Shown here: positions 1-64,000 of the stretch, piece by piece | Position numbering within the stretch: the first letter of the stretch is position 1 | How the letters are laid out: each line of letters starts with the position of its first letter | Source: an uncultured Planctomycetaceae bacterium | Lineage (GTDB): Bacteria; Planctomycetota; Planctomycetia; Isosphaerales; Isosphaeraceae | Direction: 5' to 3' | Assembly: GCA_963833985.1 (NCBI GenBank) | Contig: CAWIAD010000002.1 | Coordinates: 5,920,001-5,984,000 of the forward strand | DNA: 64,000 nucleotides | Program-made: the position numbers and the translations under genes | Notes under the pieces: model-generated | Databases searched by the model: none | Told to the model about the DNA's origin: nothing | Seen by the model: only the letters and a program-made list of their open reading frames with translations

Positions 1-1151
1 TCTTCAGCGTAGATCTGTGCGGTCCGCACGTCCTCGTGACCTAGGATAATCCGGGTGGCCTCGATGCCGAACTTCTTCCTGATCTCGGTCGCCGCACTGT
101 GGCGGAGCTGGTGAGGGTGCCACTTCGTGATGCCAGCCTTCTCGCAACCTGCCTGGATCGCCCGACGGTAACTCGCGACTGTGTAATGATCGCCCGGCTG
201 CTTTCGGGGCTTGCATTTCCTGCGATTCGCTTGACTCGGCTGCACTCAAGTCTTCCGTAGTTGACGGCGCTCCTCCCGGCGCTCCTCCATAGCGTCGGCC
301 GGACTGAAGAGGTAGGCCTGTGGATCTGATTTCAGCCAGGCTCGGAGGATTTCACAAGCACGCGGACCGAGGAATACCTCTCGCTGCTTTTCGTGATGCT
401 CGGTCTTGTGACGCTGAGGTATGTAAACCCAGACATCTGCGGACATGTCGAGGTCTCGCGTTCGCATGATCACTACTTCGCCAGGTCTCATCCCAGTGAG
501 TCGCTGGAGCTCGATCATGGTCCAGACCTGCCGGTTAACGAAGGGTTTGACGGCCATGACCATGTCTTCCAACACGGGCCTGACCGGCTGACTCTCCCGC
601 GCGGCAGATCTACCCTTCCGGAGTCCGGAGACGGTGCGAAGAGATTCGTAGACGAACGGATGGACCAGTTCCTCAGAGACTCCCCACTTGAACATGCGCA
701 CGATCCGGCCGATGCGGCGGTTGATCTCGGTCCGGCAATTTCCTGAGCGGATCATCTCATTGCGAATGGTCTTGAGTGCCAGCGGTCCGAAGGAGCTTAC
801 TGGGGTCGTGCCGTAGAGCCGACGCAAGAGTTTCATGACCAAGCGAACGTTCGTCGGCTCGACAGTGGGGCGGCCGTCCTTCACGTAATACCCATCCACG
901 AACTTCACGTAGGCCAGAATCAGTTCGTTGACGATCAGCCTGCTTTCGGGACCGGGTTTTTGATCCGGCTCCGCACGATCGGTCCGGCCCTTGGAGAGCC
1001 ACTCGGCGACCAGCCGGCGATAGGTCTCCTGGCTCTCAGGCGAGCCGTAGGAACCCAGGTAGTGATCCTTGCCGTCGATACGGACCACGGCGAGGTTCTT
1101 GGGCTTGTAGTGTCGGTACTTGGGCACACGAGAAATGTTGCGTTCGGACAT
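1..1151 (-). pseudogene. Tyrosine recombinase/integrase interrupted by an in-frame TGA at 246-248; runs off the window edge
   Basis: ORF 246..1151 has TGMRPGE (catalytic R) and HKT. Reading through the TGA in the same frame gives ...YRRAIQAGCEKAGITKWHPHQLRHSAAT...ILGHEDVRTAQIYAE (HxLRH, LGH, catalytic Y). It lies next to a tRNA 3' end. Confidence 0.88.
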
Positions 1152-1172
1152 GCTGCGAGCCCTCTGTCTGGC

Positions 1173-1194
1173 AGAGTAGTACCGGTACTACTCT
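1173..1194. promoter_or_regulatory. Perfect 22-bp palindrome AGAGTAGTACCGGTACTACTCT upstream of the integrase
   Basis: The sequence equals its own reverse complement and lies between the tRNA 3' end and the integrase ATG. Function is inferred. Confidence 0.6.
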
Positions 1195-1270
1195 CTCAGG
1201 ACTTCCGGGCCGCACCGCCGACCGCCGGCGGGTAAGCATTAACGCTTTCGGCATCAAGACTTGTGTCTAG

Positions 1271-1343
1271 TGGAGCGGAAGGGGATCGAACCCTCAACCT
1301 CAGCATTGCGAACGCTGCGCTCTCCCAATTGAGCTACCGCCCC
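1271..1343 (-). tRNA. tRNA-Ala (anticodon CGC), CCA not encoded
   Basis: Reverse complement is GGGGCGGTAGCTCAATTGGGAGAGCGCAGCGTTCGCAATGCTGAGGTTGAGGGTTCGATCCCCTTCCGCTCCA: cloverleaf, G3:U70 pair, TTCGA T-loop. Confidence 0.96.
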
Positions 1344-1489
1344 AAGCAGGTGGGTGAGTTGAACTAGAGTAACCTCGAAACCGGTGGGACGCAAGTTAAG
1401 ATGGATGCTCGAGGCGGAGCAACGGAGGTTCAGGCCCGGCGCGGTGCGACCCTTGCTGGTTGAAATGCCCCGGCATCGAGCGGAGAGCC

Positions 1490-2440
1490 ATGATCCATGA
1501 TCGAGAATCGACCAACTTCGTGGAACCTGTACCTGGTGGGCCTGATCCTTGGAACGGCGCTCGATTGCCGTCAAACCAGTCGCCCGGCGCAGGAGCGCCT
1601 TTCGAGCTCGTCCACTGGAATCCGGCCGCCGCCAATCCCGTCTTTGCCGGGACGGGGACCGATACGTGGGACCGGAAGATCCGCGAGCGGGGCTTCATCC
1701 TGCGCGGTGACCAGGGGACCTATCACCTCTGGTACACCGGCTATGATCGCGACCGGCCGGAGAGCATGTCACTCGGGCATGCCACCTCGACCGATGGCCT
1801 GCGCTGGACCCGCGACCCAGGGAACCCCGTTTTCAAGGGCTCGTGGGTCGAGGATATGTGCGTCGTCAAGCACGACGCCGGCTACCAGATGTTCGCCGAG
1901 GGGAAGAACGACATCGCGCATCGGCTCAGCTCCCCCGACGGCGTGCACTGGACCGAACACGGCGCGCTTGACATCCGCAAGCGCGACGGGACTCCGATCG
2001 CCCCTGGTCCGTATGGAACACCGACCGCCTGGTTCGAGGACGGCACCTGGTACCTGTTCTACGAACGCGGTGACCAGGGGGTCTGGCTTGCCACGTCCCG
2101 CGACCTCAAGACGTGGACCAACGTCACGGACGATCCGGTCCTGGCGCACGGACCGGAAAGCTACGACGCAACGGCCGTCGCGCTGAACCAGGTGGTGAAG
2201 CGTGGTGCGTATTACTACGGGTTTTACCACGCGAACGCCGGCCGGCCCTGGAAAGACTGGAACTCCTGTGTCGCCCGCTCGCGCGACCTGGTGCACTGGG
2301 AGAAATACCCGGGCAATCCCATCATCAAGAACAACTGCTCGAGCCCCGTACTCGTCGGCACGCCGCGGGGCGACCGGCTCTATACCATGCACCCCGAGGT
2401 GCGCGTCTTCGAAACGGCCCCGGCGGGAGCTCAGCGGTAG
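1490..2440 (+). CDS. Five-bladed beta-propeller glycosidase-like protein (GH32/43/130-like); N-terminus possibly frameshifted
   Basis: Repeated S.DG..W...NP blades, YHLWYTG and EDMCVV. A signal-peptide-like segment (LYLVGLILGTAL) lies in the alternative frame starting at 1497. Confidence 0.7.
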   Translation: MIHDRESTNFVEPVPGGPDPWNGARLPSNQSPGAGAPFELVHWNPAAANPVFAGTGTDTWDRKIRERGFILRGDQGTYHLWYTGYDRDRPESMSLGHATSTDGLRWTRDPGNPVFKGSWVEDMCVVKHDAGYQMFAEGKNDIAHRLSSPDGVHWTEHGALDIRKRDGTPIAPGPYGTPTAWFEDGTWYLFYERGDQGVWLATSRDLKTWTNVTDDPVLAHGPESYDATAVALNQVVKRGAYYYGFYHANAGRPWKDWNSCVARSRDLVHWEKYPGNPIIKNNCSSPVLVGTPRGDRLYTMHPEVRVFETAPAGAQR

Positions 2441-3228
2441 AGCACGCCGATACGGCGGCGGTAGTCGTCGTACGTTTCCTCGAAGAGCCGGCGGGCGCGC
2501 TCGGGCCCGAGGTGGCAGGCGGACGTGAGCACCCTGGGAGGCTGGCCGGACGCGGTCAGAATGCGTGCGACCTCGGCCTTGATCAGGTTGATGATCGTGC
2601 AACTGGTGATGCTGGAGAGCGGGGAGACGGGCGTCTCCAGTCCGCTGATCCACACGGCCGAGTCGCCTGGCGGGGCCTGCTGGTCGAGCACCAGGTTCGC
2701 CACCTCGTGCAGCTTGCGGCCTGACTGGTGGTTGGAGTTCGAGGCCGTGGCGTTGGCCAGCGAGGTGAGTGCCACCACGTACATGCCATGCGCTCGAGCC
2801 TCGGCGGCGACGTCGATGGTCACGGCGTTGCAGCCACTGCTGGAGATGGCCAGCAGCACGTCGTCGCTGGTGATCGCGAAGTTCCGCCAGAGCACCGGGC
2901 CGAAGCCCTGGACGTTCTCCAGAAACATCGCCTGGCGCTGGCCGTTGGCGCCGACGACGGGGTTGTGATAGCTCATCGACAGCTCGACGATCGGGTGGAA
3001 GCCCGGGAACGAGCCGTAGCGCGGGAACATCTCCTCGACGGCCATCCGCGAATGCCCGGTGCCGAAAACGTGCACCAGCCGGCCGGCCAGGATCGCGGCC
3101 GCGAAGCGCTCGGCCGCCTGGCGGATCGCCGTCATCTGCGTCGCCTCGATGGCATCGAGCGCACGCCGGACGGCCTGGAAATACTGGGTCATCGCGTCCA
3201 GGCCCACGAGCGGGTTCTGGTCACTCAT
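2431..3228 (-). CDS. SIS-domain sugar isomerase family protein
   Basis: VHVFGTGHS, ISSSGCN and VVALTS motifs. Confidence 0.85.
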   Translation of the reverse strand: MSDQNPLVGLDAMTQYFQAVRRALDAIEATQMTAIRQAAERFAAAILAGRLVHVFGTGHSRMAVEEMFPRYGSFPGFHPIVELSMSYHNPVVGANGQRQAMFLENVQGFGPVLWRNFAITSDDVLLAISSSGCNAVTIDVAAEARAHGMYVVALTSLANATASNSNHQSGRKLHEVANLVLDQQAPPGDSAVWISGLETPVSPLSSITSCTIINLIKAEVARILTASGQPPRVLTSACHLGPERARRLFEETYDDYRRRIGVLYR

Positions 3229-4087
3229 GATGATTCGCGTCCGGGCGATTCGAGAGGGAAGCCTCCGAGGGCACCTGGCCTTCGGAGACGCACCAGCCGC
3301 CGTCAACGTTGAGGATCACTCCGGTCAAGAACCGCGATGCCGGCTCGCAAAGGTAGAGTGCGGCCTCGGCGCAATCCTCGGGTGTGCCAGGACCACCGGC
3401 CATGGGCTGCTTGGTGGCGAGGTACGTTCGAATCAGCGTGTCACCCACGGCGCGCGCGGCCATCGGGGTCTCAATCAGGGCCGGGGCGATGAGGTTGAAC
3501 CGGATCCGGTCCCGCGCGTAACAGGCCGCGGCACTCGTGGTCAGAGACAGGATTGCACCCTTGCTGGCAGCGTACGCGATGGTTCCGAAGAAATCGGCAG
3601 CCGGCGACCAGCCCAGCACCGAGCCCATGTTCAGGATGGTGCCCCGCAGGCCGTACGCGTCGAGCGGCTGGCCCAGCATCTGTCGCACCACGGCGCGATT
3701 GGTCAAGAAAACGCTCCGCGCGTTGGCAGCGAGCACTGTGTCCCAGCCGTCGACCGTGGCTTCGTGCAGTGCGGCATCGCCGAACTTCCGGCCGCTGATT
3801 CCCGCCACGTGGTAGAGGATATCGAGTCGGCCCGAGAAGTAGGTCTTCGCCTGGTCCAGCAGCTCATCAACCTGTTCCGGATGGCAGGCGTCCGCGGTCA
3901 AGACCAGCACATCCTCTCCAGCGGCCGGCAGCAGCCCTCGAGCCTCGTCGGCCGTCTCTCTTGACCGGCCGCACACCACGACCCGCGCCCCTTCCATCAG
4001 AAAACGTCGGGCGGTGGCCAGCCCGATGCCGCTGGTCCCGCCGACGATCAGGCAGGTGCGGCCTGCGAGCCGTCCGGTTTGAGCCAT
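3221..4087 (-). CDS. Short-chain dehydrogenase/reductase
   Basis: GGTSGIG, YAASKG and final VDGG motifs. Confidence 0.92.
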   Translation of the reverse strand: MAQTGRLAGRTCLIVGGTSGIGLATARRFLMEGARVVVCGRSRETADEARGLLPAAGEDVLVLTADACHPEQVDELLDQAKTYFSGRLDILYHVAGISGRKFGDAALHEATVDGWDTVLAANARSVFLTNRAVVRQMLGQPLDAYGLRGTILNMGSVLGWSPAADFFGTIAYAASKGAILSLTTSAAACYARDRIRFNLIAPALIETPMAARAVGDTLIRTYLATKQPMAGGPGTPEDCAEAALYLCEPASRFLTGVILNVDGGWCVSEGQVPSEASLSNRPDANHHE

Positions 4088-4134
4088 GAACAATGCCTCG
4101 GAGAGAGGTGGACCGAACGACGCTCTTCGCGCGA

Positions 4135-4596
4135 TCAGTCCTTGACCTGGAAGACGGCCTCGATCTCCACGGCGATACCGCCGGGCAAGGCTCCCATACC
4201 CACTGCGCTGCGGGTGCCAACTCCGGCGTCGCCAAAGACCTGCTGCATGAGATCCGAATAGCCGTTGATGACCTTGGGCTGGTCGCCGAACTCGGGCGTG
4301 CTGTTGACCATGCCCAGGCTCTTGACGAGCCGCACAACGCGATCCAGCGAGCCGAGGTGGCTGCGCAGCGTGGACAGGATGGCCAGGCCGGTTTGCCTGG
4401 CAGCCGCCATGCCTGCCGGGGTGTCCAGATCGGCCCCGAGTCTGCCCATGATCACCGAGCCGTCGCTGCGCAACGGGCCATGGCCGGAGACGTACATCAA
4501 ATCGCCCACGCGCAGGGCCGTCACGTAGGTTGCCACCGGCTTGGGCGCGGGGGGAAGTTCGAGCTTGAGCTCGGCCAGGCGGTCTTCGGCACCCAT
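4135..4596 (-). CDS. RidA/YjgF family protein
   Basis: LPPAPKPVATY, YVSGHGP, NGYSDL and RSAVG...VEIE motifs. Start at MGAEDRL. Confidence 0.88.
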   Translation of the reverse strand: MGAEDRLAELKLELPPAPKPVATYVTALRVGDLMYVSGHGPLRSDGSVIMGRLGADLDTPAGMAAARQTGLAILSTLRSHLGSLDRVVRLVKSLGMVNSTPEFGDQPKVINGYSDLMQQVFGDAGVGTRSAVGMGALPGGIAVEIEAVFQVKD

Positions 4597-4822
4597 CAGA
4601 ATCATCCTTCCTGCTTCGACTCGTTCAGTTACATGAAGCGCAGCCCTTCGCGGCATGAAGGCAAAGCTAACGGCTGAGGCCAGGCAAAGCAACAGTTGGC
4701 AGCGGGCACGGGAGCAGGCGGTGGACAACCGGCGGTCGAGCGAAGAAGCCCCGGGAAACCGGCTCGCTCGGCTCTTCCTTTGCTGCCGACCGCCCACCGT
4801 CCGCTGCCAACAGACACGTGCC

Positions 4823-7800
4823 TCACCGCTTCCACAGCGGCAGCTTGCGGCCCGGGGCCCAGGGCGCGCCTGCGGCTTCCAGGGTTTCGTGGAGAGCGGG
4901 GAGATCGTGGTCCAGCAGGGGATGGAGCTTCTTGAGCGCCGTGTCGAATTCCTCGGCGGCGATGTCATAATTCTTGCGGTGTGAACCGGTCGGTGCCGAG
5001 GTGGTTGACCAGTGTCCGCTGACGATGTTCTCGATGCGATCGATCAGCCCGGGCTGTGCCGGCTCATTGCGTCGGCTCTTCGTGGGATCACCCGTGAACT
5101 GTTCGCGGAGGTCGAGCAACTTCTGTTCCAGGCCGCGGGCCTCCTGCCGCAGCTTGAGGGGCAAGCTGGGAGTCTGGTCGATGATTCGCTTGATGATGGC
5201 GACCTGGCCCAGCCCGTCGTTGAGCGCCTCGAGCGTACCCAGAGCCACGCGCTGAAGCTCTGCGGTCTGGCGAGCGAAGGCCATGACCGCCTCGCGGTCC
5301 GGAGCCGCAAGCGTGGCGAAATTCAGCGGCTCGACCTCGAAACCCGTGGGCGGGACGAGCTCGGTCGTGCCCTGGTCGTCGCGCTTGTCCATCGCGACGG
5401 TGTACTTGCCCGGCAGAGCCAGCGGGCCCCTGCCGCCGGCATCGAAGAAGCCCTCCTCTTCTTCGCCACCGCCCCGGCGTGACGACCGATCGCCAGTCAC
5501 CGGCCGGTAGTCCGGCCAGCGCAGGTCCCAGGCCACGCGATGCACGCCCTCGGAGCCCGGCCCCGAGAGGCGGCGGACAATCTGACCTGCCGCGTTCCGG
5601 ATCGTGAGAATCACCGCGGGCGGGTCTTCGCGGTCCTCGGCCTTGAGGGCGTCCCAGGAGGGATAGAACACGTCCTTGCTGTCGCCGGCCAGCTTCTGCT
5701 CCTGATCGCGGCGCGCGGCCTTCTTCGTCTTGAGGGCATCTTTCAAGGAATAGGTGATGGTGGCGCCGAAGGGGGGGTTCGGTGCGGTGTAGAAGCTTGC
5801 TCCCTGGAATGCCTTCTCACCGACAGCCAGGGGCGCCGCCGGTATGTAGAGGAGGGCTTTCTTGATGGGCAGGATGGCCGCCGGCTTGTCGGCGACCTCC
5901 CTGGTGAACTGGCGCAAGGGGCTGTAGTCATCAAGGACGTAGATGCCCCGGCCGAACGTGCCCACGACCAGGTCGCTCTCGCGGCGCTGAATCTCCAGGT
6001 CCCGGACGGCGATCGTCGGCATGCCCGATTTCAGCGCGTGCCAGTGTTGGCCGCCATCAGGGCTGGCGAAGAGACCAAACTCCGTGCCGACGAAGAGCAG
6101 GTCGGCCTGCACGTGGTCCACGGCGACCGTGTAGGCCGATCCGCGTTCGGGCAGGTTGGAGCTGATGTTTGTCCAGTTCTTGCCGCGATCGGTGCTGCGC
6201 AGGACGTACGGCTTGTAGTCGCCGTTCTTGTGGTTGTCGAAGCAGGCGTAGACCGTATTCGGGTCGAGCTGGGAGGTCTCGATATCGGCCACGTAAACGT
6301 CCTCCGGCTTGCCCGTGAACGGGAAATTGTCCACCTTGCGCCAGTGCTGGCCGCCATCTTCGGTCACCTGGATCAAGCCGTCGTCCGTGCCCGCGTAGAT
6401 CAGACCTTCGACCAGCGGCGATTCGGCCAGGGCAACGATGGAGCCGTAGAACGAGGTGGAGTCGTTCTTGGCCACGGCGTCAACGCTCCAGACCCGGCCC
6501 ATCACCTTCAGCTTGTTGCGATCGATATTACGGGATAGGTCGGGGCTGATCGCCTTCCACGTCTCACCTCGATCATCCGAGCGGAACAGGATCTGAGAAG
6601 CATAGTAGAGACGGGTTGGCAAGTGGGGGCTGATGATCAGTGCGGAGTCCCAGTTCCAGCGCAGGGGAGGGCCGCTCTTGTCTTCCTGGGGTTTGATGTC
6701 GACACGCTCGCCCGATTTGCGGTCGTAGCGCACCAGGCCGCCATACTGCCATTGGGAATAGATGAGATTCGGATTCGTGGGATCAACGACCGGGTCGAAG
6801 CCGTCGCCGAAGACCGTGATGAACCAATCGCTGTTGCGGATCCCGTGTACGTTGTTGGTGCGCGACGGGCCGCCTTGAGTGGCGTTGTCCTGCGTGCCTC
6901 CGTAGACGTTGTAGAACGGCGAGTCGTGATCGATGGCGATCTTGTAAAACTGGGTGATTGGCAGGTTGCCGAAGAAGTGATAGTTCCTTCCCCTGTCCCA
7001 GGTCTCGTAGAGCCCGCCGTCGCAGCCAATGAGCAGATGGTTCGAGTTGCCAGGATCGACCCAGAGGCAATGATTGTCCACATGTTTCGAGCTTTCTCCG
7101 AGCGGCCGGAAGGCTTTTCCCCCGTCCTCGGAGACATGGAGGAGCGTGTCCATGGCATAGATGCGGTCGAAGACCTGCGGATCGACCACGATTCGTTGAT
7201 AGTACTGAGGGCTGGAAGGAATGTAGCCCGATTGGCGGCTCCAGCTCTCGCCCCCGTTCTCGGATCGGAAGAAACCACTCTGGCCCCGGGCGGCCTCGAC
7301 CGTGGCGTAGAGGACGTCGGGATTGATCGGTGAGATCGCCAGGCCAATGCGGCCCTTGTCACCATCGGGGAGGCCCTTGTTGACCTTGCGCCAGCTCTGC
7401 CCGCCATCCATGGACCGATAGATTCCGGACTCGGGCCCGCCGTCGATGAGCGTCCAGACGTGACGCCTGCGCTGGTAGGCCGCGGCGTACAGGACGTCCG
7501 GGTTCCGCGGGTCGAGGACGACGTCGGTAACGCCCGTGTTCTCGCTGATCGTGAGCACGGCCTGCCACGACTTGCCCCCGTCCGTCGTCTTGTACAGGCC
7601 CCGCTCGCCACCCGGATTCCAGAGTGGTCCCTGAGCGGCCACGTACACGGTGCTCGAGTTCCGGGGATCCACGAGCACCTTGGCAATGTGCTCGGAGTGC
7701 TCGAGGCCAACCCTGGAGAAGCTGGCGCCGCCGTCGATCGACTTGTACAGCCCATCGCCGTAACCCACACTGCGCTGGCTGTTGTTCTCGCCAGAGCCTA

Positions 7801-8170
7801 CCCATATCACGAGGTGGTTCGAGGGATCGACCGCGACGCAGCCGATCGAGTACGATCCGTATCCGTCGAAGATCGGCGACCATGTCGTGCCCGCGTTGTT
7901 CGTCTTCCACACGCCTCCTGAGGATGCCGCCACATACCAGGTGCTGAATACCCTGGGATCCACGGCGATATCGCCCACCCGGCCCGACATCAACGCCGGC
8001 CCGATTCCACGCAGACTCAGGCCTGAAAACACCGCCGCGCGCTTGTCGCCACCGTGAGGTCGTGCTTCGGTAGACTCCTGGGCAAAGCCCTGGCCCACCG
8101 GCCGCACCACCTGTAAAGCCAGTGCAATCGCGAGGACCGACACCGCACGCTCGATCAATCTTTTCAACAT
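4823..8170 (-). CDS. Secreted VPS10/BNR-repeat glycosyl hydrolase-like protein
   Basis: Signal peptide, RGIGPALMSGRV, many S.DGG..W Asp-boxes and GGTQDN. Confidence 0.88.
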   Translation of the reverse strand: MLKRLIERAVSVLAIALALQVVRPVGQGFAQESTEARPHGGDKRAAVFSGLSLRGIGPALMSGRVGDIAVDPRVFSTWYVAASSGGVWKTNNAGTTWSPIFDGYGSYSIGCVAVDPSNHLVIWVGSGENNSQRSVGYGDGLYKSIDGGASFSRVGLEHSEHIAKVLVDPRNSSTVYVAAQGPLWNPGGERGLYKTTDGGKSWQAVLTISENTGVTDVVLDPRNPDVLYAAAYQRRRHVWTLIDGGPESGIYRSMDGGQSWRKVNKGLPDGDKGRIGLAISPINPDVLYATVEAARGQSGFFRSENGGESWSRQSGYIPSSPQYYQRIVVDPQVFDRIYAMDTLLHVSEDGGKAFRPLGESSKHVDNHCLWVDPGNSNHLLIGCDGGLYETWDRGRNYHFFGNLPITQFYKIAIDHDSPFYNVYGGTQDNATQGGPSRTNNVHGIRNSDWFITVFGDGFDPVVDPTNPNLIYSQWQYGGLVRYDRKSGERVDIKPQEDKSGPPLRWNWDSALIISPHLPTRLYYASQILFRSDDRGETWKAISPDLSRNIDRNKLKVMGRVWSVDAVAKNDSTSFYGSIVALAESPLVEGLIYAGTDDGLIQVTEDGGQHWRKVDNFPFTGKPEDVYVADIETSQLDPNTVYACFDNHKNGDYKPYVLRSTDRGKNWTNISSNLPERGSAYTVAVDHVQADLLFVGTEFGLFASPDGGQHWHALKSGMPTIAVRDLEIQRRESDLVVGTFGRGIYVLDDYSPLRQFTREVADKPAAILPIKKALLYIPAAPLAVGEKAFQGASFYTAPNPPFGATITYSLKDALKTKKAARRDQEQKLAGDSKDVFYPSWDALKAEDREDPPAVILTIRNAAGQIVRRLSGPGSEGVHRVAWDLRWPDYRPVTGDRSSRRGGGEEEEGFFDAGGRGPLALPGKYTVAMDKRDDQGTTELVPPTGFEVEPLNFATLAAPDREAVMAFARQTAELQRVALGTLEALNDGLGQVAIIKRIIDQTPSLPLKLRQEARGLEQKLLDLREQFTGDPTKSRRNEPAQPGLIDRIENIVSGHWSTTSAPTGSHRKNYDIAAEEFDTALKKLHPLLDHDLPALHETLEAAGAPWAPGRKLPLWKR

Positions 8171-8399
8171 TTTGCCCCCAAACGGCTTCCCCCGGCCGCA
8201 ACAAGGCCGGCAACGAACCAGGCCCGCCGTCGCTGCCAATCACCGCCAAGATCACTAATCTAGAAGGAATGGGTAATTTGGGCAATAAAAAAACCGCGAC
8301 TGGAGTGCTCGCCTTCGTCGGGGATGAGGGATACGATGGACCGTCAACGGATTGCTCATGTCAGCGTGGGACGGTTGAAGTGCGTGGAGAAGTGAGCCA

Positions 8400-9275
8400 G
8401 TGTTCTCGGTAGCCCTGATCCAGATGCGGTGCTCCGTTGATCCGGGGGACAACCTGCACCGCGCCTGTGCCATGCTGCGTGAGGCAAAGTCGCGGAGTGC
8501 TCAGGTGGCCTGCCTGCCCGAGCTCTTCCGTACGCAGTACTTTTGCCAGGCCGAGGACGCCGCGCGGTTTGACCTCGCCGAGGCCATTCCCGGACCCACG
8601 ACGGAGGCCCTGGCTGAAGTGGCGCGCGAAACGGGCATGGTGATTGTCGGCTCGATCTTCGAGAAGCGTGCCGCCGGCATCTATCACAACACGGCCGTCG
8701 TGCTGGATGCCGACGGCACGCTGCGAGGCCGGTATCGCAAGATGCACATCCCCGACGATCCGCTCTATTACGAGAAGTATTATTTCACTCCGGGCGACCT
8801 GGGTTTCCAGGCCTTTCCCACGGCATTTGCCCGGGTGGGAACGCTCGTCTGCTGGGACCAGTGGTATCCGGAAGCGGCCCGGCTGACAGCGCTCCGCGGC
8901 GCGGAGATCCTCTTTTACCCCACCGCCATCGGCTGGCATCCGGCCGAGCAGGCGGAGTTTGGCACGGCACAGGCCGATGCCTGGGAGACGATCCAGCGTG
9001 CTCATGCCATCGCCAACGGCGTCTACGTGGCCGCCGTGAACCGGATCGGCCACGAGGGACCCAGCGATGGCGGTCTCGAGTTCTGGGGCGGATCGTTCCT
9101 GGCCGATCCGTTTGGCCGGATTGTCGCCAGGGCCGGTCGCAACGCCGAGGAGGTGGTCGTCGCCGCGTGCGACCCCCGGCTTCAGGAGGAAACACGCCGG
9201 AACTGGCCGTTTCTCCGCGACCGACGAATCGACGCCTATGCTCCAATCACGCAGCGCTATCTCGATCCGGACTGA
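8400..9275 (+). CDS. aguB: N-carbamoylputrescine amidase (carbon-nitrogen hydrolase)
   Basis: PELF, YRKMHIPDDP and CWDQWYPE give the E-K-C triad. It is linked to an agmatine deiminase gene. Confidence 0.88.
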   Translation: MFSVALIQMRCSVDPGDNLHRACAMLREAKSRSAQVACLPELFRTQYFCQAEDAARFDLAEAIPGPTTEALAEVARETGMVIVGSIFEKRAAGIYHNTAVVLDADGTLRGRYRKMHIPDDPLYYEKYYFTPGDLGFQAFPTAFARVGTLVCWDQWYPEAARLTALRGAEILFYPTAIGWHPAEQAEFGTAQADAWETIQRAHAIANGVYVAAVNRIGHEGPSDGGLEFWGGSFLADPFGRIVARAGRNAEEVVVAACDPRLQEETRRNWPFLRDRRIDAYAPITQRYLDPD

Positions 9276-9364
9276 CAGCAGCAGCAGATCCCTTTGGCCA
9301 CCTGGTCGGTTCGCTTTTCTCGGGAGATCCTTCTTTCGCCCTGCCGCAACTGGAGGCTGCAACC

Positions 9365-9982
9365 GTGGCAATCGAGAAGTATCCCTATGCCCCGCCCGAG
9401 GCCGACGACGAGAACCCTTATGCCGCGCCGGAAGCGGAGGTCCTGAACAAATTCCAGCACCTGGATGCCGCCACGGAAGCCTACCGGGATGGCAAGCTGC
9501 TGGTCGTGCGCAAGGACGCCGAGCTGACCGATCGCTGCTTGAAGTGCGCCGCGCCGGTGGAAGGATATCGGTTCACTCGCACGGTCTACTGGCACAAGCC
9601 CATCTGGTTTTTTCTGATCCTGTTCAACTGGCTGATTTATCTCCTCGTGTATTTCATGGTGCGCTGGAAGGCCCGCGTCACGGTGGCGCTCTGCCCGCGG
9701 CATCGCAAGAACCGCCGGTGGGCCATCGGCATGGGCTGGATGGCGGCACTCGCCGGGATCGGAGTGATCATTGCTACGGCATCCTATACCAGGCCGGAAA
9801 GAGATACTGGGACGCTGGTCGCGATCGGATTCATCAGTGGTTTGGTCCTGGTCTTCGGAGGCATCATCGGCGGGGTCATCGGCTCCCAGGTGATCGTCCC
9901 GAAGCGCATCAACGAGCAATTCGTCTGGCTGGGGAGGGTCTCACCAGCGTATCTTGCCAAGCTGCCCGACTGGAACCTGTAA
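9365..9982 (+). CDS. Hypothetical membrane protein (NPYxxP motif, CxxC...CxxH, about 3 TM)
   Basis: GGAGG SD before GTG 9365, hydrophobic segments, CLKC and CPRH. Confidence 0.7.
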   Translation: MAIEKYPYAPPEADDENPYAAPEAEVLNKFQHLDAATEAYRDGKLLVVRKDAELTDRCLKCAAPVEGYRFTRTVYWHKPIWFFLILFNWLIYLLVYFMVRWKARVTVALCPRHRKNRRWAIGMGWMAALAGIGVIIATASYTRPERDTGTLVAIGFISGLVLVFGGIIGGVIGSQVIVPKRINEQFVWLGRVSPAYLAKLPDWNL

Positions 9983-9995
9983 GGACCGGCCCCGG

Positions 9996-11099
9996 ATGAC
10001 TCCCGCCCAGCTTGGCTACCGCATGCCCGCGGAATGGGAACCGCATGACGCCACCTGGATTGCCTGGCCCCATCACCGCGAGGACTGGCCGGGGAAGTTC
10101 GCGCCGGTACCCTGGGTCTACACCGAGATTGTCCGCCATCTCAGCCGTGTGGAGCAGGTGAACATCATCATTGCCGGCGGCAAGATGGAGCTCCGCGCCG
10201 CCGACATGCTCGACCGTGCGTCTGTCGATCTCGGCCGCGTGCAATTCTTCAGAGCAAAGACCGACCGCGTCTGGCTACGCGACTCCGGCCCCACGTTTCT
10301 CGTCTGCGATCACGCGGCAGAGAAGGCGGCATGTGAGTTACCCGTACCCGTCCACCTCGTCGACTGGAAGTTCAACGCCTGGGCGAAGTATCCGGACCAC
10401 CGCAGGGACAACCGGCTTCCCCGGCAGATTGCAGAGCACCTGGGCTGCACGCTCTGGACCGCACGTGCTGAGTGGGGAGGCAAGCTCCGCCGCGTGGTGA
10501 TGGAAGGGGGCGCCATCGACGTCAACGGCCGGGCCAGTTTGCTCACCACCGAGGAGTGTTTGCTCAGCGAAGTGCAGTGCCGCAATCCCGGGCTTGGCCG
10601 CGCGGAGGTGGAGCGCGTGCTCGCAGACTACCTGGGCGTCCGCAACGTCATCTGGCTGGGCCGGGGCATCGCGGGCGACGACACGCATGGCCACGTGGAC
10701 GACCTGGCCCGGTTCGTCGATCCGCGGACCGTGGTCACCGCGGTCGAGCCCAACCCGGATGACCCCAACCACGAGCCACTGGCCGACAACGTCCGCCGCC
10801 TCGAGTCGGCCCGCGATCAGGATGGTCAGCCACTCCGGGTTGTGACTCTCCCCATGCCCGCCCCGCTCTACTTCGAGTCCCAGCGCTTGCCGGCGAGCTA
10901 CGCCAACTTCTACATTGCCAACGGCCTGGTGCTCGTTCCCACGTTCAATGACCGGGCCGATCGGATCGCTCTGAACACGCTGGCTGATCTCTTCCCGGAC
11001 CGGCAGATCGTCGGCATCCACTGCGTCGATCTGGTGCTCGGCCTGGGCACGCTGCACTGTCTTTCGCAGCAGCAGCCCAGGCCGCCTGTTGCCGGATGA
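9996..11099 (+). CDS. aguA: Agmatine deiminase (peptidylarginine deiminase family)
   Basis: RMPAEWEPH, WLRDSGP, EGGAI, DDTHGHVDD, SYANFY and LHCLSQQQP motifs. Confidence 0.93.
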   Translation: MTPAQLGYRMPAEWEPHDATWIAWPHHREDWPGKFAPVPWVYTEIVRHLSRVEQVNIIIAGGKMELRAADMLDRASVDLGRVQFFRAKTDRVWLRDSGPTFLVCDHAAEKAACELPVPVHLVDWKFNAWAKYPDHRRDNRLPRQIAEHLGCTLWTARAEWGGKLRRVVMEGGAIDVNGRASLLTTEECLLSEVQCRNPGLGRAEVERVLADYLGVRNVIWLGRGIAGDDTHGHVDDLARFVDPRTVVTAVEPNPDDPNHEPLADNVRRLESARDQDGQPLRVVTLPMPAPLYFESQRLPASYANFYIANGLVLVPTFNDRADRIALNTLADLFPDRQIVGIHCVDLVLGLGTLHCLSQQQPRPPVAG

Positions 11100-11314
11100 C
11101 GAGCTCAGCCAGACGAGGACGCCCGCCATCGTGCAGCCAGATCCTGCGCCCGTCCCCCGGATGCACCGACACCTGTATGAGGTGCGTCATTCCGGACGAA
11201 GCCCATGGCACTCCAACGTCTCGGGTACTGTGCAAGCCGGGAGCCGGTGCCTATGATGAAACCTTGATCAAGAAACGCTGCGCGCCGCGGGGCTCTGCCA
11301 GGGAGCAAGTTGAC

Positions 11315-12883
11315 ATGGCTCGTCAAGAACAGGGTCGCCGGGATGGTGGGCGGCCTCCGAAGAGAGGCCACAGGCCCGGATCGAAGCCGGGGCCGGCTTC
11401 GTCTTCCGCGCCCGGGAAGCGCGCCGAGTCACGACCGGGCAGTCCGTCACAGGGCCGCCGGGACTCGGCTGCCAGGAAAGCTGGCCCCGGGCATCGGCCG
11501 GCGAAGCCGGACAGACGGTACGAGGCGGCCCGGAAGGATGCCGAGCTGGAGTCGGGCAAACCCCAGAGGCTCCAGAAAATCCTCGCCCACGCCGGGCTGG
11601 GTTCGCGCCGGGAGTGCGAGGAATACATCCTCCAGGGCCGCGTCACGGTCGACGGCAAGGTCGTCCGCGAACTGGGAACGCGGGTCGATCCCGATGCGGC
11701 GACCATCGCAGTGGACGGCGAGAAGATCCGCCTGGAGAGGATGGTCTACTTCGCGGTGAACAAGCCCAAGGGCTATGTCTCCACCAACAACGATCCCGCC
11801 GGCCGGCCCCGGGTCATCGACCTGCTGCCCGAGGTCCCTGAACGGGTCTACGCGGTCGGCCGGCTCGATGAAGAGAGCATGGGCCTGATGATCCTGACCA
11901 ACGACGGAGAGCTGGCCAACCGCCTGGCGCATCCGCGATTCGGCGTCGAGAAGACCTATCGTGCGCTCGTAGCGGGAACACCTGGCCCGGACATCCTGAG
12001 CAAGCTGACTGAAGGCATCTGGCTTTCTGACGGCAAGGTTCGCGCCAAGCGGGCCAGGTTCGTCGGCAGCCAGGGCGAGGCCACAACCATCGAGCTGGTG
12101 CTGGCCGAAGGCAAGAAGCGCGAGATCCGCCGCATGCTGGCCAAGCTCGGTCACAAGGTCATGAACCTCACCCGTCTGGCCATCGGTCCCGTCGTTCTGA
12201 AGGGAATCTCTCCGGGCGAGCATCGGCCGCTGACACGCACCGAGATCGATCTCTTGCGCAAGGTTGCCGCCGGCATCGAGGTCGCGCCGCCGCGAGCCTC
12301 CCAGCCCAGAAACGAGAGACGACCAGCCGCGCCCGGCAAGCGGCCCGGCGTTCCCGGAACCGCGGGCGAGCAGCGCACGCCACAGGCCCACAACCGGACC
12401 GAGGCTCATGGGCCCCGCCGTGACAGGCCAGCGCCTCCCACCCGGCCCGGGCCACCCTCCGCCCGCCCCGGGTCTGGGAAGCCAGTTGATCGCCCGCCCG
12501 GCAAGGCGATGCCTGGCAAGAAACCTCCCGCCAAAGCCATGCCCGGAAGGCCGCCGTCGAATCGTCCGGCATCGATGCCGGCACCGCCCGGCAAGAGGCC
12601 CGGTCCTCCGCCGGGCGCTCTCCCCGGCGGGAAGCGAGCGATGCCGGCCGTCAAGCCTCCTACTGCCGCGCCCGCGCCGGCCGCTCCGGGTCAACCGGGA
12701 AAGCCAGAGGTCACCCAGGCCAGGCCAGCACGAAGGATCATCGGTCTGGCGCCAAAGGTCGCCGAGGAAGCGGGGCTGTCGCTCTCGGGACGACCCCCGC
12801 GGAAGCGGCCGGCCCCGACGCGACGTCCTCCCCGCAAGGCACACGGCGTCGAGCGATCGCCCGACGACCGAAAGAAATCATGA
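11315..12883 (+). CDS. rluB: RsuA/RluB-family pseudouridine synthase with long basic Pro-rich extensions
   Basis: S4 domain RLQKILAHAG.SRR, NKPKG, VGRLD and EGKKREIRRM. Confidence 0.9.
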   Translation: MARQEQGRRDGGRPPKRGHRPGSKPGPASSSAPGKRAESRPGSPSQGRRDSAARKAGPGHRPAKPDRRYEAARKDAELESGKPQRLQKILAHAGLGSRRECEEYILQGRVTVDGKVVRELGTRVDPDAATIAVDGEKIRLERMVYFAVNKPKGYVSTNNDPAGRPRVIDLLPEVPERVYAVGRLDEESMGLMILTNDGELANRLAHPRFGVEKTYRALVAGTPGPDILSKLTEGIWLSDGKVRAKRARFVGSQGEATTIELVLAEGKKREIRRMLAKLGHKVMNLTRLAIGPVVLKGISPGEHRPLTRTEIDLLRKVAAGIEVAPPRASQPRNERRPAAPGKRPGVPGTAGEQRTPQAHNRTEAHGPRRDRPAPPTRPGPPSARPGSGKPVDRPPGKAMPGKKPPAKAMPGRPPSNRPASMPAPPGKRPGPPPGALPGGKRAMPAVKPPTAAPAPAAPGQPGKPEVTQARPARRIIGLAPKVAEEAGLSLSGRPPRKRPAPTRRPPRKAHGVERSPDDRKKS

Positions 12884-13792
12884 CCACGCTGGCCACAGCA
12901 TCGCCGTCCCATCGGCTTGCGACCGTCGTGGAAAACGCGGCCGTCGCACGCGATACCTACCGCCTGAGACTGGAGGATCCGCTCCTGGCCCGGACCATCC
13001 TTCCTGGCCAGTTCTTGATGATCCGCCCCGGCGCCGAGGGTGCCGACGATCCACTCCTGGGCCGGCCGTTTGCACTTTATGATGTCGTCAGGGACCGGGC
13101 CGGCACACCGGTCGCGGTTGACGTGGTCTACCTCCTGATCGGACGCGGCACAAAGGCGCTCGCCCACCGCCGGCCCGGGGAGCGGCTTTCGATCTGGGGG
13201 CCGCTCGGCCATGGTTTCGGCCCGCCGCCCGCCGGTCCCGTTCTTTTCGTGGCCGGCGGAATCGGCCAGACGCCGTTTCTGGCCCTGGGCCGCTGGTGGC
13301 TCGGGAAAGCGCGTTACGGTGACTCACCAGTGACTCCGGGGGCATCCGCCACGGATCACAAGGGAGTGCCTGTTTCCTGCTCATCCGCGACCTTGCTTTA
13401 CGGCGTGCGAACGGCCGCGTACCTGGCCGGAATGGAGGAGTTCCGCGCCGCGGGTATCGAAATCGAAATCGCCACGGACGACGGTTCGGACGGCCATCGT
13501 GGCTTCGTGACGGAACTGCTCACGCGCCGGCTGGAGCGAGGTCGAGCGCCCGGCCCGAATCGTGGGCTGTGGGCCGGCACCCATGCTCGCAGCCCTGGCG
13601 CAGGTGGTCGAGCGATTCGACACCCCCTGTGACGTCTCGCTGGAAAACCACATGGCGTGCGGCTTCGGTGCCTGTTTCAGTTGTGTCGCGCCGATCCGTC
13701 AGCCAGACGGCACGGTAGACCTGCGCAGGGTGTGCGTCGAAGGGCCAATTTTCCCCGCGCGGGACGTCGAGTGGATGGCTCTGGGCCACTGA
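12880..13792 (+). CDS. pyrK: Dihydroorotate dehydrogenase electron-transfer subunit; frameshift near 13543
   Basis: PGQF, GPLGHGF and AGGIG in the first frame. GCGP..M and MACGFGACFSC...RVCVEGP ([2Fe-2S]) in the second frame. Confidence 0.88.
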
Positions 13793-13816
13793 GCGAGTAG
13801 GTTTCTCAGGCGCGAT

Positions 13817-13856
13817 TCAACTCAACTCAACTCAGCTCAGCTCAGCTCAGCTCAGC
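13817..13856. repeat. Pentanucleotide tandem repeat (TCAAC)3(TCAGC)5
   Basis: Read directly from the sequence. It lies between convergent genes and contains the stop codon of the minus-strand gene. Confidence 0.9.
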
Positions 13857-14668
13857 GAGGCCCAGGTCGCGCGCTTTTGGACATGACCGCTCACCGTCGC
13901 GCGGATCTGTGCTCGAATCAGGTCTCGAATCCGGGCCGCCTGCTCGTAGTCCTCGCGAGCGACGGCCTCGTCAAGCTGTTCCCGCAGGGTCTTCTCGACC
14001 GCGTAGTTCTTACGCACCTCGTGCTCGAACAGGCGCAACTGGTCGATCAGCGACAGGTTGGGCGATTCGCTGGAGTCGTTCTCCCGGTTTTCCCACCACG
14101 CTTGCTGGTGGGCCGTGAGCTTTTCCATCCCCTCGCGGAGCGCGTCGATCGCTTCTTCGGGCCGCCTGCGCTCGATGGCGAGCAGGGCTTGCGCCTGGGT
14201 GCGGTGAAACTGAACCAGCCCGCGAGACTGCTCATGGGAACCGATGTAATCATCGTCGTTGCCGTGGCGGTGAACGAAATCCATGAGCGCCAGCGTGTGG
14301 TCAGCGTCGAGCATGGCCTTGTCATAGCGGCGGAGGGACAGCCAGGCCATCCGGCGATGGAAGAACTGGGTGAACTCGCGGTCGGCCTCGTCGCGGTGCT
14401 CCTGATCCATGGTCCAGGGAGGAGACTTCCCGCCCGGCGCCTGCCCGCGGCTGGCGGCACTGTAGCGGAGATAATCGAGATAGGTGGCAAATCCATGCGG
14501 GCGTGCTCCATCCGGCCGTCCCGAGATCTCGAGCTGAAGCACCCCGAGTTCGACGCGGATCTGCAACACGGTCCGGCCATCGCGTGCGCGGAGCTCGCGA
14601 GCCAGAACTTCACCCGGCTCCGGGTCATAGGGCCAGCCCTGGATCACGTCATCCAAGTCCCGTCGCAT
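13847..14668 (-). CDS. UvrB/UvrC-motif protein (PVC-type)
   Basis: GVLQLEISGRPDGARPHG and C-terminal UVR motif LDEAVAREDYEQAARIRD. Confidence 0.85.
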   Translation of the reverse strand: MRRDLDDVIQGWPYDPEPGEVLARELRARDGRTVLQIRVELGVLQLEISGRPDGARPHGFATYLDYLRYSAASRGQAPGGKSPPWTMDQEHRDEADREFTQFFHRRMAWLSLRRYDKAMLDADHTLALMDFVHRHGNDDDYIGSHEQSRGLVQFHRTQAQALLAIERRRPEEAIDALREGMEKLTAHQQAWWENRENDSSESPNLSLIDQLRLFEHEVRKNYAVEKTLREQLDEAVAREDYEQAARIRDLIRAQIRATVSGHVQKRATWASLS

Positions 14669-15119
14669 CAGAAACTCCCGGGCCGCAAGGGGCGAGGTGG
14701 AACGGCAGCGTGAACGCCGTGCACTCACCTCAGAACAGCATTCGAGCCACGAACGGCCGGCTGGGGACGAGAGGATCGGTCCAGAGCAAGGTCGTCCTTC
14801 ACTGCGTCTTGACCAAGAATTATAGTCCCGCGACCAGACAAATCCTACACCACGACCGAGCATGGAGCCGGGATGGCCGGCCGTGTCGCACGGCCACAAC
14901 AGATCCCCCCCGACCCTTTGCTGAAGCGGCCCTGCAAATGATGCGCGTGTACCATTGTCGTGGTTTCAGAGGTCCGCGACTTGGCCGGTCCGGCCGGCGC
15001 TGGCACAGTGGTCCGCGGCTTTATTCGCCGAACTCTCGTCGCAAGTCTCACCGCTCCCCTTGAAACCTGGGATCAAGCCTGAGATGATAGTGCATCCTCA
15101 GCGGTGAGCTTTCACCATC

Positions 15120-15192
<73 letters not shown>

Positions 15193-15325
15193 CTTGATAG
15201 ATAAGGACTTACGGCGACGCCTGGTCGCATGACAGTGGTTGTCAGAGAAGTTTCGCCTACCGGACCGCCATCCTGAGTGAAGCACAGGACCTTCCGGCCC
15301 ACCTGTGCCCCGGGAGGCTCCGCGC

Positions 15326-15530
15326 GTGCCCCACTGTTCCAGGCCGTTCTACCGCCCCGCGCGGGGTCTGGTACGTCTAGATCGACGGTTGTCAGATCAA
15401 TCTCGGCCCCGGACGCGATGAGCCGTGCCGGTTACCACGACATGCTGGACCGGACCTCAGAAGTCAGAAGCTCGGAACCAACGTGCAGCGATCTGGTGGT
15501 CCCAATCCTCAAGGCGTACCTTGAGCAACT
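15326..15530 (+). pseudogene. Degenerate N-terminal fragment of a planctomycete tyrosine integrase
   Basis: GGAGG then GTG; stitched frames read MPHCSRPFYRPARGL / WYV*IDGCQINLGPGRDE / YHDML...LVVPILKAYLE, resembling integrase N-termini. It lies directly after the tRNA. Confidence 0.65.
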
Positions 15531-15664
15531 CGGGCTTCTGCCCCTTGAACCCAACAGGTCCGATGGCGCGGAGGTATCCTCGGGTCTCACGGCATGCTGC
15601 GCCAGGGCCGAAGCTCCGCGAGTCGCGCGAGGGCCGTTGAGCGCTGCGCGCGGCACGGACGCGG

Positions 15665-17554
15665 CTAGCTGGGGTAGAGTACGCCTGGGAAGTCGGCGCG
15701 AGCTCTCTGGAATTGCGATTCCCATTTAACCGGCCAGCCGAAGGCCCGGGTCGCGAGGGGCCTCAGGTCCTGCGCGGCCGCTCCGCTCATGAAGTGGATG
15801 AATTCGCCCCAGTTCAGGCTATCACGCGAGAACTTCAGGCATTTGCCGTTCTCGAGACTCTCCTTTGGAAAATGCTTCGAGATCAGTCGGAAGTAGTTGA
15901 CCATCACCTGGGCATGGCCGTGCTCACGCCAGAGCGGGTGGAAAAAGTCACGGAACCAGCGGGTCTTCGCCCTCGGGAAATTGTCGACGCTCTCGGTGAA
16001 TCGTCGACGGGCTTCTTCGGCTTCCTTGACCTGTCCGATCCCCATGCGGAGGTCGTACTCGAAGAATTCGGCCCACTTGCTGTCGCCCCAGATGCCGCCG
16101 AATGCCGGAGAGCCCTGGACTCCGTTGCTGGCGCCTTCGACGATGTGACCGATCTCGTGAATGATGTAACCGTCCTTGGACCGGTCCCAGGCATCCATGC
16201 CGATGTCGATGACGTTTCTATCGTCATGGCTTGAGTCGAGATAGGTCGAAGGGTGCCCGCCACCGTACTTGTCCTGATGGAGGATCACGAAGAGACGATC
16301 GTCCGGGGAGCCGAACTCTCCATAGGTCTGCTTCGTGTACTGCCAGACGCGGGTCGCGACCGGGAGGGCCCATCGAGCATGTTCCAGCGGCATCTCTCGA
16401 TCGAAGTAGAGAGCCACGTCGTCATTGCATGCCGAAAGTTTGAGGGGCTGGTCATGCTCAAACCAGTGCTCCTTCCACCCGGCGGGGGGCGAGGCGGGTG
16501 AGTGATTCGGACGGGTCCAGGTTCCCGTACCGGTTGACCAGACCACGCGGGCCTTGTCGTAGATCACGACATTACCGTCATCCTGGACCCGAAGGTCGGC
16601 GCCGGGATGGTGGTGACTTCCCGAGCTCCAGAGCGGCCGGTGCTGCGGCCCGTAAAGGACAAGATTGCCGTCTGAAGCCATCACAGCCTCAACCGCGGGT
16701 TGTCCCTGCGTACCGGATGCCCAGGAAGCCCCACGCTGCGGCCCATAGAGGACCAGGTTGCCGTCGTTTTGCAGCACGAGGTGATACTGCCCACCGGGCG
16801 AGGTCCACGACTGGCCCGGTACGATGCGTCGCGGGCCAAAGGCCTGGATCCGCTCGGCAACGCGGGCCGCGACGATGAAGTAGCCCCGATGGTTCAGGTG
16901 GATACGGTCGCTTGCGAAATAGACCGGATTGTGCTGGGCTCCGTCGATCCCGATCTGACCGTCGGAGTGGAGCGGCACGACGCCATCAACGCTCGGGTAG
17001 AGTGCCGGCAACCGCGCGTCGAAATCTGCACGCCGCTGGTTATCGAGGCACCGGCGCTGTTCGGGAGTGCCCGGGAGCGCGGTCTGATCGGCGAACCTGG
17101 ATCGGGGTGTCGAGGTCAGGAGAAGAACCTTGTCAAAGCCCGAGCTCCGCGCACGTGCGGTGATCCGGGACAGGATGCTCGCCAGCTCGTCGGGAGTGGT
17201 ACCCGAGACAAGGTCGTCGCCCGCCTCCCAGAGCACGAGGACATTCAGGGCACAGGAGCGGTCGAGCTGGCGGCCGATCTGAGCGTCGAAGGTCTCAAGA
17301 ACCTGGCGCACCGTCTGTCCCGGACCCGCCGAATTCTGTCCCTTCCAACGCCCACCGAGGATCGCCAGGCATTGTGCGGGGTAAGACCCATGCGGCCCGG
17401 CACCGATACCCGCCGTGAGGGAGTCGCCGGCAAACACGACGTTTCCGGTCACTTCCTCAGCGACCGAAGGGGCTGCCAGCCCCGCGAACAAACCTGCGAG
17501 CGCGCAGCAACAGACACTCCAGGGGACAGACCAGGCCCGAAAACGCATCACCAT
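15665..17554 (-). CDS. Secreted fusion: SGNH/GDSL hydrolase + bulb-type lectin + HExxH (zincin-like) domain
   Basis: Signal peptide, GDSLT...DRIH, lectin motifs QNDGNLVLY, ASDGNLVLY and QDDGNVVIY, then IIHEIGHIVE. Confidence 0.8.
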   Translation of the reverse strand: MVMRFRAWSVPWSVCCCALAGLFAGLAAPSVAEEVTGNVVFAGDSLTAGIGAGPHGSYPAQCLAILGGRWKGQNSAGPGQTVRQVLETFDAQIGRQLDRSCALNVLVLWEAGDDLVSGTTPDELASILSRITARARSSGFDKVLLLTSTPRSRFADQTALPGTPEQRRCLDNQRRADFDARLPALYPSVDGVVPLHSDGQIGIDGAQHNPVYFASDRIHLNHRGYFIVAARVAERIQAFGPRRIVPGQSWTSPGGQYHLVLQNDGNLVLYGPQRGASWASGTQGQPAVEAVMASDGNLVLYGPQHRPLWSSGSHHHPGADLRVQDDGNVVIYDKARVVWSTGTGTWTRPNHSPASPPAGWKEHWFEHDQPLKLSACNDDVALYFDREMPLEHARWALPVATRVWQYTKQTYGEFGSPDDRLFVILHQDKYGGGHPSTYLDSSHDDRNVIDIGMDAWDRSKDGYIIHEIGHIVEGASNGVQGSPAFGGIWGDSKWAEFFEYDLRMGIGQVKEAEEARRRFTESVDNFPRAKTRWFRDFFHPLWREHGHAQVMVNYFRLISKHFPKESLENGKCLKFSRDSLNWGEFIHFMSGAAAQDLRPLATRAFGWPVKWESQFQRARADFPGVLYPS

Positions 17555-17848
17555 GATCCTCCAGACGCTTTCCGGTTCGCTGGCAAGTCTCGCGTACCTG
17601 GCCCAGATTTCTCCGGCGAGCGGGCCCTCCGCAATTGAACCTCCCTGCCCCATTGTGAATCGATGCCGCCAGAAACAATCAACCGTCGCGTGTCAGCCGA
17701 AACGACACGCCGGGCGACTCAGGGATCGGTATCTCCAGGGGTATGATGACGAAAACCCGAAGGACCGTCCATGAGCTTGAATGGGAACCGATGGAGTTTG
17801 CCGCGCCTTGGCTCAGCTGGAATATCGCACTCGCGGCGAACTGACTCA

Positions 17849-18700
17849 CTACAGCATGGGAAGGCGGCGGGGACGGGGCCCAGGCGGGAAGGCTTCGTCG
17901 ATCCGTGCAAGCTCGGCTTCCGTGAGTCGTAGCACCCCGGCCCCTGCGTTTTCAACGGCGTGATCGATCTGGAAGGCCTTCGGAATCGCGAACAGCGCAG
18001 GACTTCGCACCAGAAACCGGAGCGCGACCTGGCGCGGGGTCGCGTTGTGCGTGGCGGCGATCTCCTGGAGCGCGCGGCCCTTGCGGGTGTGAGGGCCCGG
18101 AAAACTGCCATGACCAAGCGGGCTATAGGCGACGACCGCAACACCGTGCTGCTCACACCAGGGAATCACGGCGTGCTCGATTGCGCACTCGTTGAGGTGG
18201 TAGAGAACCTGGTTGCACGCGAGACGGCCCGGTCCGGCGATTGCCAGGGCTTCATCAAGGTCGCGCTGGTCGAAGTTGCTCACCCCCCAGGACAGGATCT
18301 TCCCTTCGCGCCGGAGCTGATCGAAAGCCGAGAACGTTTCCTCCAGGGGAGAATTGCCCCGCCAGTGCAGAAGGTAGCAGTCCAGCCGGTCGGTGCCGAG
18401 ACGTGCGAGCGAGGCCTCGCAGGCCGCCATCGTCCCGCGTCGGGACGCATTCTGGGGGAGGACCTTGGAGACCAGGAAGACCCCTTCGCGTCGTCCGGCG
18501 ATCGCCTCGCCGACGATCTCCTCGGCGTCGCCCGATCCGTACATCTCCGCGGTGTCAATATGAGTCATGCCCAGTTCCATGCCCCGGCGGAGGGCGGCGA
18601 TCGCCTGAATGCGATCAACCTTGTGGCTGTCGTTGGACCAGGTACCCTGACCGATGACCGGGACCTCGCGATCCATGGGCCCGAATTGACGTCGTTCCAT
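17849..18700 (-). CDS. Aldo/keto reductase
   Basis: IGQGTW, IDTAEMYG, LDCYLLHW, GVSNF and AYSPLG motifs. Confidence 0.93.
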   Translation of the reverse strand: MERRQFGPMDREVPVIGQGTWSNDSHKVDRIQAIAALRRGMELGMTHIDTAEMYGSGDAEEIVGEAIAGRREGVFLVSKVLPQNASRRGTMAACEASLARLGTDRLDCYLLHWRGNSPLEETFSAFDQLRREGKILSWGVSNFDQRDLDEALAIAGPGRLACNQVLYHLNECAIEHAVIPWCEQHGVAVVAYSPLGHGSFPGPHTRKGRALQEIAATHNATPRQVALRFLVRSPALFAIPKAFQIDHAVENAGAGVLRLTEAELARIDEAFPPGPRPRRLPML

Positions 18701-18811
18701 GTGTGTTCTCCGCTTTGGATTCGCAATCAGTCCGAGTCGGCGTTCGAATCTCGCCGGTCATTGTCTTTCTCGACATGCCTGGGCTGGCACGACCCAGCCC
18801 GCCACTCAGAC

Positions 18812-19258
18812 CTAGCCTATAACCTTCTCGAGCCGCCTCACGATCTCCGATTTCGGCTGAGCACCGACGATGCGATCGACCTCCCGGCCGCCTTTGAGGA
18901 TCACAAGGGTCGGTATGCTGCGCGCCTGGAATCGGGCCGCCGTCGCGGGATTCTCGTCGACGTTGAGCTTGGCGAACCGCACCCGCCCCGCCAGCTCGGA
19001 TGCCAGCTCGTCGATCACGGGCGCGATCATGCGGCAGGGGCCGCACCATGCAGCCCACATGTCGACGACCACTGGCAGTGGCAAGTTTTCGACCTCTGAC
19101 GAGAACGTCGCGTCGGTGACTTTCACCGGTTCGAAATCAAAGGGCATGCGCCCCTTGCAACGCCCGCACACCGGTTGAAGACCACTCCGGACCTTCTCCA
19201 GCGGCACTCGATTGGTGGCGCCGCAGGAATGGCAACGAATCAGACTCGTCTCGGACAT
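18812..19258 (-). CDS. trxC: Thioredoxin 2 (N-terminal zinc finger)
   Basis: CHSC...CGRC followed by WCGPC. Confidence 0.9.
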
Positions 19259-19941
19259 GATGGCCTTGCTCCTCGCGTTCTTGCCTCCGCCTGTCATTCT
19301 CATCCCGGCCGGGAACTGTTCCTGATTCACCATCATCTCGACAGGGACTTCCTACGCACGATTCTACGGCCGGTGCCCACGTCTGTCGGGCCATCCGTTT
19401 CATCCGGAGGCAATCTCGGTTCCGTCACCCTGGTTCAGCCGCGTCGGAGCGGCGATGCGACAAGAGCATATCGGCACCCACTTTGATGCGCAAGGTCTAC
19501 CCGGCCGGGCACCGGCCATCGAATCGCCCCTGCACGATCAAGCTCATCCGGAGTGCCCAGGCGTCGGGAAACCACCCCAGGTTCAAGACACCTGAGGCGA
19601 CTCTGGCGCGCCGATTGCCGGCTCACCGACGGAAGCAGAGAGACCTACCAACGGTGGCGTATGAAGATTAACCAAGACACACGTTAAATATGTGTAATGG
19701 ACCACGATTTGCGGGCTTTCCGGGCGCATCGAATGGCGGTCGTTTGTAGCCCGGGAAGCTGCAGAATCCATGCAATCGATAGCGGATTGAACCCGAGAGC
19801 GGTTCTGAGAAGTGCGAGTGTTCGGGTGACCAGGACGAATCCGGTGAGGTTCATCGGCGGCTTGATCGATTGAGCCGCCGGAAGCCGGGCGTCGCGTTGA
19901 GTTTGCGTGAACAGGGCAAAGCCGCAGGGAGGGACCAGAGC

Positions 19942-20148
19942 ATGACAGGCCAGGATTCCGCAATCTACAAGGTCGTCGTGAACCATGAGGAACAGTATTC
20001 GATCTGGTTCGCTGATCGGGAGATTCCGCCGGGCTGGAAGGAAGCCGGTAAACAAGGTTCGAGAGAAGAGTGCCTCGCTTACATCGATGAGGTCTGGACG
20101 GACATGCGTCCTCTGAGCCTCAGAAAACGGATGGGCGAGGTGAGCTGA
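19942..20148 (+). CDS. mbtH: MbtH-like protein
   Basis: VVVNHEEQYSIW...P.GW...CL.YI.EVWTDMRPLSLR. Confidence 0.96.
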   Translation: MTGQDSAIYKVVVNHEEQYSIWFADREIPPGWKEAGKQGSREECLAYIDEVWTDMRPLSLRKRMGEVS

Positions 20149-20149
20149 C

Positions 20150-23100
20150 ATGGTGAGTCGATGCACGGAGGGTCCCGCTGAGTGTTCGAGCCTGGTCGAA
20201 GTGTTGAGGCAGCGTACTGCGAAGGATCCGGCAGCCGCCCTCTTTGCGTTCCATCCGGACGGGGAGCCTGGCTGCCCGCAGCGCTTGACCCGGCGCGGGC
20301 TTGACGAAGAGGCCAGAAGAATTGCGGCCCGGCTGCAAAGGACGGAGCTGGCGGGCCAGCGCGCGCTGCTCTTGTACCCGCCAGGACTCGATTTCATTGC
20401 GGCTTTTTTTGGATGTCTCTATGCCGGAGTGGTGGCCGTCCCGGCCAACGTTCCAAGAGGGAAACGACCCTCGCCTCGATTGAGCTCGATCATCATCGAT
20501 GCACGACCTTCGGTTATCCTCACATGCGGCTCACAGCGAGAAGACGGGGAGCGCTGGGCGATCTCCATCCCCGAACTTCAAAACATATCCCGGCTCATGA
20601 CCGGTGAGGGCGGGGACGTCCTGCCCTCCCCGGAAGACTGGACCGAAACCGGCCTCAGCCGTGAAACCCTTGCCTTTCTCCAGTACACATCGGGCTCAAC
20701 CGCAGCTCCCAAAGGGGTGATGATCACCCATGGCAACTTGCTTGCGAACTCAGCCCGAATCATGAGCCACTTCGGCGCTGCGTCGGAGAGCCGAGGGGTC
20801 TTCTGGCTGCCCCTGTTCCATGACATGGGACTGATCGGCGGCATGATCCAGACCGTCTATAGCGGAGGCGTCAGCACGTTCCTTTCTCCAGTGCATTTTC
20901 TCCAGCGACCGCTTCGCTGGCTGCGAGCCATCACGTCCGACCGTGCCACGATCAGCGGCGGGCCGAACTTTGCCTACGATCTCTGCGTCGACAGGACGAC
21001 GCCGGCGGAGCGTACGGAACTGGATCTGAGCTGCTGGCAGGTGGCCTTCAATGGTGCCGAGATGATCCGTCCCGAGACGATGGAGCGGTTTGCTCGGGCG
21101 TTCGCGCCGGCGGGCTTTCGCCGCGAGGCGTTTCTGCCGTGCTACGGCCTGGCCGAGGCCACGCTCCTGGTTTCGAGCGACACGTCGAGCCGCGAACCGG
21201 TGACCGCGTCGCTGGACAGGAGAGCCCTGGAACACGGCAATGCCGTCGAGCTGTCGGAGCCTGCCGACCAGGTCCGATTGCTGGCGGCCAGCGGCAACGT
21301 CGTTGCTGATCATCGGGTCGTGATCGTCGATCCCGCAACCTGCACCCCGTGCCCTGGTGACCGAGTTGGCGAGATCTGGGTTCAAGGGCCGAGCATCGCG
21401 CAAGGTTACTGGGGGCGGAGCGGGGAGACCGAGGAGGTGTTCCGCGCCACTCTTGCCGGTGATGGCGCGGCCCCGTTCCTGCGGACCGGAGACCTGGGGT
21501 TTCTGAAGGATGGTCTCCTGTACGTCACCGGACGCATCAAGGAACTGATCATCATTCGGGGCCGCAACATCTATCCTCAGGATATCGAACGGGCCGTCGA
21601 GATGTGCCACCCGCTGCTTCGTGGCGATGGTGGTGCGGCTTTTTCGATCGATGAAGCTGATGAAGAGCGGCTTGTCGTCGTTCACGAGATCGAGAGGCAT
21701 GCCGGCGAGGCGGTGGTCAATGAAGTCATCATGGCTGTTCGCCAGGCGATCGCCGAACAGTTCGAGGTCGAGGTCCATGCCATCCGGTTCATCAAGCCGC
21801 TGAAGCTGCCCAGGACCTCGAGCGGAAAAGTTCAGCGCCGCCTGTGCCGCGCGCAGTTCCTGGCCGGCACACTCGAAGTCCTTGCTGGCTGGACTCGCAC
21901 TCATTCGGAAAACCCCCCGCGTCCACCCGAGACTCCGGCCGGGATCGAGCAATTTCCCGTGCGAAACGAGACCGGCGCCACTTCGGCCAGGGCGATTGAA
22001 GACTGGTTGACCGCGAAAGTCGCGGCTCCACTGAATATGAATCCGGAGCAAGTGAGCACGCACCGGCCGCTCTCGAGCTTCGGTCTCGGCTCGCTCCAGG
22101 CAGTCCAGCTCGCAGCGGAGCTCGAGCAATGGTTGGGCCGCAAGCTGCCTGCCACGCTGATCTACGACCATCCGACGATCGACGCCCTGGCACGCTTCCT
22201 CGGGAAGGAATCTCACCCGGGGGAGAGCCGACAAAAAGCAGAGCCGGATCCTCGATCTCGGCAAGAGCCGGTCGCCATCATCGGGATTGGTTGCAGGTTC
22301 CCCGGGGCGAGCGGACCGGAAGAATTCTGGAGATTGCTGCGCGACGAAGTCGATGCGGTCGGTCCGATCCCGCCCGCGCGCTGGGATGAGGAGTCCTCGA
22401 GGGCGCTCGGAATTCCTCATCAGGGCGGCTTCCTGAAGGATGTCGATCGGTTCGACGCCGACTTCTTCGGAGTCTCGCCGCGTGAGGCCGTTTTCATCGA
22501 CCCGCAACATCGATTGCTGCTCGAGACGGCCTGGGAGGCGATTGAAGACGCGGGCTACGCGCTCGAGCGCCTCGCGGGAACATCGGTCGGGGTGTTCGTC
22601 GGCATCTCCACGAACGACTATGCTCAGCTCCAGGCGATCCGCGGTGGTGCCAGCAACGGCTACCGCATCACCGGGAATGCCGCCAGCATCGCGGCGAATC
22701 GCATCTCCTATCACTTCGACTTCCACGGCCCGAGCCTTGCGGTCGACACGGCTTGTTCGTCCTCGCTGGTGGCCGTGCACCTGGCGTGCAAAAGCCTGCG
22801 AGATGGTGAATGCGACCTGGCGATCGCTGGCGGAGTGAACCTGATCCTGCTGCCGGAGGTGTTTGCAAGTTTCGCGAAGGCAGGTTTTCTTTCGCCCGAA
22901 GGACGGTGCCGCACATTCGATGCGCAGGCAAGTGGCTACACCCGCGGCGAAGGGGTGGGGACGATCGTGCTCGCCCCGCTCTCGCACGCTCTGGGCAAGG
23001 GCGACCCGATCTACGCCGTGATCCGGGGCGGCGCTGTGAACCAGGACGGACGCAGCAATGGGTTGACCGCCCCCAACCGCTCGGCGCAGGAATCCTTGCT

Positions 23101-26100
23101 CCGTGAAGCCCATCGGCGGGCCGGAATCGCTCCCGGAGAGATTGACTATGTTGAGGCACACGGCACAGGTACCTTGCTGGGCGATCCGATCGAGGCCAGC
23201 GCGCTCGGGGAGGTTTTGTCGGCAGGGCGCACGTCCGAGAGCCCCTGTGCCCTCGGCTCGGTCAAGACCAACATCGGTCACCTCGAGGCCGCGGCCGGGA
23301 TCGCGGGACTGATCAAGACTGCACTGGCGCTTCAACACGGAGAAATCCCGCCAAGCCTCCATTATTCTGAACCCAATCCGCATATCGCATTTCACGAGCT
23401 TCCACTTCGCGTGCAGCGAGAACTTGCTCCCTGGCCCCGCAACGGCCGCCCCGCGGTTGCGGCCGTGAGTTCACTGGGGTTCGGCGGAACCAATGCACAC
23501 CTGGTACTCCAGGAGGCGCCGTCAGCCGGCGCGATGCATGCGGACACGGAAATCGAATCGCGTGCCCGGAGTGCTTCCGAGCAAGTCCTGATTCCGCTCT
23601 CCGCCAGGTCCTGGGACGCCCTTCATGATGCGGCTCGTCAGGTACGGGACGTGCTGTGCGCAGCGGACCGAGAAACGAACCTCGCTGACATGGCTCACAC
23701 GCTTCGCGCGCGGCGCGGACACCATGATTTCCGGCTGGCTCTGCTGGTCTCGAATGCCGATGAAGCAGTGGCGGCGATCGATCACTTTCGTCGCGGCGAG
23801 CCCCACGTCTGTGCCGCATCAGGTCGCCGGCTGCCCGGGCGCCGACCTGGCCTGGCGTTCGTCTTTTCCGATCTCGGCGACCTCTCGGCGGGAGTCGGAC
23901 GAGACCTTCCTGCTGCCGAGCCAGCCTTTCGCAAGGCGGTCGAGCGCCTGGACGCCGTTCTGGCGCCTCGGCTGGGGTGGTCGCCTGGCGCAATGCTGAT
24001 GGGTCCGGGGGCGTCTCCGCGGATCAGCGATTCCCGGGCTGCTCGAGCGGTTCACTTCGTGCTCCAGGTTGCATTGGCGGAGTTGTGGAACTCGTGGGGA
24101 ATCATCCCGGACCATGTACTTGGCAACGGCACCGGAGACCTCGCCGCGGCTCATGTTTCCGGCCTGCTGAACCTGGAGCTCGCGGCCGCCGTTGTCTCGA
24201 ACGAAATCGAGCCAGAGCAAGGGGAAAACTGGACACATCCAGATGGCTCCCTGGAGGAAGCACTCTCCGGTCTCGCCGGGAGCGGAGTGCAGCTTTTCGT
24301 CGAGATCAGCCGGCACCCGTCCCTGGTTGCGGAGATCAGGAAGAGTGTCCGCATTCCCGGCGCTGAGCCGCTGGTCCTGGCGTCACTCCATCGCGGTGAA
24401 AGCAGTCTTGAAACGCTTCGGTCCTCGGCGGCGTTTCTCTACACGCGCGGGCTGGACCTTGAATGGTCGCGGGTCACGCCTCCGGGCCGCCTGGTCCGGC
24501 TTCCAGGTTACCCCTGGCAGCGCGAGCGGTACTGGATCGAGACAGCCGATCATGGGACACCGAACCGGGTCCACGTGAAGCATGGTGAGCGCGATGGAGA
24601 GCCACCGGGCGACACGGCAAGTGAGAGAAACGGACGGTCCGTCGAGCGTCGCCATTTTCCGGACAAGGAAAGTCCTGGAAAGGGTCAGGCAAAGCCCCAT
24701 GACCTCATCACTCACTCCGGCCTTGACGCTGCGGTGGCCGAGCCTGCTGCCGTCGACAGGGTGCCTGGCGGAGAGCCTCACGTTCGGGTCGAGGATCGCC
24801 GTCAACGGTTGCTTGAAGGCTTGCGGAAGCAACTGGCTCTCGTTCTTGGAATGGAGCAGGAGAAGGTCGATCCCGACCGGCCCCTGCTATCGATGGGGCT
24901 CGATTCCTTGACGGCCGTCGATCTGAAGATGGCGGCTGAGTCGTCCCTGGGGATTCAGTTTCCGCTCTCGTCACTGCTCGAGGGAACGACTCTTCGCGAA
25001 CTGGCCGCGAGTTTTGTTGCGACAGACTCCGGGAATCCGCCCGGATCGGCTGTCACAAGCGGCCGGACCGATGCGGTCCCGCCGTTGTCCCTGACGGCTC
25101 CATCGGAAAGCCGCGAGCTCGACCAGCGGCTCTCGCATGGGCAGCAGATGCTCTGGTATGCGCACCAGTTTGCGCCTGCCGGGGCAGCCTACCATGTAAC
25201 GGGTGCCGGGCGGGTCCGAGCGAAGCTCGATTTCACTGCGCTGCGACGCGCATTCCGGCGTGTCATCGCTGCACAGGATGCACTGAGGACCACGTTCGAC
25301 GTTGTTGCCGAGAGACCGACAGTCCGCCTCCTGGATGAGTCTGTGCTGGCAAGTCGTGAGGACGAGTGGCTGCCGATCCTGGATGTTTCGGATCAGGACG
25401 ATGCGGAGATCCAGGACAAACTGGCCGGGCTGGCAAGCCGGCCCTTCGATCTCGGCCGAGGCCCGCTCTTCCGTGTGCATCTCCTCAGCCGCTCGGCCTC
25501 GGATCACGTCTTCCTGCTGGTCTTTCATCACATCATCGCCGACTTCTGGTCGACGGGCATCTTCGTCAGCGACCTGATGTCCGCCTATGCCGCGGAGCTC
25601 GAAGGACGCGGGGAAGCTGGGCCGCCAAATCGGGTGCGATATGCCGATTTCGCGAACTGGCAGCATCAAATGGTTGCCGGTGAGGAGGGAGAGCGGCACT
25701 GGACGTACTGGAAAGACCAGCTTGCCGGACCGCTCCCTGTCCTTGAGCTTCCGACCGACTTCCCGAGACCTCCCGTTCAAAGTTTCCGAGGCACGACTCG
25801 CCGCTTCGAGGTCGATCCGCAGTTGACCAGGCGGTTCGTCGCATTCTGCGAGGATCGCGGCGTCAGCCTGTATGCCGCTCTGCTTGCTGCCTTTCAGATT
25901 CTCCTGCGCGCTACACCGGCCAGCGCGACATCATTGTCGGTACGCCCGCATCCGGCAGGACGCGTCCGGAATTCCAGCATCTGGTGGGTTACTTCGTCAA
26001 CCTGCTGCCAATGCGCAGCGATCTGTCCGAGAATTTGCCCTTCGACGAGTTTCTGAATCATGTTCGACGGACGGTTGCCGACGGGCTGGAGCACCAGGAC

Positions 26101-29100
26101 TTTCCCTTCGGCGTGCTCGCGCATCGGCTCCAGAAGCATGCCGATCCCAGCCGGCCGCCGATTTTCCAGGTGATGTTTGCCCATCAGAAAGTCCAGCCCC
26201 TGGACGTGCAGGGACTGGCCCCCTTCGCCCTGGGCATACCGGGTGCGCGCCTGGACCTGGGTCTTCTGAGTGCCGAATCCGTCGCATTCGACAAGCTGTG
26301 TGCTCTCTTCGATCTCACGATGATGACCGCGCGGCAGGGCGATCGACTGCTTGTTGCGCTGGAATACAGCACCGATCTCTTCACGGCTGAATGGATCGAC
26401 CGTCTGGCGGCGGGTTTCCAGAATCTGCTCGCGCATGTGGTCACCGATCCACGGTGCCGCATCGATGATTTTCCGCTGCTCTCGGAGGCCGAACAGCAGC
26501 GACTGCTGCACGATTGGTCTGCGCCGGTCAGCATTTCGCACCAGGATCTCGCCGTCCACCGTCGTTTCGAGAGGCAGGCCAAGGAGTCACCCGAGGCGAC
26601 CGCACTCGCCTTCGGTGAAGAAACTTTGACCTATCGAGAGCTGAATCGATGGTCAAACATCGTGGCACGGCGGCTGACCGGGTTGAGTATCGGTCCGGAA
26701 ACCGTCATCGCCATCCATCTCGAGCCATGGCCGATGCGGATGGCCGCGGTGCTGGGCGCCCTCAAGGCGGGATGTGCCTACTTGCCGCTCGAGCCGGACC
26801 ATCCCCGGGAGCGGCTTGCGGCGATGCTCGGCGGCTCCAGTGCCACGGTGCTCGTGACCGATGAGACTCCTCGGAATCGAATCCCCGCGGGCGACGCGCG
26901 GGTTGTGACCCTGGATTCCCTGATGAACACGACTGTGGGGGATGACCCGGTCAATCCCGGACTTCCTGTGGCGGATGCCAACCTGGCTTACGTACTGTAC
27001 ACATCGGGGACGACAGGCCGGCCCAAGGGTGTGATGGTCACGCACGGCGGGCTCATGGCAGCCGCCGATGCCTGGCGGCAAGCCTACGAGCTTGATGGAC
27101 CGCCGCGCCGGCACCTTCAGGCCGCGGGCTTCGGCTTTGACGTCTTTGCCGGCGAATGGATCCGAGCCCTCACCACCGGTGGTACGCTGGTGGCTTGCCC
27201 CAGACACGTCGCGCTCGACCCCCCGGCTCTGACCACGCTGATCCGACGCCAGCAGGTCGAGTGCCTGGAGCTGGTCCCGGCACTCGCCCAGGCGCTGGCC
27301 GATCACCTGGAAAACCAGGGCGAGCATCTGCTGGGTGTACGGCTGCTGGCAGTGGGCTCCGACACCCTGCGAGGGCCTCTGTACCGGCGGCTGCGCCGCC
27401 TTCTGGGACCCGGCGCCAGGGTGGTCAACTCTTATGGACTGACCGAGGCCACCATCGACAGTGCCTGCTTCGATGGCAGGCACCAGGGAGACGCCGCCGT
27501 ACCAATCGGCCGGCCTCTACCCGGCACGCGGGCCTACGTGCTGGACCCGCGTGGGGGGCTCGTGCCTGCGGGGATTGATGGCGAGCTCTACATCGGTGGG
27601 CCCGGAGTGGCGCGGGGTTACCTGGGCGACGCGAGACTGACGGCGGCGCGGTTCGTACCCGACCCGTGGGGAGGACCGGGGGCCCGCATGTACGCGACCG
27701 GCGACCGAGCGCGGTGGCGTGACGATGGCGTGCTTCAGCTCCTGGGGCGGCACGACGGTCAGGTGAAGATACGCGGTGTTCGCATCGAGCTCGAAGAGGT
27801 CGAAGCTGTGCTGTCGCGCCACCCCGAGGTCCGTTCGGCCGCGGTCCTTGTACGTGAGGACTCTCGGGGTCGCAGAGAGCTGGCGGCGTATGTGGTGGCT
27901 GTACAGGACCCGGGTCCCGAAGTATCGGCCCTGCGGCGCTGGCTCAAGGATCGCCTGCCCGAACCGATGATCCCCACCTCGATCATATTCTTGCCCCGAA
28001 TGCCGCTGTCGTCCAACGGCAAGCTGGATCGCTCGGCACTTCCGCCGCTTGTGGGGACTTTCAACGAAGAGGCCATGCTGGTGGCCCCGCGCACAGCCGC
28101 CGAGACGATCCTGGCCGAGATTGTGGCGGAGGTCGCAGGCCGGGGCCGCGTTGGCATTCATGCCAATTTCTTCGAGCTGGGCATCGATTCCATCGCCGGG
28201 ATCCGTCTTATCGCCCGCGCGCGGCAGCAGGGGCTGGTCCTGGAGCCGGCTCTGCTCTTTTCCCATCCAACGATTGCGGAGCTGGCGGCCGCGGCATACG
28301 CCAATCCGGCAGGCTTTGATGTATCGCCAGCGCGTGAGATCGCCCCGTTTGAGCTGGCTCCCGAGGGATTCGACCGCGCCGCGCTGGAGCGCAGCGTTGG
28401 CGGCGAGATCGAAGACGCCTATCCGCTCACCGGCGTCCAGGAGGCCATGCTGTTTCATGCCCTGGCGGCGCCCGAGGCAGGGCAGTACCTGGAACAGTTC
28501 ACATGTGAAATTCGAGGAGATCTCGACATCGAGAGGCTTCGCAAGTCCTGGCAACACGTCATCGCGCGGCATCCGGCGCTACGATCGACGCTCCAGTGGA
28601 CGACACGAGGCCGTCCCTACCAGATCGTCCACAAGAGGCTGGACCAGGACGTTGATCTGCACGACTGGCGAGGACTCTCGGTGGACGAGCAAGAAGCGCG
28701 GTTCGCCGCATACCTCACGGCGGACCGCCGGCGAGGATTCGATGCCGGTCAACCGCCGCTGTCGCGTCTGGCGGTCTTTCAGCTCGAGGAACGCCTGAAC
28801 CGACTACTCTGGAGCGTTCACCACGTTGTGATCGATGGCTGGTGCCTGACCCTCGTCCTGGACGAGGTACTCAACGGTTATGAAGCGATGAGGGCGGGCC
28901 GGGAGATCGAGTCACCCACAAGCCGGCCATTCCGTGACTATGTCGGCTGGCTGCAAGGGCAGAACGACTCCGATGCGGACGCCTACTGGCGTCGAACCCT
29001 GGCCGGGTTCACCCAGGCGACGCCGCTGGGACTGACGGAGCGGGCGCCGGACGGCAGCCCTCTCCCGCCCGGAGCAATGTCCGACAGGGAGATCCGACTT

Positions 29101-29856
29101 TCTGCCCATGCAACGGCAGCCCTTCAAACGGTCGCCCGGGAGCGGCAGCTTACCCTGAGCACGCTGATCCAGGGGGCGTGGGCCTTAGTACTGAGCCGCT
29201 ACAGCGGTCAGGACGAGGTCCTTTTTGGGGTAACCGTCTCCGGACGCCCCTCCGAGCTTCCCGGCGTGGAGTCCATTGTCGGGATGTTCATCAACGTGCT
29301 CCCCGTGCGCGTCGTCGTGAACGAGGAATCTCTGCTGATACCGTGGTTGCGCCGGCTTCAAATGAACCTCGTCGAGCTGCGCCGCTTCGAGACCGTTCCC
29401 CTTTCACGGATCCAGACATGGAGCAACGTTCCGCCCGGGCAGCCCTTGTTCGAGAGCTTCGTCACCGTCCAGAACCTGCCCTTCGTTGATTCACTCCAGC
29501 GGCACGCCAACCGGCTCGGCATTGAATCGGCACGGTGGATCGAGCGAACTAATTACCCCATCGCCGTGACGGCTTTGCCCGGCGCGGAGCTATCCATCAA
29601 GATCACCTTCGACTCCGTGCGTTTCCTGCCGCATAGCGTCGAGGGCGCGCTCGATCACCTTCAGAGACTGCTCGAGGGAATGGCGTCTGATTGCGAGCGC
29701 CGGCTGATCGACTTGCCCTGGATGACGGAGATCGAGCAAGAGTTCCTGATCGGAAAATCGAATCAGTGCCAGGCTGACCTCGTGGCTGATGATCTGGATA
29801 CCGGCCACTCAGACGAACCAGCGATCGAGGCCTTCATCACAGACCCGGCCGAGTAG
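20150..29856 (+). CDS. Hybrid PKS-NRPS: FAAL-ACP-KS-AT(degenerate)-ACP-C-A(Orn/Dab-like)-PCP-C; single frameshift near 25907
   Basis: [60 protein letters not shown] in place of GHSx[19 protein letters not shown], continuing after the shift as [13 protein letters not shown]...[34 protein letters not shown]. Confidence 0.9.
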
Positions 29857-29869
29857 CGCGGAGACAACG

Positions 29870-32800
29870 ATGAGCCAGCTCGAGAGTGATGTGGAACCTG
29901 TCCTGGAGCCTCAGCCAGGACGTAACTCGCAGGCCGATCCAGAGCGCAGCGATCCAGTGCGGACCGAGCCAAGGCCTGTCCACAGGCGGATCGAGGAACA
30001 GGCCGAGCGCAGGCCCGATGCGATCGCGGTTAGCGGCGCGGGTGGCTCACTCAGCTATGCGCAACTGAATGCGCAGGCCAACCGACTGGCCCGGCGCTTA
30101 CGCCGCCTGGGTGTTGGCCCCGAGGTGCTGGTGGGGCTTTGCACTGCGCAGCCCGCGACTGGTGGCGGCCTTGCTGGGCGTGCTCAAGGCGGGTGGAGCC
30201 TATGTGCCGCTGGACCCGTCCTATCCGGCGGAAAGGCTCTCCTACATGCTCGAGGACGCGCGCGTCGGGCTGCTCTTGACCGAAGAGCGGCTGCTGGAAA
30301 AGCTTCCTCGATCCAACGCGCAGGTCCTCTGCCTGGACCGCGATCAGCAAGTGATCGACCGCGAGAGCGCTGCGAGTTTCCAGAGTGGCGTCGTAACGGG
30401 AAATACCGCGTATGTTCTTTACACTTCCGGCTCGACCGGAAAGCCCAAGGGGGTGCAAGTCACGCATGCTGGGCTGACGAACTTGCTGCTATCGATGCGT
30501 CGTCTGCTCTCCATCAGCCAGGAAGATTGCCTGCTCGCGGTGACGACGCTGTCGTTCGATATCGCCGCACTCGAGATCTTCCTGCCCTTGCTGGTTGGTG
30601 CCTGTGTGGAGATTGTGGACCGCGACGAGGCTGCTGACGGGGTGCGGCTTGCGGCGCGGCTTGACGAGCGCGAAATCACGTTCCTCCAGGCGACCCCCGC
30701 GTCCTGGCGCATGCTGCTAGAAGCGGGCTGGCAGGGCAAGGCGACGCTGACCATGCTGTGCGGGGGCGAGGCACTTCCGCGCACGCTGGCGGACCGGCTG
30801 GTCACGAAAGGGCAGGCACTCTGGAATCTGTACGGGCCAACCGAGACGACGATCTGGTCATCGGCCTGCCAGATCGTGGCCGGAGAGCCTTCCATTTCGA
30901 TTGGTAAGCCGATCGCGAACACACGCCTGCTGGTCCTCGACAAGCGTTTGCGGGTCGTACCGATCGGAGTGATCGGCGAGCTTTACATTGGAGGCATGGG
31001 CCTGGCCCGCGGCTATCTGGGCCGCCCGTCACTCACGGCCGAGCGGTTCATCCCCGACCCGTTCGGCCTCCCGGCCGGTGGGCGGCTTTACCGTACCGGA
31101 GACCTTGCTCGCCGGCGCCCCGATGGAACGCTCGAATGTCTAGGTCGGGTTGATCATCAGGTCAAGATCCGCGGCTTTCGTGTGGAACTCGGTGAGATCG
31201 AGGCTGCGCTGACGCAGCACCCCGGCGTGAGCCAGGCCGTCGTCACCGCGCGCCCGGATTCCAGTGGCGAGATGAGCCTGGCCGCCTATGTGGTGCCCCG
31301 CGCCGGGGATAGCCCGGCCAGCGCGGCCGAATGGCGCCGCTGGCTGGTCGGGGTCGTCCCGGAGTACATGGTTCCCACCGCGTTTGTGATGCTGGAAGCG
31401 CTCCCGATGACACCCAATGGGAAGATCGATCGGCAGGCCCTTCCCGATCCCGAGCTGGCGGGAAAACCAGCGAGCGTCAGCTTTGTCCCGCCACGCGGGC
31501 CGATCGAGGAGGCGATTGCCGAGCTCTGGACCGAACTGCTCGGCGACGGCCCCTTCGGCGCCCATGACAGCTTCTTCGATCGGGGTGGCCATTCGCTGCT
31601 GGCCGTGCGTTTGCTGGCGCGAATTCGCCAGACCTTCGATGTCGAGACGCCGCTCAAGGACTTTCTTGAGGAACCGACGCTTGCGCGGCTGGCGCGCCTG
31701 GTGGAGCAGTGCTTGAAGGAAGGAACGGGGCACCAGGCTCCGCCGATCGAGCAAGTCCATCGCCAGGGACCATTGCCGGCGTCCTTCGCACAGCAACGTC
31801 TCTGGTACCTCGACCAGCTTGATCCCGGTCGCGCTTCCTACAACATTCCTGTCGCTGTACGCCTTGCGGGCCGGCTTGATCTTCGCGCTTTCGAGCGCGC
31901 GCTCAATGAAACGATCAGGCGGCACGAGGTGCTGCGCACCATCCTCGTTGACGAAGGCGGAATTCCCCATCAGGTCATCATGCCCCGGCTGGAGATCACA
32001 CTGGTCCCCGATGACCTCAGCGCGCTTCCTGAGCCGCTTCGCGAGGGACGTGCCGTCGAGCGGCTTCGTGAAGAAGCGGAGCGGCCTTTCGATCTGGCGC
32101 GCGGACCGCTCATCCGAGCCGGTCTGCTGCGGCTGGCCGAGCTGGAGCACATCGTCATCGTCGTGATGCATCATGCCGTATCCGACGGCTGGTCGGTCGG
32201 CATCCTGATTCGCGAAATGTCGGCACTCTACGAGGCGTTCCGGCATGACCAGCCCTCCCCGCTCCCCGAACCGTCCATCCAGTATGCCGATTATGCAGTC
32301 TGGCAGCGGAACTGGCTGACCGGCGACGTCCTCCAGGCCCACCTTGATTACTGGACCAGGCAGCTCGGCGGCCTCGCGGACCTGGACCTGCCTACCGACC
32401 GGCCCCGACCGCTAGTGGCCAGCCAGCGCGGCGGAGAGCGGTCCATGAAGCTGGGGAAGAGCACGCTCGAAGGACTGCGCTCCCTCGGCCGCCAGGAGGG
32501 AACCACCCTGTACATGACGCTGCTCGCGGCATTCCAGGTCTTGCTGCACCGTCACTCGGGGCAAGAGGACTTCGCGGTCGGCACCCCCATCGCCGCACGA
32601 ACTCAACCGGAGCTGGAGGACCTGATCGGCTTCTTCGTGAGCACCCTGGTCATGCGCGGCGATCTCTCCGGTGATCCCAGCTTTCGCGCATTACTCAAAA
32701 GGCTGAGACAGACGGCCATCGAGGCTTACGCTCATCAGGACCTGCCGTTCGAGATGCTCGTGACCGTGCTGCAAACCCGCCGCGACCCAAGCCGGAGTCC

Positions 32801-33218
32801 CCTTTTCCAGGTGATGTTCGCCCTCCAGAATGCGCCGCTGCCCGCACTTCAGTCACCCGAGCTGCAACTCACTCCACTGAATCCCACGAGTGGGACCTCG
32901 AAGTTTGATCTGACATTGTTCGCCGTGGAAGAGCCTCAGGGCTTGCACCTGACCATGGAATACAGCACGGATCTGTTCGAGGCTGCCACGGTCGATCGCA
33001 TGCTCGACCGCCTGGCGATTCTCGTCGAGGAGATCATCGCCTATCCCGACCGTCCGATCGGGGCACTGAACATGCTCTCGGAGGAAGAACGGAGGCAAGC
33101 GATCGCGGACTGGAATGCCGGGGGTGGCGGCGAAGCCTTTACATCATTTGATGATCTCGACGACGAGGTCCTTGTCGCTCAGGAACAGTCGCCAGAGGGG
33201 CTCGTGGGCGACGGATAG
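29870..33218 (+). CDS. NRPS A(Gly)-PCP-C(terminal); frameshift near 30145
   Basis: GGAG SD and ATG 29870. A core motifs with code [29 protein letters not shown]. No TE. Confidence 0.9.
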
Positions 33219-33265
33219 CGCGGCGCAACGCAGGCGAGAGAGTTTTCAAGAGGCATGGCTCATCA

Positions 33266-34942
33266 ATGACTTTGATTCGTTTCTTGTTGCAGTCCTCGTA
33301 CAAGACCTTGCTCCTCTGTGCACTTGCGGGCGCGGCCGGGGGAGCCGCGGGCATCGCATTGATCGCGCTGATCCAGAATGAGCTGGCGAGCGAAGCATCG
33401 TCGCCAGGTCCGATGTGGTTGGCTTTCGGGGCAATCTGTCTGATCTCGTCCGCGGCGCGGGTTCTTGGGCAGATTGGCATGGTGAGGCTAGGCCAGAGGT
33501 CGGTGGCGCGGCTGGGGCTTTCCATCGTCCGTCGTACCCTGGAGCTACCCGTCGAGAGGTTTCAGTCGATGAACTCTTCATCGCTGCTCGCCGCCTTGAC
33601 TGAAGATATTGCGGTCATCGCCAGCGCGCTGGTGGGAATCCCGCAACTCTGCATCAATGTCCCGATCGTGATTGCGTGCCTGGCGTACATTGGTTGGCTG
33701 TCGCCGGCCATTCTCGTCTCCGGACTGGGCTGTGCCGCGCTCTCGATTGCCGCATACGTGGCACTGTCGGCTCGTGCCTCGGCGCAGCTCCGCGAGGCGC
33801 GGGCAGAGCGGGATCTGCTCGTCGATCATTACCGGACCTTGATTGGCGGGTTTCGCGAGCTCAAGCTTCACCGGGGGCGCCGCGGGGCCTTTCTCGAGGA
33901 ATTGCTGGAACCTACCACGAACTCGGTCCGGGACCGGATGGTCGGCGGCCTCAGCAGCTTCGCGGTTGCCGAAGGTTGGAGCCAGCTTGCCTTCTTCGGA
34001 TTCATCGGCATCGTGCTCTACGCCATGCCTTCGATCGTGCCGGTCACTCGTGCAACTCTCATATCGGCTGTTCTGATTGTTCTTTACCTCATGGGCCCGA
34101 TCGACATCATTCTCAACTGGGTGCCGGTTCTGGGCAGAGCGAGGACATCCCTCGACAAGCTGAAGTCCCTGCTACCGGAGCTCGATCAATGCCGGACGGG
34201 TGCTGCACTCCCCTCCGCTCCGTGTCACGGGCTGGCGTTCTCACGGTCACTTTGTCTGGAAGGCATCACGTTCACTTACCACCAGAAAGGAGGTGACGCA
34301 GGCTTCACTCTCGGGCCCATCGACCTGACGCTCCGGCCGGGAGAGATCGTGATGGTGACCGGCGGAAACGGAGCCGGCAAGACCACGCTGGCCGAGCTCG
34401 TCTCGGGTCTTTACGTGCCCTCCTCAGGCCGCATCAGGCTGGATGGCCGCGCATTGGCCGCTGAGGACCGCGAGGCCTATTGTCAGCTTTTCTCGGTGGT
34501 CTTCGCCGACGGTCAACTCTTCTCTAACCTGCTCGGGCTTCCCGCGGATGACATCAAGGCGAAGGCTCGTGACGGACTGGAACGGCTCGGGCTTGCGGAA
34601 CAGGTCTCGCTGCGCGGGCTTTCCTTTTCGACGGTCGATCTGTCCCAGGGGCAGCGCGGGCGGCTGGCGCTTCTTGGAGCGTGGCTCGAGGATCGCCCCG
34701 TTTACATCTTCGACGAATGGGCCGCCAACCAGGATCCCTCGTTCAAGAGGTTCTTCTACCGCACGCTGCTGCCCGAGCTGAAAGCCGCGGGGAAGTCCGT
34801 CCTGGTCATCAGCCACGATACCCACTATCTGGACAGCGCCGACCGCCTTGTCCGCCTACAAGACGGCCGACTGCTCGAAGAGTGCACCATGGAGATCGGG
34901 GGCGGTTGGACCCAGGGAGATTGCCAGGAACCTGATGAATGA
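33266..34942 (+). CDS. Cyclic-peptide export ABC transporter (SyrD/PvdE/YojI family)
   Basis: TM domain with GFRELKL, then GGNGAGKTT, LSQGQR and FDEWAANQDP.FKR.FY. Confidence 0.92.
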   Translation: MTLIRFLLQSSYKTLLLCALAGAAGGAAGIALIALIQNELASEASSPGPMWLAFGAICLISSAARVLGQIGMVRLGQRSVARLGLSIVRRTLELPVERFQSMNSSSLLAALTEDIAVIASALVGIPQLCINVPIVIACLAYIGWLSPAILVSGLGCAALSIAAYVALSARASAQLREARAERDLLVDHYRTLIGGFRELKLHRGRRGAFLEELLEPTTNSVRDRMVGGLSSFAVAEGWSQLAFFGFIGIVLYAMPSIVPVTRATLISAVLIVLYLMGPIDIILNWVPVLGRARTSLDKLKSLLPELDQCRTGAALPSAPCHGLAFSRSLCLEGITFTYHQKGGDAGFTLGPIDLTLRPGEIVMVTGGNGAGKTTLAELVSGLYVPSSGRIRLDGRALAAEDREAYCQLFSVVFADGQLFSNLLGLPADDIKAKARDGLERLGLAEQVSLRGLSFSTVDLSQGQRGRLALLGAWLEDRPVYIFDEWAANQDPSFKRFFYRTLLPELKAAGKSVLVISHDTHYLDSADRLVRLQDGRLLEECTMEIGGGWTQGDCQEPDE

Positions 34943-36228
34943 AAAAAATCCTCTTTGTCTTGAGTCTGTTCTGGGGTGGTGGAATCTTCGGCCTCTGGTA
35001 CTGGAATGACCATCAAACCCAGCGCGTCGTGTTTCGCACCGTCGCGATCAAGCGAGGCGACCTGCGGTCAACGATCAACGCGACGGGGACGATCGAGCCG
35101 GAAGAGGTCGTCGACGTCGGGGCCCAGGTTGCCGGGATGCTCCAGAGCTTCGGTGAGGATCCAAACCGTGCAGGCAAGCCGATCAGCTACGGCTCACGCG
35201 TTGAGCAAGACACCGTCCTGGCCCGGCTCGAGAATGCCCTGTTCCGCACCCGCGTGGATCAGGCGCGCGGCAGCCTCTCCAAGTCCGAGGCCGATATCGA
35301 GCAAGCACAAGCGAAGCTGCGCCAGGCCGCGCGCGAGCTGGAGCGAACCAGGAAGCTCAGAGCGCGCGGAGGGGCTGTCATCGCGGAGCAGGAATACGAG
35401 GTCGCCATGGCAAACTTCGAGTCGGCCAAGGCCGTCGTGAACGTCTGTCAGAGCGAGCGAGCCATCGCCCAGTCCAACCTCGAGGAGGCCACCGTCAACC
35501 TGGGATACACGACCATCCGATCGCCGGTGAAGGGAGTCATCATCGACCGCCGCGCCAATATTGGCCAGACTGTCGGGGCGAGTCTGAATGCCCCGAGCCT
35601 CTTCCTCATTGCCAAGGATCTGAGCCGCCTGGAGTTATGGTCATCGGTGAATGAGACGGATATCGGTTCGATCCACGAGAACCAGGTTGTCCAGTTCACG
35701 GTCGGCGCTCTACCGCAAGAGACGTTCCAGGGAAGGGTCTCGCAGATCCGCCTGAACGCGAGCATGACGCAGAACGTCGTGACCTACACGGTGGTGGTCG
35801 CGGTGGATAACTCCGCGGGCCGGCTGCTCCCCTACCTGACCGCCCGGCTGCAATTTGAGGTGGAGGCGAGAAAAGGGGTTCTGCTTGTGCCCAACGCCGC
35901 GCTGCGATGGCAACCGCGCCTCAAGGACGTCGATCCGGAGGCCACGGAAGTGTATACCCAGGTTCAGCATGCCGCGGCCCGGCCCGATGATGCGGTTACC
36001 AGCTCCGGCTCCGCGTCCAGCCACTCCGGATGGCTCTGGCTGCGGCACGGCGAACATGTCAGGCCAATCGCGGTTCACGTCGGGCTGTCTGACGGGTTCA
36101 TGACGGAAATCGCCGGGAAGGATTTGAATGAGGGGAGCCAGGTGGTCGTGGGCGCCAGCCGGCTCGACTCCGAGCCCGACGCGCTATCGATCCTGCCGCA
36201 CACGTGGGGCGAATCGGAGAAGAAATGA
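34939..36228 (+). CDS. macA: MacA-like periplasmic adaptor
   Basis: ATGTIEP..VDVGAQV.G, TIRSPV.G and NVVTYTVV motifs. Confidence 0.87.
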   Translation: MKKILFVLSLFWGGGIFGLWYWNDHQTQRVVFRTVAIKRGDLRSTINATGTIEPEEVVDVGAQVAGMLQSFGEDPNRAGKPISYGSRVEQDTVLARLENALFRTRVDQARGSLSKSEADIEQAQAKLRQAARELERTRKLRARGGAVIAEQEYEVAMANFESAKAVVNVCQSERAIAQSNLEEATVNLGYTTIRSPVKGVIIDRRANIGQTVGASLNAPSLFLIAKDLSRLELWSSVNETDIGSIHENQVVQFTVGALPQETFQGRVSQIRLNASMTQNVVTYTVVVAVDNSAGRLLPYLTARLQFEVEARKGVLLVPNAALRWQPRLKDVDPEATEVYTQVQHAAARPDDAVTSSGSASSHSGWLWLRHGEHVRPIAVHVGLSDGFMTEIAGKDLNEGSQVVVGASRLDSEPDALSILPHTWGESEKK

Positions 36229-38449
36229 CGCGCGCCGACCAGGACCAGCCCGGGGAGCTGATCAGGCTCCAGGACATCCACAAGACCTACACGCGCGGGG
36301 CGATCGAGGTCCCCGTGCTCAGGGGCCTGTCACTCACAATCCAGCGGCGCGAGATGGTCGCGCTCATGGGCTCGTCGGGTTCAGGCAAGACCACCCTCAT
36401 CAATATCCTGGGATTCCTCGACCGCCCCACAAGCGGGAGGTACTGGCTCGAGGGCCGGGATGTCACCCGGCTCGGTGCACCGGAGCGCGCCTGGCTGCGT
36501 TCCATGCAAGTTGGTTTCGTTTTTCAGAACTTCAATCTGCTGCCCCGGATGACAGCGATCGAGAATGTGATGATGCCGCTCAGCTACGGCGCGCATGACT
36601 TCGCGCAACGCGAGTGCCGCGCCGCTGCCCGATCGCTGCTCGAACGCGTGGGCCTGGGTGACCGCCTTGATCATGAGCCCGCGCGCCTCTCCGGCGGGGA
36701 ACAACAACGCGTGGCGATCGCCCGGGCGCTGATCAACGGGTGCAGCCTGCTGATCGCCGATGAGCCGACCGGTAACCTTGATTCGAAGACGGGAGAGGAG
36801 ATCCTCTCGCTCTTCCGCGAGCTCAACCTCGAAGAAGACATCACGATCCTGCTCGTGACTCACGATCCGGCCGTCGCCGCGCATGCGGGACGCATCATCC
36901 GCATGCGCGACGGGTTGGTCTTCGATGTCGAGCGCGCCATCCCATCAGCACAGGATCCGACGCGCCTGGCCGATGCCCCCGTGAACGAGACCCCCGCGCG
37001 GGAGCGGACCGCTTCGGCCGCGCCCGGCGCGCCTCGGCCTGCGTGCGGACTTCTCGAAGTAAGCCCTGGATCTCTGCACGTTTTCTGGCACGCACGACGT
37101 CGACGGCCATCCGTTCGCTCCGCCGCAATGCCCTGCGTTCCGCATTGACGACGCTCGGCATCATCATCGGCGTGGGTTCATTGCTGGCCATCGCGGAAGT
37201 TGGCAAGGGAGCCTGGTCGGCCATTCGCCTGCTCCTGACGAAGACGGGAGTCGATAACATCGTGATCCAGGCCGGTGCGGCGTCTCGCAACGGCGTGAGC
37301 CTGGGGAGCGGCAGCGTCAAGACTCTGACGCCCGAAGACGCGACGGCGATGCTGCACGAATGCCCGAGCATTGACAGCCTGGCGCCTCTGGTCTTCACCC
37401 GGCGGCAGGCGGTCCATGGCAACAAAAACTGGATCCCCAGCACGTTCGTCGGCACGACTCCGAGCTACCTCCGGGTCCGGGAGTGGGAGGACATGGACGA
37501 AGGAGAGCCATTCACCGAGGAGGACGTCCAGAAGATTGCGATGGTCTGCATGCTGGGCGCAACGGTGGCCCACGAACTCTTCGGAGAAGAATCGCCGGTC
37601 GGGCAGGAAATCTACGTGAGCGACGTGCCCTTGCGGGTGGTGGGCGTCCTGAGCCGCAAGGGGGCTGATATCGTGGGTGAAGATCAGGACGACATCCTGG
37701 TTGCCCCCTGGACGACACTGAAGTTCCGGGTGAGTTCCCAGGCGGCCACGTCGGCGGATCATAATCCCCAGCAAGAGCTGTCCGAGACGCAGGCGATTCC
37801 GTCTCGTCGCTACCCGCAGGGCCACTCTGCGTCGTTTCCGACCCGATCCCTGGCACAGATGCTTGACACGCCCAGGCTGGAACGGCTCGCGAACGTCGAT
37901 TCGATTCTCGTTCGTGCCGTGTCAACCAACGAGATCCCGCCGGCCATCGCGCAGATCACCCGCGTCCTTCGCGAACGGCATCGAATCGCGCCGGGGACGG
38001 CCGCCGACTTTGCCGTTCGCGACTTCACCGAAGTGGTCCGCGCTGTCAAGGGGACCGTGACGCTTGTCGCGGAGCTGCTCCTCTGCGTTGCGCTCATCTC
38101 GCTGGTCGTGGGCGGCATCGGGATCATGAACGTCATGCTCGTCAGCGTGACCGAGCGCTATCGTGAGATTGGCCTGCGCATGGCGGTTGGAGCACGGTCG
38201 CGCGATATCCTCCAGCAGTTCCTCTTCGAGGCCGTGGTCCTATGCATGCTGGGGGGTGCGGCGGGCCTCGCGGCCGGCCGGAGCGCCTCGCTGCTTGTGC
38301 GGCTTATTGCGCACTGGCCCACCGAGCCGTCACTGGCCGCGGTGCTCGCCTCCGTCTCGGTCTCCGCCACGATCGGCGTGATCTTCGGGTATTACCCGGC
38401 GTGGAAGGCCTCACGACTCGACCCGATCGAGGCTCTGCGATTCGAGTGA
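36225..38449 (+). CDS. macB: MacB-like ABC ATPase-permease fusion; frameshift near 37040
   Basis: GSSGSGKT, LSGGEQQRV and DEPTGNLD, then RSALTTLGIIIGV, MNVMLVSVTER.REIG and PAWKASRLDPIEALRFE. Confidence 0.87.
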
Positions 38450-38683
38450 TTGGACCGGCAGTGCGGCTGCATGTCGGTGCCCTCTCGATCTGCACAGTCT
38501 GTCCCACGTGAGTGGCTTGACGGGGCCGCTGGCAAGTTTCGCCAGCAGCACGTCTGTTCCCCCGGTCCCATCCCTCTATTCTGCATGCCATGGCTACGAG
38601 CGTCGGCCTCTGATTGTTCCCCCTATGGGGCCAATACCTTTGAAATAGTGTTTACGAGAAGAGGGCAAGACGTTTGCGACAGA

Positions 38684-38702
38684 CTTGTTCCCACGCTCCG
38701 CG
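38684..38702. repeat. REP-like arm CTTGTTCCCACGCTCCGCG (left flank of IS)
   Basis: Inverted copy (17/19) of 40285-40303. Resembles the GTTCCCACGC..GCGTGGGAAC REP class. Confidence 0.65.
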
Positions 38703-40284
38703 CTTGTCATTCCCGGAAAACTGCATCCATGCATATGCAATTAGTAGTGTACATGTGCATTGATTCTCGCGCACTCAAGCTTTGCTCCCCTTACCAGCAG
38801 CCGGAGCACCTTCATGCCGCGCCAGAGCGTGATCCAGCCGGGCATCCCGTCTCGTCGCCGGTTCATATGCCCACCGAGCCGCCCCAGGGCAAGCAACACG
38901 TCTGCCACGGTCTTGAGTTCACGCTCGACCGCCAGACCGAGCACCTCCAGCTCGGGCTCCTCCAGGCCAGTGCTTGCCGCGGGAGCTCCCGGGAAGCCCT
39001 TGCCGAGCTCGCGCAGATCCAGCAGCCGAAGCGCCACCACGCTCATCACGGCGATCGCAGCGAACAATCGGTTGCCCCGCTCCAGCTGCAAATCCTCAGC
39101 CTTCATGCCCGTCTTGAGGCCCTTGTGAAACTCCTCGATCAGAAAGCGTGTGCCGTAGTCCATCACCACCATGATCGCAGCGCTGAAGCTCTCCGTCGGG
39201 CTGTCCGTGTAGAGCACCCATTCCAGCGGCGCGACGCCTTCAGGCGGGTCTTGCTCCCAGACCCGCACGAACCAGCCGTCGATCGGCTCGCCCGTGCCGG
39301 CCGCGCGGCCCGCACGCTCGGGTGCCCGCACGCGCACCGGACCACAACTGATCAGGAGCTTCGCGCGCTGCGCGGCCTTACCATCGCGGCCACGCAGGTC
39401 CAGATACATTCCCCCCACGGGCGCCACGCCCACGATGTGGTCGAAGACCAGCCCGAGCCGCTTACCATCGGCCGGATTGAGCAGAATGCGATTTTGACTG
39501 ACCCGGATCACGAAACCGTGGCCTGCCGCGCGACAGGACTCCATGTACTCATGAATATCTGCCTCTCGATCGGCGACGCGCACCCAGCGGACCTCCGGGT
39601 TCTCTGGCGCCGGGCCAATCCGCTTGCCCGACTCGAGCCAGCGATCCGACTCCCGATCCCGGATCTGCCGTTGCCGCGATCCGGCCTGTTTCGGCGTGTC
39701 GGGATCCCGCGGGATGCGGATGAGGTATTGCTGGTCGGCGAGCCCCAGGATCGTGACCGGGGGCCGACGACCGCTCGCATCAGGTACGGGCGACGAGTCG
39801 GCACGCATCGCAAGGATGGAGTGGAGGAGAAAGCCCTGCTGTCCCGGCTCCGAGTCACCAATCGGCCCAAGCCCGGGCATTGGCTGCTTGCGATGAGAGA
39901 ACGAGGGAAACGTGGTGTCTTCGATGAGGAGATATCGCCCCGGTTTGCGGAGTTCGGCCATCACCAGTCGGCGGTGAGTCGCCTGGATCGCATCGGGGAC
40001 CACCTCGCGTTCGTCGAGGAGGTCATAGGTCGCGTTGATGTCGTACTTGCGGGTGAACAACTCGGGGATCATCTTCCCGGGTTGCTCAGCGAGGGCCTCC
40101 GCAAACGCCATGAGGCGATTCCTCCTGGTGCAATGGCCGAGCCTGATCCCGTCGAACTGCATCCGAGCCCATTGGGCGGGCGGGGACTGGTGGACTGACA
40201 TCCCTGTGAACATAGTTGGTTCCATCCATGAGCATGCTGGTAGAATCCAGCCAACCATGTTAACAAATTCTCGGGAATGACAAG
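38703..40284 (-). mobile_element. IS4-family (IS50/Tn5-like) insertion sequence, about 1.58 kb
   Basis: Terminal IRs CTTGTCATTCCCG / CGGGAATGACAAG enclose a single transposase gene. Confidence 0.88.
38741..40225 (-). CDS. IS4-family DDE transposase
   Basis: IEDTT, VADREADI, Y..RFLIEEFHKGLKTG and LGGH..R..DG.PGWITLWRG motifs. Confidence 0.93.
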   Translation of the reverse strand: MEPTMFTGMSVHQSPPAQWARMQFDGIRLGHCTRRNRLMAFAEALAEQPGKMIPELFTRKYDINATYDLLDEREVVPDAIQATHRRLVMAELRKPGRYLLIEDTTFPSFSHRKQPMPGLGPIGDSEPGQQGFLLHSILAMRADSSPVPDASGRRPPVTILGLADQQYLIRIPRDPDTPKQAGSRQRQIRDRESDRWLESGKRIGPAPENPEVRWVRVADREADIHEYMESCRAAGHGFVIRVSQNRILLNPADGKRLGLVFDHIVGVAPVGGMYLDLRGRDGKAAQRAKLLISCGPVRVRAPERAGRAAGTGEPIDGWFVRVWEQDPPEGVAPLEWVLYTDSPTESFSAAIMVVMDYGTRFLIEEFHKGLKTGMKAEDLQLERGNRLFAAIAVMSVVALRLLDLRELGKGFPGAPAASTGLEEPELEVLGLAVERELKTVADVLLALGRLGGHMNRRRDGMPGWITLWRGMKVLRLLVRGAKLECARINAHVHY

Positions 40285-40303
40285 CGCAGAGCGTGGGAAC
40301 GAG
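40285..40303. repeat. REP-like arm CGCAGAGCGTGGGAACGAG (right flank of IS)
   Basis: Reverse complement is CTCGTTCCCACGCTCTGCG, which matches the left flank. Confidence 0.65.
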
Positions 40304-40629
40304 GGACCAACCTATGCTCGTACGCAACTTATCGCTATTTCAACGGTATTGCCCTTATGGGGCAGACCCTGCGCCTGAGTTCCCCTGACCGCGACGATTC
40401 CGGCGGAGCCGTTCGTGCGGAACGACTCTCTACTTGATCGAGTACGCCAAACCGTTTCCGGATGATGCCGGTGAACCACCGCCGCGCTTTCCGTGTCGTC
40501 TGAAGGATCAAGGCGGGCCCATGGACTCCTTCATTTCGGCAGGAGATGATGGGAGATCGCACCGGACGGCGCTGTGATCCGGTGACGGGAGCTGGCCGGG
40601 TTCGGGAGTCGAGAGCGGGGTGTGGGACG

Positions 40630-42030
40630 ATGCTGCTGACGATCACGACCACGCACCGTCCGGCCACGGACCTCGGCTACCTGCTGCACAAGCACCCCGA
40701 GCGGTTCCAGAGCTACGAGCTGAGCTTCGGCCGGGCGCATGTCTTCTACCCGGAGGCGACAGCCAAGCGCTGCCGGGCCTGCCTGCTGCTCGATGTCGAT
40801 TCGGTGGGCACGGTGCGCCGCAAGGGTCAGGCGGAAGGCTTACTCGACCAGTATGTCAACGACCGGCCCTACGTCGCGTCCTCCTTTCTGAGCGTGGCGA
40901 TCTCCCAGGTCCTCGGTTCGGCCCTCCAGGGCCGGTGCCAGGACCGCCCGGAGCTGGCCGAGACCCCGCTACCACTGGTGGCCCGGCTCGATGTCCTGCC
41001 CGTGCGCGGTGGGGAGCGGTTCTTGCGGAAGGTGTTCGAGCCGCTGGGCTACGCCGTCGAGGCCCAGCCACACCCGCTCGACGAGCGTTTTCCGGCGTGG
41101 GGCGAAAGCCCGTACTTTTCGGTCACCGTGGCCGGGGTCGCCACGCTTTCGGAACTGCTGACGCATCTGTACGTCCTGGTGCCGGTTTTCGACAACTCCA
41201 AGCACTACTTCGTCGGCGACGAGGAGCTCGAAAAGCTGCTCACCCGGGGGAGCGGCTGGTTGGCGACTCACCCCGAGCGGGAGGAGATCACCCGGCGCTA
41301 CCTGAAGTTCCAGCCCAGTCTCTTCCGACAGGCGCTCGCCCGGTTGATGCAAGAGGAGCAGCCGTCCGAGGCGGAAGACGACGGGAAATCTCCCGGCGAG
41401 CGGGCCGAGGAAGTGCTGGAAAAGCCCCTGAGCCTGCACGACCAGCGCATCGGGGCCGTCCTGGCGGGGCTACGCTCGTGCGGGGCGAAGCGCGTGCTCG
41501 ACCTGGGCTGCGGTGAGGGCAAACTCCTGCGGGAACTGCTCAAGGAGAGACAGTTCGAGGAGATCGTCGGCATGGACGTGTCCATCCGCTCGCTGGAGAC
41601 CGCCCGCGACCGGCTCAAGCTCGACCGTTTGCCCGAGAAACAGGCCGCCCGGCTCAAGCTGGTCCACGGATCACTGATCTATCGTGACCGGCGCCTGGAA
41701 GGGTTTGATGCGGCCGCGGTGGTCGAGGTCGTCGAGCACCTCGACCCCTTCCGGCTCACGGCCTTCGAGCGCGCCGTCTTCGAGTTCGCCCGCCCCGGCA
41801 CGGTGATCCTGACCACGCCCAATAAGGAGTACAACGTCACCTGGGAGAACCTCGGGGCCGACAGGCTGCGCCATCCCGACCACCGGTTCGAGTGGAGACG
41901 AGACGAGTTCCGGTCCTGGGCCGAAGGTGTCGCCGGGCGGCACGGCTACTCGGTACGGTTCCTGGCGATCGGGCCGGCAGACGAGGTGCTGGGGCCACCC
42001 ACGCAGATGGGAGTGTTCGAGCGTGAATAA
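40630..42030 (+). CDS. hen1: Hen1 3'-terminal RNA ribose 2'-O-methyltransferase
   Basis: MLLTITTT..PATDLGYLLHKHP, QYVNDRPYVASS, VLDLGCGEG, EVVEHL, TTPN.EYN and RH.DHRFEW motifs. Confidence 0.96.
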   Translation: MLLTITTTHRPATDLGYLLHKHPERFQSYELSFGRAHVFYPEATAKRCRACLLLDVDSVGTVRRKGQAEGLLDQYVNDRPYVASSFLSVAISQVLGSALQGRCQDRPELAETPLPLVARLDVLPVRGGERFLRKVFEPLGYAVEAQPHPLDERFPAWGESPYFSVTVAGVATLSELLTHLYVLVPVFDNSKHYFVGDEELEKLLTRGSGWLATHPEREEITRRYLKFQPSLFRQALARLMQEEQPSEAEDDGKSPGERAEEVLEKPLSLHDQRIGAVLAGLRSCGAKRVLDLGCGEGKLLRELLKERQFEEIVGMDVSIRSLETARDRLKLDRLPEKQAARLKLVHGSLIYRDRRLEGFDAAAVVEVVEHLDPFRLTAFERAVFEFARPGTVILTTPNKEYNVTWENLGADRLRHPDHRFEWRRDEFRSWAEGVAGRHGYSVRFLAIGPADEVLGPPTQMGVFERE

Positions 42031-42862
42031 CCCGAAATGCCCCGTGGAGTTGGCTGATTCGAGAAACGATCCGCGTCGTGTGGAGGAACTGATCTCAGCA
42101 GCCCTGAAAGCGCCTGATACTGACGAGACCACCTACTGGGATGCGATCGAAGCTCTGCACTGGCGGGGGAATCGGGACGTTCTGGACCAGGCGTCTCCTC
42201 TGTGTCACAGCCCGTGCTCCGTGGAACGCAGAGTCGGTGCAGACATTCTCGGGCAATTGGGGTGCCCTGATCGCACTTTCCCCGAGGAGTGTTGCCGTAT
42301 CCTGACGGGACTCTTGGAAATTGAGCAAGAAACCAGTGTGGTTTCAGCGGCACTCGTCGCCCTTTCGCACCACAGGGCTCCCGACGCAATCGGGCTGGTA
42401 TCACGGTTTCTCCACCACGCTGACGCCGTGGTGCGTCATGCCGTGGTCCTGGCGCTGATGGGCTACGAGACTGCGAATGCCATTGAGCCACTCAGGGAAT
42501 TGACGAGAGACCCGGATGCTCACGTCCGAGACTGGGCGACTTTTGCCTTGGGAACACAGGTGGACGTAGACACACCAGAGGTTCGACAGGCACTTGTTGA
42601 AAGGCTGACCGATGAAGATGCCGACGCTCGTGGGGAAGCGTTCGTCGGCTTGGCCAGACGGAGAGACCGGCGGCTGCTCCTGGCACTCCAGGCAGAGCTC
42701 GCTTCGGATTCGGTCGGGACGCACAGCGTCGAAGCTGCTTCCCTGATAGGCGATCCGTCCCTCTATCCCTTCCTCATCGATCTTCGGGGTTGGTGGGACA
42801 AGAATGGTGACACCGAACTGCTCCACGAGGCCATCGAGGCATGCCGGCCCGATTCCGGGTAG
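42023..42862 (+). CDS. HEAT-repeat protein, YibA-like
   Basis: GTG overlaps the hen1 stop. RRVGADILGQL, D.D..VRDWATFAL and RGEAFVGLARRRDRR are HEAT repeats. Confidence 0.8.
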   Translation: MNNPKCPVELADSRNDPRRVEELISAALKAPDTDETTYWDAIEALHWRGNRDVLDQASPLCHSPCSVERRVGADILGQLGCPDRTFPEECCRILTGLLEIEQETSVVSAALVALSHHRAPDAIGLVSRFLHHADAVVRHAVVLALMGYETANAIEPLRELTRDPDAHVRDWATFALGTQVDVDTPEVRQALVERLTDEDADARGEAFVGLARRRDRRLLLALQAELASDSVGTHSVEAASLIGDPSLYPFLIDLRGWWDKNGDTELLHEAIEACRPDSG

Positions 42863-42902
42863 GCCACGTCCGGTCGCCATGAGATCGTTGGTTGACGATT
42901 CC

Positions 42903-45478
42903 ATGAACATCAAGATACCCAACCTCAGCCTTGTCATCCTGGTTGGCCCCAGCGGGTCGGGCAAGAGCACGTTCGCCCGCAGGCACTTCAGGCCCACCGA
43001 GGTCCTCTCGTCCGACGCCTGCCGGGGGATGGTCTCGGACGAGGAGAACGACCAGACCGTCACGAAGGACGCCTTCGAGGTGCTCCGGTTCATCGCCGGG
43101 AAGCGGCTCGCCCTGGGGCGGTTCACCGTGATCGACGCCACCAGCGTCCAGCCCGAGGCGCGCAAGCCGCTCGTGGAACTGGCACGTCAGTATCACGTGC
43201 TGCCCGTGGCGATCGTGCTCGACCTCCCGGAGCGAACTTGCCAGGAGCGTAATGCCGGGCGCAGTGACCGCGGTTTTGGCCCCCACGTCATCCGCAACCA
43301 GAAGTCCGACCTGCGGCGCGGGCTCGGGGGGCTCCAGCGTGAGGGCTTCCGTCACGTTTACGTGCTCAAGACGCCCGAGGAGGTGGAAGCCGCAGCGGTC
43401 GAACGGGTGCCGCTCTGGAACGACCGGCGGGACCAGCACGGGCCCTTCGATATCATTGGCGACGTCCATGGCTGCTACGACGAGCTGGAAGCATTGCTCA
43501 CCCGGCTCGGGTATTCCCACACCGGTCCAGCAGGCGCATGGTCGCATTCCGGCGGCCGGAAGCTCGTGTTTCTGGGCGACCTCGTCGACCGCGGCCCGCG
43601 CATTCCGGAGACGGTTCGCCTGGTCCTGGATAGCGTGCGGGCCGGCTCGGCCCTGTGTGTTCCCGGCAATCACGATGTCAAGTTCATGCGTGCGGTCTGG
43701 GGAAAGAACGTCCAGATCACACACGGACTCGCGGACTCGCTGAGCCAGTTCCAGGCCTACGAAGAGCACTATCACGGCTTCAGCCGCGTGGCGGCCGACT
43801 TCATCGACGGCCTGGTGAGCCACTACGTCCTGGACGACGGCAAGCTCGTCGTCGCCCACGCCGGGATGAAGGAGGAGATGCAAGGCCGGGGTTCGGCGAA
43901 GGTCCGTGATTTCGCCCTTTACGGCGAGACGACCGGTGAGACCGATGAGTTCGGACTACCGGTGCGGTTCGACTGGGCATCAGATTACCGGGGCCGGGCG
44001 ATGGTTGTCTACGGCCACACGCCCGTGCCCGAGCCCGACTGGCTCAACCGCACGGTGAACATCGACACCGGCTGCGTCTTCGGCGGCAGGCTCACGGCCC
44101 TCCGTTACCCGGAGAACGAGTTCGTGTCCGTGCCGGCCGCGCGGACCTACTGCGAACCGGCCCGGCCATTCCTTGCTCCCGAGCAGCAGGCGCCCGCTCT
44201 GTCGGCCCAGCAAGTCCACGACGAGGTGCTCGACGCCGAGGACGTGCTCGGCAAGCGAATCATCCCGACCCGGCTGCGCGGGAATGTCACGATCCGGGAG
44301 GAGAACGCCACCGCGGCGCTCGAGGTGATGAGCCGGTTCGCCGCCGACCCGAGGTGGCTAATCTATCTGCCCCCGACCATGTCGCCGTGCGAGACCAGCC
44401 GGGCCGAGGGCCTGCTGGAGCACCCGGCCGAGGCGTTCGCCTACTACCGCAACGAGGCAGCCCCGCAGGTCATCTGCGAGGAGAAGCACATGGGCTCCCG
44501 CGCCGTGGTCGTGGTGTGCCGTGATGAGCGGGCCGCACGGCAGCGGTTCGGCGTGACGACCGGCGAATCCGGAATCGTGGTCACCCGCACGGGGCGCCGG
44601 TTTTTCCATGACGACGACCTGGAGCGGTCGTTTCTCGACCGCGTGCGGGGGCGCTCACCGCCGCCGGCCTGTGGGAGAAGCTGGACACGACCTGGGCGTG
44701 CCTGGACTGCGAGCTGCTGCCGTGGTCGGCCAAGGCCCAGGAGCTGCTGCGAACCCAGTACGCCGCCGTGGGGGCAGCGGGCTCAGCGTCGCTGCCACAA
44801 GCTGTCCTGGCCCTCGCGGAGACAGGTCGACGTCTTGAAGGTGAGGAGCGGGCGAAGCTCGCCGAGATCGAGGTCCGGTTTCGGGTGAAGGAGCAAGGCA
44901 TTGACCTGTTCGTGGCCGCCTACCGGCAGTACTGCTGGACAGTCGAAAGGCTCACCGACCTGAAGCTGGCCCCGTTTCACCTGCTCGCCACGGAGGCGCG
45001 CGTCCATACGGACAAGGACCACCTCTGGCACATGACCACGCTGGCCGAGGCTTGCCAGGCCGACCCCGAATTGTTGCTGGCGACCCGGTACCGGCTGGTG
45101 GAATTGACCGACCAGGCGAGCCAGGACGAAGCGATCGCCTGGTGGCACGAGCACACGGGACGGGGCGGTGAGGGAATGGTCGTGAAGCCCCTGTCGTTCA
45201 TCCACCGGGGTCGCCGCGGCCTGAGCCAGCCCGCCGTGAAGTGCCGCGGGCGCGAGTACCTGCGGATCATCTACGGTCCCGACTACACGACCGGCGAGAA
45301 CCTGGAGCGCCTGAGCTCACGCGGCCTGGGCCGCAAGCGGACGCTCGCCCTCGGTGAGTTCGCCCTGGGCATCGAGGGTCTGGAGCGGTTCGTGCGTGGC
45401 GAACCCCTGCGCAGGGTCCACGAGTGCGTCTTCGGCGTGCTGGCCCTGGAGAGCGAGCCCGTTGATCCGAGGTTGTAG
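42903..45478 (+). CDS. pnkp: Polynucleotide kinase-phosphatase-ligase Pnkp; frameshift near 44650
   Basis: Kinase GPSGSGKS. Phosphoesterase GDVHG, GDLVDRG, GNHD and IDTG. Ligase EEKHMGSR, EGMVVKP and C-terminal ALESEPVDPRL. Confidence 0.95.
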
Positions 45479-45635
45479 CGAGGGACAGAGCATGGCGGCA
45501 AAAAGCCTCAAGCTCAAGGCAGTACGGCTCTGCTGATTCGCAATTCGCAAAGCCCATCCAGGGTTCGGTTGCCAGAGGGCTGGACTCAATATACCGTGGG
45601 ACTGCCGCAGTTCGAGACGGAGACGGGAGGATCCT

Positions 45636-45806
45636 ATGCCCAGAAGCGTTCCCAGTTCAGGCAAGAAGGTTCGTCCGAAGACCGCCGTGAAGGGTAAGCG
45701 GTATCTCTGCGCCGTCTGCCGCAAGCGAAGCCCCAAAGCCGTCAAGACGCCCGCCCCGTGGTACTGCCCGAAGTGCCGCGCCGAACGAGAACCGCAAACG
45801 TCATGA
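45636..45806 (+). CDS. 56-aa basic zinc-ribbon microprotein (absent from the ORF track)
   Basis: GGAGG-N5-ATG. Translation is MPRSVPSSGKKVRPKTAVKGKRYLCAVCRKRSPKAVKTPAPWYCPKCRAEREPQTS. ATGA overlap with the next gene. Confidence 0.65.
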   Translation: MPRSVPSSGKKVRPKTAVKGKRYLCAVCRKRSPKAVKTPAPWYCPKCRAEREPQTS

Positions 45807-46261
45807 CAATCCTCTTCCTGCACGGCTGGACCTCGGTGCCGGGCGGCGTCAAGCCGACGTACCTGGCGTCGCACGGGCACGCCGTCATCAACCCGAAACT
45901 CCCCGACGAGGACTTCCCTGAGGCCGTCCGCATCGCCCAGGCCGCGTTCGACGACCACCAGCCGCAGGCCGTCGTGGGGTCGAGCCGTGGCGGCGCTGTG
46001 GCCATGAACATCCGCACTGGCGATGCGAGGCTGGTCTTGCTCTGTCCGGCGTGGAAGCGCTGGGGTACGGCCAGCACGGTGAAGCCCGGCACGGTCATCC
46101 TCCACAGCAGGGCCGACGACGTCGTGCCGTTCCTGGACTCGGAGCAACTGGTGAGGAACAGTGGGTTGCCAGCCTCGGCGCTCATCGAGGTGGGCACGGA
46201 TCACCGGCTGGCCGAGCCCGAGCCGCTCGCCGGGATGCTCAGGGCCTGCGAGTCAGCGTGA
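45803..46261 (+). CDS. Small alpha/beta hydrolase (YqiA/UPF0227-like)
   Basis: LHGW, GSSRGG nucleophile elbow, DDVVP and DH motifs. Confidence 0.85.
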   Translation: MTILFLHGWTSVPGGVKPTYLASHGHAVINPKLPDEDFPEAVRIAQAAFDDHQPQAVVGSSRGGAVAMNIRTGDARLVLLCPAWKRWGTASTVKPGTVILHSRADDVVPFLDSEQLVRNSGLPASALIEVGTDHRLAEPEPLAGMLRACESA

Positions 46262-46305
46262 AGCTTCAGGAATCATCGTTCCTTGCCGCGTAAGGGGTTG
46301 CCGGT

Positions 46306-46935
46306 ATGTCCGGAGAATCCGACAGTCTCAACGGTTCCATCACGTGCTGGATTGGAGACCTGAAAAGCGGGGGCACGGCAGCGGCCCAACCTCTCTGGGA
46401 TCGCTACTTCACCCGGCTGGTTCAGCTCGCCCGTGGACATCTTCGAAGAGTTCGTACCAAGGCCGTCGTCGAAGACGAGGAGGATGCGGCCCTCAGCGCC
46501 TTCGAGAGTTTCTGCGATGGCATCACCCGCGGCCGGTTCTCTTCCCTGTGCGATCGCGACGATCTTTGGCGGCTCTTGGTCGTGATCACGATACGCAAGG
46601 TGCAGGACCAGCTCGAGCGCGCGCGTGCCGCGAAGCGCGGGGGTGGCAAGGTGGTCTCCGAGGCGGCGCTGATGCTGGACGGGGACAGTGAGGAAGCCGG
46701 ATTGCTCGACCTGCTCACGGGCGACGAGCCAGGCCCGGAGCTCGCTGCCATGGTTGCCGAGGAGTACCGGCTGCTGCATGACCGGCTCGCCAACGACACG
46801 CTCCGCCAGGTGCTCGATCTGCGGCTCGAGGGCTATACCCGCGACGAGATTGCCGCGCGGCTGGGATGTGCCCAGAGGACCGTGGCGCGCAAGCTCGAGA
46901 TCATCCGGCAAGAGTGGCTCGGCGACGAGGCATGA
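46306..46935 (+). CDS. Planctomycete-type ECF sigma factor
   Basis: LWDRYF.RL..LAR, DEEDAALSAF.SF, DLWRLL and C-terminal HTH EIAARLGCAQRTV.RKL. Confidence 0.88.
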   Translation: MSGESDSLNGSITCWIGDLKSGGTAAAQPLWDRYFTRLVQLARGHLRRVRTKAVVEDEEDAALSAFESFCDGITRGRFSSLCDRDDLWRLLVVITIRKVQDQLERARAAKRGGGKVVSEAALMLDGDSEEAGLLDLLTGDEPGPELAAMVAEEYRLLHDRLANDTLRQVLDLRLEGYTRDEIAARLGCAQRTVARKLEIIRQEWLGDEA

Positions 46936-47141
46936 CGCCAGGCCGGAGCCGGCTGTCTCCGCCCCGCGCCGCGCTGAGCACGTCCCGGGCAAGGGCGTCC
47001 CTCTGTAGAACTGCCTCGCGCAGCCAGAAGAGCGCCTGCTCGGCGAGGTGGTCCCTCTCGCTCTGGTCGGGGCATCAACGGCGGACTGCTGTTCAAGGTC
47101 CACGATCGATGGATTCCCGATCGACCCGGTGTACGAGGTGA

Positions 47142-50100
47142 TCAGACTGCTTCGGGTTCGTCCGCCGCCGGCTCCGATGCACGGCCCGCGTAGAGCAACC
47201 AGTAAGTGACCGGAATCACGAACAGGGTGAAGATGGTCGAGGCGACCAGCCCGAAGATGAGCGACCAGGCCAGTCCGGAGAAGATCGGGTCGAGCGTGAT
47301 GGGGATGCTCGAGAGCATGGCCGCGCTGGCGGTCAGGAGGATGGGCCGCAAGCGAACCACGCGGCTCTCCATGATGGCGTCGAAGAGCGACCGTCCCCGC
47401 GCCACCGACTGGTGGATGAAGTCAACCAGGATGATCGAGTCCCGCGTGACGATCCCCGCCAGGGCGATCATGCCGATCATGGCCGTGGCGGTGAAGAAGA
47501 CCGGGTCCGCGAAGCCGCCGACGGTCTGCCCGGACATGCGGTTGAGCAGCCAGAATCCAGGCATGACGCCGAGGACCGTGAGAGGAATGGCCAGCATGAC
47601 CACGAGCGGTACGACGAAGGAGTTCGTCTGGGCGACGAGGATCACGTAGATCATCAGCATCGCCGCGCCGAAGGCCAGGCCAAGGTCGCGAAAGACGTCG
47701 ATGGTGATCTTCCACTCCCCTTCGCCGGCGAACTCGACGCGCGTGCCCTCCGGCACCGACCAGGCAACGCCCCCGCCGTTCTGGAAGTAATTCCGCTGCT
47801 CCAGCGGCCGCGGCTGCGCATCGGCCACCCATCCCTGGGACTCCGTCCCGGCGGGTTTCCGGTCGAAGGTGACATCAAGGACGCACTCGGCAGGCGGCCG
47901 GCCAGCGGTCTCGGCGAACACGTAGGCCACGCGCTGAAGGTTCTTGTGGTAAATCGTCTGGTCCACCCTCCGGTCCTGCCAGCGGCCGATCTCGGCGAGT
48001 GCGACCATGTGGCCGGTCCGGCCCTTGACCCGGATCGTGGAGAGGTCCTCGGCACTCGAGCGAATCGCCCGCGGCAGCCGCAGCTCGATGGCCAGAGGGT
48101 TACGTTCCCCCTTGAGCCGGACTGTACCCGCGCTGCGCCGCCGAGCACCATCTGGAGCGTATGCGCCACCTGTTCGACCGAGACGCCGTTCAGCGCGGCT
48201 TTCTCCTGGTCCGCCACGAAGACGAGCGTGGGAGCGGCCGCCTCGACGGTGTCGTCAATCTCGATCACCCCGGGCTCCTTGCTCAGGCGCCGCGCGACCG
48301 TCCCGGCGGCCGAGATCAACTCGGGGTACGTCTGGTCCATGCGCCCGTAGATTTCCGCCACGATGGAGGAGAGCACCGGAGGGCCGGGCGGCAGCTCGAC
48401 AATCTTCACGCGTGCGCCATGCTTTTCGGCAATCCGCGTGAACGGCTCGTGCAGCCGCAGGGCCAGGGCGTGGCTCTGGGCGGAGCGCTGCTTCTTGGCA
48501 ACGAGGTTGACCCGGATCTCCGCCTGGTGCGGCATCTGCCGCAGGTAATAGTGGCGCACCAGGCCGTTGAAATCCATCGGGCTGGACACGCCCACGTAGC
48601 TCGTGAAATTGGTCACCTCGGGAACGCGGGCGAGCTCCGATTCGATCTCCTGCACAACCACGTTCGAGCGCTCGAGCGTGGTGCCCTCGTCGCAGTCGAG
48701 CACCACCAGAAGCTCGTTCTTGTTGTCGAACGGCAGCATCTTCAGGGGCACGGACCGCATGGCCGCCAGGCCCATCGCGGCGACGGTCAGGACGCCGATG
48801 AACAGCAGGAAGGCCGCGGCCGTGAGCCGCGAGTGCAGCAGGGGCTTCATCAAGGGATAAAAGATCTTGTACAGCCGGGTCTGGCGAATGGCGTCCGGGT
48901 CGTCGGGATCATGGCCGTGATGCCCGCCCTCGCCCCCGTGCTGGAACTTGCGGTGCAGCACCTGGTAGGCCATCCACGGCGTGATGGTGAAGGCGACGAC
49001 CATCGACATCAGCATGGCCACGGGCACGTTGAGCGCCATGGGGGCCATGTACGGGCCCATCATGCCGGTGATGAAGAACATCGGCAGGAAGCTGACGATC
49101 ACCGCCAGCGTGGCACTGATCAGGGGAGGCCGGATCTCGGCCACGGCTTCGAGCACGACATCGCGGGTGGCCCTGCCGCGCATGGCGAAGTGCCGGGCGA
49201 TGTTCTCGACGTCCACGATGGGGTCGTCCACGAGCAGGCCGAGCGAGAGGATCAGCGCGAAGAGCGTGACACGGTTGATGGTGTACCCGAAGAGCAGGTT
49301 CACTCCCAGCGTCAGCCCGAAGACGACCGGCACGGCCACCGCCACGATGAACGCCTCGCGCCAGCCCAGGCTCAGGGTCAAGAGCGCGACGACGATGAGG
49401 ATGGCGACCCAGAGGCCCTCGACCAGCTCGTTGACCTTGTCGTCGGCGGTCAGTCCGGAGTTGCGCGTGATGACCATTTCCACATCGGCCGGCACGACGT
49501 CGTTGCGCAGCTCTGCGGCCGCCTGGAGGACGGTCCGCGCCACGGCCACGGCGTTGGTCCCTTTCTGCTTGGCGATGGCGATCGTCACGGCCGGCTGCGT
49601 GACCGCCAGGGACGGATCGCCAGGGACGGGGTTGGGCTCGTGGCCCTGGCCCTCCGGCTCGATCCGTGTGCCCGTCGCGCCGTGTTCCGCTTCCAGGCCT
49701 CGGGCCGGTCCCCAGCCATGGCGAACATAGGTGACCACCTCGGCGGGGCCGTCGCGCAGGGACGCGACGTCCTTGAGGAATACGGGCCTGTCCTGGTACA
49801 CGCCGACCACCAGCTCCGGCAGTTGCTCGGGGCGTTCGATGACCATTCCCGCCCGCACCTGGAAAAGCGCGTCATTGCGCGTGAAGCTCCCCGCCGGCAG
49901 CACGACGTTTGCGCCCTGGAGCGCTTGCTGGACGTCCAGCGGACTGATGCCGTGGGCCTGGAGCCGCTCGGGGTCGAGATCGACGCGCAGCATCCTGGGC
50001 TCGCCGCCGACCACGTAGGCCCGGGAAACGTTGGAAAGGGCGGCCAGGCGCTGAACCACCTCCTCGCCGATCCGTCGCAGTGCGTGGCTGCCCTGGCTCT

Positions 50101-50581
50101 GGCTCGTGAGCGCAAGCGTGACGACGGGGACGTCGTCAATCTCCACGGGCTTCACAACCCAGCCAGTCACGCCGGGCGGGACGGTGTCCTGGCTCTCATC
50201 GAGTTTCTTGAACAGCTTGACCAGGCTGCGCTCCCGGTCCTGCCCCACGTAGAACCTCACCGTGATGATGGCCTGGTTCTCGCGGGCCATGCTATAAACG
50301 TATTCCACGCCGTCGATCTGGTAGAGGATCTTCTCCAGCGGCGTGGCGACGAGCTGTTCCACCTGGTCGGCGGCAAGCCCCGGAGCGTTGACCATCACAT
50401 CGGCCATCGGCACCACGATCTGCGGGTCTTCCTCACGCGGGGTGACGAGCAAGGCAGCCACGCCGATGAGCAGCGAGACGATGATGAGGATGATCGAGAA
50501 GTTGGTGTTGAGGAACTGGTGGACGATGCCGTTCAAGAAATCGTGCTTGCCGTGAGCCGGCGTCGGCTCCTGCTGGCTCAT
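47142..50581 (-). CDS. AcrB/AcrD/AcrF-family RND permease; frameshift near 48135
   Basis: TPREEDPQI, GLLVDDPIV, then GMIALAGIV.R.SI and RLRPILLT in the second frame. Confidence 0.9.
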
Positions 50582-51719
50582 GATCGACCCTCCGGGTTGG
50601 CGGCCCGCCGCGGCACGACCACGCGCTCGCCGGCCCGCAGCCCGGAAAGCACCTCGCGGCCTTCCGGCAGGGACCTGCCAAGCTGGACGACGTGGCGGCG
50701 GACCTGGCCGTCCTCAACGACATCGACCTCATCAAGCTGGCCCACCTGGCGCACGGCCGCCCTGGGAACGACGATGACTTCCTCCTCGCCGATGGGGATG
50801 AAGATGCGGCCAAACATGCCGCTGTAGACATTCGGCGGGCACGGCCCGGTGACCTTCACCTGGAACGACCGGCTGTCGGCCTGCGCCTCGGGGACGATCT
50901 CCGAGATCGTCGCATGGCAGTCGAGGTCCAGGGCGTCAAGGCGGGCAGCCACCTTCTGGCCGACCTCCAGCCCCATCGCCAACGACTCGCGCACCGTGGC
51001 CACCATCTGCATCTGCTGGCGATCGTACATGGTCAGAAGCGGCTGTCCCGGGCTGACCGTGTCGCCGGGATTGACTTTCTTGTCGACGACCACCCCGGCA
51101 ATCGGCGCGTGAATGACGGCGTAGCCCTGAAAGATCTGGGCTTCCTTGACGGCTTGCTGGGCACGCTCCAGCTCGGCCCTGGCGGCAAGGTACGCCGTGT
51201 TCGCTTGCTCCAGCTCCTGCTGTGCGATGGAATTGACGGCGCGGAGCCGGCGGGACCGCTCGACGTCGATCCGCGCCTGGTTCAACTTCGCGTTGGCCCC
51301 CGATTCGGCCGCCTCGGCCTGCTGCAACCGCGCGTGCAGGTCGGCGTCGTCGAGCACGACGACCTCGTCTCCCTGCTGCACGGTCTGCCCGGCCTTCACC
51401 TTCACCTCCTTGACGCGCGCCAGGATCTTGGATGCGACGACCGCCTCATGGAGGGCGCGGATGGTGCCCACCGCTGATTCGGTCCTGGGCCGCCTGGTGC
51501 GCTTCACCTCCAGGGTTTGCAGGTCGGCGAGCACGGCCCGGCGGCCGCCCCCGCTGAGTCCGGCTGGACCTTGGGTACGAAGCGGCCGGCGAGGCTCATC
51601 ATCATGTAGATGATCCCCGCCGTGAAAGCCAGCGCCATGAACACGGTGCCGAGCCAGCGCAGGCTTCTTCTCGGGTACCTCGTTGCGGCAGCGGTCGGCT
51701 CGGATTGGGCTGTGGTCAT
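50578..51719 (-). CDS. RND membrane-fusion protein; frameshift near 51545
   Basis: TM anchor (MTTAQ...FMALAFTAGIIY) in one frame. Lipoyl/hairpin motifs VKAGQ.V and I.API.GVV in the other. Confidence 0.85.
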
Positions 51720-51747
51720 ATGCCGGCTCCTGACAACAGTATGCCGC

Positions 51748-52170
51748 TCACTTCGCACTCCTGGGAAACCCGGCGGCAAGCAGGTCGCGGTAACCGACGC
51801 GCAGCGCCCGGGAGTCAAAGCCCAGCTTCCGGAAGATTTCCCCCGCGGGCACTGCCCGGCCGCCCGCCGCACAGTGACAGTAGACGATCGTCCCCTTCGG
51901 AATCAGCGTCTCGAGCTTGGCCCGCTGCGCCTGGGGAATGCCGTTCTGCTCCCATTCGGTGAGCAGGCTGAGGGGGATCAGCAGGGCACCTTCCAGATGG
52001 CCCCGGTCCCACTCCGATTTCTCGCGCACGTCCACGAGCACGGCGTGCTTCGCTTGAACGCTGGTCTTCACCTGGCTCAAGGGCTCGGCCGAATGCTGCG
52101 CTCCACGCACCGCGACAACAACCCCCAGCATGATCATCACCCCCAGCCCGCTCATACCCACATTCCGCAT
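51748..52170 (-). CDS. Exported rhodanese-domain protein
   Basis: Signal-like N-terminus, VDVRE.SEW..GH..GA and HCAAGGRA. Confidence 0.85.
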   Translation of the reverse strand: MRNVGMSGLGVMIMLGVVVAVRGAQHSAEPLSQVKTSVQAKHAVLVDVREKSEWDRGHLEGALLIPLSLLTEWEQNGIPQAQRAKLETLIPKGTIVYCHCAAGGRAVPAGEIFRKLGFDSRALRVGYRDLLAAGFPRSAK

Positions 52171-52234
52171 GACTCACTCCCTGTCGAGAAGACAGCAGAA
52201 CCACCTGTCCTGATCATCCCGCTTCCTTGCACCG

Positions 52235-52822
52235 TCAGGCTTGCTTGACCGCGCAACCCGGCTCATTCCGCCCTGCCTGGTTCCATGGCATCCGCGCGAT
52301 CAGCCATCCGAGCGGGCAGAAGCCCGTGACGCCCGCGAACACCAGACCGCAGCCCACGAAGCCCGCGAGCCAGAACCATTCCGGAGAGCCCAGCTCGCCC
52401 ATGGCAAACCCCGACAGAGCCATCGTTCCCGCCGTGACCTGCACCTGCCGGTCCAGGGGCAGCACCTTCTTGCCACGCGCCACAGGCAGACCGGCCTCGG
52501 CCCACGCCAGGGTGCCGCCCGTCACGTTCACCACGTTCGTGTAACCCGCCGCCAGAAACCTCGCGCAGGCCTTCTCGCTGCGCGTCCCTGTGCGGCAGAT
52601 GACGTAGAGCGGCTCGTCGCTGCCGAGCCTGCGCGTTTGCATGAACGTTCTCGGGTTCAGCTCATCGAGTGGTGCCACCGTGGCGATGGTCGCGTGCATC
52701 CCTCGGTATTCGGCCGGGGTCCGAACATCAATCAATTCGATCGGCTTGCCGCCCCGGTGCAGCTCGTGAAGCTGCTGCGGCCGGATACTCGCCATTCCGC
52801 TCGGACTTTCCATTGTTAGCAT
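52235..52822 (-). CDS. Rhodanese + DUF2892 membrane protein (YgaP-like)
   Basis: IDVRTPAEY, ICRTGTRS and GG..AW...GLP, then LDRQVQ...GLVFAG.TGFCP. Confidence 0.88.
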   Translation of the reverse strand: MLTMESPSGMASIRPQQLHELHRGGKPIELIDVRTPAEYRGMHATIATVAPLDELNPRTFMQTRRLGSDEPLYVICRTGTRSEKACARFLAAGYTNVVNVTGGTLAWAEAGLPVARGKKVLPLDRQVQVTAGTMALSGFAMGELGSPEWFWLAGFVGCGLVFAGVTGFCPLGWLIARMPWNQAGRNEPGCAVKQA

Positions 52823-52919
52823 TGTCGTCGCTTCTCCGCGTCGAAGCTGCATGCAAGCGCACTCCTGGTCCAGCACTTGCCAGAGCCTGAGACCCTACAG
52901 CAAGAGATCGGATAGGACT

Positions 52920-52959
52920 ACTATATTCCTTTAGCGTTATGTAGTCAACAACATGTTGA
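52920..52959 (-). promoter_or_regulatory. Sigma70-type promoter (TTGACT-N17-TATAGT) with overlapping operator palindrome TCAACA-N3-TGTTGA
   Basis: -35 at 52948-52943, -10 at 52925-52920 and inverted repeat at 52945-52959. It sits in an AT-rich patch upstream of the rhodanese-RND operon. Confidence 0.7.
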
Positions 52960-52990
52960 ACGAGATTCTCAGGGTGCGGGTCAAGCGCGC

Positions 52991-53611
52991 TCAATCCAGC
53001 AATGACGGTCTGCTGGCGGCAGCGGCGCCGGTGTCGTCCCACGACTCGGTTTCAAAGGCGTGCAGCTCGAAGTCTTGATCGGGGTAGGCGTCCGCGGGCA
53101 GGCCAGCCTTGCGGCGCAGGGCCTCCAGGAACTCCCCGGGCGTACGCAGGCCGAACCGCGCGGGGACTTCGGGCAGGAGCAGGCCGGAGCGCCGGCCCTG
53201 GACGATGAGCAGCCCGTGGCGGCCCAGGACGACCTCGTCCAGGCGGATCGGTTGGAGAGGCGTCAGGGCGCTGATGCGGATGGTCAGGTCCGGCAGTTCG
53301 TCCGCGGTGACGGTCTGGAACCGCAGGTCGTCGGTGGCCGTGGCAATCGCCTGCTGGACGGCGGACTCGATGAGCGGCCGGCTCGGCCGGCACTCGCCGC
53401 GGCAGCCGCGAAGCTCGCCCGAGTCGCGCCGGCGGAGCGTGACGAAGCTGCCGCGGTGCTCCAGCAGGCAAGGCGCGTCAGTCCGATAGCCGGGGCTCGC
53501 GCCGGACCGGAGATACTCACAGAGAGTGTTCCTGACGACCTCGAGCAGGAACCGCCGTTCTCGTGGGCCGATGGGGAGCATGATCCTGGGCCTTGCTTGT
53601 TCGTCGCTCAC
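52991..53611 (-). CDS. amrA: AMMECR1 / AmmeMemoRadiSam protein A
   Basis: GSFVTL...LRGC.G, D.RF..V, GRHGL and GLLLPEV...KAGL motifs. Confidence 0.85.
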   Translation of the reverse strand: MSDEQARPRIMLPIGPRERRFLLEVVRNTLCEYLRSGASPGYRTDAPCLLEHRGSFVTLRRRDSGELRGCRGECRPSRPLIESAVQQAIATATDDLRFQTVTADELPDLTIRISALTPLQPIRLDEVVLGRHGLLIVQGRRSGLLLPEVPARFGLRTPGEFLEALRRKAGLPADAYPDQDFELHAFETESWDDTGAAAASRPSLLD

Positions 53612-54482
53612 GTCCCTGGAGCTTCGGATCCGAATCGTTCGGTGAGTGCGTATTTCTCTTCGACGCCGATCAGCTCGTTGAACTCGGCGAAGGTCATCAA
53701 CCCCGCTGGTGCATGCTGCGTTGTTCCTTCTTCCTTGAGCGTGCGGTACATCGTCTCGATGCTGCGGGCGGCCGCGAACAGCGCACTCAGGGGATAGAGG
53801 ATGAGGTGGAAGCCCAGCTCGATGAGCCGCTCCTTCGGCAGCACGGGCGTCCTGCCTCCCTCGATCATGTTCGCCACGTTGGGCGCGGGCGAATGCTTGC
53901 CGATGCTCTTGAGGTCCTCGAGCGAGGTCGGCGCCTCCACGAAGCTGGCATCGGCACCGGCCTCGCGCCGCCCTCCACGCGGCGGATCGCCTCGTCCAGA
54001 CTCACGGCGCCCAGGGCGTCGGTGCGCGCCACGATGAAGAAGTCGCGGTTGCCCCGGGCATCAACCGCGGCGCGGATCTTCTGGATGTAGTCGTGGCGGT
54101 CGATCACCTTCTTGCTGCGCATGTGGCCGCACCGCTTGGGCCAGACCTGGTCTTCCAGAAAACACCCCGCTGCGCCGGCCGCGATCAGCTCGTGCACGGT
54201 CCGGTGCACGTTCACCGGGTTGCCATAGCCGGTGTCGGCATCGACGATGATGGGAAGGTTCACGCTCATGCAGATGCGGCGGGCGCGGTCGATCATCTCG
54301 GTCTGCGTCAGGAGCCCCATGTCGGGCTCGCCGATCGCCGTGGCCGCCACCGAGTAACCCGACACGAAGGCCATTGGAAAGCCGGTGCGCTGGGCAATCT
54401 TCGCCGAGAGCGTGTCATAAACTCCTGGAAAGGCCAGCGCCCCGACCTCGCTCAGAATGCGGTGAACTCGCGTGTCTCTCAT
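53608..54482 (-). CDS. Isocitrate lyase/PEP mutase family (PrpB-like); frameshift near 53965
   Basis: GVYD.LSA, VDADTGYG, LEDQ..PKRCGH and VARTDA, then EAP...NMIEGG.TP in the second frame. Confidence 0.88.
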
Positions 54483-54678
54483 GGCTGGTTCCAGTACGAT
54501 CTTGACGACCCGCGGACCACGCTGTGATGCGATCCGCCCACCAAGCGCCATTGGACATCGTGCCTCGGGCCGGCACAAGTGGGCTGACCCGCTGCTCCAT
54601 TGCAAGCCGTGCCGCCGGCCCGGAACATGAGCCGTGTGTTTCATGCCCTTGTTCCGGCCCGAACAGTCAGGTGCTGCC

Positions 54679-55368
54679 ATGCCTTTACTCGATGGTTGCG
54701 TTCTCTGCCGGTGGCTGGTGCTCCTCATGCTGGCGGTCACCGCGGGCGGTGCTCCGCGGCAACCCGCGGCCGGCGCCCCGCCCGCTCGGAGCCTGTTTGA
54801 CGGCCAGAGCCTGGCAGGCTGGAAGAAATGCGACTTTTACAAGGCCGGCGATGTGAAGGTTCAGGACGGCGTGATCGTGATGTCCAGGGGCACCTCCATG
54901 TCCGGCATTACCACCACGCGGCAGGATCTGCCGACCACAGACTATGAATTGAGCTACGAGGCCATGCGGCTGGAGGGCCGCGATTTCTTCGCCGCGGCGA
55001 CGTTTCCCGTTGGCAAGTCGTTCATCACGCTGGTCAACGGCGGCTGGGGCGGCGGCGTGACGGGCCTATCGAGCCTCGATGGCATGGATGCCTCCGAGAA
55101 CGACACCACGCGATCCGTAACTTATCAGAACAAGACATGGTATCGCTTCCGCGTCCGGGTCACCGACAAGATGATCCGCTGCCTGATCGACGACAAGGAG
55201 GTCGTTGCCGTCGCCCACCGCGACCGCCGCGTGTCGACCCGCATCGAGACTCGCCGCAACCAACCGCTGGGCTTCGCCACCTATGAAAGCACCGGCGCGG
55301 TGCGGCAGATCGAGATCCGGCCGCTCACGGCGGCGGAGATTGCCGAGATCGACAAGTTTGAAGAGTGA
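54679..55368 (+). CDS. DUF1080 (3-keto-disaccharide hydrolase-like) secreted protein
   Basis: SLFDG.SLAGW and GGWGGGVTGLSSLDG.DASEN motifs. Confidence 0.85.
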   Translation: MPLLDGCVLCRWLVLLMLAVTAGGAPRQPAAGAPPARSLFDGQSLAGWKKCDFYKAGDVKVQDGVIVMSRGTSMSGITTTRQDLPTTDYELSYEAMRLEGRDFFAAATFPVGKSFITLVNGGWGGGVTGLSSLDGMDASENDTTRSVTYQNKTWYRFRVRVTDKMIRCLIDDKEVVAVAHRDRRVSTRIETRRNQPLGFATYESTGAVRQIEIRPLTAAEIAEIDKFEE

Positions 55369-55385
55369 CCCGGCTTACCCTGGTC

Positions 55386-55412
55386 GCACGACGAGTCAGA
55401 AGACTCCCGTGC
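55386..55412. terminator. Hairpin between convergent genes (possible terminator)
   Basis: GCACGacGAGTC-agaa-GACTCcCGTGC stem. No U-tract. Confidence 0.35.
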
Positions 55413-55413
55413 T

Positions 55414-57993
55414 TCACCAAATGTCGTGGCCGGACAGGGCCCTGATGTCAGTAGTGGCCCTGTGCCAGACCTCGCTGTGCAGGCTTTTCGTGGGAGTTGC
55501 CAGGGACTGGCCGACATCCAGCCTGGCGAAATCGCTGAAACGGTTAAGCTGTTCCGTCAGGGGCACTCGCTCGATCCGCGCCACTGCGGCGCGGGGATCA
55601 ATCATCGACCAGTCCAGAATAACCGATCTCAGCTCTTCGAGTTCGCTGTCGTCAGCCTGCTCGAGCAGGGCCCCCACGGGCTTGAACAACGCCACGGCCA
55701 CTTCACGGTCGTACCAGCTCAGCAATCCGCTCAGACGGCTGAGCGTCCAGGTATCTGAAAAGCGTAGGTCGCCCATGAGGGAGGGCCTGATGGCCAGGCC
55801 CCGCCAGAAAATCTCGGGTACCAAGGCCGGGTCGATCTGCTCGACCAGAGGTAGCAGGATCCAGGAGAATCTTCGAACGGCCGGATCGTTCGATCCCTCT
55901 TTCATCCGGCTTTCGATTCCGGCGATGGCCTTCCAGAACGCTTCGATCGCGGCCCCAGGGTCGCGAGCATTGAGCCCGTAAGCCAGGAACAGATAGGCCT
56001 CTGGATCATCATCGTAGTGCTGTGATTCGTCCACCAGCCTTCGGGTTCGTGCCGGATCGGTTGCGGCCATCTTCCAGGCGATCGCGGGATGAAGCCATTG
56101 CCGTCCCGGCACCTGGGGAATCAACCTCAGCAATCGCTCGGCCTCGGCGGGGTTCTCCGCGGCCAGGTGGAAGGCCATGTCGCCATAGACCTCAATCGCG
56201 TCACTCGGGTCGACGTCCACCAAGTTCTTTGCGACGCGGAGGGCCTCCGCCATGTCGACATGGGCAAGCCGGGCGGCGAACCGGCCGCGAATGATGCTTG
56301 AGGCATCCGGTCGCTGGCGGACGCTTTCCGCGAAGAGCGCTTTGGCCTGCTCTTTCTCTCCCAGCTCGTACCATCGTTCGGCGACCTCGGCCGCGAAATA
56401 CTGGGAATTTGCTTCTTTGACTCGGCGTGAAGCACGGGCAACCCATGCGAGCTTCCGATTGCGCTCATTGTCCGGGAGAGCATCGGCCAGAGACACAAGA
56501 CTCGTAATGCGGTTCCTGGGCGTTTCGGCGGACTCGGCCGATTCGGAGATCTCCCGTGCTCGTTCAGGGTCCGTCCGAGCCAGCGCTCGGGCCACCATGA
56601 ACTTGACACCCGCAATGTACGTCGGAGACAAGGTGTCCTGCGCCTCGAGCCTTTGCAAGACACCCTCAGGATCGGCGGCGGCCATGTAACGCAGTACGTG
56701 CACCATCGCGTTCTCGTTCTTCCGAACCACGGCCGCTTGCCAGTATGGCTCCAATAGCCGCATCGCCAGTGCCCGCGATTCCTCGAGTGGAATCGGCGGG
56801 GGCAGCATTCGCATCTCGGGCGCCGGGCGCTCGTTTCTGCGTATCAGCTTCACACACAGGCTCTCCTCTCCGGGCTTGACCAGCCGCCCGAAGAAGCGAA
56901 AGCCCTCAGCGCGAGCGAAGAGAAACACCGGCCCTTGGCGAAAACCGCCGAGCGAGAATCGGCCCTCCTTGTCGGTCTTCGTCGCCGTTCGCTCCGGCCC
57001 GTCACCCGACTGGAAGACGTCCACATCGGCCAGCGGCTTGCCTTGCCGATCGACCACCTGGCCGGTGAGCGTACGCAGCGGACGCTGGATCAAGGGAAGC
57101 AGGACGCGCGGCTGGTTCTCGATGGTGATCCACTTCGTCCATACAGATTCGAAGCCCGTCGCGCGGACCACCAGTCGATATTTCGAGCCGACGAGCAAGT
57201 TGTCCGGAGTGCGGAACGATCCATCCGCTCTGGTTCGCAAGGGGCTGTTCTTGAACTCGACGGTATGGGGCGGCAGATAGGTGCTTCCTTTGGACCAGAT
57301 CTCGATGACCTGGCTCGCGACCGGCTTCCCCGCGCTATTCCGCACATGGCCGGCCAGGTTACTCGTTGGTTTCAGCCGGATCGTCCCCGTCTCGGGCGGC
57401 GCAGCGCGGGGATTGTCGAAGAGCGCCAGGTTTTGCGTGCCGATCAATTCGGCCGAGATGCGCACCGCGCCCAGACGATCGCCGCCGGCCAGGTAATCGA
57501 TCTTCGCCTGGCCATCCGGCCCGGTCGTCACGGCCAGCCGCCTGGCGAGCGAGGGAGGCACGGTCTCAAACGCGGTCAGTCCGGCGGTCAAGATCAGTCG
57601 AGGGGAAACAATCGCGCCGGCCATCGGCCGGCCGTCGGAACCTTCAATTCGGATTGTCTTCGGCAACGGCTTCCGCAAGACCAGGTTCGCGGATTGCCTG
57701 GATCGCGGTACGGATGTCACCGCGCGGCCCGGCCGGAAGGCCCAGACGCGGGATCGATTCATGGTGAGCGGTACGATTGGAGGAAGCGCGAAATGGAATT
57801 GCCCATCGGCGTCGGTCCTTGTCTCCATCTCCAGTACCTGTCCGCTACCGTCGGTGTGAGGCGGAAGAGAGAAGATGACCAGGGCATCGGCGACCGGCTT
57901 GCCCTGCTCGTCGACGGCTTTGCTCTCGATCGTCATGCCCTGTGCCTGAGCGATAAGGAGCGTTGCCAGGACCGAACCAAAAAACCTTGTCAT
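55414..57993 (-). CDS. Secreted protein with repeated carboxypeptidase-regulatory-like (prealbumin-fold) domains and a helical-repeat C-terminus
   Basis: Signal peptide MTRFFG..., repeated G.V.D..GKP and TD.DG.F motifs. Confidence 0.75.
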   Translation of the reverse strand: MTRFFGSVLATLLIAQAQGMTIESKAVDEQGKPVADALVIFSLPPHTDGSGQVLEMETRTDADGQFHFALPPIVPLTMNRSRVWAFRPGRAVTSVPRSRQSANLVLRKPLPKTIRIEGSDGRPMAGAIVSPRLILTAGLTAFETVPPSLARRLAVTTGPDGQAKIDYLAGGDRLGAVRISAELIGTQNLALFDNPRAAPPETGTIRLKPTSNLAGHVRNSAGKPVASQVIEIWSKGSTYLPPHTVEFKNSPLRTRADGSFRTPDNLLVGSKYRLVVRATGFESVWTKWITIENQPRVLLPLIQRPLRTLTGQVVDRQGKPLADVDVFQSGDGPERTATKTDKEGRFSLGGFRQGPVFLFARAEGFRFFGRLVKPGEESLCVKLIRRNERPAPEMRMLPPPIPLEESRALAMRLLEPYWQAAVVRKNENAMVHVLRYMAAADPEGVLQRLEAQDTLSPTYIAGVKFMVARALARTDPERAREISESAESAETPRNRITSLVSLADALPDNERNRKLAWVARASRRVKEANSQYFAAEVAERWYELGEKEQAKALFAESVRQRPDASSIIRGRFAARLAHVDMAEALRVAKNLVDVDPSDAIEVYGDMAFHLAAENPAEAERLLRLIPQVPGRQWLHPAIAWKMAATDPARTRRLVDESQHYDDDPEAYLFLAYGLNARDPGAAIEAFWKAIAGIESRMKEGSNDPAVRRFSWILLPLVEQIDPALVPEIFWRGLAIRPSLMGDLRFSDTWTLSRLSGLLSWYDREVAVALFKPVGALLEQADDSELEELRSVILDWSMIDPRAAVARIERVPLTEQLNRFSDFARLDVGQSLATPTKSLHSEVWHRATTDIRALSGHDIW

Positions 57994-58194
57994 CGCATGA
58001 GCTCCGCACGGTGCACCATACGCATGATCCTTCGTCAGGCAATCTGAAGCATACCGCACTTGCGGACTTGTCGCATCAACACAGCAATCTCCTGCCTCCC
58101 GCCCATTGCGACCGGAGCCGGCCTTGTCCCGGCGGGGCGTTGGCCCTGATACTGAATTCTTCCGCTTTGCACCAACCCGGGGAATGCCAGCGTC

Positions 58195-59494
58195 ATGGAG
58201 CCAGACCCGACCGAGCCGGCCGATCATGAGGATCGGGACGACGAATCCCAGCCCGTAGTCACCCCCCACGACCCGTACACGGTACTGCGCGATGCGAACT
58301 TCCGGCGGCTGGTGCTGGCGGGGATGGTGGCGACGATCGGCAACCAGATGCAGGGCGTGGCCATTGGCTGGGAGCTCTATGAGCGGACCAGCGACCCCTT
58401 GATGCTGGGGATGGTCGGGCTGGCCCAGGTGCTGCCGGTCATCTTGCTGGCCATCCCGGCCGGGCATGCGGCTGACCGGCACAGCCGCAAGGGGCTGATC
58501 ATTGCTGCCCAATCACTGCTCATCCTCGCGGCCGGTGGGCTGGCGCTGCTGTCGTTCTACCGCGGGCCGATCTGGCTGACGTACCTGCTGCTCGTGCTCA
58601 CGGGCGTGGGCCAGGCGATGCACCGCCCGGCGCGGTGGGCGATCTTGCCGCAGGTCGTACCGCGCGAGCTGTTGCTCTCGGCTGTGACGTGGAACACGAG
58701 CGCCTGGCAGATTGCCGCGATGGCCGGTCCCGCCCTGGGGGGGTTGGTCATCGCCCTGGCCCATGGTGCAACGCCCTGCTACGTGATCAACGCCGGCTGC
58801 TCGGCCGTCGTGATCCTGCTCACGGCGTCGCTGCGGTTCCGGGCCGCTCCGCGCGACATGGAGCCGGTGACCCTGAAAACGCTGCTGGCCGGGCTCAGCT
58901 TCGTGCTTCGCACCGACCTCATCCTGGCGACGATCACGCTCGACTTGCTGGCGGTATTCCTGGGCGGCGCCACGGCGCTCTTGCCCATCTACGCGCGCGA
59001 CATCCTTCAGATTGGGCCTACCGGCCTGGGCTGGCTGCGCCGCACCGTCGATCGGCTCATTCTTCATGGCGCTCATGCTGGCCCATCGCCCACCCATGCG
59101 CCAGGCGGGCAAGACCTTGCTCTGGGCCGTGGCCGGGTTCGGCGCCGCGACGGTGGTCTTCGGCCTTTCGATGAATCCCTATCTCTCCTTCGCCATGCTG
59201 CTCGTGACGGGCGCACTGGACAACATCAGCGTGGTCGTGCGGCAGACGCTCGTGCAGATGCTCACGCCCGACGAGATGCGCGGCCGAGTCTCGGCGATCA
59301 ACACGATCTTCATCGCCTCGTCGAACGAGCTGGGCGAGTTCGAGTCCGGCGTGGCTGCGCGCCTCTTCGGCACGGTGGCGTCGGTGGTCATCGGCGGCAT
59401 CGGCACGGTCCTCGTGGTGGCGGGCGTGGCGGCCGTCTGGCCGCGGATTGCCCGCCTGGGCTCACTGCACGACCTGGGCGTTACCAGGAGGTAA
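58195..59494 (+). CDS. MFS transporter (DHA3/EntS-like); frameshift near 59040
   Basis: VAIGWELYERT, AG..ADR..RK, then TPDEMRGRVSAIN..SSNELGEFESG. Confidence 0.87.
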
Positions 59495-59599
59495 GCGGCG
59501 GTAACCGTCGGCCGCTCCACGGTGGGCAACCTCCGGAAAACCTGGTAACCTATCAAGGTCTACATCTGGCTTGACCTGCCTACCGTCGAGGTGATTCGC

Positions 59600-61036
59600 A
59601 TGCCTCGCCATGCCCAGCACGGCTCGAGAGACGGGCTCGGTTGCTCCCGCCGTGAGTTCCTCTGCCAGGCGGGAGGCGGCTTCGGCGCCATCGCGGCAAC
59701 CTGGCTGCTGGAGCAGCAGGCCAGTGCGGGCGCACCGGTCCATTCCGCCGCCCAGGCGCCCCATTTCGCGCCTCGCGCCATGCGCGTGATCTATCTCTTC
59801 ATGCACGGCGGGCCCAGCCACCTGGAGACTTTTGACCCCAAGCCTGAACTCCAGCGCCTGGGCGGTAAGCCCTTGCCTGCGAGTTTCGGCCAAGTGGCGA
59901 CCCGGCGCAAGGTGGCCGCGAACCCTTTGCTTGCCACGCGCCGCCGGTTCAGCCGTTGTGGCCGTTGTGGAATTCCCGTCTCAGACTTCCTTCCCAGAAT
60001 CGGCGAGTGCGCCGATGACCTCGCCGTGATCCGGTCGTGCTGGGCCGACAGCGTGAACCACCCGCAGGCCGTTTACCAGATGAACACCGGATCGGTGCTG
60101 ATGGGCAAGCCGAGCCTGGGAAGCTGGGTTGGCTATGGCCTGGGGACCGAGAACCAGGATCTGCCGGCCTTCGTCGTTCTGCCCGACCCCGCGGGAGGCA
60201 TCAAGGGCGGCCCTCCCGCTTACGGCGCAGGGTACTTGCCGGCGACCCACCAGGGCACCGTGATGCGCTCTGGCTCGGCATATCCGATCCTTGACCTGAA
60301 ACCCCCCGAAGGCACGTCCGACGCAGCCCAGCGCCGGATGCTTGACCTGGTGGGTAAGCTGAACGCCCGCCACCTTGCCGCCCGGGGTGATGATACGGAA
60401 CTGTCCGCGCGCATCCAGGCTTACGAGCTGGCCTATCGCATGCAGTCCGCCGCGCCCGAGGCCGTGGACCTGGCTCTGGAATCAGACGAGACACGCAGGC
60501 TTTACGGTCTGGATCGTCCCGAGACCGAAGAGTTCGGCAGGCGTTGCCTGCTGGCCCGCAGGCTGGTGGAGCGAGGAGTCCGGTTCGTCCAGCTCTATTC
60601 GGGCGACGTCAACGGCTGGGACGCTCACGACGATATCGAGGCCAACCACGCGCGCATGTGCGCCCGCACGGACCAGCCGATCGCGGGCTTGCTCAAGGAC
60701 CTGAAGCGCCGCGGGCTGCTCGAGGAGACGCTCGTGATCTGGGGCGGCGAGTTCGGCCGCATGCCGATGTCCGAGGGCGGCAAGGGCCGCGACCACAACC
60801 CGCACGGCTTCACGGTCTGGCTGGCGGGCGCCGGCATCAAGGGCGGGACAACCCACGGCGCCACCGACGCCGTCGGCCTCCGGGCCGAGGTGGACCGCGT
60901 GCACGTTCACGACCTGCACGCCACGATCCTGCACCTGCTGGGCCTGGACCACACCCGCTTGACCTCCCTCCATAATGGCCGCGAGGACCGCCTCACCGAC
61001 ACCGCGGGCAAGGTCATTCGCGCGGTTCTCGCCTGA
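59600..61036 (+). CDS. DUF1501 protein (Tat-like signal)
   Basis: SRREFL, FMHGGPSHLETFDPKP, LARRLVERGVRFVQ, WDAH and GRDHNP motifs. Confidence 0.93.
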   Translation: MPRHAQHGSRDGLGCSRREFLCQAGGGFGAIAATWLLEQQASAGAPVHSAAQAPHFAPRAMRVIYLFMHGGPSHLETFDPKPELQRLGGKPLPASFGQVATRRKVAANPLLATRRRFSRCGRCGIPVSDFLPRIGECADDLAVIRSCWADSVNHPQAVYQMNTGSVLMGKPSLGSWVGYGLGTENQDLPAFVVLPDPAGGIKGGPPAYGAGYLPATHQGTVMRSGSAYPILDLKPPEGTSDAAQRRMLDLVGKLNARHLAARGDDTELSARIQAYELAYRMQSAAPEAVDLALESDETRRLYGLDRPETEEFGRRCLLARRLVERGVRFVQLYSGDVNGWDAHDDIEANHARMCARTDQPIAGLLKDLKRRGLLEETLVIWGGEFGRMPMSEGGKGRDHNPHGFTVWLAGAGIKGGTTHGATDAVGLRAEVDRVHVHDLHATILHLLGLDHTRLTSLHNGREDRLTDTAGKVIRAVLA

Positions 61037-61133
61037 GCGAGCACAAACGAGCACAGCATGCCCCGACCTGCCCCGATTCAGGAACGCATCGGAGTTCAAG
61101 CTGGACGACCGCGACTGCCACATTAGCCTCTGA

Positions 61134-61256
61134 CGTGGGACAAGTTTTCATTCTTGTCTCTTGAATTCTTCTGCGAATCTATCTCTTGGTTCAATAAATA
61201 ATAAAGCATTCGCACGACATTCTTATTGAGCGACAAGATTGGAATCTTGACCCACG
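61134..61256. repeat. REP doublet / MITE-like element: 25-bp inverted arms around an AT-rich spacer
   Basis: CGTGGGACAAGTTTTCATTCTTGTC (61134-61158) matches the reverse complement of 61232-61256, CGTGGGTCAAGATTCCAATCTTGTC, at 21/25. Confidence 0.75.
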
Positions 61257-61276
61257 AGAGGTGAGAGGTGGGCATC

Positions 61277-63455
61277 ATGGGACAGGCTTTGAGAATCCTC
61301 CCCCTGCTTGTGACGCTTTGCATCCTTGCCGCGGGTCCGTGCCCGGGCCAGGAGCTTCGTATCCCGGAGCCGCCGATTACCGCTGAGGAGCGCGCGCACT
61401 GGGCATTCCAGCCCGTGGCGCGGCCCGAGGTGCCGGCCGTCCGGGAGCGCGGATGGTGCCGCAACCCGATCGACGCCTTCGTCGCGGCCAGGCTGGAGGC
61501 CAGGGGCATGCGGCCGGCGGCCGAGGCCGGCAAGCTGACGCTGATTCGCCGTTTGAGCTTCGACCTCACGGGGCTGCCGCCGTATCCCGAGGAGATCGAG
61601 CGGTTCCTGGGGGACGGCTCCGCCAATGCGTACGAGAAGCTCGTCGACCTTCTGCTGGCCAGCCCGCAGTACGGGGTGCGATGGGCCCAGTCCTGGCTGG
61701 ACCTGGCGCGCTACGCCGATACCGACGGCTTCGAGTTCGACCAGGCGCGCCCCAACGCCTGGCGGTATCGCGACTGGGTGGTCGACAGCCTGAACCACGA
61801 CCTGCCTTACGACCAGTTCGTCCGGCTGCAACTGGCCGGTGACGAGATCGCCCCCGAAGATCCGGCGGCGTACGTCGCCACCGGCTTCAATCGTTGCTAC
61901 CCGGACATGATTGACCTTAACGACCAGGGGTTGAGGCGGCAGAACGCGCTGAACGACATCACGGAGACGACGGGCCTTGTCTTCCTTGGCCTCACGATCG
62001 GCTGCGCGGTGCCACGATCACAAGTTCGACCCGATTCGCCAGGTGGATTTCTATCGCCTGCAAGCGTTCTTCGCCGCGGCCCGGTTTCGCGACGACTATC
62101 CGCTGGCCTCGACCGAGCGGCGCCTGGCTCATGAACGGGCCGTCACGGCCTGGCGAGAGCAAGTTGCCGGCGTTCAGACGGAGATCCTCAGCATCGAGAA
62201 GCCGGTGCGAGACCATCTGGCGCCGGGCTTGCCGATGGGGGCACTCGATGACGCCGTGGCGGCCTACGAGAAGCCGGAGTCACAGCGCACGGCCGCGGAC
62301 GTCACGTTGGTCTACACATGGCTGCACGGTGACGGGCGCATCAAGGCCAGGGACTGGCCCCGGCTGCTGGACGAGCCAGCGCAGGCCCGGCGGCAAATGC
62401 TGCTGGAGCGCCTGGACCGGATCGACAAGGCTGCGCCCCCTGCCCTGCCGACCGCACGGGGAATAGACGAGCCTGACCGCAAGGCTCCGCCGACCTACTT
62501 CTTGAGGCGCGGCGAATACACCGCGCGCGGACCGGCCGTGGCGCCGGCGTTTCCGGCCGTGCTCGCGACCGACCCGCCGGTGATTGCAGGCCGTGGCGGC
62601 ACGACCGGGCGTCGCCGCGCTCTGGCGGAATGGCTGACGCGCGGCGATCATCCGCTCACGGCCCGGGTGATGGCCAACCGGCTCTGGCAGGGCCATTTCG
62701 GCCGGGGTCTGGTCGGCACGTCCAGCGATTTCGGCAAGATGGGCGATGAACCGAGCCATCCCGAGCTGCTCGACTGGCTGGCCAGCGAGCTGGTGGCGCG
62801 GCACTGGAGCCTGAAGACCCTGCAACGGTTGATCGTCACCAGCGCGACCTACCGGCAGTCCTCGCAATCGACGGATACCAGCAGGGCCGATCCGGAGAAC
62901 CTCCTGCTGTCGCATCAGAACCGGCGCAGGCTGGACGGAGAGGCCATTCGCGATGCACTGCTGGCGGCCTCGGGCCGGTTGAACCCGGCGCTCGGCGGGC
63001 CGGGCGTCTTTCCGCCTCTGCCCGCGGAGCTCACGAAGCTCTCGAGCAAGGGCGCGGTCTGGCCGGTCTCGCCGAGAATCGAGGATTGCCGCAGGCGGAG
63101 TCTCTACGTGTTCGTGAGGCGCAACCTGCGGTATCCCTTCTTCGAGGCCTTCGACCGCCCCGATACCAACGTGAGCTGCCCAGGCAGGCCGGTCACCACC
63201 AGCGCGCCGCAGGCCCTCAGCCTGATGAACAGCCGCCTGGCCGCCGAGGCCGCGGCTGCCATTGCCGAGCGCACACGCGCGCAGGACGAGTGCAACCCCG
63301 CCGCGCGGGTCCGGCGCGCGTATGTCCTCACGCTGGGGCGTCCGCCCGATGCGGCCGAGCAGGCACTGGCACTCGCGTTTCTGGATTCCGGAGCGACCTT
63401 CAAGGATCTCTGCCTCGCGCTCATCAACGCGAACGAGTTCCTCTACATCGATTGA
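61277..63455 (+). CDS. DUF1549/DUF1553 (PSCyt2/PSD1) protein; frameshift near 62005
   Basis: HWAF, NPIDAF, WLDLARYADT, C(AR)CHDHKFDPI, PSHPELLDWLA and PQAL.LMN motifs. Confidence 0.92.
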
Positions 63456-63762
63456 CGACCATGGGGTCGTGATCCCCGGCTAGATGAATCTCCCGGGCAG
63501 TGGCTTGTATTGCCCCGGTCGAGGCTCTAAGGTGCAAGCATGAGCAGAGCCCCTGGCGGGCATGACGCGTGCGGGCCGCGTGACAGCGGTCGCTGGACGC
63601 CTCGTGTCGCCTGACCTTCCTTGCTCCCTCCCGCCCCGTGGTTCGTGCGTCCCTCCGGATGATGATCGTTGCTTGCGGGTGTGCCGCCTGAGCCGCGGCG
63701 CCGATCGGGGCAAGGCGCCGGGTATGTCCAGCGGACTGAAGCGCCAACGAGGAGGACTTGCC

Positions 63763-64000
63763 ATGACGGGTCCATTCACGCGCCGTGAGCTGCTCGCGAA
63801 GGCCACGGCCGTCGCCGCCTGCGCCTCACTGACCATCGTGCCGCGCCACGTTCTGGGAGGCGCGGGATATATTGCCCCCAGCGAGAGGTTGAACATCGCG
63901 GGGATCGGCATTGGCGGCATGGGCGCCGCGAACCTGAGGAATCTCGAATCGGAGAACATCGTCGCGCTCTGCGACGTGGATCCGAGCTATTCCGCCCCGA
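63763..64000 (+). CDS. Tat-exported Gfo/Idh/MocA oxidoreductase (partial, runs off the window)
   Basis: GGAGG SD; MTGPFTRRELL...PSERLNIAGIGIGGMG...IVALCDVD. Confidence 0.88.
   Translation, partial: MTGPFTRRELLAKATAVAACASLTIVPRHVLGGAGYIAPSERLNIAGIGIGGMGAANLRNLESENIVALCDVDPSYSAP

Follow-up and report, generated by a model that had tools for sequence, protein, structure and literature searches.

Introduction

Bacterial Pnkp–Hen1 is an RNA-repair system encoded by a two-gene operon, with enzymes from Clostridium thermocellum and Anabaena variabilis as examples. The locus described here raises the question why such an operon carries a third gene, encoding an acidic HEAT-repeat protein, between hen1 and pnkp, and what this protein might do there. 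It is located in a stretch of 64,000 nt, called the window throughout (contig CAWIAD010000002.1, positions 5,920,001–5,984,000 of the forward strand, assembly GCA_963833985.1), from an uncultured Planctomycetaceae bacterium of the Isosphaeraceae. An original prediction made from the bare sequence had offered two answers, namely an orphan Rhs-type immunity protein combined with RNA repair or a new subunit of the repair complex.

Results and Discussion

The operon

The equivalog profiles confirmed the proposed identity of the two flanking genes. Hen1 matches TIGR04074 from end to end with 704.1 bits (cut-off 340), and it contains the Pfam domain Hen1_L (372.5 bits, positions 1–241/242) with methyltransferase domains alongside, so that by its sequence it combines the N-terminal ligase-activating region with the C-terminal methyltransferase expected of a Pnkp–Hen1 system. 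The first pnkp frame matches TIGR04075 with 969.5 bits over profile positions 1–580 of 851 and shows the Pfam domains AAA_33, Metallophos and PNKP_ligase (positions 1–112), and the second frame adds 321.9 bits over profile positions 622–851 and PNKP_ligase positions 153–377. The kinase, phosphatase and ligase domains are all present in the window, but they are spread over these two frames.

The co-oriented order of the three genes, with an overlap of 8 nt between the hen1 stop and the HEAT start and a short spacer before pnkp, was found as described originally (Table 1). A GGAG motif lies 9 nt 5' of the GTG start codon of the HEAT gene, and this start is backed by homologs of equal length such as P0002 (279 aa, 84% identity, 100% coverage). 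Upstream of hen1 the window contains a PKS–NRPS cluster, exporters and an IS, and the boundary of the Tn5-like transposase gene is about 300 nt away from hen1.

Table 1: Features of the hen1–HEAT–pnkp locus (positions refer to the window).
Feature	Position	Strand	Description
IS transposase (Tn5-like)	38741..40327	-	528-aa ORF; Pfam Tnp_DNA_bind 31.2 bits, Dimer_Tnp_Tn5 21.3 bits
hen1	40630..42030	+	466 aa; 3'-terminal RNA ribose 2'-O-methyltransferase; ATG start at 40630, TAA stop at 42028–42030
HEAT gene	42023..42862	+	279 aa; acidic all-helical HEAT solenoid, YibA (PRK09687) family; GTG start at 42023, TAG stop at 42860–42862
Spacer from HEAT stop to pnkp ATG	42863..42902	+	40 nt, read from the sequence
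pnkp, first frame	42903..44650	+	kinase, phosphatase and start of the ligase domain; ATG at 42903
G-run (five G)	44647..44651	+	point of the pnkp frame switch
pnkp, second frame	44654..45478	+	remainder of the ligase domain

The HEAT protein and its similarity to YibA

The middle protein matches the Pfam family HEAT_2 with 115.3 bits in five stretches. The excess of A/T-ending codons that had been noticed in its gene was borne out, with a GC3 of 0.643 against 0.869 for hen1 and 0.866 and 0.869 for the two pnkp pieces, and the GC content falls to 0.59–0.61 across positions 42000–42800. A GC3 below that of the flanking genes was observed in all 14 repair-linked loci compared.

The suspected resemblance to E. 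coli YibA also proved correct, as the top PDB match by sequence is YibA itself (1OYZ, E 1.9e-19, residues 43–272 against 45–275 of 280), and BLASTP against the K-12 protein gave 28% identity over 243 aa (E 8e-28). For the structure model (pLDDT 92.2) 1OYZ is again the top Foldseek match (E 1.8e-10, TM 0.75/0.77, rmsd 3.4 over 264 columns), which settles the structural check between YibA and PBS-lyase or deoxyhypusine hydroxylase as the closest fold for YibA, and the protein is predicted from this model to have the YibA fold. An assignment as YibA equivalog was rejected, as the score against NF007244 (YibA/PRK09687) is 209.5 bits over positions 34–280 of 285 and the curated cut-off is 275. The protein has a pI of 4.77 and a net charge of −21, and the median pI of its family is 4.65 (72 rows), whereas K-12 YibA has a pI of 8.65. 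Such a charge disfavours direct RNA binding by the HEAT protein.

Recurrence of the arrangement

The insertion is conserved and not a single case, as hen1 and/or pnkp adjoin the HEAT gene in 16 of the best 80 homolog loci, with both genes present in 11, and these repair-linked loci span five phyla (Planctomycetota, Chloroflexia, Armatimonadota, Verrucomicrobia and one Alcaligenaceae MAG). Two genomes of the same genus (G004 and G013) share the hen1–HEAT–pnkp arrangement, and in four hen1-bearing genomes of this genus (G002, G010, G011 and G012) no HEAT ortholog was found. The HEAT start overlaps the hen1 stop by 4–11 nt in 10 of the 11 loci examined and by exactly 8 nt in six of them, the window being included in both counts; no HEAT start codon was found near the hen1 stop in L058.

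All-against-all clustering of 1090 neighbour ORFs resulted in only three families occurring in more than six loci, namely pnkp (14), hen1 (12) and RlaP (7). A tblastx comparison independent of gene calls returned the same families and additionally a family of 310 aa, here called family X, which occupies the hen1–pnkp interval of L105 and L113 and is located immediately upstream of the HEAT gene in L024, L030 and G033. Pairs of RlaP together with the HEAT gene occupy the same slot in five loci (L025, L027, L031, L035 and L058), and RlaP was not found in the window's own genome. The HEAT protein is also fused to other enzymes, with an ADP-ribosylglycohydrolase–HEAT fusion between hen1 and pnkp in L072 and a fusion to Fmt (Met-tRNA formyltransferase) in four protein clusters, showing that its fusion partners are enzymes acting on tRNA or ADP-ribose. 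Linkage to RtcB was found in none of the 80 homolog loci and 39 hen1 loci.

The HEAT gene was present in none of these 39 hen1 loci, which represent an even sample of Planctomycetota; hen1 precedes pnkp in all 38 sampled planctomycete loci having both genes, with a gap of at most 100 nt in 26 of them. From six other Planctomycetota genomes with a HEAT homolog (E ≤ 1e-25) one possesses hen1 (G228, unlinked). When the HEAT homolog is unlinked, Hen1_L is encoded elsewhere in nine of 15 genomes and absent from the remaining six; as a background, 43 genomes in a sample of 401 Planctomycetota carry it, and none of 14 control genomes does. The window's genome has a single copy of the HEAT gene.

Pairwise distances of the HEAT protein correlate poorly with those of Hen1 (r 0.33) and Pnkp (r 0.27), which may partly be due to saturation, compared to r 0.88 between Hen1 and Pnkp and r 0.80–0.92 between RlaP and these two. 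In all 55 pairs the HEAT distance exceeds that of both flanks, as for the same-genus locus L036 with 0.49 for HEAT, 0.20 for Hen1 and 0.19 for Pnkp.

A possible partner of RNA repair

We propose, with a probability of roughly 45%, that the HEAT protein is an optional and putatively non-catalytic binding partner (adaptor) of the RNA-repair pathway. The occurrence of the same arrangement in five phyla argues for a helper in RNA repair, and the adaptor reading is further favoured by the linkage to hen1 and pnkp, the recurrent neighbours with their functions in RNA repair, the overlapping junction, the fusions to Fmt and ADP-ribosylglycohydrolase and the co-occurrence with Hen1_L in genomes with an unlinked homolog. 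The HEAT protein would be co-translated with Hen1 and Pnkp, and the surface of its solenoid would then grip a basic RNA-binding protein, either a repair enzyme or another enzyme of damaged tRNA, which it might recruit or regulate where the repair happens. As the majority of hen1–pnkp operons do not carry the HEAT gene, the repair enzymes seem to be independent of it, so that it would provide the core system with a specialised, fast-changing extra function. Against an adaptor speak that the gene is optional and its homologs often occur in genomes without Hen1, that the protein does not follow the repair enzymes in its divergence and changes faster than they do, its net charge, the role of its sole characterised homolog YibA as an immunity protein and the frame-shifted pnkp of the window.

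Immunity and decoy functions

Ntox34 is the cognate toxin domain of YibA, and yibA sits after a Rhs/Ntox34 toxin gene, rhsA. YibA is described in an excerpt of PMC3150448, with reference to Vlazny and Hill 1995, as neutralising the C-terminal toxin of RhsA, and an excerpt of PMC3482391 pairs Imm-HEAT with Ntox34. The absence of a toxin gene from the window, already noted originally, was verified, with no polymorphic-toxin match in the 33 further ORFs. Rhs, Ntox and other polymorphic-toxin domains were also not detected among 217 neighbour ORFs from 56 homolog loci outside repair operons, and no recurrent toxin-like coding stretch was found within 1.2 kb of the HEAT gene (78 loci upstream, 80 downstream). 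A search of 61 related genomes, among them that of the window, found no Ntox34, using E. coli K-12 as positive control (149.7 bits), tblastn with the RhsA C-terminus gave matches confined to the Rhs core repeats, and a search for Tox-REase-7, run without a positive control, was blank. Membership in Imm-HEAT is not supported, as these searches found neither an adjacent polymorphic toxin (Rhs with Ntox34, or Tox-REase-7) nor the cognate toxin family in the lineage. With no adjoining toxin, no Ntox34 in the 61 genomes and a score below the YibA cut-off, the idea of a classical orphan immunity protein of the Rhs type is not supported. The lack of an adjoining toxin and of Ntox34 in the lineage favours the adaptor reading over classical immunity, and judged from the sequence data a new repair subunit or helper is the better fit to the genomic associations.

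The main rival explanation, which we consider rather unlikely, is an immunity-like first layer, in which the acidic solenoid would bind an arriving toxin that cuts RNA and block it, perhaps as a nucleic-acid mimic, with Hen1 and Pnkp mending and methylating RNA already cut. The homology to YibA, in the cited excerpt the neutraliser of the RhsA toxin, is in line with such a decoy (E 1.9e-19, 28% identity, TM 0.75), but YibA is basic and the HEAT family strongly acidic, and the score of 209.5 against 275 bits separates the two. The acidity itself (median pI 4.65) would suit a decoy, as would the fast divergence out of step with the flanking genes and unlike RlaP, the patchy presence inside one genus and the lower GC3 in all 14 repair-linked loci. 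In roughly half of the genomes with a homolog hen1 is missing, suggesting that the HEAT protein can act alone. Moreover, ADP-ribosylhydrolase-type immunity proteins exist, and the ADP-ribosylglycohydrolase fusion in L072 would match them, but Fmt, as a housekeeping enzyme, is an unusual fusion partner for immunity domains. A decoy is also opposed by the single genomic copy without a polyimmunity array and by the lack of a known target toxin, of a toxin gene adjoining any of the homologs examined and of Ntox34 in the related genomes.

Passenger gene or enzyme

It is improbable that the hen1–pnkp junction merely accepts insertions and that the HEAT gene is unrelated hitch-hiking cargo. The junction does host other genes, namely an IS200 transposase and a PIN gene in L031 and L027, AbiEii in L123 and PP-binding/FGE-sulfatase-like genes in L041 and G004, the codon composition of the HEAT gene differs from its flanks, and in the window an IS closely precedes hen1. 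A passenger would, however, not be expected to recur as one family in one slot across five phyla and to conserve the overlap at its junction, nor to co-occur with hen1 when unlinked (9 of 15 genomes) or to accompany RlaP and family X at sites away from hen1.

An enzyme, either a phycobilin-lyase-like protein as in the RefSeq name of YibA ('putative lyase containing HEAT-repeat') or a di-iron enzyme like deoxyhypusine hydroxylase (DOHH), a two-lobed HEAT fold with four metal-binding His-Glu motifs, is highly improbable and both memberships were rejected, as HEAT_PBS (25.6 bits) and NblB (NF045915, 24.6 bits, cut-off 300) match only weakly, DOHH is present among the fold matches but at rank 6 (4D4Z, TM 0.35 compared to 0.75 for YibA), the HEAT sequence has one His-Glu dipeptide only and a phycobiliprotein context is absent.

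Relation to known systems

Ro/Rsr is a TROVE HEAT-repeat ring encoded in rsr-rtcBA RNA-repair operons, for which Hughes et al. 2020 is reportedly the source, and Burroughs and Aravind 2016 is said to cover RlaP-expanded RNA-repair operons. As a helical-repeat, non-catalytic protein within an RNA-repair operon, Ro/Rsr might by analogy serve as a precedent for a scaffold role of the HEAT protein, which is about half its size, has an acidic and not an RNA-binding composition and shows no linkage to RtcB; no TROVE match was found in the Pfam scan of the window. RlaP (PF10127) is likewise an accessory gene in or beside the hen1–pnkp operon, and an excerpt of a preprint on this operon expansion (10.64898/2025.12.29.696909) presents it as an enzyme with shown activity, unlike the HEAT protein, which lacks a catalytic signature and whose divergence does not follow that of Hen1 and Pnkp as RlaP's does.

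The genes for Pnkp and Hen1 are always co-operonic according to an excerpt of PMC4411300, and the locus resembles this system in its equivalog matches and in the co-oriented order of hen1 followed by pnkp, but differs by the third gene between them and by the frame-shifted pnkp of this assembly. The same paper describes the three-protein complex Pnkp1–Rnl–Hen1, in which Hen1-based repair also involves a third protein, there the ligase split off from Pnkp; the window's Pnkp retains its ligase domain, spread over the two frames, and a HEAT solenoid takes the third place. To YibA the HEAT protein corresponds in length (279 and 280 aa), in a colinear end-to-end alignment and as best fold match, differing by its acidity, its sub-cut-off score and the absence of a Rhs/Ntox34 toxin gene before it.

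The frame switch in pnkp

The frame switch in pnkp was not part of the original prediction. At the G-run the window is one base short relative to the frame retained in relatives, and the flanking peptides (...FLDRVR and LTAAGLWEKL...) are compatible with the family consensus RVRxAxxxAGxW. As pnkp is frame-shifted in the window, the operon may be non-functional as assembled, but further genes of the window are split likewise, which makes an assembly error likely. At 33 of 34 other loci pnkp is present in a single uninterrupted frame, and a relative's contig from a soil metagenome, the one such case, carries an additional letter after position 44649.

Results and Discussion

Architecture of the repair operon

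The source genome comprises 10.16 Mb in two contigs, and the closest named relatives of the window proteins are Isosphaeraceae planctomycetes. Pnkp-Hen1, the textbook case of RNA repair in bacteria, has been treated as a two-protein machine. Here its two genes enclose a third one, encoding an all-helical protein (Pfam HEAT_2, 115.3 bits) for which AlphaFold predicts 17 helices with a pLDDT of 92.2. The start of this HEAT gene sits within the final codons of hen1, giving an overlap of 8 nt with a GGAG located 9 nt upstream, and its third-codon G+C is 0.643 compared with 0.869 for hen1 and 0.866 and 0.869 for the two pieces of pnkp. These measurements confirmed the layout, overlap, spacer and codon bias of the middle gene as described in the original prediction, and we class the hen1/HEAT/pnkp arrangement as a variant of a known RNA-repair system.

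Coordinates of features in the window and in the comparison loci (L; G, related genome)
Feature	Position	Strand	Remark
ORF with partial phage-integrase domain	249-1151	-	29.7 bits; at the window start
Hybrid PKS-NRPS cluster	20150-33215		followed by ABC exporter and MacA/MacB-type genes
Cluster plus exporter genes	20150-38449		adjoins the IS and repair operon on their upstream side
Tn5-like IS transposase gene	38741-40327	-	ends some 300 nt before hen1
hen1	40630-42030	+	TIGR04074 (Hen1 equivalog), 704.1 bits against a cut-off of 340
HEAT gene	GTG 42023 to stop 42862	+	279 aa; direct sequence reading
pnkp	from ATG 42903	+	40-nt spacer after the HEAT stop
ADP-ribosylglycohydrolase-HEAT fusion	L072:5927-7810		Chloroflexia MAG; between hen1 and pnkp
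Family X	L105:2876-3814		between hen1 and pnkp
Family X	L113:2913-3845		between hen1 and pnkp
Family X	L027:1810-2778		upstream of RlaP-RlaP-HEAT
Family X	L024:6041-6955		directly upstream of HEAT; hen1/pnkp not nearby
Family X	L030:5893-6837		as L024
Family X	L144:7397-8308 (G033)		as L024
Family Y	L041:7596-8321		in the hen1-pnkp slot
Family Y	L056:7602-8930		in the hen1-pnkp slot
Family Y	L123:5550-6857	-	in the hen1-pnkp slot
Family Y	L083:5360-6754		near HEAT and RlaP
PP-binding and FGE-sulfatase-like gene	L143:5489-8854 (G004)		after HEAT
PP-binding and FGE-sulfatase-like gene	L041:6269-7576		after HEAT
Split HEAT gene	L144:4326-7347 (G033)		DDE transposase insertion; carries a stop
AbiEii nucleotidyltransferase toxin gene and 210-aa partner ORF	L123:8038-9716	-	between two RlaP genes inside the hen1-pnkp slot

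A promoter scan found no promoter-like site, the terminator scan gave 5 terminator-like sites where 2.9 were expected, and PADLOC reported nothing beyond generic HEAT/ARM and methyltransferase matches. The promoter region of the operon may have been replaced or displaced by the Tn5-like IS upstream of hen1.

The pnkp gene is split across two frames, one covering positions 1-580 of the TIGR04075 profile and the other positions 622-851. The switch occurs at a run of five G (44647-44651); here the window lacks one base relative to the frame of its relatives, and the sequences meeting there (...FLDRVR and LTAAGLWEKL...) agree with the family consensus RVRxAxxxAGxW. In other loci 33 of 34 pnkp genes are in a single frame. 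A soil-metagenome run, in which a fraction of 0.07 of the sampled words was present and the contigs derive from relatives, gave one contig with an extra letter behind 44649; its contigs match pnkp only and none aligned to 42000-42818. More genes of the window are apparently split between overlapping frames, namely an NRPS condensation domain (~25984-26053), macB (~37043-37148), an RND pump (~47654-48008) and a PSCyt2/PSD1 gene (~61977), which suggests frequent single-base indel errors in the assembly. Pnkp could be a true pseudogene, but because of these other split genes a long-read homopolymer error is the likelier cause of its frame change.

Kinship to YibA and recurrence of the insertion

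The likeness to YibA that had been proposed from the sequence alone is real, as among PDB entries YibA (1OYZ) matches the HEAT protein best both by sequence (E 1.9e-19, colinear over residues 43-272) and by fold (Foldseek rank 1, E 1.8e-10, TM 0.75/0.77). The next sequence matches are synthetic consensus HEAT proteins at 8e-15 and weaker, and deoxyhypusine hydroxylase ranks sixth in Foldseek with a TM of 0.35. BLASTP gave 28% identity to K-12 YibA over 243 aa, and the YibA equivalog model NF007244 aligns end to end, but with 209.5 bits it stays under the 275-bit cut-off. To our knowledge, the YibA family holds the sole known HEAT-type toxin-immunity protein. In K-12 yibA follows rhsA, and the C-terminus of RhsA is an Ntox34 domain (146.6 bits); the yibA ORF is described to neutralise the growth block caused by the RhsA C-terminus (PMC3150448, citing Vlazny and Hill 1995), and a table in PMC3482391 pairs Ntox34 with ‘Imm-HEAT’. 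The YibA-like HEAT family comprises 1929 clusters at E<=1e-30. YibA itself is basic (pI 8.65), whereas the family of the window protein is strongly acidic with a median pI of 4.65, the window protein having a net charge of -21.

We used the best 80 of 322 confirmed homolog loci on contigs from one genome per species. Hen1 and/or pnkp lie beside the HEAT gene in 16 of these 80, which according to their record titles belong to five phyla (Planctomycetota, an Alcaligenaceae MAG (L048), Armatimonadota (L058), Chloroflexia (L072) and Verrucomicrobia (L093)), so the insertion is not a one-off. Both genes are present in 11 of the 16; L025, situated at the end of a contig, has pnkp, in L035 and L065 hen1 alone is present, and L027 and L029 carry only pnkp remnants. 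Two genomes of the same genus, G013 (L036, Aquisphaera insulae) and G004 (L143), also show hen1-HEAT, with three more ORFs between HEAT and an intact pnkp in G004. The position after hen1 is conserved down to the coupling of the two genes: in ten of eleven loci examined, including the window, a start codon for HEAT lies across the hen1 stop with an overlap of 4-11 nt, which is exactly 8 nt in the window, L036, L048, L072, L074 and G004, L058 having no overlapping HEAT start near the hen1 stop.

Neighbours, fusions and tests of classical immunity

After clustering 1090 neighbour ORFs only three families exceeded six loci, namely pnkp (14), hen1 (12) and RlaP (7, PF10127), so that the recurrent neighbours are repair genes only. 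RlaP is reported in a preprint (10.64898/2025.12.29.696909) to add nucleotides at damaged 3' ends of RNA. Pairs of RlaP genes adjoin the HEAT gene in L083 and L084 with neither hen1 nor pnkp nearby. Using the RtcB of the genome itself as tblastn query, we found no RtcB in the 80 HEAT loci or in 39 hen1 loci. Natural fusions likewise point to RNA repair. In four protein clusters (P0122, P0123, P0124 and P0125) a complete Met-tRNA formyltransferase with its N and C domains is followed by a C-terminal YibA-like HEAT domain, these copies having a net charge of -20 to -32, and in L072 an ADP-ribosylglycohydrolase is fused to HEAT; a separate glycohydrolase gene is located near the homolog in L033.

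No polymorphic-toxin gene was found in the window, and neither Rhs, Ntox nor another polymorphic-toxin family was present among 217 neighbour ORFs (two genes on each side of the homolog) at 56 loci outside repair operons. This count excludes eight loci in which the HEAT gene was not called (L022, L023, L044, L052, L067, L078, L085 and L092), which are covered by a tblastx comparison of 1.2 kb upstream (78 loci) and downstream (80 loci); there the only recurrent coding regions were hen1, RlaP, pnkp, a 310-aa family and pairs of close relatives. Ntox34, which the same search found in E. coli K-12, was found in none of the 61 related genomes searched, including that of the window, and a search for Tox-REase-7 in the window's own genome, run without a positive control, was blank. 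The window genome has Rhs-core repeats elsewhere and a single YibA-like gene. With no toxin family beside the homologs examined and no Ntox34 in the genomes searched, the idea of an orphan Rhs-type immunity protein is not supported in its classical sense, and the HEAT gene is not behaving as a classical immunity gene in any of these tests.

Optionality and divergence

The HEAT gene is an optional member of the operon. In an even sample of Planctomycetota none of 39 hen1 loci carries it; hen1 and pnkp are at most 100 nt apart in 26 of the 38 sampled loci having both, and RlaP pairs occur in eight of the hen1 loci. At E<=1e-25, with six candidates per genome scored, at least 7 of 401 sampled Planctomycetota genomes have a HEAT homolog, and of the six others with a homolog only G228 has hen1. 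Hen1_L is found elsewhere in 9 of 15 genomes whose HEAT homolog is unlinked to hen1, against a background of 43/401 sampled Planctomycetota and 0/14 control genomes, a comparison that is inflated by large genomes and shared ancestry.

In a tree of 72 HEAT sequences (twelve with matches under 200 aa had been dropped) the repair-linked members are scattered and the topology broadly follows taxonomy; the repair-linked label changes 11 times compared with a mean of 13.9 after shuffling, a value this low being reached in 12 of 500 shuffles. Across the 11 complete trios the distances of Hen1 and Pnkp correlate with r 0.88, those of HEAT with only 0.33 (Hen1) and 0.27 (Pnkp), and in all 55 pairs HEAT shows greater divergence than either flank, for example 0.49 between the window and the same-genus L036 compared with 0.20 for Hen1 and 0.19 for Pnkp. 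RlaP-A and RlaP-B served as a control; their distances correlate with those of Hen1 and Pnkp at r 0.80-0.92, and their mean distance is the same. In its evolution HEAT differs from such genuine repair accessories, and saturation of the HEAT distances may account for part of this difference. HEAT GC3 is under the flank values in all 14 repair-linked loci compared.

Proposed role of the HEAT protein

Because it is consistently associated with nothing other than RNA-repair genes and tRNA enzymes, and all tests for classical immunity failed, we propose with a probability of roughly 0.45 that the HEAT protein is an optional, putative non-catalytic binding partner of the repair pathway, acting as adaptor or regulator; we infer its binding target. 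A putative toxin-blocking decoy acting beside repair is less likely. The same holds for its fuller form, in which the hen1-pnkp junction would be a cargo slot for conflict-facing modules and HEAT a fast-evolving, nucleic-acid-mimicking ribotoxin blocker built into the repair operon. Such a decoy would account for the kinship to YibA, the acidity and fast divergence of the HEAT family and the many homolog-bearing genomes without hen1. If it is true, one transcript would disarm a ribotoxin and also mend and methylate the damage, forming a two-layer anti-ribotoxin system without a toxin of its own. That the HEAT gene is a mere passenger is improbable, and that its product is an enzyme very improbable.

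With this finding the Pnkp-Hen1 system gains a recurrent third gene, found in five phyla yet optional, whose product belongs to the family of the HEAT-type toxin-immunity protein YibA and is linked by natural fusions to enzymes acting on tRNA or ADP-ribose. Together these features point either to an unknown RNA-repair adaptor or to toxin neutralisation being coupled directly with the mending of damage. Among the papers searched none joined Hen1, a HEAT repeat and RNA repair; such a gene may be mentioned by Burroughs and Aravind (2016), who surveyed RNA repair by comparative genomics.

Further genes at the hen1-pnkp junction

The hen1-pnkp junction gathers further accessory genes, two of which represent families unknown to Pfam and NCBIfam. 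Family X (~310 aa) has no PDB sequence match either, PDB sequences having been compared for this family only. Family Y (~440 aa), with a weak HEAT_2 match only, is a recurrent occupant of the slot, often just before pnkp, and is also present in L113. By hhalign the slot proteins of L105 and L102 are unrelated to the HEAT profile, and that of L123 shares one repeat-level stretch with it and no more. The PP-binding and FGE-sulfatase-like gene occurs in two Isosphaeraceae slots, and the G004 slot also contains an HD and P-loop kinase gene. In G033, from the same family, hen1 is located 3.3 Mb from the split HEAT gene on the same contig.
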